Assembly: GCA_965178125.1 (NCBI GenBank)
Contig: OZ237755.1
Location: 620,001 to 684,000 of the forward strand
From: Bilabrum cf. latius
Lineage: Eukaryota
DNA length: 64,000 bases
Reading direction: 5' to 3'
Shown here: positions 1-64,000 of the stretch, in pieces
Position numbering within the stretch: the stretch's first letter is position 1
Layout of the letters: the number at the start of each line of letters is the position of its first letter
Made by a program: the position numbers and the translations under genes
Notes under the pieces: model-generated
The model's input: the letters and a program-made list of their open reading frames with translations, nothing else
Databases searched by the model: none
What the model was told of the DNA's origin: nothing

Positions 1-1735
1 GGACCGAACCGGCCGTGGTGGCGCGAGCGTTTACCCGGAGACGGAGCACAGTGGGGCGTCCCCTCACATCCAGCACTCCATCGCACGCACCAGGGCTGGC
101 TAGCTGCACGACGATGGTGGTCGCATTGCCGACCGCAGCGCTCGGCTGACCCTCACCGTTCCAGCGGGCGACCCCCGACGAAGCTCCCATTACGTCATCT
201 GCCGGCCCCTACATCGGCCCAGTGGACAGGCTCGCGTGCCCTTCGAAGCGCAGGGACCCGCTGAGCACGCCCATGAACGCGTGCCCAAAGTCCTCCCAGG
301 AATAGGCCAGTCCGCCCGCGTGGGTCATCTGCCCGCCCCAGTAGAACACGGTCCAGCGCGGTGGATAGCACGCCCTGTCATACCGGCCCGCAAGCTCGGC
401 CTGGCTGCACTCTGACGACCACGGAGCCACGGTCCCGCCCGTCGTCATAAACACAAAGCCAGCGTCGCGGTCGCTGCCCGTCGTGTTGAAGATCTTGCTG
501 CTGGGGTCTTTCCAGCCTGTGCCTCGCCTCAGAATGGGGGCCCTGTTGTTCCCTGGGTACACAAACGAGAGGTTTCCCGAAGCACCTGCGTCCCCACCGC
601 TTGCACTCAAGCTGCTTGCGACAAGGGTACGAGGCGCGTTGACACTGCCCTCGCGCCCCACCCTAGCAAAGAGTGCTCGCACGTCCATCACGCCGTCGTT
701 GTCCCCGGCGCGGGCATTTGGAGCCCCCGACTGCCACGGCTGCCAGTGCCACATGAAGCTTGGCTGGATCGCCAGCACGTCGGCCTACTCGTGGAGGAAG
801 GGAGCGGGGTTGTAAATGTCGAAGCACGCCTCGGGGTCCGGCGAAGAAGTGCGCAGCACGGTGAACGGTTGGGACCACCCTGCAAAAGGAGGGGCGCTAG
901 AGTTCCCGCTAGCCCTATGGGCGGTGCGCTGGAGCACTCGCTCTCCCCCGCCGAGCAGGTGCTCCGCAGAAGAAGGAGCAAGAGACGCGGAGACCTGCCG
1001 AAGCGAGGCGTATGCCTGCCCGCAGTAGCCCCCAGGCGTGCCGGCGTCAACGCGGCCGAACGCGGCCCACACTCCCATTCGCTTAAGATGGACGAGGGCC
1101 GTTTGTGTGTCTGCAAATTCCTTCGTGGTGATGATTGGCGTGGGGTTGCTCCACTGCCCAAGACCATCCGGGCTCTCCGTGATATAGAGGTGCCTGTCTG
1201 GCGTATTCTCCCACACAAATAAGAACCGACGATTCTTTGTGCTATCATCTAACCACAAGCTGCCCATGTTTTCGTTCGGACTCGTCTCAAAGACTCGGTT
1301 CGTAGGAGATCCATCCGTCCAGGGAAAATACTGCAGCCTAGGCTTTTCCCAGTGCACTAAGTCGCTGCTATTGGCTACACATACATGCTCCTTATTGAAA
1401 TAGTCCGTATCATTGAGGCACATGTAGTAAATCCGATATTCTGGGCTTTGCTCAGGGGTGAGGGGTGGGATCGCAAGGAATGCAGTGTAGAATCCAGCTT
1501 GTAGCTCCCACGGGTGCTCCGGCTGAACTGCAGCTGGAGCTCCGATATTTTTTTTAACATCATGGGGTTGGATAGCAAGCGAGCCGTTCGTTGAATCGAG
1601 CATGCTGTCATCAACAAAGGCATGGGGACGACCGAGCTCGAAAGATGCAATTGTACCCAATCTTGTCCGATCTGCTGCTGTGCAGCCCAGTGTGCCAAGT
1701 AGAATCCAAGATACCATCAAATTGACATTAGCCAT
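1..1735 (-). CDS. Secreted glycoside-hydrolase-like (beta-propeller, GH32/43-like) protein; 3' end runs off window; two in-frame TAG (Gln)
   Basis: ORFs 785..1735 and 209..778 are in one frame, separated only by TAG. The frame continues past TAG 209-211 to the window edge. Signal peptide-like N-terminus; SSDLVHWEKP and SPDGLGQW Asp-box-like motifs. Confidence 0.6.
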
Positions 1736-1901
1736 CGTGTTCGCCGCAAGACGGCGGTCTGCGCTTGCAGTTTAGTCCGCTTGGATCTGTTCCGGTCTCC
1801 ACCGCGGGTTGAGCAACTTGAAGGATCCACTCACGATGCAAAACATGAAACCAAATGCCACATACTGAAATCAAAGCATGAAACAAGCCGATCCACCCGA
1901 A

Positions 1902-2234
1902 TCACTTCCGAGGGGCTTGCGTCGCAGCCGCGGCCGCTGCTGCGGCTGCAGCCGCAGCAGCGGCCTGGGATGCCTTGCTTGCACCCCCCATCTTGCGGCC
2001 ACCACCCATCACGGCAGCCCCTCTCGACGAGGAGGAGGAGGCAGCAGCAGCAGAATGCGGCGAGGACCCATCCCCGCCCTCATGCGACGCATTCCCCCCG
2101 ATCGGAGCAGAACTCCCCGCCAGACCCCTCGACTGGGCAGCGAAGGCGCCGGGTCTTGCGATGCTCGTGGGCACAGCAGGGCCGAGCCGTCCGGTCACAC
2201 TCGCGACAGCGGCGGCAGCAGCCACCGCCGCTGC

Positions 2235-2298
<64 letters not shown>

Positions 2299-3830
2299 GA
2301 TAGCGAAGAAGTCGGAGCAAGGGACAGGCCCCTGCTCCCAAGCGAGCCGGACGAAGACGACGGCATGCTGACCCCCGATGCCTGACCACCGCCCCCAGCT
2401 CGGCCCGCCGCCGCCGCGCTCTGAGCCGCGAGCGCAGCCCGCGAGGCCGCAGCGGCCGCGCTTGATTGGCCACCCTTAGATCCAGCTCCGGCTCCGGCTC
2501 CGGATCCAGCGCTCTCCCGCTTGGGCGCCCCGGGCACGTCACCGAATTGGGGCGCCAGACCGGGCATGAGCATCTCCCTGGCCTCGGCGGCGCCCCTTGT
2601 GATGAGTGAGCGGATGAGCTCCTGGTCGAGCCCGGCGTGCTGCTTCTCGACGTGTTTCTGCAGACCCAATCTCCTCGTGAACTGCTTGCCGCACCCCTCC
2701 GCGTGGCAGGTGAACCGCCTGAACTTCTCGTGCACGGATCGCTTGTGCTGCGCCAGGTTGCTCGAGTTCGAGAAGGTTCGCTGGCACAGCTCGCACTGGT
2801 AGGGCCGGATGCCCTCGTGCATGACCTGCCGGTGCTGCAGCATCTTCTGCCTCTGGAAGAAGCCCCTCCCGCACACGTCGCACTTGTGGTTGCGCTCCCT
2901 CTCGTGGACGGCCTTGACGTGGGCCTGCAGCGACTGCCTGTAGCCGAACTTCCTGCCGCACGTGGGACACATGTGATCGCGTCTCATCTGGTGCATGGCC
3001 AGCATGTGCCTCCGGAGGGTCTCCGCCGAGCAGTACTCCTTGCCGCACTCGTCACACTTCTTGGTCTGCTTCTTGCAGTGCACCACCTCTACGTGCCTGA
3101 TCATGGTGCTCTTTCGCGTGAACTGGAGGAGGCAATGCGGGCACTTGTTGTCTTCAGAGGACCTGGCGCGCTGCATGAGAGCTTCTTTCTGCTCGGGCGT
3201 CGTGGGGTTGGGGGGGCCCTGCTTTGCGTGGGCCGTCACTCGGCGGGCGCGCGCAGCCGCTTTGCTCAACGACGCCTCGCCTACCTGCGGAGCAGAGGCA
3301 CTCCCCGAGGACATTGCCCCAGACGCTCCCGTAGATGATGCTGGATCTTTCAGTTGCATTCCTGGGATCTAGATACTAGCTGCACCCGTGCCGCCCCGTC
3401 TGTGAGCGGCGGCTGCAGCGGCCGCTGCGGCTGCGGCAGCCGCGGCCGCAGCCGCTGGCGCAGTAGGACCACCCGATACTTTTGCGTCCCCGCCTGCTTT
3501 TGGGACAGACACATTCGATTGCCTAGGTCCTGTATGCCCGGCTCCCACGGCCGTTCCTTTGCCGCGAGCCGAATGTGCTGGTCCTGCTGGTGCATCGGCT
3601 TGCGGCAGCGACGCACTGCCTTGCGGTGGTTGCATTCGAACAGCCCCGGGCTAGCTGCCAGTTTCAGTCCGTCGTCGCCGAAATCCATTTTCTGCTGCCG
3701 ACACGAGAGTGTCTAGGCCAGCAGAGCCAACAACTTGGTTCCCGGAGGTGTCGGCGTCGTCGGTTCCGAACGCTGCAGGCCTTTGGTATCGCTTTCGCTT
3801 CCCCGGCCCGGTCTAACTTGGTTGATCCAT
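1902..3830 (-). CDS. C2H2 zinc-finger protein (six fingers) with poly-Ala/Ser tracts
   Basis: Tandem CxxC...HxxxxH fingers in ORF 1902..3359. The frame extends upstream through TAGs (3369-71, 3651-53, 3813-15) to ATG 3830; ends at TGA. Start is inferred. Confidence 0.85.
2236..2299. repeat. (GACGAG)n microsatellite encoding poly-Ser in the zinc-finger gene
   Basis: About 10 tandem copies visible. Confidence 0.9.
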
Positions 3831-4375
3831 TCTGATATGATATCAACCTTGTCTTAGGACGAGAGTTCTGATGTTGTGCCGCCGTAGTGGACTACACCCT
3901 CAAACGGCTGAAGAAAAACCGATATAGGCTCGAACTACAAAACATATCGCAACAAATGATTGGAGCGCGGCCGTTCGTCGGCACAGACGGACCAGCGCAA
4001 GCAAGATGCAAGCGGCTAAGCCAAGAAAGAAGAAGACGCATGTGTGTACGCGCAATCTAGTCTCTTACTCAATCAGACTTGACTAGACCTGACAGAGCTG
4101 TGCGCGAGCGCGACCACTAGCCCATGCTGGGAAGAGCACGTGCGCAGCTCCGCCGAGGGAGAGGAAAGGGTTGTGAGGGTGGGCAGCGAAAGCACCCAGT
4201 CTCTACCCCTCTCCTGCATACAGCGAGGATACGCGCGTCAATGTAAAGCAAACAATTGGAGGCATTGGTAAAGGCGACCGACCACGCCAGGACCCAGCAT
4301 TCCTGCCGGCCCCCTAGGCTTGGCATCAACACTGACTAGCGTAAAGCGGTACGGTGAACTCAGTACCAGCTGCGA

Positions 4376-5987
4376 TCAGTCGAACCCAGGGCGGCCGCCG
4401 CCCTCCATATTTTGGTACAGGGCCTCAGACTTGTCGCTTGCCAGCTGATCTTGCAGCGGCGCGGTCACCCCTAGGTCATCGTCGTCCTGACGCCTGCTCC
4501 TGTTGTAGAAGAACGCCGCCCCTGCGATCGCGACAACCACGAGACAACCGGCAGCGATACCGGCTATCTCTCCCGTACTCAAAGGCGAACCACCAGGGTG
4601 ATTGGAGGGTCCCGGTCCAGGCGATGAGGGGCATTTCAGCTTCGAGCCAGGCACCTCGAAGCATTTCTGGTTCTCCAGCACATCGACGCTCGAGTTCAAA
4701 ATGCTCCAAACCTTGGGTCCGAACGAGTAGCTTTGGGTAAATGGGGCCCAAAGAGGAGCTGCATAGTGGATCCAGCTCCTCTGCGATGTGCGCATCGAAT
4801 ACCAAGACGCTTGCATGCGCCCTACCATGACAGCGACATCCAGCAGCTCGGAATAGCATCGAGTCGAGTAGCAGTCGCTCTGCAATGGCATCGGTGGCGC
4901 CAGGGAGAGCTAGATCAAGTCTTCCGTAGGTTGGAGCGGGCACTCCTTGCCTTGCACCTTGACGAGACACTACGAAGCTTGTTGCACCTGCTGCGTGTAC
5001 TCCGCGATTGAGTATGGCGCGTACCTTGACACAAGAATCCCAGCATGGCTGCTTGAAGCGGAACACACGCATGCCTTGCCGTGCAAGATTGCATCGGTGA
5101 CTTCCTGGGCGTCAAATGGGTCGCACACCCCGGCTCCGGTGCCCGCGTCACCGGGCGGGTAATTAGCGCACACAGAGTACCATTTCGTTGAGTTCGAGTC
5201 CTACTAGCAACTGGTGTACCCCGTCTCACACATCGGGTCAGCGTCAAAGGCGTCATCCAAGCACTCTACGATCGTGTTGACTTCCACGGTGCGCTGAGTC
5301 CCAACAGGCAGCGAGCCGAGTGGCCTGCAGTGTCCTGTTTGCTCGGTCGCAGGATAGCTCATCACGCAGGTGGTGCCAGCTGCACACGCGTAAGCAACAT
5401 TCTCCCCGTCGGCCATGGGGCACACAGATCCCGCAGTCAACCGTTTCTTGCAGGTGCCCTTGTAAGCTGGTCTGCTGCCGTTCGAGGGGGCTCCGTCGCA
5501 GTACAGACCGTCGGCGCAGACTTGACTGAGAGGGAGATCCGCATCACCTGCGCATGCCTCTCCCAGTGAAGCGCGCTGGGCCGTGCACGTCTTTGTGCCT
5601 TGATCACATGTAAGGCCTGTCTAATTCGGGAAATGCATGCAGTCGCTGTCCTCCAGACAGCCTGACCCAAGCACCGTCGCGACGCCATATACATGACCTA
5701 CAAACGGCTTGGAGCACCTGTAGCGCAAGGAGCCCGGGCTGGCGCGTACTGGAAGACCCCCGCTTACTATGCAGTCGATGAGAGGCTAGAACTGATCTGC
5801 AGCATACGGGTCTGCGGCGATGGCCCGTCCAGCGTCGTCAAGAATGACAGCAAGGCTGCGGCTATGGGAATCCAGGTCAAGACGCCGCGCAGGTTGCTGA
5901 CTAGCAGCCCCTCCAGATCCAGTGTCAAACATATCGTCGTCCCAGTCCTGCTGGTCATCGCCAATGTGTGCACTTTCTGCAATGTTT
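4376..5987 (-). CDS. 3' exon of a Cys-rich type I membrane protein (C-terminal TM helix, YQNM tail)
   Basis: ORFs 5786..6001, 5204..5440, 4970..5173 and 4376..4891 share one frame and are separated only by TAG. TM segment IAGIAAGCLVVVAIAGAAFFY; CAG acceptor at 5990-5988. Confidence 0.7.
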
Positions 5988-6119
5988 CTGCGAGGCAGCA
6001 ATGGCTCAGCGTGTAAGAATTGGCAAACAGCTCAAACGCCAAGTTTTCCCGGTTGCATGGGAGATTCTCTTCACGTTTAAAAATAAAAAGGCGACGGCAA
6101 AGCATTTTTTCTGGCTAGC

Positions 6120-6187
6120 TGACGTCGGCCGAAAACAAAACAGGAATATACTTAAGTATATTCCTGTTTTGTTTTCGGCCGACGTCA
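6120..6187. repeat. Perfect 68-bp terminal palindrome
   Basis: TGACGTCGGCCGAAAACAAAACAGGAATATACTT|AAGTATATTCCTGTTTTGTTTTCGGCCGACGTCA; also at 29567-29634. Confidence 0.95.
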
Positions 6188-7120
6188 CGCATGCTTCACT
6201 TTTTTAATTTGTTCATATATTCACTTTTATTATTTTTATTTATTTATAAAATTTTAATTTATGTTTTTTTTTATTTGTGTAAAATAATAGAATATTTTAT
6301 TATTGATCGCATGGTATACTTTTTTAATTTTTAAAAAATTTCGCCAACTCATGAAAAAATGATTTTTCATTTTTTTATGATTTTCTCTAAGAAATGGATT
6401 CAAGAATTATTAATATGAAATTTAGATCTTTCGTGTTCTTTCTTTCTATTTTTTTTATATTTCTATTTTTTTGTGCATTAAATATTATTTAAAAATTGTA
6501 AAATTGATGTATTATATTAAATATTTATAATTCGTTGTGTGCATTACTTTTTTATTTTTTATGAAATTTTCGCGGAATAAGAATAAATCAATTTATTGAT
6601 TTTTATCAAAATTTATTTTTATTCGTCAGAATGAAAATTATTAAATTCGAAGAATTTAATTTATTTATTGTTCTATTGAATTTTATTTTTTATAGTTTTT
6701 TTTTACTGTTCAATTTATTGTTTCGCAAACTAAAGTTTGCTATTATTTCGGTTCTTTTGCATTTTATTTTATTATGGGCATTTTTAAGGGACTATTCATT
6801 TAAATATTTTATTGCTCTTTTTAGGGCTCTATAATTTGATTTCATGCATTGGAAAGCTCACTTCGTTCGCTATTAAGGCGATTAATTCAAGCTTTCCATT
6901 TATTCGCTATCGAGATATCCATTTAAATAATTATTAATTCGTACTTTTGCACTCTTTTGATTCGAAGAATCAAAAGGTGCAAAAATACGAATTTAGAATT
7001 ATTCTTTATAGGTAAATAGTAAATTCGTATTTTTACCACTTTTTTAAATCGTAGAATGAAGCACTTTTTATAGAAAGTAATATAGATAAGCAAAATAGAA
7101 TAAATTAATTAAAGGTGATG
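6120..7120. repeat. Left terminal inverted repeat (1001 bp)
   Basis: Reverse complement of 28634-29634. Both ends give the same coordinate sum (35754), so there is no net indel. Confidence 0.95.
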
Positions 7121-7735
7121 CTTAATTTTAAATTGGAGCTGTAATTTTGCATTTAACTCTTCGAATGTGTCATAAACATATATTTGAGAGGGTTGCAGTT
7201 CGGATATTAAATTTGTTCTTTCTCTTCTCATTACTTCTTGTACTTCATTTGTTGCTTCATATACAAGATCCTTAAATAATTTATTTGATGGTGAGGCAAC
7301 GAAAATACTAGTTTTTTTAAATAATTCTTGGGCTAGTTCTAATGATCCAGTCAAACACAACATTCTTTTTTCTTTTTTTGTTAACCATGATTTTTTTAAT
7401 GATTCGTATACTTTCTTTGCCAGTTCTTGATATAATACCCTATATGTTGAGTCATCGCCTGACTCCCTAGCTTTTTCTAATCCTTCTAAAAAAGATTTGT
7501 CCGTATCTGGATGCTTTGATACCAATTCGTCAAGGTCTACGACTAAAAGATTCGTGTCATTTCCTTCAAATTTCTTACACAATGTAGTCTTTCCGCATCC
7601 CTTGGGAATTACAAGACATGCCTTCTTAATGTCAAATGCTTTTTTTACCTTGCCCATGCAGGACACCCCATAATAGCCTAATGCTACTAGAGCCGAAGCT
7701 CCGCTTACTGATGAAATAGCTATTTCTAAAGCCAT
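7109..7735 (-). CDS. P-loop NTPase/kinase-like protein with N-terminal hydrophobic anchor
   Basis: Walker A PKGCGKTT followed by LLVVDLD; TCTA motif 14 nt upstream. Confidence 0.6.
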   Translation of the reverse strand: MALEIAISSVSGASALVALGYYGVSCMGKVKKAFDIKKACLVIPKGCGKTTLCKKFEGNDTNLLVVDLDELVSKHPDTDKSFLEGLEKARESGDDSTYRVLYQELAKKVYESLKKSWLTKKEKRMLCLTGSLELAQELFKKTSIFVASPSNKLFKDLVYEATNEVQEVMRRERTNLISELQPSQIYVYDTFEELNAKLQLQFKIKHHL

Positions 7736-7781
7736 TATATATATAACATTAGATATTTTTTTTTATTATCTTAACTTATAT

Positions 7782-8495
7782 ATGCCAAAAAATAAATTGA
7801 CAAAAAAAGAAATTATACAAATTTTAAAAAAACGAGTAAAGGGCGGGAATGTCTGGGAATTTATTAAAGATGTACCGGTGGGAACTTATAGATTTTTAAC
7901 AAGAAGAAATAAGAAACTACAGCAATTAAGTAAGGAAGCTAAATTACACGCTAAAATTGCACGTCAAACATACCCAAAGACTAAACAAAGGGATATAATA
8001 GACGGTTATCGTGTAATCTTTAAAGATGATAGAAGAAAAATTTATATTAAAAATAAAAATATCATTATTGGAGTTAGGGGTACAGTTGACGGATCGGACG
8101 TTATGGATGATTTAAAGATAGCACAAGGCACACTAGATAAAAGTGAAAACTTTAAAGATCTAGTTGATATTTATGAAGCTGTCAAACAAGCTTTTCCAGA
8201 TCATAATATTTCTTTTGCTTCTCACTCACTGGGTTCTGGGATGGTTGCATATCTTACTAAAAAATACGGTAAAGAAATTAAAGGACATTCATTTAATCCA
8301 GCTTTAAATTTTGAAATGATAAGAGACCCTAAATTTAACATTGGTAATATTAAATATCATGTTGTAGATGGCGACCCTGTAAGTCATAATTTAGCCCAAT
8401 TTATGAATCCTGATCAAGTGACATTTTATACCAGCCCTCATAAAAAGAATAATTATTTTAATGTACATGCTTTAAAGAACTTTACGGATTTATAA
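7782..8495 (+). CDS. Alpha/beta hydrolase (class 3 lipase-like)
   Basis: GVRGT, SHSLG nucleophile elbow, FNP, DPVS and a C-terminal His. Confidence 0.85.
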   Translation: MPKNKLTKKEIIQILKKRVKGGNVWEFIKDVPVGTYRFLTRRNKKLQQLSKEAKLHAKIARQTYPKTKQRDIIDGYRVIFKDDRRKIYIKNKNIIIGVRGTVDGSDVMDDLKIAQGTLDKSENFKDLVDIYEAVKQAFPDHNISFASHSLGSGMVAYLTKKYGKEIKGHSFNPALNFEMIRDPKFNIGNIKYHVVDGDPVSHNLAQFMNPDQVTFYTSPHKKNNYFNVHALKNFTDL

Positions 8496-9110
8496 ATGAG
8501 TGGTTATATAAATTTCTTCTTGCATTCTTCTAAATTCTATTTCAACTTTCATAAAGTCCGTTATCTCTTTTTTATTCAGTTGCCATAAATATAACTTTTC
8601 TAGATGTTTATTAGATTTCTCATTTAAATGGTCAATAACCTCATCAAGGGGTTTTCCCCATAGATATTCATCGATATCGTCTTCAAGTCTCATTATAAAA
8701 TCCATATTTACATATTCTTGAATATAATCAATTAATGGTTTTCTAAAACTTGTAAACTTTCGATTTACGAGTATTGGTTCATTTTTGAATATTTTTTTAT
8801 AATCTAGTGGCATTTGACATCTTAATTTCCTTTTTTCATTTTTGGTTAGTTTATTATATTTTTCATATATGATTGATAATAATTCGGTTCTCTCTTTCTT
8901 GATACGATTTATTGTGTTATGTAAATTTAATAAGTCTTTTTTAATAATTCCATTTTTAAAGAATTCAGGAGGATAACGTTCCATTAAAAACTTACGAAGT
9001 CTTAATAGTGGGGTAATTTTTGAACCTATATAACATTCTACAAATATTTGATCCTGTTGTCTATCTTTTGTGTTTTTATCGAGGAGATCACTCAACATTG
9101 ACATATACAT
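8490..9110 (-). CDS. Hypothetical virophage protein
   Basis: 206-aa ORF in AT-rich DNA, packed between viral genes. Confidence 0.7.
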   Translation of the reverse strand: MYMSMLSDLLDKNTKDRQQDQIFVECYIGSKITPLLRLRKFLMERYPPEFFKNGIIKKDLLNLHNTINRIKKERTELLSIIYEKYNKLTKNEKRKLRCQMPLDYKKIFKNEPILVNRKFTSFRKPLIDYIQEYVNMDFIMRLEDDIDEYLWGKPLDEVIDHLNEKSNKHLEKLYLWQLNKKEITDFMKVEIEFRRMQEEIYITTHL

Positions 9111-9140
9111 TTCAATAAGATTTTTCTTAAAGTTTGTTTC

Positions 9141-9452
9141 TCATAAATTATAAGTCTTTCTATAATTATCTATTGCATCCTTTAAATTGTCCTTTGACCA
9201 TAATATTCTCCAGCTTAACACAGGAGCAGACCAAGGGACATAATCAGCTTTTTCTATATAGTATTTATGTCTTTTTAGCCAGTTGACTTTTTTTTTATTA
9301 TCTTGATGGTCTATGTATGTTTTTCCATTTCTAGCCCCAAAATGCACAATATATTGTTTTGGTTCATAACCTTTTTTAGTTAATTTAAATATTGCCATTA
9401 ATCTTTTATTCTTTCTTGTAGATGGTTTAATATTTAATAATTTAATATCCAT
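9141..9452 (-). CDS. Small basic protein resembling a giant-virus conserved family (DUF5754-like)
   Basis: STRKNKR...VHFGA...YIDH.D..KK..WLKRH...LSWRILW pattern, recognised from memory. Confidence 0.6.
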   Translation of the reverse strand: MDIKLLNIKPSTRKNKRLMAIFKLTKKGYEPKQYIVHFGARNGKTYIDHQDNKKKVNWLKRHKYYIEKADYVPWSAPVLSWRILWSKDNLKDAIDNYRKTYNL

Positions 9453-9462
9453 ATGAATATAT

Positions 9463-9738
9463 ATGAACCATAGAAAATGTTTAGACGGAAAAATTCAAAG
9501 AGCACGAAGACTAATATTAAAATTACAAAATATACATAACGAATTAAATGATCTAAGTGATTTCATACGTGGTGATTTAAAATTTATGTATCTACCTTCT
9601 GATTCCATGGGACATCATAACCGATTCCAAGATAATCTAAGATATGCAAGGGTCAATTTAGAAAAAAGACTAAATAATCTTGAAACAGAATATAAAGAAA
9701 AATATGGAGTTATTCCAGTTTATAAAACTGATGTTTGA
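9463..9738 (+). CDS. Hypothetical virophage protein
   Basis: 91-aa ORF filling the gap between neighbouring viral genes. Confidence 0.5.
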   Translation: MNHRKCLDGKIQRARRLILKLQNIHNELNDLSDFIRGDLKFMYLPSDSMGHHNRFQDNLRYARVNLEKRLNNLETEYKEKYGVIPVYKTDV

Positions 9739-9800
9739 ATTGATCCAAATAGTTTTAATCTATTCTTAAATAAAAATAGAATAAAATTAATGTAATTTAT

Positions 9801-10469
9801 TTAATATCCCTTCTCCTTTAGGAATTTTGATGCTTCGCCTAGTTTCATTCCAGTCTTTTTCATAATCTTTTTTATCATAGCTCCACGTTCTTTCATCTTT
9901 TGTGATACCTTACGTTTCTTACCTCCTGTAGCTTTTTTGCCCATACCTTTCGTGGCTTTCTTTAATGCAAAATTACTAACTTGTCTAACACCTGGAGGTA
10001 AAAAGGAAGTACCAACATCAATTAAAGCGTTTTTACTTGCCTTTTTAGCATTGTATTTTCTGTGATGTTGTAATGCATCTAAGCCTTCCGTAGCATAAGC
10101 TCCTACGTATGGTATCTGACTCGTTGCTACTTTACCCAAAGAATAAAGAACATCATCAGTATCCATATTTTTAAGATCTCTTACGCCCCTTTTTACTGCA
10201 TCGCCAACTTTAGAAACTCCACGTTTTACGGTATTACCAACTCTGGAAAGACCCCTACGCAAGTTTTTCCAAAATGAGCCACCTTTTACTCTTGCATTCT
10301 CTTCGCATTCATAACATAATTTATCAGCTTGAGATTTACCCATTCCGAAAAGTTCCATTACAGCTTGTACATGTTCTTTATGTTCATTGGTTTGTTTTCC
10401 CTTAGAGTTTTTACGTTTAGGTTTTCCAGAACCTATAAGGTCCAAATATTCGTTAACTGTATATTTCAT
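9801..10469 (-). CDS. Basic putative virion core/membrane-lytic protein with diglycine sites
   Basis: Lys-rich; VKGG-SFWKNLRRGLSRVGNTVKRG amphipathic helix; TCTA motif 13 nt upstream. Confidence 0.55.
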   Translation of the reverse strand: MKYTVNEYLDLIGSGKPKRKNSKGKQTNEHKEHVQAVMELFGMGKSQADKLCYECEENARVKGGSFWKNLRRGLSRVGNTVKRGVSKVGDAVKRGVRDLKNMDTDDVLYSLGKVATSQIPYVGAYATEGLDALQHHRKYNAKKASKNALIDVGTSFLPPGVRQVSNFALKKATKGMGKKATGGKKRKVSQKMKERGAMIKKIMKKTGMKLGEASKFLKEKGY

Positions 10470-10529
10470 AATAAATTAATATTAGAAAAAAAATATTAAT
10501 TTATTGTTCTATCTATAACTAATATTTAA

Positions 10530-11102
10530 TTACAAACTATAGAAACGTTCTAAAGTGCAATAACATATTCTAGTTGGATTATTTGAGCTATAATCAATAT
10601 CAATTGAATTCTCACCAGCAAACATTAAACGTATTGCTTTATATCCATGATTTGAATCTAATGAATGTACTAATTGTATTGTTTGGGTAGATTCAGGATT
10701 TATAATATGCCACATCACGGGACAATTAGAAGGGTTAATATCCCATGTATCATCTGAGGCATTCTGAAATTGAAAGGCAATACCTGCAGATCTGACAGCT
10801 GAAGTATTCGTATTAATAAATGACATATTACATTTAATGATACAATTATAAGTGTTGTCTATTGGCATATTGTACGTTCCACCCATGATAGATAATGCCG
10901 TATCTGCAACGGTAAAAGTTGATCCATCGAAAATATTTCCTGGAGCATTTAAAGTTATAGGAGTAGTTCCATTCCCTCTATTTTGGACAAAGTGATATCC
11001 ATTAAATGTCAAATCTTGACCTTTCTTTTTAACATTTATTGCATCAATAGAATTAGCTTTTAAGTCTAGGTTATTTGAAGTTAATAAATTGCTTATACTC
11101 AT
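10530..11102 (-). CDS. Short fibre/receptor-binding-like protein
   Basis: Shares N-terminus MSISNLLxxNNLDLxA with the adjacent 682-aa protein; beta-rich composition. Confidence 0.55.
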   Translation of the reverse strand: MSISNLLTSNNLDLKANSIDAINVKKKGQDLTFNGYHFVQNRGNGTTPITLNAPGNIFDGSTFTVADTALSIMGGTYNMPIDNTYNCIIKCNMSFINTNTSAVRSAGIAFQFQNASDDTWDINPSNCPVMWHIINPESTQTIQLVHSLDSNHGYKAIRLMFAGENSIDIDYSSNNPTRICYCTLERFYSL

Positions 11103-11133
11103 AATACTATATTATTAGAAAAAAAATTTATAT

Positions 11134-13182
11134 TTATTGTATTCTAGAACACCAAGCACCATTAACATTACCTGTTGACCATAATTCTATTTCCATAGTT
11201 TGTAAATTATAATTACGATTAACTGGGGTATTCATTATTGTTGTTGTATTTGTCTGTCTGTTAAATTCGTAAATCCCTGCGGTTGTCGGAATTGAATTCC
11301 CATTCGATACATTACTTGTTTCATAGCGAATAGATACTAATGGTGAATTCTCTATTAGTATTCTATGAACTACCGCTGGATCATTATTTGTACTTTTAAA
11401 TACTGCCAGTTTAATTGTTATTTCTAATAGATTAGTTCTTGTCATAACTCCTATGTATCTAAAAGTATCTTTAATTCCAGGTTGAATTGTGAACGTGTTA
11501 GTATTAGGATCGATAATTTCTTGATTTCTTAGTCCCCGTCTTGGAAATATAGAGTTACTTGTTTCTTTTCCATCTTGTGTATCATATTTAGTACGATATG
11601 ATCCATTAATTAGTATTTCTGAAGTTTGAATTTTAGCGTCTACATTAGTATTACCAAATGTAATACTCTCTAATCCTATGATAGAATTATTATTAGCATC
11701 ATTACCAGTTGTTAACACTGAAGATAAATTAGATTGTGTTGATGGTAAATTATCCACATAAGCTTTAGTTACTGCATCAGTTGACAATGTAGGAGTTGCC
11801 AAATTTGTAATTTTAGTATTATTCATATCTAAATCGTTTAATGTTGTTGCATTTGTGACGTTTAAAGTTCCAGTGACTGCAAGATTAGAACCCATAGCAA
11901 CATTACCTGTAAAATTGCCGTCCCCTTGAACTAAAAAGTTTTGATTTACAATGATACTTTTATTTATTCTAACTCCTCCGTCAAATACAACGCTTTCATT
12001 ATCTGTATTATTAAAATTAACTAATCCGTTAACTTCTAATGCTCCTAGTGTGGATGTTCCAGTGACTCCATGAGTTCCAGAAACGGACACGTTGGATAAT
12101 GAAGATGATCCAGTTACGGACAAATCACCTTTAACGTCTGCGTTTTGTTCAAATGAATGATCTACTTTCGAAATAATTGTTTCTGGTGCTGAATCATTTA
12201 ACCCCACATCAACCCTAAATAATTCTTTATTAGGGTCACCTGAAATATTAGTATTTGGGATTTTTGTAACACTGAATCCTTCATATCCAACGGACATATA
12301 CATGCCATTTCTTGAATTAGTGTTGGGCGTCGTTGGGTCAAATACTTGATTTGATGAATCATACTTTATATTATATCCAATATGTGTATAATCTGTTTGT
12401 CTAGGTCCTGCAGGAAAGCAACCACCCCCAAACATCGCCCCATTTTGATTATATCCAGTTATCCATATACCTTCGTTTGTGTTGGGATTATTGGTGTTCA
12501 AATTTAAAACCTTATTTGGTAAAATCGTTTTAATAATGTTAGCGTCTAACTCTCCATTTACTGAAATATTACCATTAACATTTAAATTTTTGGCAATACC
12601 AACACCACCAGCGGAAACAATAGAACCATTTGTGTGATCACTTGAATCTGTAGTGTCATCTGCATTTATTTGTACTTTTGAGTCAACAGTTGAACCTAAA
12701 TATAAATTGTAATTTTCCCATCCTGTAGTTCTTTGATTTCCTGACTTATTACCTGTCCAAAAATATATATTTCTTTCTCCATTTCTTTCATCGGAATAAA
12801 TACCCATAGCAGGTTTCCAGTTAGCTGTTGGGTCTCCTCCTTCAATCAATAATGCACCTTCTGGGATTGTCATGGTTGTACCCCATCCGCTGTCATGTGC
12901 AGAACTAAAACCTTCTAAAGTTAAAGCATTGGCATTTACATTACCTCCAATATTTGCATTTCCAGTAGTTCCAATAGTTCCAACATTTTGAATGTTACGA
13001 CCGTTTGCATTGTCTCCAATGGTCAAAACTTGATCGATATTTGCACCATCCCCTGCTATAGCTGCGTCGACATATTCCTTCGTTGCTAGTTGGGTATTTT
13101 CTGTTATTCTTGTATTTGAAACAATGACACGACTAGCTCTAAGATCCAAATTATTATTTGATAGTAAATTAGATATACTCAT
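11134..13182 (-). CDS. Long fibre-like protein
   Basis: N/G/T-rich beta repeats, xTKxYVD neck motifs (LATKEYVD, AVTKAYVD), GGVGIAKNL repeats typical of viral fibres. Confidence 0.65.
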   Translation of the reverse strand: MSISNLLSNNNLDLRASRVIVSNTRITENTQLATKEYVDAAIAGDGANIDQVLTIGDNANGRNIQNVGTIGTTGNANIGGNVNANALTLEGFSSAHDSGWGTTMTIPEGALLIEGGDPTANWKPAMGIYSDERNGERNIYFWTGNKSGNQRTTGWENYNLYLGSTVDSKVQINADDTTDSSDHTNGSIVSAGGVGIAKNLNVNGNISVNGELDANIIKTILPNKVLNLNTNNPNTNEGIWITGYNQNGAMFGGGCFPAGPRQTDYTHIGYNIKYDSSNQVFDPTTPNTNSRNGMYMSVGYEGFSVTKIPNTNISGDPNKELFRVDVGLNDSAPETIISKVDHSFEQNADVKGDLSVTGSSSLSNVSVSGTHGVTGTSTLGALEVNGLVNFNNTDNESVVFDGGVRINKSIIVNQNFLVQGDGNFTGNVAMGSNLAVTGTLNVTNATTLNDLDMNNTKITNLATPTLSTDAVTKAYVDNLPSTQSNLSSVLTTGNDANNNSIIGLESITFGNTNVDAKIQTSEILINGSYRTKYDTQDGKETSNSIFPRRGLRNQEIIDPNTNTFTIQPGIKDTFRYIGVMTRTNLLEITIKLAVFKSTNNDPAVVHRILIENSPLVSIRYETSNVSNGNSIPTTAGIYEFNRQTNTTTIMNTPVNRNYNLQTMEIELWSTGNVNGAWCSRIQ

Positions 13183-13952
13183 TTTATAAATTAAGATTAG
13201 AAATTTATTCTAACTTTAATTTAATATATTATAATTTTTAAGTTTCTAATGTTCCCATTATTTCGGCTACTAGGTCGTCATCTGCATCGTCTGCTTCTCC
13301 TTCTGATTCACTTTCAAATAACACTGCTAGTCCATCGGCTTCGTCACCTTCACCATCGGCTACTCTTCTTCTTCTTTCTCTTCTTTCTTCTCTTCTTTCT
13401 TCTCTGGTTCTTGCTCTGTCTTCTCTAACTCTTTTCATTTTATTGGCTCTTCTTTTAAACCTATTGAATAATTGCACCTTACGCACTCTGTCGGCTTCAG
13501 CTGCAAGTACTTTTGCTTCGTCTCTGAGTGGTTGCATTTTTGCTCTTAATTCTGTTAGTGTTTCTCTTGCTCCTTCAAAAGCTTTTTTCTTTTCTCGTAA
13601 GTCTTTAGCTTCTTTGAATTCTCTCAATCTTTCATTTAATTCTTCTTCACGTTCTTCTATTTCATTTCTCACACTTGCTTTAATTTCTGGGAAACTTGCT
13701 TTAACCTCTTTTAATATATTGCGCACATCAACTAAATCTTGAATCGGAGAGGCTGAAACATACTTTTCATATAAATCAACAAAATCTTCGGCACTAAGTC
13801 CTTTAATATCTCTATTATAATTTAAACCTTTCTCGTCTCTTTCTGATGGTGTTAATATTTCATCTAAGAAAGTATTAAATTTACCTTTTAATGATGATAT
13901 CTGTCTTTTAACGTCTCGCATTTCTGTAGGTAATGGTTTAGCACTCTTTAAT

Positions 13953-14128
13953 TGATCCTAACGCCGGATGGGGTTCGGTGTTGATGCCAGAGTGGGAGCG
14001 CGTGAACGTCTCGTTGGGTTCCGATGGCGGTTGCGACCGGGAAGGTGCGACCAAGCCAACGGATTGCTTGCGATGACGCGCATACCCTCTCTGTGTTCAG
14101 GAGAGGGGCGGAGATTGGGTAATTTTTG
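13953..14128 (+). repeat. Ngaro repeat A1 (176 bp; A2 at 16233-16408)
   Basis: Direct repeat at offset 2280. Confidence 0.92.
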
Positions 14129-15148
14129 GGCCTCACCTACGACTTGATCAAACACGAGGTGCGGTGCCCTAAGGACAAGGCCACCGACGTCCTGCGCAGA
14201 CTGCACGAGGCACTCACGACGAAGGGGATGCTGCTGTCTAGCTTTGAGACCTTGGTCGGCAAGTTGTCCTTCCTGTCGGGCGCACTTTATGGTATGCGCG
14301 GTGCTCTACGTCCCCTGTATGACGCCAAGGGCTGGGCCCTTCACAAGTAGGCCAGCCGGTCACGACCAGGTGAGGTGTGGGTCCCCACCTCCTTCGTGTC
14401 CAAGGGTGGCTTCACAGTTGGGGAAATCCTCGAGGGATTCCAGGTGGCTATCCAGCGCAAAGGCGGGCGCAGTTTTCCGATGCGGGGCACCATTGACTGT
14501 CCCATCATTCGCACTGATGCGTCGGTGACAGGCTACGGCGCCGAGCTACTTCTCCACGACACGGACGGAAACATCACATCGCACACCGGCATCCACGGCA
14601 CTTGGCCGCATCGCCTAGAGGCGAAGGATGTAGCGGCGGCAGAACTTGCAACATGTTTGTTGGCACTGGCGCATTGGCGACAGCACCTGCGTGGACGTGT
14701 GGTGCGTTTGTGGTGTGATAATGATGCTTCCGTGTAGCTGATACGCTACGGCAGACCCAAGAGCCACATCATGGCAGCCTTACTTCGCCCTATCTTCGTA
14801 CTGCAGACAACGCAAGATGTGCAGATTCACGTGAAACACATTCCTGGCGAGGACAACATCGTTGCGGACGCTTTGAGCCGCGGCTCACAGGAGGCATACA
14901 CGCACCTGGACGCGGTGTATCAGGTCGACTGTCCCACGCCGATCTGGAGGACCTTGTACAAGCACGACCATTTCACGCTGGTGGCCACTCTGGACTCAGT
15001 GGGTTGCGCACGGCGTGGGGGCACTTCGACAACTTCCTCACGTGGTACGACATCGACCGCAGCTTCATGGACGGGCATCTTCCAGCAGCTCGCAGACTCT
15101 TCGCGTTCAGGCTCAATGCAGCGCTCTCGAGATTTGCAGTCTTCTTAG
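14123..15148 (+). pseudogene. 5'-truncated reverse transcriptase (from the FLG motif) plus RNase H
   Basis: FLGLTYD, LVGKLSF, IRTDASVTGYG, AELA, WCDN, HIPGEDNIVADALSR in one frame across TAGs at 14348-50 and 14735-37. The frame stays open to TGA 15866-68 if TAG is Gln. No YxDD region. Confidence 0.85.
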
Positions 15149-16062
15149 GGGAATGTTCGCCTCTCAGTGGCGGCACCATCGCTACATACACCAGAAATGC
15201 CTAGCGAGTCGTCATCGAGTCCACAGGAGCGTGCGGCGTCCCACGGTCAAGCTAGCTCGACAGCATCCTCCGGTACTACCACAAAGCATCGCCATCGGCG
15301 CACCCGTGGCGTCGATCTTCAGCCCCACTCCGCGCAATCCGACGGTGTTTCTCGACAGCCGGTTGCAGCACAACAGAGTAGGCTGCTCGGGCAGCTGTCT
15401 GTCTCTGCTTCTGTGGGGGCCTCCGGCTGGGAGAGCTCGTCGGTGCGTCCAGACGACAAGCCGGCCTCCAATGGCAGCAAGTGCAGTTCATCACGCGAGA
15501 CGGACGCATCCATGGTGTTGCCATCCGCCTGGGCCTCCACAAAGCCGACGGTCCAGCCAAGTTCTCCATCCAAGCCGCAGAGCCCATCGCAGTCCATTGC
15601 AGAGCCGGACGATGGGCAGTCACAGGCAGCAGGTTCTGCGGCGTGCGAGCCTTCGTGGCGTGGGCAGCAGCGAGCCACGCCCCAACTGCAGGCGCAGACG
15701 AAGACTACGCCCGGTAGCTGGCGCTCAGCTGCCCCACGTCAGGGCCAGTCTTCGTGGCGAACACGAAGCCGATCGTCAAGGCGCAGGTCGTACGGGCGCT
15801 CCGCAGCTTCTGCTCACGAGAAGTTGCAGGAGCGGTGCACGGACATTCCATCCGCATCGCGGCAGTGATGTGTTTGGACCGTGCTGGGGTCGCCTTCGAG
15901 GTCATTAGGCGATTCGGCAGATGGAAGTCGGCATCTGCATGCGAGGTGTACTTGCGGGGCGTCAGGGAAGGCTTGCCTCCTCTGGAGCTCGGCGGCAGGA
16001 GCCTCGATTTGAACAGGCCAGTGTGGGTGCTGGCCAGCGCGCTGCGGCTGAACTTGGAGTGA
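15004..16062 (+). CDS. DIRS/Ngaro tyrosine recombinase (start uncertain; four in-frame TAG)
   Basis: GGLRLGEL, HSIRI, GRWKS and VYLR catalytic motifs in one frame (ORFs 15004, 15481, 15754); ends at TGA. Confidence 0.88.
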
Positions 16063-16102
16063 GCCACACAGCCGCAGCGTACAAGACATGGCGGTAAGAT
16101 TT

Positions 16103-16233
16103 GGCGGAGTAGTGCACGTGCTCTTCCCAGCCCCGGTCAGTCCGGTCAAGGGTAGCGCACAGGCACAGCTTTGTCAGGTCTTGCCATGTCTGATTGTTAA
16201 CGAGACTAGGTTGCGCGTACACTCTGGCATCAT
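16103..16233 (+). repeat. Ngaro repeat B1 (131 bp; B2 at 16435-16565)
   Basis: Direct repeat at offset 332. Confidence 0.92.
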
Positions 16234-17436
16234 GATCCTAACGCCGGATGGGGTTCGGTGTTGATGCCAGAGTGGGAGCGCGTGAACGTCTCGTTGGGTT
16301 CCGATGGCGGTTGCGACCGGGAAGGTGCGACCAAGCCAACGGATTGCTTGCGATGACGCGCATACCCTCTCTGTGTTCAGGAGAGGGGCGGAGATTGGGT
16401 AATTTTTGCCCACCCTCCCAACCCCCTCCTCCTCGGCGGAGTAGTGCACGTGCTCTTCCCAGCCCCGGTCAGTCCGGTCAAGGGTAGCGCACAGGCACAG
16501 CTTTGTCAGGTCTTGCCATGTCTGATTGTTAACGAGACTAGGTTGCGCGTACACTCTGGCATCATCATAAAATTTATTTCTTTCTGAAAAATCAGTTACA
16601 ATTATCTCAATTAAATCCTCTTTAGATAATTCTTTTTCTCTTACTAATTCTGCAACATCTCTATCAGGTTCAACCGCTTGAACATCTCTTATTAACATTT
16701 GTAACGGTCTATCTTTTAAAATACCTCTTAGTTCTTCTTGTGCATTCGTAATATCCCTATCAATTGCAGAACGTGGACTTTTAAATTTAGATAAATCTTT
16801 ACCCAGCATTGTTTCAATTCTAAACCTAAGCTCTGTTTTTGGTACTCCGTCGGGTATTTCTAAACCTTTTCGTATTTCTTCAATTTCTTCATCACTAAAT
16901 TCATCAATTTTAGTTGTGCTTAACTGTTTTAGTAATACTTGAAACTGTGCATCAGTAATTAATTTATTTGTCGCCAAACTTTCAAGTTCTAATGTTTTAT
17001 TTTGAATTTTTACTTTTTCTCTTTCACTTGATGGTAATGTTTCAATTTTTCCTACGAATTGCTTTAAAAAACTATTAACCCTGCCGATCATTGGTAAACT
17101 TGGGTTTTCTTTTAACATTATTTCCTTCATTCTATCTAAATTAACATTAATTTTTGTTGCATTGTCAGAATTTAAACCATCAACTAGTTCGGATACAACG
17201 GTTCTTAATACTGAGTCCATACGTTGCTCTCTTCTTCTAAGCTCTAGGGGCTGAAATTGCGACGATAACACTATATCATCCCTTCTTTTTTGATCTCTTA
17301 AAGCCTCTAAAATAGATTGTCTTTCATTCTTTAAACTTAAATTTCTATTTTCTACTCCTTTATTGGATTCTTGACGTCTTATATTTTGCTGTCTTAGTAT
17401 ATTTCTTAATTCAGTTGACATATAATATATTTACAC

Positions 17437-17454
17437 TAGAAAAAAATTAATCTA
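17437..17454. promoter_or_regulatory. Back-to-back TCTA late-promoter motifs for the two divergent genes
   Basis: TAGA 17437-40 and TCTA 17451-54 are each 15 nt from an ATG; the same motif precedes most viral genes. Confidence 0.65.
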
Positions 17455-17469
17455 ATGTTATTCTATATA

Positions 17470-18318
17470 ATGGAAATTAACAATAAAACCATCAAACTAT
17501 TTAATACTGACCATTCCGCATTGTTTAAAGATCTTATGTTAATAAAAGATGCAGATATGTTATTAAATGGTTCTTTTCCTATTTCATTTTTTGCTTCTGA
17601 TCTTGATTTATATATGAAATTAGAAATGAAACAATATAAACTTCTTTTACGTGAACTATTCAGCTTTCTAATTGACATTGGTGATCACATAGATGTTAGT
17701 GAACTTAAAATAGGTAAAAAGAAAGCAGGAACACAAAGAAAAGCTATCAAATTACTTGCTGATGAACTAGAAAACCCAAAGTATATTAACCAAGATAAAA
17801 AATGGGTTAAACTTGATTTAATAGTATTTACTAATGGGTATTATGAAGAGGTTACGATAATTTATGATTTTGGTGATTCAATTATGGGAAAAACTAAAGA
17901 TGAAATAACAGAAGATTTAATAGAAGACGCCATGAAATTGGAAAAAGAAGGAAAATATTATAAAGCCCTTAAGAGATTGCGTGAGATATACCGAAGAACA
18001 GGATACGACGATAAAATGGAAGAAATTAATAGTTTGTTAAGTTCTGACAATGTGGGTTTTTTATATCTTACTAATGCAAGACTTGAAGCACTTAAAAATG
18101 TACGAGATACAACGGCAACTAAAAACTATGTTATGAATAATATTAAAGAGGATTTAATGGTTAGACTTAAAAATATGTTTAATTTGGATCTTAAGAAATC
18201 AGATTTTAAAATGAAAAATATTAGTAAAATACAAAAAGAAGTTATGAAAAAATTACATTCTTATATCACAAATGACGTTAAAAACGAAATTAAGGCATTC
18301 AAGCGTTTAATTAAATAA
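17470..18318 (+). CDS. Putative Pol-beta superfamily nucleotidyltransferase
   Basis: LLNGSFPISFFASDLDLY matches hGS...DhD; candidate third Asp in VKLDLIV. Start chosen by TCTA spacing (alternative 17455). Confidence 0.55.
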   Translation: MEINNKTIKLFNTDHSALFKDLMLIKDADMLLNGSFPISFFASDLDLYMKLEMKQYKLLLRELFSFLIDIGDHIDVSELKIGKKKAGTQRKAIKLLADELENPKYINQDKKWVKLDLIVFTNGYYEEVTIIYDFGDSIMGKTKDEITEDLIEDAMKLEKEGKYYKALKRLREIYRRTGYDDKMEEINSLLSSDNVGFLYLTNARLEALKNVRDTTATKNYVMNNIKEDLMVRLKNMFNLDLKKSDFKMKNISKIQKEVMKKLHSYITNDVKNEIKAFKRLIK

Positions 18319-18411
18319 CATTTTAAAATTGTTGCATGACTATCTTTCTTTTTTTGTCAAATTCAAAAAATATTTTCTATTATATAAATATTATCTATAC
18401 TAAATTATAAT

Positions 18412-19473
18412 ATGTTTAGTTACAGCGGAGGAGATGATTCAATACCCATTGCATACCGTAAATATACAGGTAATAACCAGCAAAGCAAGAATAAAATATT
18501 ATATTATGACAATGAATGTAAAAATAAAGAATTAGAGCCCGAAGATATTACAGATGACCAATTATATGCAATCTTTGGAACTCATGCGGTAAGATCAAAG
18601 AAAGCTAAAGAACAGAAAAAGCAAGAATTAATAAATTTATATAATGGAACAGAAGAAGCCCAAAAATTCAACAGTGAAGAGATAAAAGATAAATCAATGT
18701 TTCGAGTTATTCCGTATTCACTAGGTCATACTGAAGATGACTCATTTAATAGATTCGTATTCTTTTTAAATGGTAAGTCTGGTTCTGGAAAGTCATATTT
18801 TTCAACTGAAATAATGGAAATGTCACGAAAATTTGGAATTAAAAAGATTTATGTGATCACGGATGTCAAAGATTCTAAATTTGGAAAAGTGAAATATTTA
18901 GATATTAATTCATTAGTTGGTGAAAATGTGAGCCATGAAGACGCAAAAAAAGAGTATGAAAAAGCAAAGATTAAATTTAAATACAAAAAGAAAATGTATG
19001 CAGATGACCCAGAAATGCTAATGAAGTTAGAATTAATGTTACATGATATGAAACCAGACGGAAAAGGCAAAGATAAATTTGAGTTTAAAATAGATCAAGA
19101 AGCAAGAGATGCTATATTTCAAGATTCATTAGTTTTATTTGATGATTACGAAAATAACCCAGATATTGGAAAGATTGAATTTTTAAGGGACACCCTATTA
19201 ACCAAGGGGAGACACACTAAGACTAATTTAATTATATGTAATCACAAAGGGTCAGATGGTGCACATATGAAGTTAATTAAAATTGAAACGACCGATTATG
19301 TATTTTTTAGTAAAGGTACAGACCATGAACGTAATTATTTATTAAGAACTTATTTAGGATTCAATAAAGAACAAATTAAAAGGGTTAAACTAGCATTGAA
19401 AAAATCTAGATGGATTAGTATAAACCCAGATATAGGCTATATGATAAGTCAAAAGGAAGCGATAAAAATTTAA
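18412..19473 (+). CDS. FtsK-HerA-type genome packaging ATPase
   Basis: GKSGSGKS, LVLFDD, KGRH arginine finger, LIICNH. Confidence 0.9.
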   Translation: MFSYSGGDDSIPIAYRKYTGNNQQSKNKILYYDNECKNKELEPEDITDDQLYAIFGTHAVRSKKAKEQKKQELINLYNGTEEAQKFNSEEIKDKSMFRVIPYSLGHTEDDSFNRFVFFLNGKSGSGKSYFSTEIMEMSRKFGIKKIYVITDVKDSKFGKVKYLDINSLVGENVSHEDAKKEYEKAKIKFKYKKKMYADDPEMLMKLELMLHDMKPDGKGKDKFEFKIDQEARDAIFQDSLVLFDDYENNPDIGKIEFLRDTLLTKGRHTKTNLIICNHKGSDGAHMKLIKIETTDYVFFSKGTDHERNYLLRTYLGFNKEQIKRVKLALKKSRWISINPDIGYMISQKEAIKI

Positions 19474-19504
19474 GTTATAATAATTTTCTTAACTATTTAT
19501 ATTA

Positions 19505-20068
19505 ATGGATAGCGAAGAATTAAAAAAACTTGTTGGAACATATCTTAGTCCTCAAGAATTAAAAGAACTATGGAACAAACATCCACACACCAAAGGTTCA
19601 GCTCCTCGTGTTGTATTATATGACGATATTATAAATTCTCCATCAATTAAATCATTATTTCAAGGAGATAATAAATTAATTGTATTTTATCCAATGATTA
19701 AACAAGGAAATGCAACATCGGGGCATTATGTAGCTTTAACAAAAAAGGGAAATACTATTTATTTTTATGATAGTTACGGCGGACTCCCTGATGTTGGGCA
19801 AAAAAAATATGCAGATTTGAATTTATATCAAGAATCTAATAATACACTGATTAGACATTTATTAGATAGTGGATATGACGTGGATTATTCACCATATAAG
19901 CATCAAGGAGAAGGTTCTCATATAGCGAGTTGTGGAAGGCACTCATTAAACCGCGTACACTATGCCGATCTTACAAATGATCAATATAATCAACTAATGC
20001 AAGAGGCAAAAAAGAAACTTAAAAATAGACATTCAATAGATGAAATAGTTACGATGGCTTTTCATTAA
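19505..20068 (+). CDS. Maturation cysteine protease (adenain/Ulp1-like)
   Basis: GHYVAL...FYDSYG...HQ...SCGRH, giving the H-D-Q-C arrangement. Confidence 0.9.
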   Translation: MDSEELKKLVGTYLSPQELKELWNKHPHTKGSAPRVVLYDDIINSPSIKSLFQGDNKLIVFYPMIKQGNATSGHYVALTKKGNTIYFYDSYGGLPDVGQKKYADLNLYQESNNTLIRHLLDSGYDVDYSPYKHQGEGSHIASCGRHSLNRVHYADLTNDQYNQLMQEAKKKLKNRHSIDEIVTMAFH

Positions 20069-20129
20069 GGAGTATAAAAAAGCGATAGAGTCAAGCCTCC
20101 ATATATTGAACTCTTAATATTTACAATTA

Positions 20130-20211
20130 AGTTAAATCCAAATTCGTACTTATTGCACCCTTTTGATTCTCCGAATCAAGAGGGTGCAAAAGTACGAATT
20201 TGGATTTAACT
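20130..20211. repeat. Long imperfect hairpin homologous to the TIR hairpins (6936-6993, 28761-28818)
   Basis: Arms AAATTCGTACTT.TTGCACCCT.TTGATTC / GAATCAA.AGGGTGCAA.AAGTACGAATTT with a 3-nt loop. Confidence 0.85.
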
Positions 20212-20396
20212 AATATACCGTATTTTCTAAATTCGTATTTTTGCACCTTTTAGGTAGAATTTATAGCCCATAGAATTTAACGCCTTTTATGATTAATCAT
20301 TATCACTTTTTAGTCAGAATTTAACGCCTTTTTTGGTGGTAAAACGCGGGGGTAAAATATCTAAAGAAAAAAATATATAGTATTTATATATATAAA

Positions 20397-23318
20397 ATGT
20401 CAGAATTCAAAGTAACAAAACTATTAAACCTTGAATGGTACAAGAACACAAAAAAATCTAACTGGTCAGGTGCTCAGGATCACGTAATCAAGAATAGAAA
20501 AGATAAAGAAATGGTTATTAAATCATGGACTAAAAAGCACGGTCAAATGTGGACATCATGCAAACCAGAAATGGCGAAGAAACTATTAAACAAAAACCGC
20601 GGAATTTATGAGTACATTATAGATTATCCTTTTAAAGTTTATTTCGATATTGACCATAAAGGAAAAGATGAAACTTTATTAAATACGGTTCTTGATAATA
20701 TTAAATCTAGTTTTCCAAATGCAAAAATTGCAGTTAGTGGATCTATTACAGACGAAAAAACAAGTTATCATATAACACTTAATAATTATGTTATTGAAAA
20801 TGAAGAACAAAGAACCGAATTTTTAGGATGGCTTAAAGATCAAGGCAAACCATACGATCCATGTGTATATAAAAAAAACCAAACTATGAAATGCCCTAAT
20901 CAGTCAAAACAAAATAGAGAAATTCAAAAGATTATTAGTGATGACAATTTAGAACATCATTTAATAAGTTCTTTTATTCCTTCTCATACTGAACCATTCC
21001 CCAAACTTCTTACAAGCAATAAATTAAATGAAATTAAACAAGAAAATCAAAGAAAAGGATTCGATATTTCAAAACTCCCAAAATTAACCCTTAAAATTCC
21101 CAATTCAACCAGCTTAAACCCTGATGCTTTAGAACTTCTTAACTTAGCCCCTCTCAATGAGAATTTTGATCATGGATATACACATTTTGCTTGTCGTTTT
21201 GCTTTCCATAATGATATATGCTTTAATGATTTTTGGAAATGGAACAGTAAAAAGAATAATTCTAATGATCGTATGGCTAAGTGGTTTAAACATTGGGACA
21301 AAATGGAAACGTTCCCCCCTGTATCTATATCAAACTTTCAATTTATGCTTTATAAGTTTTACCCTGATATTTACAAAACTAGAGCATTTAGAAAATTCAA
21401 ACAGATGACAGATATTAAATATGATACATTAACTGAATATTTAACCGTTCAAGATATTGACACATTACATAAATATAGTATATTGGCCCATCCCATGGGT
21501 TGCGGTAAGACGACCAATGTCATAAATTATATTTGTAAGAATAAAAACAAAAATGCAATTTGGATAACTCCACGCCGTGCATTGGCAAGAAACACAGCCC
21601 AAAGATGCGACAATGCAGGACTTGAAATGAAAAATTATTTAGATTACAAAAACAGCAGGGAAAAAATGGAGGAATTACCACAACAACAACAATTAATTAT
21701 TAATACTCAATCTTTGTTTTATCTTCATGATAATGAAGAAGAGGCAAAATATGACATTGTTGTTATTGATGAAATTGAAACAGTTCTTAAATCATGGACA
21801 GCATATACAACATTCAAAGGTAAGAATTTAGAAAAATGTTGGACCACTTTTATTAAAATTCTTAAGTCAGCAAAAAAAGTTATTTTATTGGATGCTTTTA
21901 TTACTGATATTACATTAAACTTTATTGATCGTTTTGATGGTTCAGCTTATAAAAATATTATTGGAGCTAAAAATGCACCAGTTGGACGTAAAATGAAGTT
22001 TTTGACTGAAAGAACACTTTCAGTATGGCTTAAATATATTATTGATGACTTGAAGAATGAAAAGAAATTATTTATTTTTTATCCTTATAAAAAGGATTCT
22101 TCTAAATTTCCATCAATGGAAAAATTAAAGGCAGAACTGGAAAAGAAAACAGAAAAAAAGGGTATTTGTTACCATGGAGACAGTGGTGTCAATGTTAATA
22201 ATACATTAAAAGATGTAAATAAGCATTGGTCAGATTATGATTTTATTTTAACTAATAGTAAAATCACGGTTGGAGTAAATTATGATAAAAAGAAATTCGA
22301 TCGTGTATATTTGGCATTGTCTGGGTTTAGTTCTCCACGTGATGTGATCCAAGCATCTTATAGAATCCGTAATATATCCGACAATGAAGTAATATCAACA
22401 ATTTTAAATTTAAATAAATTTTCAGGAACTGATGAAAGCTATAGAGTCAAAGACAAGAATTTTAAAAAGCTTGTTAATGATTTAATGGTCGAGGATTCCT
22501 CCCCAATTGTTGAAACATTTAAATTATTTTCACATAAAGCACATTATAAATTTATTGATGTTCCTATTCATTTAAATAAAAAAGAAGAAAGAGAATATTT
22601 GAAATACCTTCAAGAGGATGACACATATTACAGCTGGGATTCAATCCCTTGTTTTAACAAAAAATATAAAGAACTTGCAGAAAAGGAAACAAAAAAGAAC
22701 CCATTGGATACTGATATTTTAGATGAAATAGAACAATTAAAAAAAAATGAAATTGAAGCGGTACAATCTAGAATATACGCAGGTTGTGCATCAATGGAAG
22801 ACACGTTGACAATGCAAAAGTATTATTTCCAAAAGGTATTTAATGAAAAAACAACAGTGGAACAAATGGCTAAAGCTTGGGATGGTAAATATAATGAATT
22901 CATTAATAAGTACATTTTTTTTTTCAATATCGAAATCAAAAAAGGAGCTGTTCATTTAAAAGAAACCTCAAAAATGAAGAACATATTAGATCAATTGAAT
23001 CTAAATTTAAATTCAACAGTTGAAAAGATTGAAAAATGCAAATTAACAGACAAACAAAAAGAAGAAATTAATAATTATATTTTGGATAACAACAAATTAA
23101 ATAACTCATCTAGTATTAAATATATTAGTAAACTTATCAATACATTTTTTGGTGGTTATCATATCACTTATAAACAAACCAAAAGCAGAAATGGAGAATA
23201 TAAAAGATCAAATAAATTCAGTCAAATGATTGAATTCTGTCAAGATCATATTTATGACTTTGAAGATGATAATGAAGAAGACGACGGAGTTTTTCATGAA
23301 GATGATTTATTTGAATAA
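20397..23318 (+). CDS. AEP primase fused to an SF2 helicase (herpes UL9/origin-binding-like)
   Basis: YFDID and SYHI primase motifs; PMGCGKTT, IDEIE, LLDA, TVGVNY and QASYRIRN helicase motifs. Confidence 0.85.
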   Translation: MSEFKVTKLLNLEWYKNTKKSNWSGAQDHVIKNRKDKEMVIKSWTKKHGQMWTSCKPEMAKKLLNKNRGIYEYIIDYPFKVYFDIDHKGKDETLLNTVLDNIKSSFPNAKIAVSGSITDEKTSYHITLNNYVIENEEQRTEFLGWLKDQGKPYDPCVYKKNQTMKCPNQSKQNREIQKIISDDNLEHHLISSFIPSHTEPFPKLLTSNKLNEIKQENQRKGFDISKLPKLTLKIPNSTSLNPDALELLNLAPLNENFDHGYTHFACRFAFHNDICFNDFWKWNSKKNNSNDRMAKWFKHWDKMETFPPVSISNFQFMLYKFYPDIYKTRAFRKFKQMTDIKYDTLTEYLTVQDIDTLHKYSILAHPMGCGKTTNVINYICKNKNKNAIWITPRRALARNTAQRCDNAGLEMKNYLDYKNSREKMEELPQQQQLIINTQSLFYLHDNEEEAKYDIVVIDEIETVLKSWTAYTTFKGKNLEKCWTTFIKILKSAKKVILLDAFITDITLNFIDRFDGSAYKNIIGAKNAPVGRKMKFLTERTLSVWLKYIIDDLKNEKKLFIFYPYKKDSSKFPSMEKLKAELEKKTEKKGICYHGDSGVNVNNTLKDVNKHWSDYDFILTNSKITVGVNYDKKKFDRVYLALSGFSSPRDVIQASYRIRNISDNEVISTILNLNKFSGTDESYRVKDKNFKKLVNDLMVEDSSPIVETFKLFSHKAHYKFIDVPIHLNKKEEREYLKYLQEDDTYYSWDSIPCFNKKYKELAEKETKKNPLDTDILDEIEQLKKNEIEAVQSRIYAGCASMEDTLTMQKYYFQKVFNEKTTVEQMAKAWDGKYNEFINKYIFFFNIEIKKGAVHLKETSKMKNILDQLNLNLNSTVEKIEKCKLTDKQKEEINNYILDNNKLNNSSSIKYISKLINTFFGGYHITYKQTKSRNGEYKRSNKFSQMIEFCQDHIYDFEDDNEEDDGVFHEDDLFE

Positions 23319-23435
23319 AAAAAAAGAATATTACAAGAGAACTAATGAAATAATTTAATTAGAAAATACATCATTATTAACAGTTTAAAACGTACTTAAA
23401 CAATATTTTTTATATAAGCATATATTATATAAAGA

Positions 23436-24419
23436 ATGTCTTTTTATGAAAAAATACAAAATCTTGAACCTAAAATGTCTATTTTTGATAAAATACAAAA
23501 AATAAAGCCCAATCTTGCCGAAAAAAGCATAGATGATTATATTAGAATCTATGAAAAAATAGAGAAACAAGATAAACCAATAATTGAATACTTAAAAGAT
23601 GATGTACCACAATCTAACCAATCATCTTTTTTACATAAATATATAACAGTTTGTAAGGCAATAAATAAACATTATGATGAAACATTAAATAAACAATTAA
23701 TTGAATTGAAAAAAAACAACAAATATTATAATAAAAATGCCAAGGAACATATCAAAGGTTTTAAATATTTTGATATTGAAAAGAAATTAAAAGAAATTGA
23801 AGGAGGCAATAATAATAAAATGAATGAATATAGAGCATGGCTTTTATCTCTTTACGCATATATGCCACCTCTTAGAGTCACGGAATGGTTAACAACTAAA
23901 ATATTAGATACTGACAACCACGAAGAAGAAAATAAATTATTGTTAGATGATAAAGAGATCCACATATACGATCATAAAACTAAAAAGTCTAACGGTGTCA
24001 AATATATTAAAGTTCCAGATAGTGTTATTTATTATTGTAAGCATTTTAAAGAAAAATATAAATGTGAATATGTTTTATCTCCATTCAAGAATCCAAATAA
24101 AAAAAATGATCAATCCAGTATAACAAAAATATTAAACAAGATTTTCAAAAAGAAAGTTTCTATTAATGATTTTAGAAATGTATATATTAGTGAGAAAATG
24201 AATAAAGGAACGTTATTTACTAATGATGAAAGAGAAGACTTAGCCCGTGTTATGGGAAATTCACCAAGCACTCAAATGTTAACATACACTAAATATTGTC
24301 AATCTAATAATAATGATAAAAAACCAGAAGATGCTATATTATCTATGATTAATGATAAGTCAAAACAGGAACAAATAAAAATATTATTAAATTGCATGAA
24401 TAAATTGAATTCATCTTAA
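23436..24419 (+). CDS. Tyrosine recombinase-family protein
   Basis: PPLRVTE, HKT, NDFRNVYIS and LARVMGNSPSTQMLTY motifs. Confidence 0.8.
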   Translation: MSFYEKIQNLEPKMSIFDKIQKIKPNLAEKSIDDYIRIYEKIEKQDKPIIEYLKDDVPQSNQSSFLHKYITVCKAINKHYDETLNKQLIELKKNNKYYNKNAKEHIKGFKYFDIEKKLKEIEGGNNNKMNEYRAWLLSLYAYMPPLRVTEWLTTKILDTDNHEEENKLLLDDKEIHIYDHKTKKSNGVKYIKVPDSVIYYCKHFKEKYKCEYVLSPFKNPNKKNDQSSITKILNKIFKKKVSINDFRNVYISEKMNKGTLFTNDEREDLARVMGNSPSTQMLTYTKYCQSNNNDKKPEDAILSMINDKSKQEQIKILLNCMNKLNSS

Positions 24420-25589
24420 ATCAAAGTCAAAGGTTTCAGTTTTTGGATACCATTTCACAGAATATAAACGTTCATAAGTTCTAACCATTTTAGGAACATC
24501 TTCCATTAAATTCTTTCTTGGCTCTATTGTAGGCGTTTTATAACCCTTCCATAGAACATAATAACTAGGTTCGCCATCTCTGTATGTAGGTTTAAGTAAT
24601 TTTGAAATAACCCATTTTTGTTCTTCTTTTTGCTCATTCATTACATATTTAATTTTTTGCAGATCTTCATTATAATATCTACCTTTTAATCCTTTAATTT
24701 TATATGAAGGCACACTATAAGTTTTCTTTGGTTTGTATACTTCTTGAATTTCATATATTTTTTTACTGAAATTTTGACCTCTGTTTAAATTATCCTCAAG
24801 GTTTGCCATTCTTACTTTATCCCCTTTTTTTAATATATGACTTTCATTCACTAATTTATTTTTTGCTTCTTTTCTAGTATTTTTATAAACCTGTTCCCAT
24901 AACTTTTTATTTTTAATAATTTCATTTGGCGTAAATTTAGTTATTCTTGATTTAGAATTATTATAAGCATCTACAAGATCCCAAATAAGATTAACCCAAT
25001 CTTTATTAAGCTGTAAAGACTTATTGATCATGCGTTTTAGAGTACCATTAAAACGTTCAATACCACCGTTTGACTCGGGTGAATAGGGATTACTGAATAC
25101 TTGTTTTATTCCTTCTTTTTTTAACATTTTAGTCATAACCGAATTTTTAAATTCACTCCCATTATCAGATCTAATAATTGATGGTTTTTTATTTAATTGT
25201 CCAATCATTAATTTTAATGCTTTTGATACGGTTTCTTTTTTCTTATTGTTAATAGGAAATGCAAAACCCTCTTTACTAAAAAGGTCTATGCCAGTTAACA
25301 AGTACTTTTTATTATTTTTTTCGATATCTTGGACATTTACTAAATCTACAGCGAACTGCTCGTAAGGTCTTTTTAATACTGTTGCTTGAACTGTTTTCTT
25401 TTGTTTAATTGGTTTGTATAATTGATAATTTTCTTGAGATTTTAACCAGTTCATTATTTGTCGTCTGCTTATATCGTAACCTCTTGATTTAACTAATTCA
25501 TATAATTTATCACGACCAAATAAAAAATGTTCATCATAATATATATTACTTAAAATTTCCCTTTGTTCTTTCGAAAGTGGAGGAGTCAT
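24411..25589 (-). CDS. rve-type (retroviral-like) integrase with C-terminal chromodomain
   Basis: AVDL, IDLFSK, SDNGSEF, NGGIERFNGTLK (DDE); YYVLWKGY..TIEP chromodomain. Confidence 0.95.
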   Translation of the reverse strand: MTPPLSKEQREILSNIYYDEHFLFGRDKLYELVKSRGYDISRRQIMNWLKSQENYQLYKPIKQKKTVQATVLKRPYEQFAVDLVNVQDIEKNNKKYLLTGIDLFSKEGFAFPINNKKKETVSKALKLMIGQLNKKPSIIRSDNGSEFKNSVMTKMLKKEGIKQVFSNPYSPESNGGIERFNGTLKRMINKSLQLNKDWVNLIWDLVDAYNNSKSRITKFTPNEIIKNKKLWEQVYKNTRKEAKNKLVNESHILKKGDKVRMANLEDNLNRGQNFSKKIYEIQEVYKPKKTYSVPSYKIKGLKGRYYNEDLQKIKYVMNEQKEEQKWVISKLLKPTYRDGEPSYYVLWKGYKTPTIEPRKNLMEDVPKMVRTYERLYSVKWYPKTETFDFDLR

Positions 25590-25662
25590 AAATACTAATA
25601 ATTTTAGTTTAGAAATAAATCTAAATTAAAATCTTTTAATTAACACAATAACATTAATTTAT

Positions 25663-27456
25663 TTACATTTGGTCAAGCATTTTTTTAAGTTGGGCTTTGC
25701 TTAGCTTTTTGCCTCCTTTATTTTTACCTGAACCGATATTTAGTAGATCACCCCCTTTCTTTGTGGTTTTCTTACCTTTTCCATAACCAAATCTAGAAAC
25801 AAAATCGCCAATTGCTGAGCCGTCGGCTACCTGAGGGGCAAGACCTGAATTTCTTAGGGTTCTAGATACTGCTTTAACCTCTGGTCTTTGTAATTGACGA
25901 CCAAGCCATGTAAGGCCTGACCAAACGCTGTTTCCTAGGTCTCTAAAGGAGAAACCACCGACAATATGGTTATCTTGAGCGGTATTTTCAGAGTATACAA
26001 CGGGTGCTTTAGATAATACTTCACCAGAAATGAGAGGTCTCATAGATTTATAAGTGCCATTGTCACCTTCATTGAATAAAACAAGATCGTCATAATATGC
26101 TAGAACATTAAGTGTATAATTTCCAGTTACTGGACAATCCAATAGAGTTTTAACTTTCATAGTAAATGTCTCGTTTGCGTGACTAATAAAGGCTTGTTGA
26201 GATGCCGCAGGAATGTCTGAAGGCTTAATAATTAGCACTGAACCAAGCCCGAATATACCATCACCCACTTGTTGCTGGGAAAATTTTGCGTACCTTTCGT
26301 TGTATCCGTTGGACGCTGACATTTCATAAAGTTGGCTTTGCGTGTAGTTACTAAAGATGTCTTCTTTCTGGGCTGTTCCGATAGAAAGGTTTTTAATTGA
26401 TGCGTATTCATCAGGTTGTCCATAACTTAAACCATCGGTTAGTTTTTCTCTTTTAGCATATATGAAAAGTGCAGTAGGTACACTATTAAGTACAAATGTG
26501 CTTGTTTCTATTGTTCTTTGGGTAACAGTACCACCAGATACAATATTTTGAGATTGAGAAACCAACTTAGTTACTTCGGGTGCATTATATACGATTTCTT
26601 CAGGAATGATTGGGTTTAAGCTTGGATTCCATGTGTGCACAAGTAAACTATATTTAGAAGATGTACATTCAACGGTGGTTGTAGCGTCAACTGCTGTTGT
26701 GTCAGCAACTAAAAAGTCACCAACCAAGCCAGTCAATGCCTTAATGTCAAATTGACACTTGAAGTCCTTTAGGTTTCTAAAGGGTACTGGATTAGGGTTA
26801 TGGTATTGGAAAGGTTGAGCTAATATAACCTCTCTATAGATGACTTTTAATGCAACTTTTACAAAACCTGCCTCATCTGCACTAACTTCAACATCTGAGA
26901 AAGTCCAGTTATTCCCGAGCCCGTTAGATGAAACGGTATCAACAGCATTTGCACCCTCACGCAATGAGTTATTAATAAATTTATCTGTGTAGGTAGTCAT
27001 AAATTGACCAGCTGGAGCATCAGACAAACGCATCAATTGAGACAATGGTTGAGAATTTACAAAACACTCTGTTGTTTGTGATGGTCTGGAGCTGAACTCG
27101 TGCCCATTCATTTCTACCTTGGCATTATCAATAAGTCTATTTAATGCGAATTGTCTAATTCCGAATTTACCAAATAACGCTTTATTATTGGCAATCACCT
27201 CGCTATTAATTTTTCTTAATGTCAATGTGAGCTCTGCCTGAAGTTGTGGCACAGATTGCACATTGCCCTTAGGGAAATTATAATTAAATTCAATTGTTCC
27301 TGCTTGACCTTTATCAGGTGAGCCATTACTGGCTGGAATAACACGTCTTATAGACTCAGAATTAGAGGCTCTTGCCCCTAACATCACGTCTTTTGGCTCT
27401 TTAAATTTCTCGTTTGATGGCATCATAACGACCACATCTTTATAGTATTTTGACAT
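25663..27456 (-). CDS. Virophage major capsid protein
   Basis: 597 aa, beta-rich, downstream of the penton-sized gene; VPTALFIY motif; basic C-terminal tail after a diglycine site. Confidence 0.8.
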   Translation of the reverse strand: MSKYYKDVVVMMPSNEKFKEPKDVMLGARASNSESIRRVIPASNGSPDKGQAGTIEFNYNFPKGNVQSVPQLQAELTLTLRKINSEVIANNKALFGKFGIRQFALNRLIDNAKVEMNGHEFSSRPSQTTECFVNSQPLSQLMRLSDAPAGQFMTTYTDKFINNSLREGANAVDTVSSNGLGNNWTFSDVEVSADEAGFVKVALKVIYREVILAQPFQYHNPNPVPFRNLKDFKCQFDIKALTGLVGDFLVADTTAVDATTTVECTSSKYSLLVHTWNPSLNPIIPEEIVYNAPEVTKLVSQSQNIVSGGTVTQRTIETSTFVLNSVPTALFIYAKREKLTDGLSYGQPDEYASIKNLSIGTAQKEDIFSNYTQSQLYEMSASNGYNERYAKFSQQQVGDGIFGLGSVLIIKPSDIPAASQQAFISHANETFTMKVKTLLDCPVTGNYTLNVLAYYDDLVLFNEGDNGTYKSMRPLISGEVLSKAPVVYSENTAQDNHIVGGFSFRDLGNSVWSGLTWLGRQLQRPEVKAVSRTLRNSGLAPQVADGSAIGDFVSRFGYGKGKKTTKKGGDLLNIGSGKNKGGKKLSKAQLKKMLDQM

Positions 27457-27526
27457 AATAAATTAACATTAGAAAAAAATTATTATATTTTTGTCTAATT
27501 GATTATTAAAACTTATATTATTTTTA

Positions 27527-28417
27527 TTATTGTTGTACAAAATATAATTTTATATCAATTTGTGAATTTTTATTTAATGCGATTGGATGACCAACATTAT
27601 TATAGTCAAACCAATAAAAATCTAGATAGAATGAATTAATATTTCTAGACTCTTTAAAATTGTGCCATATATGGTCAGTATCTCTTGCACTATATTTTAT
27701 AAGTGAAACAGACTGATTATTCGACTGTTGGACATCAAAGTCGACTAGAAAACCCGCACTGTCTGAAGATCCAGCGATTGCATCAGATTGGTTAATTGGG
27801 GGAGGTAAAAGTTCGTTTTCAGTTGGTAGATTCGATTTAATTACAATTCTAGAAACAGGGGACATAAGCTCAAGTGTGCTTGTATATTGTGTTTCTCTGT
27901 CTTCTGCCAGTTCAATATAATAAGGAGATGATAAAACAGATTCATAATTAAAAGATGGCATGTAAGTAAATAGATCATTATTAAATCCAATTTTCCAAGC
28001 AGATCTAAAAGCACCAACCGAAACAATTTCAAATTTATTTGTTGATACATTAAATGTCATTATGGGAACATCTGCAATACTTAAAGTTGAACATAAAGAA
28101 CTAAATGTATTTGATATTGCCGAGGCGACATCTCTATAATCATAAATATATCCGTCTTGGTCATCAAATGCCGAAAAATCAACAACCTCAGAAGTTACGA
28201 CACCAGAACTAATATTTTGAAATGATATAGTGGGTTTATTTGCGTTTGGATCAAATAAGGGTAGAAGAATTTTATTCATAATTAAGCGTTCTACTGAAAT
28301 TAACCATCCCGTAGTATCACTTATAATATCTGTTTGTCTATTTACATTTACACGAGCAATTGAAGCTGCCCCATTTGCTCCACTGGATTGTCCAGTTAAA
28401 TAAATATTACGACTCAT
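27527..28417 (-). CDS. Minor capsid (penton) protein
   Basis: 296 aa, adjacent to MCP; ISVERL and SPVSRIVIKSNLP motifs; C-terminal IDIKLYF. Confidence 0.75.
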   Translation of the reverse strand: MSRNIYLTGQSSGANGAASIARVNVNRQTDIISDTTGWLISVERLIMNKILLPLFDPNANKPTISFQNISSGVVTSEVVDFSAFDDQDGYIYDYRDVASAISNTFSSLCSTLSIADVPIMTFNVSTNKFEIVSVGAFRSAWKIGFNNDLFTYMPSFNYESVLSSPYYIELAEDRETQYTSTLELMSPVSRIVIKSNLPTENELLPPPINQSDAIAGSSDSAGFLVDFDVQQSNNQSVSLIKYSARDTDHIWHNFKESRNINSFYLDFYWFDYNNVGHPIALNKNSQIDIKLYFVQQ

Positions 28418-28633
28418 AATATTATATAGTTAGAAAAAATATATAGTTTTTATTTTCGCTTTTTTTTTCTTGTGTATAATTATATAGATACGATATAGGG
28501 ATTTAATCGGCTTGAAGTGTCTATGTCATTTGTTTTTGAGTTGTTCATGTTAGCCAGACATTGTTTTATATATATCTACATACTTTTTAGTGTGTATCTA
28601 TATAACTTTTAATTTTTAACTTTTAAAATAAAA

Positions 28634-29634
28634 CATCACCTTTAATTAATTTATTCTATTTTGCTTATCTATATTACTTTCTATAAAAAGTGCTTCATTC
28701 TACGATTTAAAAAAGTGGTAAAAATACGAATTTACTATTTACCTATAAAGAATAATTCTAAATTCGTATTTTTGCACCTTTTGATTCTTCGAATCAAAAG
28801 AGTGCAAAAGTACGAATTAATAATTATTTAAATGGATATCTCGATAGCGAATAAATGGAAAGCTTGAATTAATCGCCTTAATAGCGAACGAAGTGAGCTT
28901 TCCAATGCATGAAATCAAATTATAGAGCCCTAAAAAGAGCAATAAAATATTTAAATGAATAGTCCCTTAAAAATGCCCATAATAAAATAAAATGCAAAAG
29001 AACCGAAATAATAGCAAACTTTAGTTTGCGAAACAATAAATTGAACAGTAAAAAAAAACTATAAAAAATAAAATTCAATAGAACAATAAATAAATTAAAT
29101 TCTTCGAATTTAATAATTTTCATTCTGACGAATAAAAATAAATTTTGATAAAAATCAATAAATTGATTTATTCTTATTCCGCGAAAATTTCATAAAAAAT
29201 AAAAAAGTAATGCACACAACGAATTATAAATATTTAATATAATACATCAATTTTACAATTTTTAAATAATATTTAATGCACAAAAAAATAGAAATATAAA
29301 AAAAATAGAAAGAAAGAACACGAAAGATCTAAATTTCATATTAATAATTCTTGAATCCATTTCTTAGAGAAAATCATAAAAAAATGAAAAATCATTTTTT
29401 CATGAGTTGGCGAAATTTTTTAAAAATTAAAAAAGTATACCATGCGATCAATAATAAAATATTCTATTATTTTACACAAATAAAAAAAAACATAAATTAA
29501 AATTTTATAAATAAATAAAAATAATAAAAGTGAATATATGAACAAATTAAAAAAGTGAAGCATGCGTGACGTCGGCCGAAAACAAAACAGGAATATACTT
29601 AAGTATATTCCTGTTTTGTTTTCGGCCGACGTCA
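28634..29634. repeat. Right terminal inverted repeat (1001 bp)
   Basis: Reverse complement of 6120-7120. Confidence 0.95.
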
Positions 29635-29646
29635 CTAGCTACTCAC

Positions 29647-30367
29647 GCTAGCCACGCGCTGGGGTTCAGCATCCCGATTGGACTAATCGTTTGTGCGGAC
29701 ATCACGCTGTAGAACAGCATTGCACTCACTGATGCAGTGACGTCATCATCAGAATCATCCACAGCATCATCGTCCTAAACATAGAGGTATGGAAGCAAGA
29801 AGTCGTCCACGTTGGGGTAGAACGAAGGCATGTTGAAGGTCGTGCCCAGCATAGAAGATCTTGACGGTTTTGCCCTACACACGCCCCGAGCACCGAATAG
29901 GTCAGAGGCATTCACTGTTGTGAGATCAAGCCTGCAGTAATCGGTCGCTTTTGCACACATGACGAAGTCGTCTTCGCTCTGCAAGGAGCATGGTTTGCCG
30001 GTACTGGCAAGGCTGGTTGGGTCGGGCACCTGGGAGTTGTTCACGTCGGTGCACGAATTCCTGTCGAATGGAATGCTATACTCCAGTGCTCCACCCCTGC
30101 GTCACAAGCAGGTGGCTGTAAGTGAAGATGGACATGAAGATCCGAGTTCACTTGGGCCATAATCCATGCACTCGCGGGTCGCTGGTGTATATTATCAACA
30201 AAAAAGTAACTTTGAAACGCGCGCAGTCTTTCGCCGACCTTGCCATCACAGTCAAGGCCTCCTGCCAACCGAAAGATATCTCACGAGCCATGCAACGGCT
30301 TCCTTAACGCATACGCAGATGGTGCTGCAATTGATACGAATAGTGTTAGACAAGCCAACATGATCAT
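29647..30367 (-). CDS. 5' exon(s) of the Cys-rich membrane protein whose 3' exon is 4376..5987 (5' structure unresolved)
   Basis: Cys-rich ORF 29775..30044 reads through TAG to a GTGAGT donor at 29646. Signal peptide-like MIMLACLTLFVSIAAPSAYA starts at 30367. Confidence 0.5.
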
Positions 30368-30767
30368 TATTGGAAGGCTACCAGACTGCTCGATCTCTTT
30401 GTAGTGCAACGAGCTTCTGTCCGTGTGTCCGACTGTCCGTCCTCTGCCAGTCTTCCGGTGGACGAATATACCAGAACAAGAAAGCACACCCAACCCATTG
30501 GCGTTTAGCTGCACTGCACTGCAAGCGTCTGCACGCCGTCACCAACGGAACATTCCTTGGATACCTGGCCGAAATGGTGTGATACCATCTTTATGTCTGA
30601 GGAGTTTCCTAACACATTAATACTTCTTGACGGTTCAGCGTGAGTTGTATGGAATTGGTGAAGCCCGGTTTAAATATCATCAAGCACGCAATGACATTTG
30701 ATCCGTACACTTCTGTCGCAGCACGGACCCATTGGAGCTGTGGCATGCAGATTGCTAGTTTTCTGTT

Positions 30768-33083
30768 TTGCGTCGCTTGCAGGACCCTTGGTTAGGACGT
30801 TCATCTGCCTGCCTTGAGCTATGGTCTCGACAGAACGCTGATCCAGTGATTTGCTGCCCGCCCAGGCATGATACTGCCCTTGACCTGCCTCTGCAAAACC
30901 ACTGTCCCATGGCATTCATGCGAGGAATTGCTCTGCATTGCGAGATATCCATGTCGATTCTGGATGAGAAAGGATTCCGCCGACAGATTCGGTTTAGCAC
31001 GCACCATGCAACGGCCCGCGTGCAGGATTAGGTTCTGTCCGTGCCTCTTATCTTGCCCGCGCAAGACACAAATGAAGCGCCTGGCATTTCGAAACATACA
31101 TCGAGCGTGTCCGAGGTGGGAGAGGTGCGAAAGTCAACACCGAGTACGAGGCAGCCACCGGCCATAGCAAAAATATCACCTTGGCGGCTCGTGCCTTTTG
31201 ACCTCAGACGGCTGTGCAGGCTGGCGTTTGGAAGCTCAGCCAAGCTTTTGCTTCGTATCGAGATACATGGCAACGTGCGAATCGCGTGCTTTTGGTTGGG
31301 CAGGCTGACACCGACGACAGCAGCTGAAGCGAGCACAGCAGCAGCCGCCGAAACTGCACCACCTGCCAGTGTTGGGAAGCAGGCGACTACTGCAGGGGTA
31401 GCCAGCGCACCGCTTGTGGGCGGGGACGTGGTATCTAGACTGGTGGAGCTGCCACCCTGCCTGCCAACCGGAACCGAGAGCGCACCGATCCTGCCGACCG
31501 CACGAGAAGCAGCCATCGCGAAGATGCGCTTGGTGCAGCGGAGAAAGCTGCAGCAGCACAAAGAAGAAAAGGCAGCCGAGAAAGCAGCCAAAACAGTGGA
31601 ATCCACCGCATCCCGGGGCAGGTCACGCATGCAGAAGACGGGCAGCCAAAGCCAGCGTGGAGGCAGTCTGCCATCCAGTAGCATCCAAGGCCAGGCTGCC
31701 GGCACAGGCGAGCTGTCAAGGCAGGGGCAGGGGTCTGCCACTGCCACTGCCTGTGGAGATACGGGCAGAGATGGGCCCAAAGCACGTGGCATAGGCAGTG
31801 GCAGTGGGCTAGCGGATGAAGCTGTCAGCGGCTCTGCAAGTCGTGGGACTACCACGATGAGGGGTTCTTCAGGGCGCGGTCAAGGCAGCTCCGCGCCAGC
31901 ATCCCCGTTGCGGATGCTCCGACAAGGCGCGCCAGACTCCAGTAACACCACGTATACGCAGCTCTCGCCTCAGCAGGTGCGCAGTTCCAGTCCCATCCGG
32001 CACGGGCGGCGGCAGACCCGGGCCGGCCCTGAAGTCGCCATGCGTGTACCCACGTCCCCGATCCGGACGAGTCAGCACCTGTGCCCGAGCGAATCTGGCC
32101 GGCTTGGACAACGTGGAGGCACGTCCCGCAGCGGCGGCGGGCGCAGCCCGCAGATAGACGGAGGTCGTGGTGCTGCTTCGCAGTCTGGGGAACAATGGAA
32201 TGGGGAACAACGGCCTGGGGAACAACGCACCGAGCACCCCGGAGCTGTGGGTCGTAGAGGAGGCCGTCGCTCTGACCCTGGCACCGGCTCTGGCTCTGGT
32301 GCTGGGATGGCGATCGTCAGCATCGGCAGGCGGGCTGGCCAGGGAACAAGTAAGGGAGCAAGCCGACGAAATATGGCTGGCGCTGGATCTGGGTCGGGCA
32401 CCGTGCTCGTGCGCGGTGGCTCCCTGATGCGGCTGCCCACTGGCAAGCAGCGATAGCCGGCGTCCTCGTCTTCATCTTCATCTTTAACCGCCCCCCTTGC
32501 GGGACCTACCATGAATACTGGTGGTGCCATGGGTATGCAGCAGAAGAAGGCCGGCGGCGGGAGCAGAATTTCGGTGACAACCATCACGATTGGAGCCGGG
32601 GCCGGATGGGATGACGCAGCTGCTGGGCTGCGGCCCAGCCCCATGGGGAGCGGCGCACCCGTTACTGCTTCTAAGCGAGCGGTGCGGGCGGGTGCGGAGT
32701 CCTCTGTGCTAGGTAGAAGGGTAGGTGCCAGTGGTCGGTGGTCTGCCGGTGCGGGCGGTGCATCCGGACTTGCGGGCACTGCCACTGTCGAGGGCGCGAG
32801 AGATAGAAACAACAAGGGCTCGCGGTCATCGACCAGACAGCGGACATCAAGCAGGAGCAGCAGGAGTTCGTCGACAAGGGACGCTGTTGGGGCCGGAGCA
32901 AGTGCTCCAGTGGACGCTCTGGGTGCTCACTTGCTGGGAGGGACAGGTGGAGCCGCTCCGAGGGCGAGCAGAGGTGGAATCGCCCGTGGCGGTCGTGGGC
33001 CTGTGATAGCATTACCAACTGGAAGGAATGGAAGAACCTCGGGGCTCTCCGGGGCAGGGTCACGTTTCGTAGGCAGCAGTTGA
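30768..33083 (+). CDS. Low-complexity G/S/R-rich hypothetical protein (start uncertain)
   Basis: ORFs 30768, 31041 and 32511 are in one frame, joined across TAGs; ends at TGA. Confidence 0.55.
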
Positions 33084-33150
33084 ATTCGTCACATTGCTGC
33101 CGTACGCTGTAGGTTTTGTCTTTGGGCTGTCACAAGAAGTGCTGTCCGTG

Positions 33151-36100
33151 ATGACACGCGGTGCTGTGTTGTTGGTAAGCACCATTATGATCACGTTACT
33201 GTCTCATGCCGCTAGAATCAGGCCTCCCACTCAGCTGCGGGTTGAAGTCGGCGACTTTGCCGTGTAGATCCCAGTGAAAAGCAGTAAGCTGAGCTAGGAG
33301 TGGCCAGGGCGACCGTGTGCCCCGATCATGTCCAATAGTGGTAATCTCACTAAAGATGCGAATGTGGTTCATGGGAGTTTGCATCAAGCGCTGCAATAGA
33401 CGATGAACAGCGATTCGAAGGATCGCAGAGGCGTTGGCAACGATTTGCTGCATTGCGTTTCGGTTTCCGGTATTCATAAGGCTCTCCGGTCGTTACAGAG
33501 CCCATTATTTGTGTCTGAGCGGAGGAGGGACGATGTTTTGGACAGGAAAAGCAGGTTTGCACTGGAACTGTGCGTGAATGCCGACGGCCGCGCGCGCGGT
33601 TGCGCTGGCACGCGATTGGCTGACCAAGCACGGGAAGGCAGTGACGAAACTAAAGCATATTCTAGTACTGGCGAGGATTCAACAGTTGATAGCAGTGCTG
33701 CGTTCAGTCTCGCGTCCCAAGGCTCCGAGCTGGACCCGAGGTCGGCAGCACTGGCGGACCTGCTGTTGGGAGGAGCCAAGACAGTGGAGGTCACGCACGG
33801 GGGGGATGGCATTGGGGCTGATTCCGTAGACGAGACGTCCCTCGGCGTGACCCCGCAAGAAATGCAAGCGGCCGCTCGGGCAGCCGAATCCATTCGACCA
33901 GGCACGTCACGGGACGTGGACCTGAGGGAACACTTTGACGAGGCCGGCGGCCCCGACACCCTCTCCGGGGTAGACGGGGCTAGTGCCGGCATGAGCCATT
34001 CAGGCCAGCAGCCGAATCCGTCCGAGACAGAGAGCATGTCACGGGTCACCACCGCCCATTCCATGCCGGCGTGGGCCCTCGATCAGAGGTACCAGCCCAG
34101 GTACATCGGGTCTGGCGAAATTACCGTGGGGGCATTCGTCGGACAGGCCGGGATTGCCATGGTGGTGGCTGCCTCGCACATGCAAAGGGGAGCTTTCAGA
34201 GACGCGGAGCAGCAGCTGGCTGTGGCAGCGAGCCATGATACCCAGATGCCTGTCCTCTTGCACAACGTAGCGATTGCAACTACCCTTCGCATGCTCAAGG
34301 AAATGGTGCAAACGCTCAAGGCAGCTGAGACTGCGGCGAAGCAGGCCAAGACAGGCTTATCATAGAAGCAGAGCAAAGACTTGCCGAAGGCCACCTTGCA
34401 CCCGACCATCGGACCTCTGTAGTACGGGCTTTTGCAGTACATCAAGTATCTCCTCGTTAATTCCGCGAACGACGCAAGTCGCGCACGCAAAGGCGCCAAC
34501 CACAGGCACTTCATCATAGGCAACGAGGAGCACACGAGGTGCATGGCCTAGCAGGAGGCGGAGAGCTCATACGCCGTAGGCTGGGTACTGGAGCTGTCTG
34601 GATTCGGCTACGAAGCGGCAGACTGGTACGGCAGGGCGGTCGATGCTGCCGGGGCATATTTTCCGCACTTGACGGAGCGTGCCTTTGCTAGGCTCCAAGC
34701 CACATCTCCTGAAATTGTGCCAATCATTGCCATGGGGGCGGGCATCGGGCATCCTTCTTATCTGCAGGTCATTGAAGACACGCGGCGAGACTCTAAAGCT
34801 TCCGCAGAGGCACTCAGCACTCGGGGGAGTGTGCGATCCGGGTCATCCAAGGCACTCGACTTTGTGCTGCGGGTCGTCGGGAGCCGGGGGCCAGCGGGGC
34901 TACGGTTGACTCCTCCAGTGCAACCGGCCTTGCTGGACCCATAGCAGGCAAGTAGCATCGGAGGTGCCCCAAGTGACGGCGCTCGCACAATCCAACTGGT
35001 AGAGCAAGCAAGAGAGGCCATATCTTCCCGGCTGAACAAGCCCTTTGTGCTTGACATCGGCGGCGGGCAGGGTTCAAGCTCTATCATTGGGGCAAAGCGG
35101 GGCGCGAACGTGGTTGCGCTTGAACCGATTCCGCACATCCACAGGCTGTTGTAGGCAACTGCGCAGTTGAATGGGCTTGCAACCACTTCGTTTGGTGCGG
35201 GCGAATCGAATAGAGCCAAGGACGGTGATCGGCACGGATACGATGACTTCGTTGCATCTAAGTGTGAATTAGCTGCCGGCGGCATAGCAGAGTCGGATGC
35301 GTTTGCGCGGCGATCTCACAGCGATGCAGTGCAGCGGGCGGGCTGGCTCATACGGCAGTATCCGGCTGCCGCTATGCAGCTGCGCTGGCTTGTTGCCCTG
35401 TCAAAGTCAATAGCAGCCTATTAGAATGCTCGCCGTGGTGGCAACGGGGTCAGTTCTGAAGCCAAGCAGAGCACGGGCGCCTTGCTAGCCATCCTGGCAG
35501 ACTCTGCAGACGCAGTTCGTGGGGGTCCGATCGGCTCGGAAGCGGTTGGACAGCTAGCAGTGTGCGCGGTGGCCGCCAGGCTGGAGCGCACGTATGGTTG
35601 GAATAAGCTAGCTGGCATTGCCTCGCGCTTTGCAGACACCGTCATCCAAGATCCAGTGTTGGGCCCAGCGAAGATGTCCGATCATCACAGCGCATCGTTC
35701 GATTCCATGCGTCGTTTCCAGGCCGTTGCACAGGGAGTGCCACCACTGCGAGGTGGTCGCACCCACTGGGGCGCCGAGCTCGAGGCCAGGAGCCACGCGG
35801 TGTCTTCTTGGTCGCATCTGGTGGCAGTCACCATCGGTTCGGGGGGGAGCATACAGTCCAAGTGTCCCGCATTATCCAGCGGATCGGCAGGCATGGAGCC
35901 ACTGATCGCACTGGTGACATTTGTCGCCTCGCAAGATGGCACTTTCTTGAGCCCGTTGCCGCCCGTGGCTGCAGTGGAACGCTATCCAGCTGACCTTCAT
36001 GATACAGCGGCACAGCAAGCATGGGACAACGGCCTATGCCCGGCAGGTGCTTGTAACGACCCCGACGCCAGCTCTCAATCAGACTTTGGCCGCTCCGTGT

Positions 36101-38226
36101 AGTATTCAGAGGCTGTAGATGTCGTGTTCTGGTAGGCAAGTCTGCTTCGCAACCAGGAGATCCACGCGCTTCTAGGTGCTGGCGCGTAGGACTGGATGGT
36201 GGCCAGGCAGGTGCAGGCCACCTTCACCCATAGGTACAGAATGAAAACGCTGCTGCATAGCTTGCAGGCTCTGAACGTTGATTTCACGGCTGAATCGAAA
36301 TCAAATCTTCAGCGGCATGCCGCTAGCGCAATCGCCAGGCAGTGCTAGCTGGCACTCTCTCGCCCAGCAGCATGCGGGCCGTCCTACGGATCCGTAGATG
36401 CGATCCCCGCGGCTGCAGGTCCACCCTCTGCGATGTGGGCAGCCGTCCGAGTGCTTGGCGCAGATGAAGACACAGAAGGGCACAAGCACACGAGCACGCA
36501 AGACAGTGGCAGTGGTGCAGCAGTTTCACACCATGTTGCTTGCCGGCCTTCGTGGAATGACGTGCCCGCTCTTGCCGCAGAGCAGCTCAACTTTTCTTCA
36601 GAGGCCACGCTGGAGACGCTGATGGCGTCTCGACGCACATCGGAGATATGGCCTAGCACAGTGGCACAGCAGTCTGCTAGTAGTGCTGATGGTAGCGCCT
36701 CCCTCGTCATCGACCCTTTCGATGCCGCAGCTCGCTCGCTGCAGGCCGTACCAGGGTGCCAGCGACTCGAGCACAAGAGGTTTGGATGCGTGCGGTGCTC
36801 GCACGTGGTGGGATTGGACGCTAGGCCGGCTGGCTAGCCTCCTAGAGGCGCCCATGCATCGCAGCTGGGGCACGACTTGACCAATTCCCAGCTCGGCCTC
36901 TCCAGCAAGAACGAGCCCAGTGCGCTTTACACGCAGGCGACCGGCTAGCACAAGGCACTCGTTGACTCGCCACAGCTTGGCGTTGCGGATCTGCTGCGAT
37001 TTCGTTGGTATGGACAATCTGCAGCCGCGATGGTTGCTGCAGGATACTACGGCGATGACTAGAATTAGCTCCGGGACAGCAGCAGCAGCGCAGATGCTCC
37101 CGCCAGCGTGGCAGCAATATCCGATGCGATCGCTTCCCAGCCACGGCCCTCGCTCCCTGACTTCGTGCGACTGGATGTAGAAGGCTGCGAAATTACCGCT
37201 CTAAGCGGATATTGGTGGACAATAATCGCAGATGCGGCCAGTGGAAGCGAGGGAGTTGCGGTCGGTGGGACGCGCGCGGCCTACAACACTGCAACGGCAG
37301 CAAGAAACTTCTTGCGTGCCGTCGAAGAGCAGGCAGCTGCACTTGGGATGCCTGGAGCTGTTGCTGCAGACCAGCTAGAAAATTCAAGTACCGTGGTTCC
37401 TTCGAGTGCAGGCGCGGCTCGCGATCCACATGCGGTGCTTGCAGCTTCCATTCGACAAATTGTAACATCTGGAGTCGTCGACTCGACAGGCAGCTCCAGC
37501 GACGACAGCGACAGCAGCTCACGAGCTCCGCTTCCTAGGCTAAATAGTACCATTGATCTTGCGGCTGGTCGCATGGAAGTTTTGGGTGCCATGGGCTTGG
37601 GGCTGGGAGAGCCGCTTGAAGCATCGCACGGGATCGGCAGCTCGGATTCATTCCCTTCGCAGGAAAAAGCTGAAGCGCTCAGGCGGGATGGTCTCATCAA
37701 TGGAACCAATTTCATGGTGAAGGTGTGCCCTAGGCTCTGGCAGCAGTGCAACCAGCCAGAGCTCGCGAACGGGATTCGGTCCCCTTCCTAGGATGTCCTA
37801 CAGCAGGCTAGGGACACTTGGAACTCGCTAGTGAAGCTGGGGTACATGGTCGTGGCCATTGACACAGAGGCAGACTCCCCGGGCATGCAGCGGCTGCCCC
37901 ATCGGATATCGCAGGCTTTGCTGCGCCTGGAGCACAGGGATGTCGGCAACATCGCCGTTCTGGTGCCGCCTGTTGGTGCAGGCAGCTACACGTGGGCGGC
38001 GGACCAACAGGGCAAGTCGACTGCCGCATCGAATCTAGATGAGCCGGGGCAGAACCTGGAGGGCCTGATGCAGATATTCGACTCGCTTGCTTTTGCCGCG
38101 ACGATCGAGTAGCCCCAGGAGTTCTGCCTCGATCTCTGGATGATCCCGGCCGACCAGGCGACCGACTACACGGCAGTGGTGGCTGGGGCCTTGCAGAAGC
38201 AGGTTAGAGCGCTTTAGCCTGCCTGA
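33151..38226 (+). CDS. About 1691-aa protein with signal peptide and split FkbM-like SAM methyltransferase motifs
   Basis: One frame with about 20 TAG and no TAA/TGA. Motifs VLDIGGGQG...VVALEP (around 35045-35130) and PDFVRLDVEGCE (around 37156-37191). Confidence 0.75.
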
Positions 38227-38430
38227 GCAGGCAGCCATGCCTTTGTCCGCAGGCTGAAGGACGGAATGAGGTATGCTTTGAGATGCAGTGCGCGATAGCT
38301 GCGACAGTAGCCTCTGTTTCGTTCGCCAGCGTTTCGGCTTTGCTCCGAGACGAGGAACGTTCGGTTCAACAAGTTGCCGTGAAATACACTCTAAACGCCG
38401 CTTGTTACTGTGTAGCTATCACCTTCCATC

Positions 38431-39558
38431 ATGCTTCGCTTCAATCACGCCAGTAGGAATATTTACTAGCGTGCGATGACAAAATCAAGGTGGAGTAGCG
38501 CTCTGGTATCACCAGAAGAGGCTATGCAGCTTCGTTCGAGTGCGCGTTTCATCGATGCAACTTGGTTCATGCCGAATCATCCAAAGGGCATGAAAGGAAA
38601 GACAGCGTTCGAATAGAAACACATTTGGAACGCAGTGCATTTTGACATTGACAAGGTCGCAGTTCCCAGCAAATTTCCGCACATGCTGCCCCAACACAAG
38701 GAGGACTTCTGGACCCTAGCACGGCAGCATGTCACTGGCACCATTCACGACTCTGACGAATTTGTGGTATACGATCACCAGGGTCTATTTTCAGCAGCTC
38801 GTGTCTGGTACTCGTTGCTTGCAAACGGCGCGTAGAATGTGAGAGTGCTGGACGGTGGGCTTGCAGCGTGGCAAGCAGCTGGTGGCCCTGTAGCCTCTGG
38901 AAGCGAGGATCATAGTATTGAACAGTCAACTAAACCAAAAGCAACGGAAGGATTGAGCGGGCGAGTGGGTGGGATCTGGACCTCACGTGACGTGGCATCT
39001 TGGGCTGCTAAACAAGAACCCACGGCTCGGCCACTGGTGCTCGATGCAAGGAGCGCTGGCAGATTCAGGGGCGATGACCCGGAGCCTAGACCTGGGATCT
39101 TATCCGGGCATGTACCAGGATCTATCAGCGTGCCGTTTGATTCGGTCCTACGGCCAGCCACTGACGATTCCGGCTCGCGTTTGCTGCCATCTAGCCAGCT
39201 GCGTGATGTGCTTACTGCTGCTGGCGGGCCCGGGACAGATATGGCAGGCCTACTCCAGGCTGGTGCCCGATGCATGCAAGGCAAGGGGCAGGAAGAAGCG
39301 ATTGCTAAGACTGGCGGCAGTGGGCCAGACGTGGTCACCACTTGCGGCTCTGGAGTGACTGCCAGCGTGCTGGCCCTCGCGCTGCACGAGTGCGGCGTGA
39401 AAAATGTCGCAGTGTATGATGGCTCTTGGTCAGAGTGGGGCACCTTGTTCGCTGAAGGGGCGCACGAGGAAATGGAAGGGGATACCGTTCGATGGCGGCA
39501 ACATGGCGATGTGGATCCATACCGAGTCGGCATATAGAGGACAAAGTGGGAACCATGA
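38431..39558 (+). CDS. MPST: 3-mercaptopyruvate/thiosulfate sulfurtransferase (tandem rhodanese), probable mitochondrial presequence
   Basis: IDATWFMP, SAARVWY, VLDGG, DARSAGRF, GHVPGS, CGSGVTA, VYDGSWSEW; four in-frame TAG; ends at TGA. Confidence 0.9.
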
Positions 39559-39793
39559 GTTAAGTATCATATCGGATCCTCTTGAGCCGTTCGAGTTCCT
39601 TTTGTTTTTGTGTTTAATTAGTAAAGAATGCGTGCTATTTGTCTCAAGGGTATGCAATACTATGCATTGACTGTGCTTGGCACGGAACGCAACGCAATAC
39701 GAACAAACACGTGCACACGCAGCAGTGCCCTCATCCAATGCAATCGCGAAGCTCGTGATGGGCTCTATCACAAGGACAAATCGCACCTCTTGC

Positions 39794-42700
39794 TCAATTA
39801 GCAGCGCCCTCTCCAGCCTGCTCCCTCTGCACAGTGCTGCCAGGAGGGCCAGCGGCGACGTGAGCGATCGTGTTGCGAGCAAGCTGCTCTACTTCGTGAC
39901 CCTGAAGCAGCCCGTAGTGGCCCCCAGCCACACCAGCCGTTTGCGAGGGATCATGCTTGTACATGAGCCAGAATGGGAGCCTTGCCACGCTCCACCCCTG
40001 CTCCTTGATCAGTCCCTCCCTGCATGCGTCCAGCGCACTTGGGTGCACCGTCAGCACCTTGCTGAACGCGGGGTTGTCGAACCGATTGTACTCACGAATG
40101 ACCCGCAAGCCAGTGCGCGGCGAAGTGGCAGTCAGGTTCCGTCCAGCATAACACGCCTAGGCCAAAGGCAGTCGATGCTCTGCAGCCGCCCCATCTAGAC
40201 CCTGCCTCGCGGCTGCCCTATCTTCTGCATCTGGAATGGGCTGCACTTCCTGGTGAAATGGCCCGTCGTACTCGAACACAATTCCAAGCTCCGGCCATAT
40301 GGCATCTACCCTGTAGCCCAGTCCCGGCAAGACAGCTTCGAAAATGACCTGATGAGCGGAAGGGCTCTGATCGGTAGCAGCAGCCATTGCCTGAAGCAGC
40401 TGAAGCTCCGTGCCAGAGGTGGATGGTTTGTTGATAATTTCCCTCACTACGGACCACTGAGGGGGCCTGCCCTCCCTTGCGTCGTTCTCGGCCTGCTGCA
40501 CCGCACTGCGGTGCCGATCCATCCCACGCCGCAAAACCGTCCGGATCCGTTCGCGCCTTCCGGTCTGCTGCTGATTGATGCGATCGCCAGCTGCACCCGA
40601 TTCCCGTGCATCCTGCCCGGTCTCGCTAAAGACTGGGTGGTAGAAGCCACACGCAAACATCTTGGCGATGTCAACGACACCGTTCGATACAGTCAGCCGC
40701 TCAGAACCCTCAGGCACTGGCACGCCATGCCGCTTCAAGATGACCTCAATCTCATCGGGCCTGTCGTACCACGAATCTCCGAGCTCCCGCTTGATCGAGC
40801 TTACTGCAGCGGCTGCAGGGTCCAAGATTTCCGCCAGCAGCCGTGCCAGCGGCGTGCCATCAAATATACCAAACCTCGGGCCGCTTCGTCCCCCCAATTC
40901 CTAGTCTTGGCCAGGCACCTATGCCAGAGCGCCCAATCGTACAAGAGACTCGGCCGTGCTAATCCACTCGAGCACTTTTGGCGTGGACTGCACACGCTGC
41001 AACGCATGGAATGCCTAGCTGACCAAGATGCTGGCACGCATTTCACGCAACGCGTCGGGACTCAGCTCGCGGTTACCGAATGCATGGTAAGCATCTTGCG
41101 CCAGAGTATCCGCTTTGATCAATTCAGGATCAAAGAGTCCTGCAAGCCTGAGGTGGATGGCACCAGACACTACCTCAGACACTGAGTTCGTCTCGAATGC
41201 CTCCGACTCCGCCATGCCAAGCATTGCGTACTCGCGCTGCAGATCCTACAAGGCATTCTATCCAGCCATTGACCCGAGCAAGATCGCATTGCCGGTATCT
41301 GACAGTACGTGGTTGTGCACGGAAGGAGCGCTTGCGAATACTAGCAGCCGGTGGCCAAGCTGCCGTCGCCTTGCTAGCACAGCGGCAACTTCCGCAAGGG
41401 CTTGCCGCAGCTACCCCAGTGCAACCTAGTGCTGCCGCTGCGAATGAAGCTGAGGTGAGACCAGTTGGGCCTAAGCAAGCTGTCTCGATAGCTGCATGAT
41501 CTTCGCTGCGTCCTGCACTGCTCTCTTGTTGTCCTACCACAAAATGGATGCCACCGCTTCGAAGCCGCGCCGGTGCATACCAGCCTCTGCCGCCCGGATC
41601 GAATTGAATGCCGTCGACGCGACCATTGCCAGCACCTCTCTGTGCTGGTCTGTAAGTCGGCCCGGCACGGACATGTGTGGCTCCCACTTCGCGATCGCTT
41701 CTAGAACGATCGACATGAGCGGCGCGGAGAGGTGACTTGTGCCGATGCCTAGAACCGCATCGGCGAGCGATGCAAGGGCCGCTAGGCGACAAGAAGTAGC
41801 CTCCTGGTCCATGTCACGACCAAGATGGTCCAATGGAGGGCAGATAGCAGCAAACGTTGGAGTGGACTCCCAGTCTGCCGAAAGCACGGTTCTCAGCTGG
41901 CTCGTGTCGTGACGTATGCTAGCTTCAGCCAACCGGTTGCGCACGTTGGTTCGAAGCCACGTTGCGTTTCTTCGGGCGCGGCCGCCTCTGGATAGCTCTA
42001 GATGCAAACCAGCTGCAGGGATCGATTTACACTCGTGGTGCGTCTGCTGCAGCGGTGCGGCGGCCCAATCTGTCTGTGTCGCAATTCCAGATGCAAACAT
42101 CTGGGCCGCTCGGGAGAATCGCTCCGGTACCTTGTCATGGTCCAAATCACTTTCTGAGACGCCCAACGAAAGACTTTGCTGATCGACATTGCCAAATAAA
42201 CGCAGGTGACCTGCGAGCCGCGACGCAGCGTCTCTGTTCTTTGCCGCCGTGGACTCGCCCCGAAACATGGCAGAGGCAGCAGGAGACAAGTTCTCCGCGG
42301 CAAACGGCGACTCAACCCTGGACGCAACTCTTGATAGCGCTAGCAAGGTGCCACGATCTCCAGAGGTAAAAGACACCCCCAGCGACTTTGCCGCATGGGT
42401 CGTCCACCACGGTAGCATCTGCTTGCGGGCCTCGCGAGAACTCACCTGGAGACCCAGCAGCGCACTGACAGCTTGACCTCCTTTACGCCACCGATTTTGA
42501 CTGACAGCTTGGTCCAAGCTGTTCTCTATCCGTCCAACCAGCATGTCCTCTTTGCGTTCCCGCATGGAGTACTGCATCCTTCCCCAGGTGGATGCAGCCG
42601 ACCTCGAGGCTCTAAGCTCTCGCGGCCAGGCTGATCCAGCTGATGCAAGGCTGCCCGGTGCAGGCAAGTCATCAGCCTCGCTTTCATCTGCTTGGACAGG

Positions 42701-44713
42701 ATGTCCATGGCTAGGCCGCAGCATGGCCCCGGCTAGCTGATCCATCAGCGAGTCCATGGTCGGATGGGGAGCGACAGGATACTTCTGCATGTTGGGCAGG
42801 AACCGGGCCGGAGATGCGTCGCCGTACAGCCACTGTCGATTGCTCAGCGTTCCTACCACGTGCACTGCGTCAAGAATCCAGTGAATCGGGGAGTTGACGC
42901 TGAAGTCGCCCCTTGATGCAGCATCAAAAGAGTGCTGCAGGTCTCTATGAGCCGCAAAACAAGGCATGAAAGCTGCTTCGATCACGCGAGCAGGGGCGTC
43001 CTGCTTGTGCTACAGCGTAGAAGCGAGGCATTGTATGCATCCAAGCAAATCCAATGCAGAGATTCTGGTGGATTGCAACAGGCTCTGCATGGACAGCGCG
43101 TCGATTTCCTCTTCTCCACGCGCAACTGACAGGCTAGGATACGCCACATGAGTGAACAAATGGGCCTGCATCATGCTTGCATCAATCGACATGTCACCCA
43201 TGGAGCGTTTATTGCCCGAGACGATGGAGCTTTGCTCTTCGCGCTGGATGGTACTGCTCTGCTCCTTGCCTTCCATTGGATCCCCTGAACCGCCCACTCG
43301 GGCGCGCAAACTGTGCCTCATCTTCGCATCGAATGTGTGCATGCTAGTCTCGGCTGCTTCTAGGAGCCCCTCCGGCCAGGGCATGTTGCTTGGCTTATTC
43401 AAGTACCACGTGTGGCGAAATGGGGTGGAGTCTGCCTGGCCGGCTTCCGTTGCTGATCGCTTCAGCGAAACTACTGCCTGCGCGCATTCCGCCGTCACAG
43501 ATGCAGACTCGCTTGAAACTACTGCCTGCGCGCATTCCGCCGTCACAGATGCAGACTCGCTTGAAACTACTGCCTGCGCGCATTCCGCCGTCACAGATGC
43601 AGACTCGCTTGCCAGTGGCGAAGCTTGTTGGGCGGTAACTTCACCCGCGTCTGGCGCTGGCGCACGTACGCCTCGAGTAGACTGATCGATGTGATTACTA
43701 GAGTTGTCAGACCTGTCTTTGAACCAAGCTTGCGTCGCAATCCTCCTGCCCATCCCGGCAACCGCTGCCATCATCTCAAGCAGATCCGCCAGGGGGGACG
43801 CCCGCGCAAGGAGGACGAGAAGCGGTGGTGCGTGAGCTAAAATCCTGGCTGCCTCAGCCTGCTCCCGTTTCAGCTGCACGGTCAGCTTGGACCTCGATAT
43901 CTGACTGATTCGTGCCGCGAGGAAACCGCCCTAGTGCACCACGGCAGCACCGGGCACTGCATGCGACCACCCGTGGGAGACCGCCAACGCATCCCCGTCA
44001 GTAGACAACGAGGCAGGATCGATGCAGTGACCAGACATCAAGCTCGCCACAAAAGGCAGGAATCGATCCGGCGCAAGTTGCAAGCATGCGCGCAGGTCCT
44101 GCGCCACTGCACTCGCCATCGTAATCGCCGCAGACACAGCTGCTGACGTTGCAGCCCCCTTTGCCATCTGGTTGCGCGCATGCCCGGCAGCGGTGATTGA
44201 ACGTCGCGCATTGCGCTCCTGCTGGACCTCGGCAAGACCGCTGGATTTGTCGAACCGTACCTGGGAGAAGGCGTCCGCCAGCTGCTGCATGCCAAGGACT
44301 TCCAGCTTGCCAGATGCCTCGCTTCCTTCGGACTTAGCAAGCGTCCACGCACGAGCCGCAATGGAAACTCGGGTTGCACAAGTTGAGACCCATGCATTCT
44401 CTGTTCGACACGATCTAGTGCGGGGCACCTGAGCAGCAACATCAGCCAGCGTTTCGAACGAAGCACATCTGGCCACGTCTGAACGCTCTGCTCTATAAAA
44501 CGATTTCTAGGGATCCTGATTAGTTGTTTTGGCTGGGATAGATCTCTTCCGTGGATATCGGTGTTGCTTTAGCAACTGTGGTGACAAGCACAAGCTCCTC
44601 TACGAGTGTTGGAGAGCCTTAGCTTGCAACAACAGCTTTGGTTGGGCACGGAAAAGCGTACGATATAAGCCATGAATGCCACGCAACGCGTGCTTTTGCC
44701 CCGCAAGGCGCAT
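39794..44713 (-). CDS. Large protein with C-terminal RAP-like domain (start inferred)
   Basis: Six ORF fragments share one frame and are separated by TAG. GYRVDAIW...FEYDGPFH...GWSVARLPFW; ends at TGA. Confidence 0.7.
43467..43610. repeat. 3 x 48-bp coding tandem repeat
   Basis: Encodes SESASVTAECAQAVVS three times. Confidence 0.9.
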
Positions 44714-45006
44714 GGGATCTCGCAGAGAGTGCATCTGAATGTTGCCTGCACATGTTGCCGAAAACGAACCTTCGTGAGCGTGAGTGGGGACCCCAAAAGC
44801 ATGATGGCGCTCATCTGGTTACGTCTGACACAGCCACTAGTAGCAATCACCCTCGCCCCGGCCACGCTTTCTCTCCGCTACGCGTGGCCGTGCTCCGTTC
44901 AGCCTCGACCTCGTCTTCCCCCACTCGTCTCTTCTCGTTGTCGGTCTCACTGGCAGCCGCACGTCGTAGATCTAGTCGTTTTCCTGCAAAGCAGGACATC
45001 GTGGCC

Positions 45007-46415
45007 TTAGTACTGCCTGAACTCTCCCCGGTACATGTACCCAGTAGATGCCTGGGGACTATCCGGGGCTATCACCTCTCCGAGTCGTTCTTCCTCCTCC
45101 TCGGGGTCATCCTCGGCGAGGAGCACTTCCTCTGGCAACTCTCCAGGCTGCAGCACTTGCTCGGCCACTTCGATGCCCGCGGAACTCGCTGGGCTAGTTC
45201 CCACGTTAATGGTCCTTGGTGGCACCGAAACGAGCTCATCTTCTGCGTGAATGGGGTCTTTGTCCCCAGGTGCTAGTGGTACCCTCGGCCAGCGTGCGCC
45301 AGCATCGGAAACGGACGAGCGAGCGCTGCGGGGTTGGTTCTAAAGCAGGTGCTCGGCTCCGAGTTCTCGACCGGCATGACTGTTCCGATACTACCCACCG
45401 CCAGCCGAGTTCTGCCGCTTCTGCTGATGCCCAGCCGATGCACCTGCTTCAACTGACTGGGTGGTTGTCCTGCTCTACCATCCTCTGCGAGTTGCACCAT
45501 GATTTGGTCCAGCGCTTGATTCCTCGGAGTGCGCTCGCCCGGCGTGCCGCGCGCCTGGAGCCCCACGCTGCTAGCTCTGCTGCCGGTGGACTTGGTCCTG
45601 CCGGTGGACTTGGTCCTGCCGGTGGACTTGGTCCTGCCGGTGGACTTGGTCCTGCGTCCCGTCCGATGGGGCATGGCCAACCGAGCTAGCGCCAGCTCCA
45701 GCTTCATGCGAATTCCACTGCGGCTGCTGCCGAATCCACGGGACGGTTATTTCGAGAGACTCTGGGATGCGAGTCATCTCGTGCCGGAAGCACCGCTATC
45801 GCCCACGCGGGCACACAGCCCGGGCCGGGACTGTCCGGTACGTCGTCCTCTGCAGATCGGGGAGGATCGCCAAGTGTGCAGGGCTGATTCCGTGGGTGTT
45901 CTCCATAATTGATGGGATATCGAGCTTTGTTTGCACCGAATCGCCTGCGAGCGCTTGAGAAAGCAGCAGAAAGCGCTGGAAATCCAATGGCTGAGTGGGG
46001 GGCTGACTAGACTCTGTGCCGCATGCCAAATTCCAGCCTGAACTGCGTCGATCATGTTGTACATACATATAATCAAGCGCTTCTCACCGGAAACCTCGAG
46101 TATTTGATCGCCAGTTGCCATCAAGGACACACGGCCAAGGCTGGAAGATCGTGGAAACACGTGCAGAAACTGCGTAACTCCGCCTGTCGTGGGGTCCGCC
46201 TTGATGGAGGATTGAACCGAGGCAGGCTTGAGTGATCGTTCGTATTGCATGCCACTGATTCTGCGTCTTGGCATCCTTGATTCGAGCCACGGTCGCAGCG
46301 GCATGTCCCTCGACAGTCCCCCGAACGGGCGGAAGCCGAACGGATGATGCGAAAGCTGCGCTGCTGATAGCAGAGCGCTAGTCGCAACGCAGAGTACCAA
46401 AGCAAATGAGTTCAT
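45007..46415 (-). CDS. Hypothetical secreted protein; exon structure unresolved
   Basis: Signal peptide-like MNSFALVLCVATSALLSAA; an acidic ORF lies downstream; frames do not join without introns. Confidence 0.3.
45580..45655. repeat. 4 x 18-bp tandem repeat
   Basis: (CTGCCGGTGGACTTGGTC)4. Confidence 0.9.
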
Positions 46416-47068
46416 GGCTTTGCAATCTTGATACTCCAGTGCAAGTGTGAAGTGACACGTTGCAAGAAGCAACTTCTTGCAGAATACCGGAACCGAAACG
46501 GAGCGAAGAATCTTCCTGCCATGTTGCCGGAAACATGGCAGGTGCTAACATTCAGAAAAGACGTGTCGAAAAAGCAGCATAACAATCTCGTGTTTGCTTG
46601 TGACGCAGAGCAGCTGCGCGCAACAGTGGTCGTATTCATGCGCATTCACTGATTGAATGGAGATCGTTGGAACTGTTGGAACCAGCCACCGTTTGTCAGT
46701 ACTGTATGTATTACACAAATAATATCATAGTGCCCCAATACATCTAAGTAGTACTGAGAAGGCTAGCGAAATAATAGAGCCGAAATGTATGATTGTTTCG
46801 GGCGATTTGCAGCCTGCAGCAGCAAACACTGCAAAAGCCCGGCTCCTGAGAGGAAGTATTAAACACCTTAATGTAGAATTTAACGAAAAGCTCCAGGCCA
46901 TGTTGCGGTCCTGCAACTTCAGGTGCGACCAAGCAGATTTGGCGATCTATTGGTTGCGACCGGCCGTTATCTGGCTCCGAACGATCCTTGTCCGTTCACG
47001 GGAGGTTTATTTATCTTTGGGCAAATACTTATAGTGTGTAGCAGATCGGCATTCAAATATTATTATTA

Positions 47069-50000
47069 ATGGACTAGTTGCCCCCGCCTGTGATAAGACA
47101 AGCGACAGACCGAGAGGAACGGCATCAGGAGGTCCTCGAACACATGAACCACGCTGCTGCAAGTGGCGATGATGGCGCTTTGAATCCAGGTGTAGGCGTC
47201 TCAGTTCGTGATTCACTAGCATCAATGTCGGCATCCAGTAGTTCGAGTAGTGAGGATGATAAGGCCGAGCACCATTCCGAGGCAATGGCACAACCAGAGC
47301 TTGAGCAAGAATCGAAGCAAGAAGCTGCAGAAGCAGAATATGAAGATGACCGGTTCGAGGAGAGCGCAGATTAGGGGCAACTAGAGCCAGCTGAAACCAC
47401 AAGCTAGGACGAGCAGCCAGATGATCCTGCGAACGCTTCGAATGCCAGCACGCGCGATATCGAACAGGTCAGCTCCAAGGCAGCAGCAGCTGGGCGCCTG
47501 CAGGAAGAAGTGGGAGAGCAGGACGATGAAGAACCCGAGTCTTTACTCGGTCTAGCAAACCGTGATGACAGTGAACCTGGACATCTCGCTGCCGGGCAGT
47601 CCGAGAATGAGCCCGCCGGCCGGACGCCCCACGCCAACGCGACGTCTGCGGCAGCCGAAGGCACGTCTGGTCAAACCAACGGGAGCAAGTAGCCACGCCG
47701 CCTGAAAGCAGACAGGATTAGAACATCTGATCGACTAGCGAGCGTGTCGAACGTGCTCTCTGTTCCTTGCTTGAACGTCAAGGCAGCGGCCAGTGCGGCC
47801 ATCCTGCAGGCAGAGGGCTGGTACAAGCTAGGAGCCGCAGGATCTTCGGGAGACACCGAAGCATCAAGCAGCCCTTCCGATGATGCCAGAGGTGATGCAG
47901 GCCCGGAAGCGCATGGCAACAGGCAGGGCGAATAGGCCGAGTAGCCAGCTCTTGGCATCGAGGGCGAAGTCACGAAGAGCAATGGCTCAGGGGGCCGCCC
48001 GGTTCTAACCACTGCAGCGGCTGTCGCGATGACTGCGGCAGTAGAGGCCGTGATCCGGTACTCCGCACACCTCGGCTACAATTCCGCGGCCTCCGACGCC
48101 AGCGCCACTGACGCAGCGGAAACGAAGGGCCGTGGGAAGCACAGACTCACTGCGAGGGCGCTGCAGGTGGCATTGAGACAGTGCAGCGACCCGGTCTTGG
48201 ACCCCGTTCAGTCGCAGGAGCTGGCGTGTTTTATGGACAAGCCGCTCTGGCTGCCTGCCTGGTCCATCACGGAGGAATCGGAGCCGAAAAGCGACGGTGC
48301 TGGGCACAGGCAAGGACAACACGGTGATGGTGGCGGCGTTGCCTCTGCCCATCCGTTGCAGGCAGCCGGTAGCGGACAGCAGGCCACCTACCAGTCCAAG
48401 CGACCCTCCCCGCTGGTTCCCAAGCCGAGTCGCCCCATGCCACCCCCGCCCTCTCGAAGTGGGAGGTCTCCGCCCGCAGGAGGCGATGCCGGGGCCGAGT
48501 TCGTGGACGCCGCAGAGTCAGGAAACGGCCCCGCGTTGCCGCTCAGAAAGCTCTTGGAGCAGCTGGCCAACACTCGGGCAGAGCTGCGTCGGCGTGCTGC
48601 GCTTGCCATGGAGCAGTGCACTGCACTCTCCGACGGGCGCGACCACGCCGGCTTGCACGTTGGAGTGGCGGCTATGGCTCTATCACCGTAGTCCAAGACC
48701 ATTGCCGAGAACGCCTGGTCGCTGCAGCAGTCCATGCGGGCCTTGCACGGGCAAAGGGATCCAGCAGACGGGAAAGTAGTGCTCGTGCTGCCGGAAGATC
48801 CTTGGAAGCACCGGTCCCACAAGAGCACCATCACGGCTGGTGTCCCTGCGGGTGAGACGAAGGAACAGAGCTTCGGGAGCGATGTCGGGCTGGCCATTGG
48901 CGAGAGCAAAGAGGACAGCAAGCGCATGCAGGAAGACGCGAGAGACTCTGCCGCTGAGGTGGCCAAAGTCGTCCAGAAGCGCGGCGAAGTTGACCCGCCT
49001 CTGCCTGCATTCGCGAGAGAGGACGAGGACGAAGTGCTACCGGGAGGCATCGCGCCCAGCCTGCTGGATATCCTGGATTCTGCAGCCATGGCCAGCCTCG
49101 ATGGAGCGGATCAGATGCTGAAGCTGCGGGGGTTGGACACGGAGTTCGTCCAACAACGCGCCAAGCAGCTCGATGACGACAATTGCGGCGACCACGAAGC
49201 TGAAGGGCACAACGAGGCGCCCGGTGAGTTCCCGCTGCATGCAGGCCAATCCAGTGAGGCCGTGGAAGACAGAACCACCGTGCACCCTACAACTGGTCGA
49301 AGTGATGGCACAGCGCCCAGCCAAGTAGGTGCTGTGGCTGGGGCTGCAATCGGCACTGCACCACTTGCAGGTGATCTTGGCGTACCCGCAGCGATAGGTC
49401 CCATCTGCGACACCAACTTGGCTGTGCTGCCTGTGGATGCCGCTGCTTGCCTGTGGCCGCATCCAGCCGACACCTTCTCACTCGGAGCAGGTGGCCACGA
49501 GGGCATGCCTGGGGCGTCAAGGGTCCCGATCGTGCCAGATGCCACGGATGGTGCGCTGGCTTGCCTCAGCGCGATTGGCAGGGCTCTCCTCCTGTCGATT
49601 TGCTCGCGGCTTGCGTCTGCCAGGGCAACTCGGTCCCAAATGCTGGCGCAGTGCGACTCCCTGGAACCAGGGAAACACGACGACATGGCTGAAGATCCGG
49701 ACCATGCAGAACCGAAACCGAAGGAGCATGTGCATGGCAGCCCAGGATTAGCGTGCCAGGATCCGCCACCGTTCACTGCGCTTGACGTATCAGCTGCAGT
49801 GCTCTCAATCCTCCGTTCTGACGCTGTCGCAGAGGCCAAGGACATTTTCGCCATGCAGCCCTGGGCGGCGGATCACTTCGAGGGTCACGCAGGCGGGGGC
49901 ACGTCACTCCGGCACGCACCCTGCGTGTCGCTTCGGTCGTACGTCGGCGTCAGCATCGGGCGGGCGCTTCGATGGTGGCGCGTGGAGGGGATGCCGAGCC

Positions 50001-53000
50001 CCTCTCCTGAGATCTTGGGGCAGGTGGCGCTCGCTGAGCCGACCTCCACTTCGATCGTGTACCCGCCCCCGCCCCGAACCAAGGAACGCCAGTAGCCCAG
50101 AAGCTCCTCAATTCCGGCGAAAGACATGACCCTGAGCGCTTCGCTGGGCGCCAGGCTCAACGTGGATCCGAAGAAGCCGACAGCAGCACGGTTGGGATCT
50201 CTCCTTCAGCTTGCTGCCGAGAAGTTTGGCAGCCGTCGAGATGACATGGTCTTCTGTTACAGGGGGCAGTTCCTTGACGACAGGCACACACCAGCCGAGA
50301 GCGGGGCAGACGCATCCACGCTAGAGGCAGCCTGGTGCCTTGTGCCCGTCCCAGTGCTGCGAGTCGCAGACCCTTCGAAGCCGGGCCCCGGGCAAGCAGA
50401 TGCAACCGGGACCATCGTTGCTGCTGGGCAGCAGCAGCCTCAGCAGCAGGCACAGTCCAGAGATGTGGACAGCAGCGATGCTGCAGCGAGTGCAAGAGGT
50501 CCATCGCGGCTCGGTCCCGGCGGACCCATCCTCAAGGCGCCTACCTCTATCCTGCGAGTCATGAAGCTGACCGCTGCAGCAGACGCTGCAGCTGACAAGG
50601 CTGAGCGGTCATAGGGTCGGAATGGCAGAGATGCCCCACGAGAGGCCTAGGCAGTCACCCCGTCGGCTTCCTCGGCGGAGTTGCATCCGGAGTTCGAATG
50701 GGACGAGGAGGATTTAGGCCTGTCGCGCAATTGGTCTTCCTGCGAGGAACCCGAGAGCCTTGGATTCATGGCTGAGCTGGTCAAGCCAGTCAGCACGCTG
50801 GTGGAGGAGGAGCTGTGGGACATCGCAAGGGCGTCGTCAGATGCCAAGGTGAACAGGAGGAAGAGGAGGGCGTCAATCTCTGGCAGGGTGCGGAAGCAGC
50901 CCCCTACAGACACCGAGCTCGCCGTTGGGTCGCTGTTGATAGCTCTGCATGCCATCGCCCCCGCGATCGCACGCAGGTCACTTCGAGTTGCAGCCCACGA
51001 TGGCAATCCGGGTGGAGCCGGTGGGGACAGCAGCGAGCAGAGTGCAGGCGTTGGCGAGCTGGCCGCTTGGAGGCTGGGTCCGGATGATGCGGAGGAGCTG
51101 GGCGTACCGAGGCGCGAAGCGAGCTCTGGGCTGAGTGTTAGCGCGTCCAGCTCGATCAAGCAGCAGCTGGGGGGCATCAGATTGGGTCCTGCTGGGCAGG
51201 TGCAGCGGAACAGTCACAAGGGTGTTGTTACACCCAGTCAGTAGCCGAGCATAAGCGAGTTCCTCGGCGGAGAACGCTCGACGCCCGATTTGCACAGGCG
51301 CGCTCGCACACCCACGATGATCGGTGGGCCCGATGGCCCGGGCCAATCCCTGGATCTGGTACCAATGGTTGGTCCGGAAGGCAACGCGCCATCCTTCAAC
51401 AGTGTGGCTTCTCTCCACCAAGCAGGGCAGGGCCACCAGGAGCCGCTGTTCGCCGACCAAACGGCTCTGTTTGGGATAACTGCGATGCAGAAGCGGCACA
51501 TCCACTACGGTAGCTCGATGCAAGCCGTTTGGATGGCCGCTTAGCAGCTCGACCGCACCAGGTGCCTCAGGCAAGTCATGTCAGACATGCCGGTCAGGAG
51601 GCGACGCGCGTAGAAATCAGGCGAAGCATTGCATTTGAGCTAGCAGTTTGAAAAAGGGGGCGATGAGACGTAGGCCGCTGTGGTGGAGACCATGGCCGTG
51701 TCACCACCTCCTGGGTGGCAGGGACCCGACGGCGACAGCACCGCGGGTCTGTCGGCAACTGACGAAGGGAATGGCCTTCCGGTCGTTGAGGAACAGGATA
51801 ACGGGGATCATGACTCGGACCAAGACCAAGGCGAGCTGAGTGGCCACGAGTCAAGCCCTACCAAACCGTATCGCGCTTGGGACCCGGTTCGTACCGCTGG
51901 TAAGCAGCGAACGCTGCAGCATCGCCTGCGACTGCGAGCCTATCGCCGCAACAGGCGACTTGAGCTGCACGGCTTTGTAGGCGATGAAGAATAGACCCGG
52001 CCTGCACCAGGTGTTGCACTCAGCGCCAAGCAAGCCGTCGTGCAGAAGCTTCACAGCCTGCTTCGTGGGCCGAGCGCGACCTCGCCTGGTGAATCCATGG
52101 CCGCAGTGCGACTGGCGGCCAAGGGAGCTGCGCTGCAGACGGTACTCACGGCTGCCGCTTGGAGACAGTCAGCACTGGCTTCGCACGCCTGTGGTCAGAT
52201 AGCAGGGGAGATCTCTCGCCTGCGGCTGTGCGCTCGCGTGCTTGCAGTACTAGGAGGCATCGCTTCGATGTGGAAGGACGAGAGCGCGACCGGCGGGCTG
52301 GAGCGAGCTACAGAGGGCCGCCAGGTGCGGCGGGAGCTCAAGCACCAGAATGCGGTCCGATAGAGGGATGAGCGCGCTCTAAGATCACAGCACCGTAGGG
52401 TGGCCAGAGTGCATCAGCTGCTGCGAGCAAGGGCCCGCGCTGAAGACCTGACCGCAAGGCAGGAAAGGGAAGAAAGGTGGGCAGCAGCTGCCAGGTCCGC
52501 TGGCCACGCCAGCCAGACGACGCTCCGAGCTGGGATCGTGAGGGCCGCTGAGGAGCAGGAGCAGCAGTTAAAGGAGCACGAAACCGAGCTCAAGCGAAAG
52601 AAATAGGCGTACCTTAACAGGCTGCGGGAGGCCGGGCTTGCGGCGGGCCGTCCTCAAGATGCAGAGGGCAAGGAAGGTTTGTTCGAAGATGAGGAAAGCA
52701 TGGGTGCGGCGAGGGAACACCTGGAGCGGCTCGAGGCACAGCTGAGGCAGGAGTTGGACCAGCCTGCTGCTGATGACATTCGGGCTGCGACATTCGGCGC
52801 TCCCGATACTGGAGCAACACTCTTTGCCAGAGGCGGGGCCTACAGAGCAGCTGGCAGCATAGATGCCATCGTGCCTCCCCCCTGGTCTCGCCAGGGAGCG
52901 GGAAACAGCCTAGCTCGCGTGTTTTGCAAGGAGAATGGGATGCCTTTCGGGCCTACGAGCAGCAAATCGATCGCTCGCAGGGCACGCGGCAGCAGGTCTC

Positions 53001-55693
53001 GCGGCAAGGGAGCCAAGGAGCACAGAAAGGGTGGGCATTAGCGGCGGATCGCGAGCGTGGATGCTGCGCAGGGCGATCTTTACATTGGAGGGTAGTTGCA
53101 AGAAGGAAAAGGCGCAGATAATGAGGACGAGGAGGAAAATGGGGCAAAGCACATGACGGGCGGTGGCAAAGGTAGGGTGAAGAAGCGTGGCACGGGCAAG
53201 AAGGCGTCGCCTCGGAGACGGCGCAAGCCGCAGCACAAAGATGCCTCGAAGGACAGGGCGGTCCCTGTTCCCGTGCCCAGCACACGCGCTATCGAGGGCC
53301 GCTCTGACGAGGTCCCACAGACCCAGCTGCACCATAGCAGTGCCACTGGCGCAGGTTTCGGTGAGCCTGCCAGGAACGGTGCTGACGTGCCGGTGATCAC
53401 CACTACTGGCGTGGTCGTCCGTCGGAGTGCACGGAGGGAAGTCAGAGGTGCAGCAGCGAATGGACCCCCATCTGCCTTCTTCGTGGGCGCGAGCAAAACA
53501 GACGACCTCCCAATCGATCGTGGAGCGCATGGCACGAAGCCGCAGCAGCGCCAGCCCAAGTACTCCCAGCAAGCGGGCGTTCTCAAGTTTCTGTACGGGC
53601 CAGCGTACACCACGACCACGCTGGCTAGAGACCCGCCGCCTGCCGTGAAGCAGCATCAAAAGTCAGGTCGTAGGGCTGCTGATGGTCGTCGGGGAGCCAG
53701 CAAGCGGAAGGCCGGTGGCAGGCACAAGCCGAAAGCACCCCGCCGGGACACCCCAACTCGAGATCCGGCGCCCGTCGATGCCTTAACTGCGCAAGTGGAG
53801 CCCACGCAATTGAGTGTTACGGCGGAGGAGGCCGGATCCGACAGGCTGGATGCAGCCCCTGCAGCCGGCCAGGACGCTGGCGCATTCGCAAGGCCAACCA
53901 ACAGACACGGCAGCCGGCGTGACGTCATCGCGGCAGCGGAATAGGAGGCAAACTCTAAAACTAGTGAATCCCCTGAAGGGGCTGGAGACACAGGTGCCTT
54001 GTCTCTGACCGAGGAGCACGGCCCGGGGGACGGACTCGGAGCTGCTGCAGTTCCCAGGCCGCCTGGAGCGTCGAGCGGGAGGGCAGGCAGGCCCAGACCC
54101 CAGGGTGGCAGGCGCGTGCGCGATTCATCGCTTTCAGACAAACTGCAGCGGAGTGTCCTGGAGGAGAAACGTGGCAGGGGTGGCAAGAAACGCCGAGCAC
54201 CAGCCGCGAGAAAGGCCTCCAAGAGAGCGAAGGTGGCGGAGGATGATGAGCCGGTGGTGGGAGCGGCAGGGACTGCGGAAGTAGTGCACGCAGCTGCAAG
54301 TGGTCAGCGACACAGGAAGCGAAGCCGTAAGCAGGGTGCCAGCACGTCCGCGACCCGCTCTTCAAGGCAGAAGGCATCACCGCGAGCCTCGAAGAAGAGT
54401 AAGACCGAGGCGGAGGCGACCGATGCCGCTGAATCGTCTACCGCGCAGGGGCACAGAGGCACTGGTGGCGGCAGCTCGGAGACCGTGGGCTCACCTTCCA
54501 AGCAAGCGAAGGGTTCGAAGTCCTCCAGCAAGTCGAAGCTGTCCAGGAAATCTTCGAAGGTAGGCAGCAGCCCCTCCAGAAAGCCGAAGGCCGCAACGCA
54601 AGCGGCCTCGCCCAAGCCCCCTGTCGACGATCCAACACTGCCGAAGAAGCGCAGCTTCCGTGCGCGCAAGATGCCCTCGTTTAAGAAGCCGGCTGTGTCA
54701 GCTTCTGCAGCGCGCACCGAAGAGACCCGGCTGAAACGCATCGAGTCAATGAGGCAAGAGAAGGAAGCCAAGTCTCCTCTGGACCTGAAAAAATCTGGAT
54801 CGTTCGCGCGCAAGCAGTCGAGTCCGTCAAAGCAAACGACCGACGGTGCAGCCAAATTGACTGCTGCAGCCCCGGCAAAGCAGAGCGAATCGAATTCAAA
54901 GGCACAGCGCAACTAGGACAGGCTTGCACTTGCGGGTGCGGGTGCAGGAACTGCATCAGCCGCTGCTCTCGGTGATTTGCCAGCTGCTGCTGAGGACGGG
55001 CTGGGAGATGACATCAGCGATGATGGTGATAGCTACAGCAGCGATGGCGAGGAGGCGGCTGATGCTGGGGCTGGGAATGATGCAGAGGAGGCGGCTGATG
55101 CTGGGGCTGGGAATGATGCAGAGGAGGCGGCTGATGCTGGGGCTGGGAATGATGCAGAGGAGGCGGCTGATGCTGGGGCTGGGAATGATGCAGAGGAGGC
55201 GGCTGATGCTGGGGCTGGGAATGATGCAGAGGAGGCGGCTGATGCTGGGGCTGGGAATGATGCAGAGGAGGCGGCTGATGCTGGGGCTGGGAATGATGCA
55301 GAGGAGGCGGCTGATGCTGGGGCTGGGAATGATGCAGAGGAGGCGGCTGATGCTGATGCTGGGAATGTACCGCCGGCGGAAAGGCCTGGAAACGATAGCG
55401 GAGCAACCGGTGCGGGGCCCTCTGGCGCACCCGATACGGACGCAGGCAGGGCGGCTTCTGATGGGGCTGGCAGCCTCAGCGACTCGGGGTCTGAGTCGTA
55501 CCTGACCGATTCTGGGGAAAAGGACAACGACCAGATGACTAGCGAGGCGAGCGCGACTCGGAGCGCGACCGTGCCGTCAGTGACCGCAGGCGTTGGGGAT
55601 GAGGACGGTGCTGGTGGTGGTGATAGGCCTGCGGCGCCGAATGACGCGCCAGCTGACATGGCTTTATCGGACGATGACAGCGATAGCGACTAA
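47069..55693 (+). CDS. About 2874-aa largely disordered protein with a central ubiquitin-like segment and acidic C-terminal repeats
   Basis: 15 listed ORFs (47078 to 54977) are all in one frame; ends at TAA 55691-93. UBL-like FCYRGQFLDDRHTPAESG near 50250. Confidence 0.75.
55049..55367. repeat. About 9 x 36-bp coding minisatellite (EEAADAGAGNDA)
   Basis: Eight perfect copies plus one variant copy. Confidence 0.92.
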
Positions 55694-56357
55694 ATAAATG
55701 ATTTGGTAAAATCTACACCGCAGGCTGTCCTCTTTGCATCCAACACATGCACTGGCAGCACGGCACCTTCCGCATTGCAATGAATTGGCCAGTGCTCGCG
55801 GACGCACTTCTTTGATGATTGGAACCAAGTTTGGCTTTAAATTCCAATTGGATGCCTACATCCGTGCCTTTTGTTCATCATGGCCTGTGCCTGGCTACAT
55901 GAGCTCGCGCACGCCCCAACCTAATAAAAAGAAAACTGGCGAACGCTGCCCCTCAGCGCCCGAATAGCACGCGGCTTGATTGCCGCTCGAGTCTAATTGT
56001 GACCTCTCAACTTCCACATCCGCATGTGGTCGGTGATCCGATCCCCCCTGATCCGAGTCACTCGTCACACATGCCCAACCCACACCTGCCCGGCCTGTGC
56101 CTCCCCCTTCCTATCCGCCTCATCAACCCAATGACCCCACCGGTCATCTTCTCTTCCACCATTTCCTCCCCCGTTCCGGTGAACCGTCGTCCCCCCCTCC
56201 CTTTTCTCTACCCTCCCCCCCCTAGCCCTCTGCCCTCTCTCCCTCTCTCTCTCTCGCACTCCTCCGCATCGCTACGTCGCATCTGAGCCTGCTCCTCGAG
56301 CGGGTCCTGCGCCCACCGAGCGACCTCAATCTCAGAGACCTTGCTGGCCTCACCAAC

Positions 56358-57078
56358 CTTTTGCGCTTGTCTCAGCGTATCGCACGCGCCAAGGGGTCCA
56401 TTCCATAGAGCCATCCGTAAGTGGTATTTCAAGTGATTTCCCAGAACTAGGCTATGGACAATCGTTCACTTCATTGTCTATCCTGCACTTCTAGACTTTC
56501 GTCTCGACATCTGCACGTGCTCTATGTATTCCCCTAGCAGTGGTGGCAAGCGGATTCCCTTCGGCATCAAAAAGGTCGTCACTTGCATCACTCAAATCTG
56601 AATCTTCTGCGTCGGCCTTTAGAATATCAGCCTTGCAGCCAACCAAGAATATCACAGCGTCAGGTGCAAAACCCAAGCAGTCCTCTATTCGCCTAGGAAG
56701 AGTATCTAAGGTCAATCTGTTGCTCAGATCAAAGCAACACAAAACTGCATCTGCATCCTTCACGTAGATGCGGCTGAGGGCGCGGAAGCGTTCCTAGCCC
56801 GCGGTATCAACGATCTGGCACTTTGCCGTTGCACTGCCAAGCTCACCTGCCACCTCAATGTCAACGAAAGACAATCCAGCGCCTGAAGTTGTCTAAACAC
56901 TATCCGTGTATGTGTTATCTACCGCTCTCTGCGCTAAACACGATTTACCCACCCCCTCAGCGCCAATTGTTATTATTTTGAACTTGTGATCGCCGCCAGC
57001 AGGAACTTCGGATTCATCCTGCTTCACAGGCACAGAGGGCTCCTCAGCATCCATTGGACTTGATTGAGAGCACCCCAT
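56358..57078 (-). CDS. Rab-like small GTPase with N-terminal MGC acylation motif (first exon; last exon probably below 55921)
   Basis: GAEGVGKS, DTAG(TAG)ERF, LVGCKAD and ETSAK in one frame across four TAGs. Confidence 0.88.
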
Positions 57079-57382
57079 GAGGCTAAGCTCAAGCAGCTTC
57101 TTCAGGTGTGAATAAGTCTGGTTGCATAGCCCACGTCGACGAGCACAGCCGGAAGTTCCGTTGAATCGGGTGGACAAAGAGACAGAGTTCAGAATGCCAA
57201 CCGACAGACAAAAATTGATGGTGATCGCACACACACACAGAAATGGAGTCGCTTTGCTCATTCTGTGCCGTATGCCGCAAACAGCCGATTCCGCCGTCCT
57301 CCCCTGGCAGCATGAGTTGCCCGCACACTGGCAGGCCCGTTAAGACCGGTGCCGTAGTACATCCCACACTACTGCTCGACTA

Positions 57383-58934
57383 TCACTTGGCGTCTGCCGC
57401 CGTGCCCTTCTCTGCCAGCTTCTTTGCCACGTCAAGGTCAATAGTGGACGTCCTCCCGTCCTCATACCAGCACACGTCGCCCCCGCTCGGCGCGCACCTG
57501 CACTTGTACATGGAGCGCACCGTGGCCAGCTCCATGCACGAATAGTCCTTCAGGCGGTACTTCTGGAACTCCTCCCACCCCTCCAGGATCTCCGTCGCCT
57601 CGACAGCGTGATAGAAAGGCATGTCGGAGAACATGTGGTGCACCACGTGGGAGTCGGAGATGTGGTGGAAGAGCTCATCCCTGAGCCAGCCCCAGGACCG
57701 GTCCACGGTCGCCAGAGCACCCCGCAGGAAGGTGAACTCGCCCTCGTGCCAGTGGGGCACGTACGTGTCAGTGTGCTGCAGCAGCGTGATGGAGATCAGG
57801 TAGGCGTTGCAGATCAGGTAGGGAACAACGTAGTAGGCCAGGACGGCTGTCGGGCCGACCATCACTGCCGCGGCGCAGAGCAATCCCACCGCCCCGAAGA
57901 ACCAGAGCACAGACTCGCGCACCTGTGCCTGCTCCCCCTTGGTGAAGAGGGCCGACGCCGCGTCGAAGTGGCTGTTGGGCTTGCCCTGGTACTTGGTGGG
58001 ACCCCACAGGTTGTACATGAGGTACAGGGGCCAGCCGAGCACTACGATCTGGATTGACATGAGCAGGGCTCCGATCGGACTGGTCTGGAATGCCTCATGG
58101 AGTGCATGGGACTCGTCGTGCCCCTTGCCCTTGTTCTCTTTCGCCTGCATCAGGGCCTCCTCGCTGCTGTACTCAGCGGGGATGTACACGGCGTCGTGCT
58201 CGACGCAGTTGGTGTACGAGTGATGGTGCGAGTGCGTGATCCTCCAGGAGTGGTAGGGAACGAGCAGGAAGGAGTGCAGGGCGTGCCCCACGGTGTTGTT
58301 GACCCACTGCGAGCTGGAAAAGGCGCGGTGCCCGCACTCGTGGGCGAGGATCCACATGCCCACGAACACGCATCCCTGGAGGTTCCTGCGAGCATTGTAC
58401 GAGGGATAGACACATGGCTGGCTGCGTGCTTGGGCTGGACTCCTCCTCTCTGAAACGAACATGCGCGTGTGGCGCGGCCAGCTGGAGTCCACGCTGCTTC
58501 GTATGAAGTGACAGGCATTGCCGCCATGCCCACGCAGTAGACGCAATACACTGACAGGCAGTGAAGATGTACCGGCACTTTATCCAAATCCTGTTCAGCT
58601 CAATGAACCCATTCATGTCAAGGACTTACCAGTACACCAGCCACAGAATGGGCTACAGCAACACGGGCGCCAGATCGATTTTGGAGGCCAGCAAACCAAG
58701 CACCACGGTAAGGGCAATATCTCTAGCCAAGTAACTAAGTGATGTCAGCATATTGGAGGCAAAAAAGTCCGTTTCCGGGCTATGCTCCTTAAGGTACCTC
58801 CGCACGTCAGCGAGAGTGAAGGGCGGCGGATCTACACACTGGGGGGAAGGCTACCACGGTTCGCTCTTCTACGGCTTATTGATTTGAACGGGATGCTTCT
58901 TGAGCTGATCATTTGCTTTCTTGCCAGCACCCAT
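57383..58934 (-). CDS. Delta-12/omega-6 fatty acid desaturase (FAD2-like), one intron 58386-58629
   Basis: MGAG start, PPPFTL, SLSYLARD, His boxes HECGH, HSHHH and HVVHH; phase-compatible GTAAGT...GCAG intron; three TAG in exon 1. Confidence 0.9.
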
Positions 58935-59129
58935 CTGCGTGTGGGTGAAACGGTAGCTCGAGGGAACCTGCTCGACTCAACAGAACGAAATCCACGCGAG
59001 TTAATGTTCACATCAAAGAATAAGAACGCTCTCACGATACAATTGAAGCTTAACTTTGTGAATATTAAACTTGTACGAGCAAAATGCCCTGCTGATTGTT
59101 GGAAGAGCAGCCGATAATTTTTGCAGAAC

Positions 59130-60447
59130 ATGAGCGAATCTTCATCTCTGGTTCGTTCACCTGGCACTTGTCACACCGATCCAGCTAACCCAGAATGGAT
59201 ATTTTCCCTTCCTGTAGCCATTATAAAGTCGTGGCCATTCGGGCTTATGGAAACTTCGTATAATGATGCTTTGCCTCAGAGACTTAGGCGAAGGCGAGGA
59301 AGACGCCCGGAACATCATGCGGTAGCTCCGTCGCAAATGTCTCGTTCCGCTGGATTTGACTTGAAGGACTCCAGGGCAGATGCTGCTAAAACAGAGCTCG
59401 ATTGGCGTGATTCTGGATATACTCGGTCGTCTGAAGCATCGCCAGGGTTCCCACTTCAGTATGAATGTGAGAAGAGCATTTGATTGTAACCCGGAACGCA
59501 TGCAGTGGCAAAACGAATCCCTCCAAACGTTCTTGAATCTGGTTTTTGCAGTCTTGGAGCACTCAGCGGATACTTAGTTGCACGTATACCATGCTTCGTT
59601 TCGTGGAATGCTAGAGTAGGCGTGCCTTGGCGTGTTTGGTCTCATGACGGACCCCAGCACCATACGGCTGCCTGCCGGCCCAGCTCACCCGGCCACTGAA
59701 AGCACAGCAGCTGACCAATCTGCAGATTCTGCAGAGAACTGCGCTAAGCGTGGAATACTTCGCATCCGCGCCGAAGCCCCGGACGTGCTGCTGCTCCTCT
59801 TCAAGGTCATGGACGAGTGCCTCTACGCTCAGTCTGGCTTGGGCCTCGTGGCGAGGGAGGCTAGGGTCGTCGCGATGGGGCACCCGTCAGGCGCACTTGA
59901 CTCCATGGAAAAGCCGGTGGTGGCGGGAACGGCTACTGGGGCTGAAACTGTGCCGGTCGCCGGCGAACAGGCAGCTGCATCCACAAGCAAGCCCACAAAG
60001 AGTGCCTCTGAAGAATCCGAGTCAGTGGCGCCTTGTAGCAGCACCTCCACAAGTTCCAGCGACTCCTCCACAGGGCAAGCCTTATGGTGGGCCGAGGTGG
60101 AGCTCCGCGGGGAGCAGCTTGACCTATCCAGGCACCCGCAAGGCACAGAGGTGAAAGCCATCACCTTCGCTCAAATGACCATTGTGCCTCCATCGTTGCC
60201 GGGTGCTTCCGCTGCCGCATCGGATGAATCAGCAGCAAGCGCTGGGGGCCCAAGGTATGGGACCGGAGCCGAGGGTGCCGGAGCCGCTGGCTCTCTAGAC
60301 GAAGCTGCCACACACCGCGTTCTTGGTGCAGATTATGCTGCAAAGCCTATTGGATCAGAAACCAGCTCCAAGGCAGCAGGCTCAGGGGAGGAGGGGCGGG
60401 CTGGCTGCGCTACCGACTGGCATGCTTTTGTAGTGTTAGACATATAA
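59130..60447 (+). CDS. Archease (RtcB cofactor), intron 59467-59551; start uncertain
   Basis: Spliced YEFLEHSADT*LH...LE*ACLGVFGLMTD, HPQGTEVKAIT and C-terminal FVVLDI; ends at TAA. Confidence 0.88.
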
Positions 60448-60574
60448 TGAGAACTGTGCTTCCTGAATACGTGCCCGAAGTATGCGACACAAATGGGTAG
60501 TACTAGATCTAGTCATTCAACCTATCAAATGTGACCAAAAAAAAGTCCTAATCCTTATCCTGATCCGATCCAAA

Positions 60575-63500
60575 TCAAGGGTCGAGCTCCTCCGACGACA
60601 TGCCATCGAGCCCGCCGTCAGCAGCCCCACCGCCTGCTGCACCGGCCGCTGCGGCTCCTCCGGCCCGGTCCAGGCGGGCCTGCGCCCTCGCCTGAATCTC
60701 GGTAGACCCGAGTAGCCTGGATCCGTCTGCCCTAAGCAGCCGGCCCAGCGCAGTGAGAGCAGCTTTACACCTGTCCTTGGCTGGAATCTGCCTCTGCACG
60801 CACATCTTGAGCTCGTCGAGCGTGGCAGGGGGGTTGTCGTCGGACTTGAACTGCTCAAACACCGCACTGAGCCTGTCCGCTTGCAGCGACTGGTCGCCTC
60901 TGCCTAGGTCCAGGCCAATGTCCGAGCCGCGGTAGTAGCCGTTGCCTGCTAGCTAGATCTAGCTCCTGAGAATGCGCTCCACGACTTCGAGGTGCCTGCC
61001 GTCCCTGTCCACGAGCAGCTCCCTCACATGCTTGTATCGACGGGCGAGTCGCACCACCAGCAGCGCAGCCTCCCTGGCAGCGTCCGGGTACTGCAGCTCG
61101 TCGTTCTTCATGGCGGTCATGAGCGGGTCTGCTGACTCATCCTCCTTGATCAGCGTTTCTCGCATCTGCCTGTTCTGTCCGGTGATGGCGACTTCCAGCC
61201 GAGCGGTGTGGTACTTGTCCTGGACCGCAAGAACCTGCTCCAGAGTCTCCGCGACGATGCCGACAGAATGGTAGTCCTGCTTCTCGTGCTAGGCCAACAG
61301 CACAGGCAGGATGGGTTGCAGCGATATGGTCGGGTCGTTCCAAACCACGTGCGCCGCAAGCTGAGGAATGGCGTCTCCGCCCGCTCCAATGATGATGCAC
61401 CTATTCCAGAACAGGTGGTTGGAAAGCACTGCCAAGCTCTCATCATCCACCGGTAGGAGCGGCCTCACGTAGCCTGGGCGTTCTTTCTCTTTCTGCGCAT
61501 CTAACTTCAAGCAGCTTGTGACCTCCTGGCGACCTTGCCTGGCTGCCTGCCTGTTGTGCTGATCAATGAGAGCCTGCCGGGCAAGGGACCTGCGGTGGTA
61601 CTCCAGATCCAGCTGATTCGGAAATTCGTGCCCGTAGGTGAGTAGCGTGGGAGGCGCAGCTGCTCCGGCGTTGGCCTGCGACGGTACCGTGCACGCTCGC
61701 ACGAGCGTGGACACGGCTCGCAGCAGCGGCCCGTACTTGGGCTGGTACGTCTTGATGCCCTGCGCTGCTGTGCGTGCCGCACTCTTCTAGAAACGCTTGT
61801 TGTCTCTAGAGATGATAGATTTGGGGCCCATGAACCAGTCGAATAGGATGGGTGCCGCACTGAGCTGGTCCAGCAGCCTGCGAGGCTCGGCGCCCATGTA
61901 CGCTGTGCGCTCGATCACCTCGTGGAACTGGTCGAAGTAGCGCCATGCCGGGATCATTGGCTCGCAGATCTTCTCGGAGAGCCAGAACTAGAGGAACAGC
62001 GCCGTTTCCGTGGTGTAGACTTTCTTCACGATCGTCTGCTTCACTTGCTTGCCTGTCTTGGGGTCCTTCACCTTGATCTCCTCGGGCACTTCCTGCTGGG
62101 CAAAGTACCTGGATTGCTCTGACTGTCGCAGCCTTGCGATGGACTGCACCACCAGCGAGGTGAATCCGCTGCGCACGTCCGGGTTGCTGACTCGGCCCCA
62201 CGCGTCCGTCGCGTACTGGGTGCCCTGGGGATCCTCGCGAATCCTCCTGAGGAACCACGACCCCGCTGGCGAGAAGCGACCGAACAGTCGCCGCAGAGGA
62301 CGGAAGAAGCCCCGCCCCTGCACCATGACGGTGGCGCTGCCGTGTACCAGCGCAAGCCGCGCAAATGCCGTGAGCCACTGGATGGTGCGCATGGCGTCGG
62401 CCTGGTATACCAGCGCGACGGCACCGTCAGGCCGCTCTGCACCGGAGCCCGAAGAGGCGGCAGCACCAGTAGCGGCTGCTCCAGATGTCCTGGCCGGGTG
62501 GTCGAACGGAAGCCCCGCAACGGCGTCGGGATCTTTCGCATCCCACGCGCGGAGTGAGAATGGGTCTGCCACGGCAGGCACAATGCCCTTGAGGCGCACG
62601 GCAGCACGGGCCACCCGCACCATGAACCGGGCGAGGTTGGGATCGAACACCTGCCGCTGCACCATCTGCAGCTGGTTTTGCTCCGCGATCGCCTTGGAAA
62701 GCATCGGCGAGGCGTGCCCCTCCCCGGTCTTTGGGTTGCTCGGCGCGAATGCTTCTTGCAGTGCAGTCTTAGTGCCATCAAGGCTGGCGTACTCCTTGGC
62801 GTCGAGCTCCCTCGCCTTGAGCTCCTGCTCCGATGGCGTGTACTCCTTGCCCTGCTGCGCTGCTTCGATCGCCTTCTTGTTGACCTCGTCGTCCTCGCCC
62901 TCCACCCTCTGGCGAACATTAAGGTGAGCGAACGACTTCCTCCTCTCATACACCAGCATGTAGGCGTTCTGGGAATTCTCCACCATCTCTTCGACGTACT
63001 TGCCATCCAGCCTCTGCCTCGTCTCTTTTCGTTTTCCGCCGAAGCACTCGTCTGGAATGCGGCTGGGATCGAACGGCGTCACGAGATTGTCGTTGAACTC
63101 CATCCACTCGCCTCTCCAGCTCTCCGCGCTGTCGTCGTCGGAGCTGCCACCGGCACCCGCTCCGCTGGCAGGCTGCCTAGGAGACGAGTCGCTTCCACCC
63201 TCCTCGCTGCCTGCGGCGACGACGGGCTCCTGCTTCTCGTCCTCCTCCTCGTCCTCCTCATCTGAGTCCGATTCGTCGTCATCGTCATCGTCCAGGTTCC
63301 CCTGCGTGGCAGCCATCAGCGCGCGCCGCAGCAGCTTTTGCCTCTCCTTTGCGGCCCGTTTCTTGCTCATGCCAGCGATCCCGCTCTTCTTCCTCTGCTC
63401 CGCCCTGAACTTGCTGCGGGCGCCCCTCTCACGGATGTACGAGTAGTAGTGCCCGCTGTCCGTAGTGCCCAGGTGCACGACAACGCCGACCAGATCGTAC

Positions 63501-64000
63501 TCGTAGTATTCCTGTGGCCTGCCCTCAGCCAAGCCCACGCCGTACGGCCGGGCGACCTTTGCGTCCTCTGCCAGTTCTTCAGGCGTTTTCTCTGCGCCTG
63601 AGCCCTCGCCTCCATCTCCGCCATCTGCTTCAGAAGCGTTGCCGGGAGCTTCCTTGTCGTCTTCGCGGTCTGCTTCCTTGGACTCTCCTGCGCCGGCACC
63701 CGCGGCCGCTGCATCTTCTGCGGTGGCCTTCGCCTTCTGCTGCATTTCGTTCTCCCATGCAACACCCTCGCGCGTGTAAGGCCACATGTCGAGCTGCTCC
63801 GGGAACTCGAAGCGGTCGTTCACCTTGATCGTCTCAAAGGTCGTGTAGTCCAGATCGAACCGCTTGAGGTGCAGCACCATCGTGTCGGGCAGCTGCGACA
63901 CGCAGCTTCGCTTGAGCACGGTCGTCTGCTCGGACTCGCCACCCTCCTCCTCTTCCCAGCGATACCCCTCCACCGGGTCACCTGCAGCAAGGCCGCCCAG
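60575..64000 (-). CDS. Ubiquitin-specific protease (USP9/24/34-like), 5' end outside window
   Basis: LHLKRF, GVVVHLGTTDSGHYYSYI, WMEFND, NAYMLVY. ORFs 61988, 61289, 60959 and 60575 share one frame; ends at TGA. Confidence 0.9.

Follow-up and report, generated by a model that had tools for sequence, protein, structure and literature searches.

An endogenous virophage with terminal palindromes, and flip/flop isomers in its relatives that suggest hairpin telomeres of the kind known from poxviruses

The closest described case is that of the endogenous virophages of Halocafeteria seosinensis, for which a preprint of July 2026 (bioRxiv 10.64898/2026.07.28.741278) reports terminal palindromes in subtypes 1, 2, 5 and 6 and in the PLV subtype 4. 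The palindromes are tied there to non-pPolB genes and to particular integrases, and a hairpin-priming model is put forward, with accidental annealing offered as an alternative and a call for experiments. For end completion in linear virophages and polinton-like viruses without a protein-primed polymerase, the preprint thus proposed hairpins from the palindromes alone. Its main text, as far as available, makes no mention of flip, flop, isomers, imperfect pairing, mismatch or resolution. In our literature search it is the only prior art for hairpin or palindromic ends of virophages or polintons, and that search, in which subscription journals were barely covered, turned up no account of flip/flop ends for either virophages or PLVs. 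The palindrome as such is already in print, and the flip/flop evidence given below appears to be new.

With regard to other hairpin ends, vaccinia virus resolves its junctions by cutting the extruded form at its base, and the products are two equally frequent isomers, with the ends in four arrangements (PMC8956199), and flip/flop hairpin telomeres are mentioned for Asfarviridae and Phycodnaviridae (PMC11788076). PLV end modules have been linked to poxvirus TIRs (PMC11296320), in an account that mentions tyrosine-recombinase dimer resolution for poxvirus ends and, in the text available, no palindromes. Protelomerases make their cuts 6 bp apart at the centre of the palindrome (PMC3558466). The available text of PMC8547959, on the EMALEs of Cafeteria burkhardae, makes no mention of palindromes or hairpins, and the same holds for the available text of PMC10945749, PMC12220804 and bioRxiv 10.1101/2025.10.09.676808.

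The locus discussed here lies in 64,000 nucleotides of contig OZ237755.1 of Bilabrum cf. latius (assembly GCA_965178125.1, positions 620,001 to 684,000), the whole of which we call the window. It holds a complete endogenous virophage of 23,515 bp (6120..29634), with 29% GC when its insert is left out, in host DNA of about 60% GC. That the element is an endogenous virophage (Maveriviricetes) follows from its virophage-type capsid protein, TIRs, short duplication and rve integrase. At 6120..6187 there is a loopless perfect palindrome with 34-bp arms, starting with TG and ending with CA, and an identical 68-bp copy is present at 29567..29634, which confirms the original prediction of a palindrome at both termini. 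A 1013-bp TIR (6120..7132 on the forward strand, 28622..29634 on the reverse) has the palindromes at its very tips, and its arms are identical at 1011 of 1013 positions, with both mismatches at the inner edge. A 5-bp target-site duplication adjoins the palindromes directly on both sides, with the left copy read from the sequence as CTAGC (6115..6119, forward strand) and the right copy at 29635..29639 (forward strand), and no long frame crosses the empty site in the host flanks. Each TIR also contains a 72-bp imperfect inverted repeat (6972..7043 and 28711..28782), and a diverged third copy (20179..20251), just upstream of the replication gene, is a possible origin or promoter element.

The best perfect arm in 100 composition-preserving shuffles of the window was only 13 bp, against the real 34 bp, and a chance origin of the arms is therefore excluded. 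The next-longest real perfect arm in the window is 17 bp and lies within a GC triplet repeat. As DNA, the 68-bp palindrome has a folding energy of -38.8 kcal/mol (z -16.2), and none of 200 shuffles was as stable. The stem has no unpaired bases, an incompletely paired stem being present only in the group of relatives that we call family F, and as the tip in the window is fully symmetric it cannot itself reveal flipping.

The gene content is that of a virophage. The major capsid protein (25663..27456, reverse strand) matches PF22031, MCP_V20_C, at E 1.7e-13, above the curated cut-off, and it is preceded by a gene for a probable penton (27527..28417, reverse strand), which has no Pfam match and is named for its size and its place before the capsid gene. 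The rve (DDE) integrase, recognised by Pfam (24411..25589, reverse strand), carries a chromodomain and has D82, D142 and E178 intact. Next to it is a tyrosine recombinase of Xer/Cre type (23436..24419, forward strand, 327 aa). The replication protein (20397..23318, forward strand, 973 aa) has an SF2 helicase domain (DEAD, E 4e-8, and ResIII) and a putative N-terminal primase, and is related to a protein with PriCT_2 and Herpes_ori_bp (E 4e-25). A probable packaging ATPase (18412..19473, forward strand) has a P-loop with only sub-threshold Pfam matches, and a probable maturation cysteine protease (19505..20068, forward strand), which lacks a Pfam match, is named for its position and motifs. A GC-rich (60%) insert of 2.6 kb (13953..16568) interrupts a gene that is a single 464-aa frame in the sister element on contig C1; it has split direct repeats in the order A1..B1A2B2, a layout described for Ngaro retrotransposons (PMC8547959). 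Repeats related to this Ngaro-like insert also occur within other virophages of the genome. An AT-rich motif of about 60 bp recurs at gene boundaries (10467, 11100, 17421, 27454 and 28415) and is probably a promoter or terminator that the element shares with a helper virus.

In the case of pPolB, none of the 19 ORFs of the window has a Pfam match to it, nor does any match a profile built from six pPolBs of elements in the same genome, a local profile being used because a genome-wide Pfam search for pPolB had missed known copies. The absence of pPolB that had been predicted is thus borne out, and protein-primed ends can be rejected for this element, as it has no pPolB and the elements here that have one end in poly-G or poly-C. 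A search for a Holliday-junction resolvase gave no match among the 19 ORFs in Pfam or among 9 in PHROGs, several of the ORFs being without assignment, and no HUH/Rep nickase was matched by Pfam among the 19.

The 48.6-Mb genome gave 61 capsid matches, and we compared the 16 elements with resolved ends, several capsid-bearing regions with unresolved ends being left out. Eight have palindromic ends, these being the window element and those on C1, C40, C20, C3, C25, C16 and C5 (the last with coverage of all but about 1.1 kb at one end), and eight have poly-G or poly-C ends (C37, two on C9, two on C6, C4, C12 and C2). pPolB is present in none of the eight palindrome-ended elements versus all eight of the others, and the tyrosine recombinase in seven of the eight versus none, counts that are not independent because the elements amount to about four and five families respectively. 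Four virophage families of this genome carry palindromic tips, and those of families C and G end in TC...GA, unlike the TG...CA of the window element. The replication proteins of palindrome-ended elements vary: those of C1, C20 and C5 are helicases of DUF5906 type, and those of the window element, C40, C25 and family F are of SF2-helicase or Prim-Pol type. When 12 integrases were placed in a tree, the six from palindrome-ended elements, that of the window element included, fell on one side of a branch with 100/100 support, together with one from an element with unresolved ends; the program warned of long branches, and a partial frame on C1, a second copy from family F and a type I protein on C9 were left out. 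The family F integrase is 31% identical to that of the window element. Palindromic ends thus go together with a single integrase group and with the absence of pPolB, and the recombinase co-varies with them almost as well as the integrase group does.

The element on C37 is a natural end-module swap. Its capsid, ATPase, protease and penton genes match the window element at 58-81%, and it has pPolB, poly-C ends and an integrase only 23% identical.

Some further observations on the virophages of this genome may be recorded. On contigs C2, C3, C6 and C9 virophages are nested in other virophages, with mixed end types. A GC-rich self-inverted region of 9.2 kb (C14:1109324-1118554, L017-L018), which is either real or an assembly fold-back, adjoins a partial element with a related integrase and recombinase. 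Most virophage families here have in-frame TAG in core genes, for example L069-L070 (C20), L042 (C2), L066 (C4) and L013-L015 (C37), and the family of the window element has none in its own core genes. Opposite in-frame TAGs the homologs most often have Gln (117 of 338 aligned positions, which are not independent), and this suggests from the alignments that TAG may be read as Gln in these viruses, and perhaps in the host too. Virophage genes also include a Tet/JBP oxygenase fused to an FkbM methyltransferase, and a C5 cytosine methylase (L069:990-3041, L038:2003-3133 and L039:442-1509), for which DNA base modification is a possible role.

It is in family F that the ends are most informative. 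The tip is a 101-nt imperfect palindrome with 19-bp outer arms, a bulge of 10 versus 19 nt and a perfect 17+17 core, and it occurs in two forms, of which flop is the exact reverse complement of flip across the 101 nt. There are 13 flip and 15 flop among 28 ends; for two the score was taken from the inner half alone, and two with a flank in common are maybe not independent. Thirteen elements could be paired by their duplications, and flip/flip was found in 3, flop/flop in 4 and mixed ends, in both orders, in 6, which fits the 1:1:2 of independent ends (p 0.89). The 5-bp duplication is exact in 10 of the 13 pairs, and in the other 3, which have an incomplete outer arm, it was read by eye. In perfect palindromes with an odd centre the central base flips in the same way, being T at one end and A at the other in C1, which is among the closest sisters of the window element, and T in three and A in three of six family C ends. 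Integrated copies act here as single-molecule snapshots, and the isomers in relatives of the window element show the pattern known from poxvirus hairpin telomeres. The 1:1 ratio and the independence of the ends are the first genomic sign that we have found of such palindromes inverting as hairpin telomeres do. The strongest evidence for hairpins comes from family F and not from the window's own element. Three ends that lack the outer arm, L006 (right end, C36), L114 (left end, C28) and L099 (left end, C2), keep 1-4 terminal bases and the duplication, and all three resume 4 bases before the centre; they could be repair products of hairpin opening, or read errors.

Mirrored changes in sister elements had been named as a check on the original prediction, and they were found. 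The C1/C36 palindrome differs from that in the window at 6 of 34 arm positions, all of them mirrored, and has one extra central base; C40 is a third variant, and in family G 4 pairs of mirrored changes set two variants apart. In each of the seven sequence variants the symmetry runs right to the centre or stops at just one central base. For the family of the window element, the variable, self-complementary centre has 6-7 bp and is flanked by a conserved 9-bp block. Two solo family C palindromes in host DNA carry unmirrored mismatches, which indicates that the host does not keep the symmetry. These aged solo copies, without a virus body and in GC-rich host DNA, are L084:1499-1570 (C11) and L085:1501-1561 (C30), and L150:974-1060 (C29) is an aged solo partial palindrome of family F. 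They resemble solo LTRs, and one has a 4-bp flanking match.

We consider that the palindrome is probably the unfolded hairpin telomere of a pPolB-less virophage, the junction having been cut at its base and the end transferred by the integrase; both the left and the right copy are read in this way. Outside the chromosome the ends of the linear genome would fold back, and replication through a hairpin end would give a head-to-head junction that holds the palindrome as duplex. If this junction were opened at the palindrome base and not at its tip, the two strands of the palindrome, top and bottom, would go to different daughters, and any asymmetry would appear as flip or flop, with each end independent of the other. 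It is at this base that element and duplication adjoin, at TG...CA, and rve integrases use TG...CA ends. The integrase would then use the 3'-OH after the CA at the palindrome edge for strand transfer, and host repair would unfold the hairpin, leaving a whole palindrome flush with the 5-bp duplication. Candidates for the cut at the base would be the integrase itself, or a Holliday-junction resolvase supplied by the host or by a helper giant virus. If the cut lay 3 bp from the tip, a single round would be enough to make the two arms the same; as the family F bulge survives at 17 bp from the tip, that family needs a cut at or beyond the palindrome base. The case for this account is weaker for the window's own family, in which the arms are perfect and the recombinase co-varies with the palindromes. 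Pairing up to the centre or a single central base is more than a free hairpin loop needs, and suits a tip-cutting enzyme or selection for cruciform extrusion. Taken over the three hairpin models that we consider, hairpin ends as such are likely.

The recombinase bears directly on where the cut is made. It has R147, K181, R247 and Y284, and the first three are invariant in an alignment of 117 sequences, taken from the first 151 of 410 relatives that a full search found (a word-indexed homolog search found 1). At position 275 it has Asn, versus the catalytic-region His in 116 of the 117, and this change is common to all three sisters, that is the window element and both sisters checked. Of the aligned sequences 23 match PF00589, and the best PDB profile match of the recombinase is an archaeal Xer (E 2.7e-9). 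With an E limit of 10 the search matched 22 PDB sequences, none of them a protelomerase, nor is there one among the 25 listed of 28 Pfam families matched. A structure prediction without alignment was useless (pLDDT 36.7), and the model that was used has a pLDDT of 91.6. It compares best with XerA (Z 13.7, rmsd 15.6, 242 aligned) and Cre (Z 13.3, rmsd 4.5, 272 aligned), ahead of TelA (Z 7.1, rmsd 5.3, 221 aligned), TelK (Z 6.5, rmsd 5.8, 230 aligned) and ResT (Z 4.9, rmsd 6.1, 141 aligned). On the predicted fold, which is Xer/Cre-like, membership of the protelomerase family is rejected, and this concerns the family and not the activity. The recombinase profile also detects the gene in families C and G; the complete family F element gave no full-length recombinase with it, the best match being a 70-residue frame (E 4e-4). 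The original prediction was of possible fold-back ends opened before integration, and it pointed to protelomerases as the enzymes that resolve such palindromes in linear replicons; fold-back ends opened on integration are supported by the mirrored changes and by flip/flop, and resolution by a protelomerase is not borne out, given the Xer/Cre fold, the varied centres and a family F that is bulged yet without a full-length recombinase.

An alternative that keeps hairpin ends would have the tyrosine recombinase cut the tip in protelomerase fashion in the families with perfect palindromes, that of the window included, family F having lost the enzyme and taken another route. It has in its favour the distribution of the recombinase given above, the sole bulged family being the one without it, and the perfect arms with mirrored changes that tip cutting yields; the 9-bp block around a self-complementary centre is the layout of a recombinase core site, and the shared change from His to Asn can be counted on the same side, although Asn275 may equally mean reduced activity. 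We nevertheless think this alternative unlikely, as the protelomerases score far lower than Xer and Cre in both fold and profile, and as recombinases that are 95-96% identical face three different palindrome centres, one even and two odd, whereas TelA rejects most other central sequences (PMC3558466). The recombinase could also have a role without any hairpin genome, the palindrome being a symmetric recombination site or circle junction and flip/flop arising when duplex DNA inverts between the outer arms. Because a palindrome is a direct repeat as well, the two ends could recombine with release of a circle, leaving in GC-rich host DNA solo palindromes such as the two of family C; these however also fit ordinary host deletion between direct repeats. 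A role in integration into giant-virus genomes has been suggested for virophage recombinases (PMC8547959). But staggered opening of a circle with one junction always gives mixed ends, and is therefore contradicted by the 7 of 13 family F elements that have like ends; family F moreover flips across 19-bp outer arms without a recombinase of its own, and it is left unexplained why palindromes replace the ends linked to pPolB. This makes a model without hairpin ends improbable.

Open palindromic ends, never closed, are the remaining hairpin model, with brief fold-back priming as in model D of the Halocafeteria preprint (bioRxiv 10.64898/2026.07.28.741278), or a parvovirus-like hairpin transfer with a nickase. 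This model too predicts that pPolB is absent, that the ends occur as flip and flop and that the cut falls at the base, and at the closure step the present data fit it and the base-cut hairpin that we favour equally well. We give it little weight, since the nickase that the second version calls for is unmatched among the 19 ORFs of the window and a nick would still be needed at the inner edge of the palindrome, coinciding with the integrase site. An artefact of fold-back in sequencing or assembly, or an accident of repair at integration, is hardly credible as the source of the palindromes. The three ends from which most of the outer arm is missing may be read errors at hairpins, but in many copies the two ends carry identical palindromes of fixed length that directly abut 5-bp duplications. 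These palindromes are family-specific, all eight pPolB elements of the same assembly lack them, and fold-back copying cannot produce the family F bulge, which differs between the arms.

A more tentative extension of the favoured reading, the cut at the palindrome base, is that the rve integrase doubles as the telomere resolvase, by staggered 3'-processing after CA on both strands of the junction; we regard this as doubtful. The cuts would here be 68 nt apart, and each of the two daughters would carry a palindromic 3' overhang that folds back into a hairpin with a nick. Such a hairpin could be closed ahead of replication and packaging, or could enter strand transfer into host DNA as it is. A resolvase of this kind predicts the 1:1:2 ratio of ends that is observed. 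If it exists, one DDE enzyme replaces the terminal protein of pPolB, resolves concatemers, integrates the genome and releases the provirus, and this would account for palindromes that stay with the integrase group through exchanges of the replication genes. Searches of viral_contigs and metagenome_contigs with the capsid, the integrase and the core pattern found no free or concatemeric form: the capsid query gave 0 confirmed loci in viral_contigs, the integrase alignment 3 distant loci, none with a palindrome arm of at least 14 bp, and the core pattern 3 matches without extended palindrome in viral_contigs and 0 in metagenome_contigs. Of seven public sequencing runs listed, five contain 0.90-0.96 of the sequence words; they belong to two studies, one of which may be the source, and no RNA run was among those listed. 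Should hairpin ends be confirmed, ends of poxvirus style exist within the virophage lineage, and the end type is a module that can be swapped together with the integrase. The junctions are short and offer a small substrate for finding the cutting enzyme in vitro, and flip/flop makes the hairpin model testable.

With regard to known systems, the element resembles those of Halocafeteria in having the palindrome inside the TIR, an adjoining duplication and a non-pPolB replication gene, and the present study differs from that preprint in showing flip/flop isomers, mirrored changes and an end-module swap. The hosts also differ, that of Halocafeteria having 39 Mb at 47% GC and no Ngaro, and the present genome 48.6 Mb, about 60% GC in the window and Ngaro-like inserts. 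Among EMALEs the mid-GC types 5-8 of Cafeteria burkhardae are the nearest, as they too lack pPolB and have a long primase/helicase, a tyrosine recombinase and a distinct rve version, and further resemble our element in TIRs, short duplications and Ngaro inserts (PMC8547959), although the window element is low in GC (29%).

In the case of protelomerase telomeres (TelK, TelA, ResT) the likeness is a palindromic junction with a self-complementary centre and a nearby gene of the tyrosine-recombinase superfamily (PMC3558466); in contrast the recombinase here is Xer/Cre-like, the centres vary in sequence and parity, and family F is bulged and without the gene. Poxviruses do not integrate and have their own Holliday-junction resolvase, A22 (PMC8956199), none being recognised in the window element. 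The palindrome of the window element, unlike theirs, has no unpaired bases. Family F is nevertheless like the poxviruses in its equal reverse-complement isomers, its four end arrangements and its AT-rich, imperfectly paired stem (PMC8956199).

Follow-up and report, generated by a model that had tools for sequence, protein, structure and literature searches.

Ngaro-type retrotransposons have been described inside the EMALEs (endogenous mavirus-like elements) of Cafeteria burkhardae (Hackl et al. 2021, PMC8547959). In the sections of that report drawn upon here, they appear as GC-rich inserts within AT-rich integrated virophages, with split direct repeats in the order A1-[ORFs]-B1A2B2 and with coding regions for reverse transcriptase (RT) and RNase H upstream of a recombinase that bears HxxR and Tyr. 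The same description records solo AB repeats in the DNA of the host, along with 5'-deleted variants and insertions into virophage genes, and the question of whether Ngaro elements use virophages as vehicles is left open there.

Other described systems concern genetic parasites of hosts in which codons have been reassigned. In Blastocrithidia triatomae, a tombus-like endogenous viral element uses the non-canonical code of its host, and the passages of PMC11108086 considered here argue that this "locks" it to such hosts; variant codes, according to these passages, have long been proposed as a barrier to viruses and gene transfer. The totivirus of the CUG-Ser yeasts has purged the reassigned codon (part of Taylor et al. 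2013, PMC3628385). Nuclear codes in which UAG alone is reassigned are recorded, in the portion of Panek 2017 (PMC5304391) used here, for Iotanema spirale, in which UAG is Gln and UAA is still a stop, and for the rhizarian exLh, in which UAG is Leu. Among literature searches for virophages or Ngaro elements in recoded hosts, no description of either was found.

The locus described below lies in a window of 64,000 nucleotides (the whole stretch of DNA analysed, from contig OZ237755.1 of Bilabrum cf. latius; all coordinates refer to it). As in Cafeteria (PMC8547959, in part), a GC-rich insert with A1-[ORFs]-B1A2B2 repeats is found within an AT-rich integrated virophage, the RT/RNase H frame precedes a recombinase bearing HxxR and Tyr, and a solo AB repeat in host DNA, a 5' deletion and an insertion into a virophage gene are all evident; this likeness is drawn from the description of the Cafeteria elements. 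Unlike Cafeteria, the present host has a GC content of ∼60% (70% in Cafeteria) and reads TAG as sense; the term "genetic code" occurs 0 times in PMC8547959. The present copy is also shorter (∼2.6 kb versus ∼6 kb), having lost the RT core as well, and it lies in a virophage, whereas the ORF1-less copies of Cafeteria lie in host DNA (all of those of type 2b and most of those of type 1).

Like the Blastocrithidia element, the retrotransposon holds the reassigned stops of its host in its frames. However, the Blastocrithidia element is the relic of an RNA virus, and its host has reassigned all three stops (PMC11108086, same passages), whereas the present one is a multi-copy retrotransposon in a host in which only TAG is reassigned, and, unlike the relic, it sits within a DNA virus that makes no use of the reassigned codon. 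That virus, the virophage, parallels the CUG-Ser totivirus in apparently avoiding the reassigned codon of its host (TAG in 0 of 5,892 codons and at 0 of 19 stops). The totivirus is a dsRNA virus facing a sense-to-sense change (PMC3628385, in part), whereas here a stop has become sense and the apparent avoidance extends to its use as a stop. The host resembles Iotanema spirale and exLh (PMC5304391, in part) in its sense TAG, with TGA ending seven of eight host frames and TAA the remaining one.

The integrated virophage

The region 6120-29634 is an integrated mavirus-type virophage, the main features of which are as follows.

6120..29634, no strand assigned: integrated AT-rich virophage (23.5 kb) carrying the Ngaro copy
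13238..13957, minus strand: C-terminal half of a virophage ORF interrupted by the insert
16566..17421, minus strand: N-terminal half of the same ORF
20397-23318, plus strand: helicase (Pfam match)
24411-25589, minus strand: rve integrase (rve, E 2.8e-16)
25663-27456, minus strand: V20-type major capsid protein (PF22031, E 1.7e-13)

The inverted ends of the virophage (6120-7132 and 28622-29634) are 1013 nt long and 100% identical, and its GC content of 0.24-0.35 contrasts with that of the flanks (0.56-0.64). A chromodomain match in the integrase (E 0.0047) and an AAA_14 match at 7109-7735 (E 0.0022), the sole indication of a packaging ATPase, were both weak and below the cut-offs, and neither a protease nor a penton protein was recognised by Pfam. 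When the insert was removed in frame, the two halves of the interrupted ORF joined into a single open frame of 528-530 codons, the split virophage gene being of about 527 codons.

In-frame TAG was absent from all 5,892 codons of 18 virophage ORFs, in which the 205 glutamine codons were divided into 179 CAA and 26 CAG, and the corresponding read-through frames gained TAG only 5' of the start codons. The stops of the 19 ORFs with a GC content below 0.40 comprised 15 TAA, four TGA and no TAG. By trinucleotide content, TAG makes up 290 of the 1,569 stop triplets, so that ∼18% of the stops should be TAG, and the probability of finding none among 19 is ∼0.02 by hand arithmetic; the lack of TAG stops is thus weak evidence of avoidance. 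With TAG used neither as sense nor as stop, the products of the virophage ORFs are identical under both codes. The proposal in the preliminary description of the window, that the virophage itself stays portable between codes, agrees with these counts.

Anatomy of the insert

The insert at 13953-16568 is a Ngaro-type (DIRS-order) retrotransposon of ∼2.6 kb with a GC content of ∼60%, unlike the AT-rich virophage around it. Its split direct repeats are ordered A1-[ORFs]-B1-A2-B2, as in the definition of such repeats in section 11 of Hackl et al. 2021 (PMC8547959), the part of the report on which the assignment is based.

13953..14128, plus strand: repeat A1, 176 nt, 100% identical to 16233-16408
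14123..14989, plus strand: frame A, comprising the C-terminal part of RT (starting with "FLGLTYD") and RNase H (Pfam RVT_3), with TAG at 14348-14350 and 14735-14737
14926..16062, plus strand: tyrosine recombinase, frame B, with TAG at 15202, 15253, 15379 and 15715 and the stop TGA at 16060-16062
15146..15148, plus strand: third TAG of frame A, 3' of the RNase H domain; read as sense, it leaves frame A open to TGA 15866
16103..16236, plus strand: repeat B1, 134 nt, 99% identical to 16435-16568
16233..16408, plus strand: repeat A2, 100% identical to A1
16409..16434, plus strand: C-rich spacer of 26 nt between A2 and B2
16435..16568, plus strand: repeat B2, 99% identical to B1

Frame B is -1 relative to frame A. 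A tyrosine recombinase takes the place of an rve integrase, a trait of the superfamily. The copy starts in the middle of RT, at 14126-14128, immediately 3' of repeat A1; frame A opens with "FLGLTYD", which belongs to the last part of RT, and 5' of this motif lie only the frame A codons at 14123-14128, shared with the final letters of A1. The window copy retains RNase H but has neither a polymerase core nor Gag, with no Gag-like ORF1 upstream. It represents a non-autonomous derivative of the Ngaro family that has lost its 5' side, rather than a full member; without Gag and without a polymerase core, it is unable to move autonomously.

TAG as a sense codon in the host

The host DNA of the window is GC-rich (∼60%) and intron-poor. 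With TAG taken as sense, the host DNA opened into frames of 2947, 1739, 1674 and 1141 codons, with 24, 22, 14 and 5 in-frame TAG, respectively. Reading TGA as sense instead gave a maximum of 991 codons, reached by a virophage ORF that itself contains no in-frame TGA, and host frames did not exceed 922 codons; under the standard code the longest frame was the same virophage ORF of 991 codons. In total, eight host frames contained 79 in-frame TAG in 10,081 codons (0.78%), and UCH, CFA20 and C2H2 Pfam domains were located in TAG-bearing frames. The host therefore reads TAG as sense, whereas TGA and TAA remain stops, and the recoding on which the preliminary description relied is borne out by these frames, which are long only with TAG read through. 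Such a UAG-only code is NCBI table 15. No tRNA was detected within the window by ARAGORN.

The amino acid assigned to TAG was approached through homologues of host proteins. At three sites of the host USP protein, Q accounted for four of the 14 aligned residues: Q, Q and D were found opposite TAG at site 671; A, M, K, G, R, Q and P at site 738 (one Q in seven); and K, G and T at site 904, together with Q from a fragment (P0013) of 91% identity. In the CFA20 protein, one of two TAG sites faced S, R or E, and the other (TAG 110) a conserved F. The reading of TAG in the host is most likely glutamine, as judged from these few sites. The database relatives closest to the USP protein were short pieces (83-151 aa, 63-93% identity), which suggests that genes of a TAG-sense relative were called under the standard code.

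Interruption of the retrotransposon frames by TAG

Frame A (14123-15148) is broken solely by TAG, at 14348, 14735 and 15146, and frame B (14725-16062) likewise, at 15202, 15253, 15379 and 15715, before ending with TGA 16060. No TGA, TAA or frameshift was detected within either the RNase H or the recombinase domain. The earlier observation that the RT/RNase H frame (with two TAG, and the third at 15146) and the recombinase frame (with four) are interrupted by TAG alone thus holds.

These interruptions could also be regarded as nonsense mutations, in a decaying non-autonomous lineage moved in trans, whose frames no longer encode working proteins. The loss of Gag and of the RT core from the copy would be in keeping with such decay, and TAG is indeed the commonest one-step nonsense codon in genes that are rich in G and C at third positions: under a model of random nonsense mutation of these very codons, its expected share is 0.44-0.46. 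The probability that all six stops within the two coding spans would be TAG is nevertheless only 0.008-0.010 under this model, and neither domain holds an indel. The six in-frame TAG, with no TGA or TAA, were further compared with the off-frame stops of the same spans, counted by hand from printed positions, which comprised five TAG and 17 TGA/TAA (one-sided Fisher P = 0.0012). In addition, the TAG density of the element (6 in 667 codons, 0.90%) is close to that of the host (0.78%), as is its GC3 (0.69-0.71 versus 0.65), and a host that reads TAG as sense would read such codons through in any event.

Two other frames of the insert were also open but for TAG. One of them, at 14877-16097, carries no domain. 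The other, an antisense frame at 14973-16136 with four TAG and no other stop, was rejected as coding because the Pfam domain matches of both element frames lie on the plus strand; two of its TAGs fall in CTAG palindromes that they share with the sense TAGs 15202 and 15253. Open frames come readily in this GC-rich DNA, and the signal resides in the stop spectrum.

Domains, motifs and start sites

Frame A (14123-15148) matched Pfam RVT_3 with E 3.1e-06 and 27.5 bits, above the cut-off of 21.6 bits, and contained all four RNase H strings, TDAS, AAE, DND and ADALSR. The match of the recombinase frame (14725-16062) to PF00589 was weaker (E 1.7e-04 and 21.8 bits; 22.8 bits when scored with the aligned members) and below the cut-off of 27.1 bits; all four aligned members of the recombinase family matched this profile, the best with E 8.3e-06. 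Three homologues of the recombinase were found, with 63, 49 and 54% identity, the closest of these diverged homologues being P0001 (63%). Residues R145, K184, H285, R288, W311 and Y320 (numbered in the 14992-16059 query) were invariant in all four aligned sequences. Together with the RNase H strings, we take these residues to be catalytic. The catalytic motifs, initially described as intact in both frames, are accordingly retained in the recombinase (R, K, HxxR, W and Y) and in RNase H; for RT the description fails, its polymerase core being absent.

A search of metagenome contigs with the recombinase alignment (A2) yielded ten loci, all of them distant (24-39% identity), of which only three (L001, L003 and L005) were usable, being informative for one RNase H site. 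By tblastn, DND and AD.LSR were also kept in these three distant relatives. The RNase H frame had no homologue in the protein collection, including the 319-1017 aa range and with region 1-290, and no match in the PDB, where the recombinase profile gave only a chance match (E 0.45). An AlphaFold2 model of the recombinase, built on the same alignment, was of low quality (mean pLDDT 49.1, pTM 0.42). Among viral contigs, no relative of the recombinase was found with either the single sequence or the alignment, nor was there a match to a 34-nt word of repeat A or a relative of the virophage capsid protein.

The start of the recombinase is atypical. A start-codon scan revealed no ATG in frame B before 15067, which lies 3' of the conserved N-terminal motif, a finding that would also be in line with nonsense decay. 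The position of Met in P0001 is occupied in frame B by CTG 14929, and no X XXY YYZ slip site joining the two frames was found in the scanned region (14700-15150). The recombinase might thus be initiated at a non-AUG codon or by a change of frame from ORF2; frame A would be open to TGA 15866 if TAG never terminates translation.

Residues opposite TAG in the retrotransposon

In the recombinase homologues, TAG 15202 faced F and L; TAG 15253 faced Q in both homologues; TAG 15379 faced H, P and A; and TAG 15715 faced Q, L and E. At RNase H TAG 14735, the three distant relatives (L001, L003 and L005) carried one Q and two H. Glutamine opposite TAG is therefore a plurality and not a rule, although far above its background frequency; TAG 15202 and TAG 15379 faced other residues in every homologue. 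The closest homologue, P0001, carried Gln at two of the four recombinase sites and F and H, in variable columns, at the other two. Glutamine in the homologues fits a TAG read as glutamine, but mutation of CAG to TAG would equally place Gln opposite TAG, as expected of nonsense mutations.

It is quite unlikely that the element shares the code of its host with TAG standing for a residue other than glutamine (e.g., Leu or Tyr), or being decoded ambiguously: F and L occur opposite TAG 15202, with L also among the three residues at 15715, a conserved F lies opposite TAG 110 of the host CFA20 protein, and a nuclear code with UAG as Leu is known in a rhizarian (Panek 2017, PMC5304391, in part), but Q was the commonest residue opposite TAG and was the one carried by the nearest relatives (by P0013, which is 91% identical, by P0001 at two of four sites, and by both homologues at 15253), and Y was found at none of the sites compared.

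Other copies of the family

In three public runs (X1, X3 and X8), the main contigs span 14126-16132, with 1+0, 1+0 and 7 differences from the window, respectively. All seven TAG are kept in them, the differences being listed in full and none of them falling on a TAG; with these copies 99.6-99.95% identical, however, retention of TAG says little about selection. Of the seven differences in X8, five are synonymous in the domain-bearing frame and two are nonsynonymous (I>L and W>L), which may be read as a hint of purifying selection, but only a hint, the differences being too few for more. A diverged copy (X1 record 6; X8 records 26-27) covers 15709-16168, with 23 and 19-26 differing letters, and no change at TAG 15715 appears among the differences listed, which include all but nine of the 23 in the first piece. 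The expectation that TAG would be conserved or would alternate with Gln codons in other copies is consequently upheld in the near-identical copies, where every TAG is kept, and only in part in the diverged homologue P0001, with Gln at two of the four sites and F or H at the rest.

The contigs of X1, X3 and X8 all continue 5' of 14126 with other sequence (3003 nt upstream in X3 record 16), and the same 30 loose letters precede 14126 in the three runs. It follows that the family includes longer copies with the same TAGs, and that the window copy has arisen by deletion. In X8, the flanks of repeat A differ among six contigs before 13953, which is taken as a sign of many copies; word depth in this run was 683 for the internal contig versus 67 for the virophage flank, depths that are not to be equated with copy numbers. 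Joints of A, spacer and B occur in contigs of X1 and X8, with the same 26 letters joining A to B as in the window. Gaps in cover (13600-13863 in X1 and X3; X10, which covers 12 of 30 bins) carry no inference. The host DNA of the window itself contains a relic of a related element.

4044..4240, minus strand: incomplete solo A-spacer-B relic, left in host DNA by a related Ngaro element, 76% identical over 206 nt to A2-spacer-B2

To judge from these contigs and repeats, the Ngaro family is resident in the host in many copies.

The repeats also bear on the age of the TAGs. The A repeats being identical, the TAGs were already present in the template of the window copy, and with A at 100% and B at 99% identity little has changed since insertion. 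Nonsense decay after insertion is difficult to reconcile with this, with the same TAGs in main contigs that extend into longer copies and with the five synonymous differences out of seven in X8. Taken with the stop spectrum and the sense reading of TAG in the host, the explanation of the TAGs as nonsense mutations appears improbable.

Probable code dependence and possible virophage-borne spread

On this evidence, we consider it probable that the genes of the Ngaro family follow the TAG-sense code of its host. That host would be a eukaryote in which TAG is decoded as an amino acid, most likely glutamine, during cytoplasmic translation; the RNase H and recombinase genes of the family would use the same code, and only in a host of this kind would their proteins reach full length. 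The present copy would have entered the virophage gene, or have been shortened there afterwards, and the full-length family may well be active. Ciliate transposons use the ciliate code.

A standard-code host would accordingly cut the recombinase at codon 93 (counted in frame 14926-16059), before the catalytic domain. The preliminary description had called the recombinase intact in this host and truncated in a standard-code one; the truncation stands, whereas "intact" overlooks the missing ATG. From the truncation, the same description had concluded that the code would block virophage-borne spread of the retrotransposon, and such a putative block is plausible. The window copy itself is a poor candidate for spread of this kind, being 5'-deleted and non-autonomous and splitting a virophage gene. 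The more general proposal, that the retrotransposon is locked into the TAG-sense lineage while the virophage has purged TAG, within genes as well as at their stops, so that the code would act as a one-way filter on hitch-hiking elements, is tentative and, on present evidence, doubtful.

For annotation, the consequence is that standard-code gene callers will fragment both the host genes and the Ngaro family, and the short, similar database matches (83-151 aa, 63-93% identity) suggest that such fragmentation has already occurred. For the biology of these elements, the locus joins a code-dependent retrotransposon, a code-neutral virus and a host with a reassigned stop. With a code-dependent element inside a code-neutral virus, the barrier idea is therefore testable in a natural system. 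If the filter is real, the virophage and its giant-virus helper would cross the code boundary, and the retrotransposon carried with them would arrive dead.

Coding in the host genes

The host genes of the window (positions 1-6031 and 30702-64000) are long and apparently contain few introns. Across these genes, in-frame TAG accounts for 79 of 10,081 codons and is distributed over eight frames, seven of which terminate at TGA and the remaining one at TAA. The host code is a reassignment of TAG only, in a eukaryote with a GC content of roughly 60%.

Perfect tandem peptide repeats were apparent in the translations of two giant host frames. The 2947-codon frame at 46850-55693 carries AEEAADAGAGND in about eight units near its C-terminus, while the 1674-codon frame at 39794-44818 carries three units of SSESASVTAECAQAVV.

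The Ngaro copy and its relatives

Downstream of the RNase H domain, the frame encoding the C-terminal part of the reverse transcriptase and RNase H (ORF2) is interrupted by a single TAG at 15146 and is then open until the TGA at 15866. This extension (15146-15868) overlaps the tyrosine recombinase gene in a different frame. Unless ribosomes switch frame, a host that reads TAG as an amino acid would extend ORF2 by about 240 residues.

The recombinase TAGs at 15202-15204 and 15253-15255 both lie within CTAG palindromes, so that each is matched by a TAG in the antisense frame at the same position. Owing to these two shared palindromes, the antisense frame at 14973-16136 also appears to be interrupted by TAG only.

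The window copy differs at position 15308 from the main contigs of all three public sequencing runs (X1, X3 and X8): its codon is TGG (Trp), theirs TTG (Leu), and the G is a change private to the window copy. A related Ngaro subfamily has left a partial A-spacer-B relic (4044-4240, opposite strand, 76% identity) between two host genes.

In the interval 13600-13953, one contig of run X8 (record 21, 1373 nt) matches the virophage flank exactly. The match ends at 13953, beyond which the contig continues for 622 nt without a match to repeat A1, the first repeat of the Ngaro copy. This contig may represent a virophage copy or allele lacking the Ngaro insertion (an empty site).

TAG in the virophage

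The virophage (6120-29634) is bounded by perfect inverted ends of 1013 nt. TAG was found in frame at none of 5,892 virophage codons, and as the stop of none of 19 ORFs. Such an absence fits either adaptation to a host in which TAG is a sense codon or neutrality towards one.
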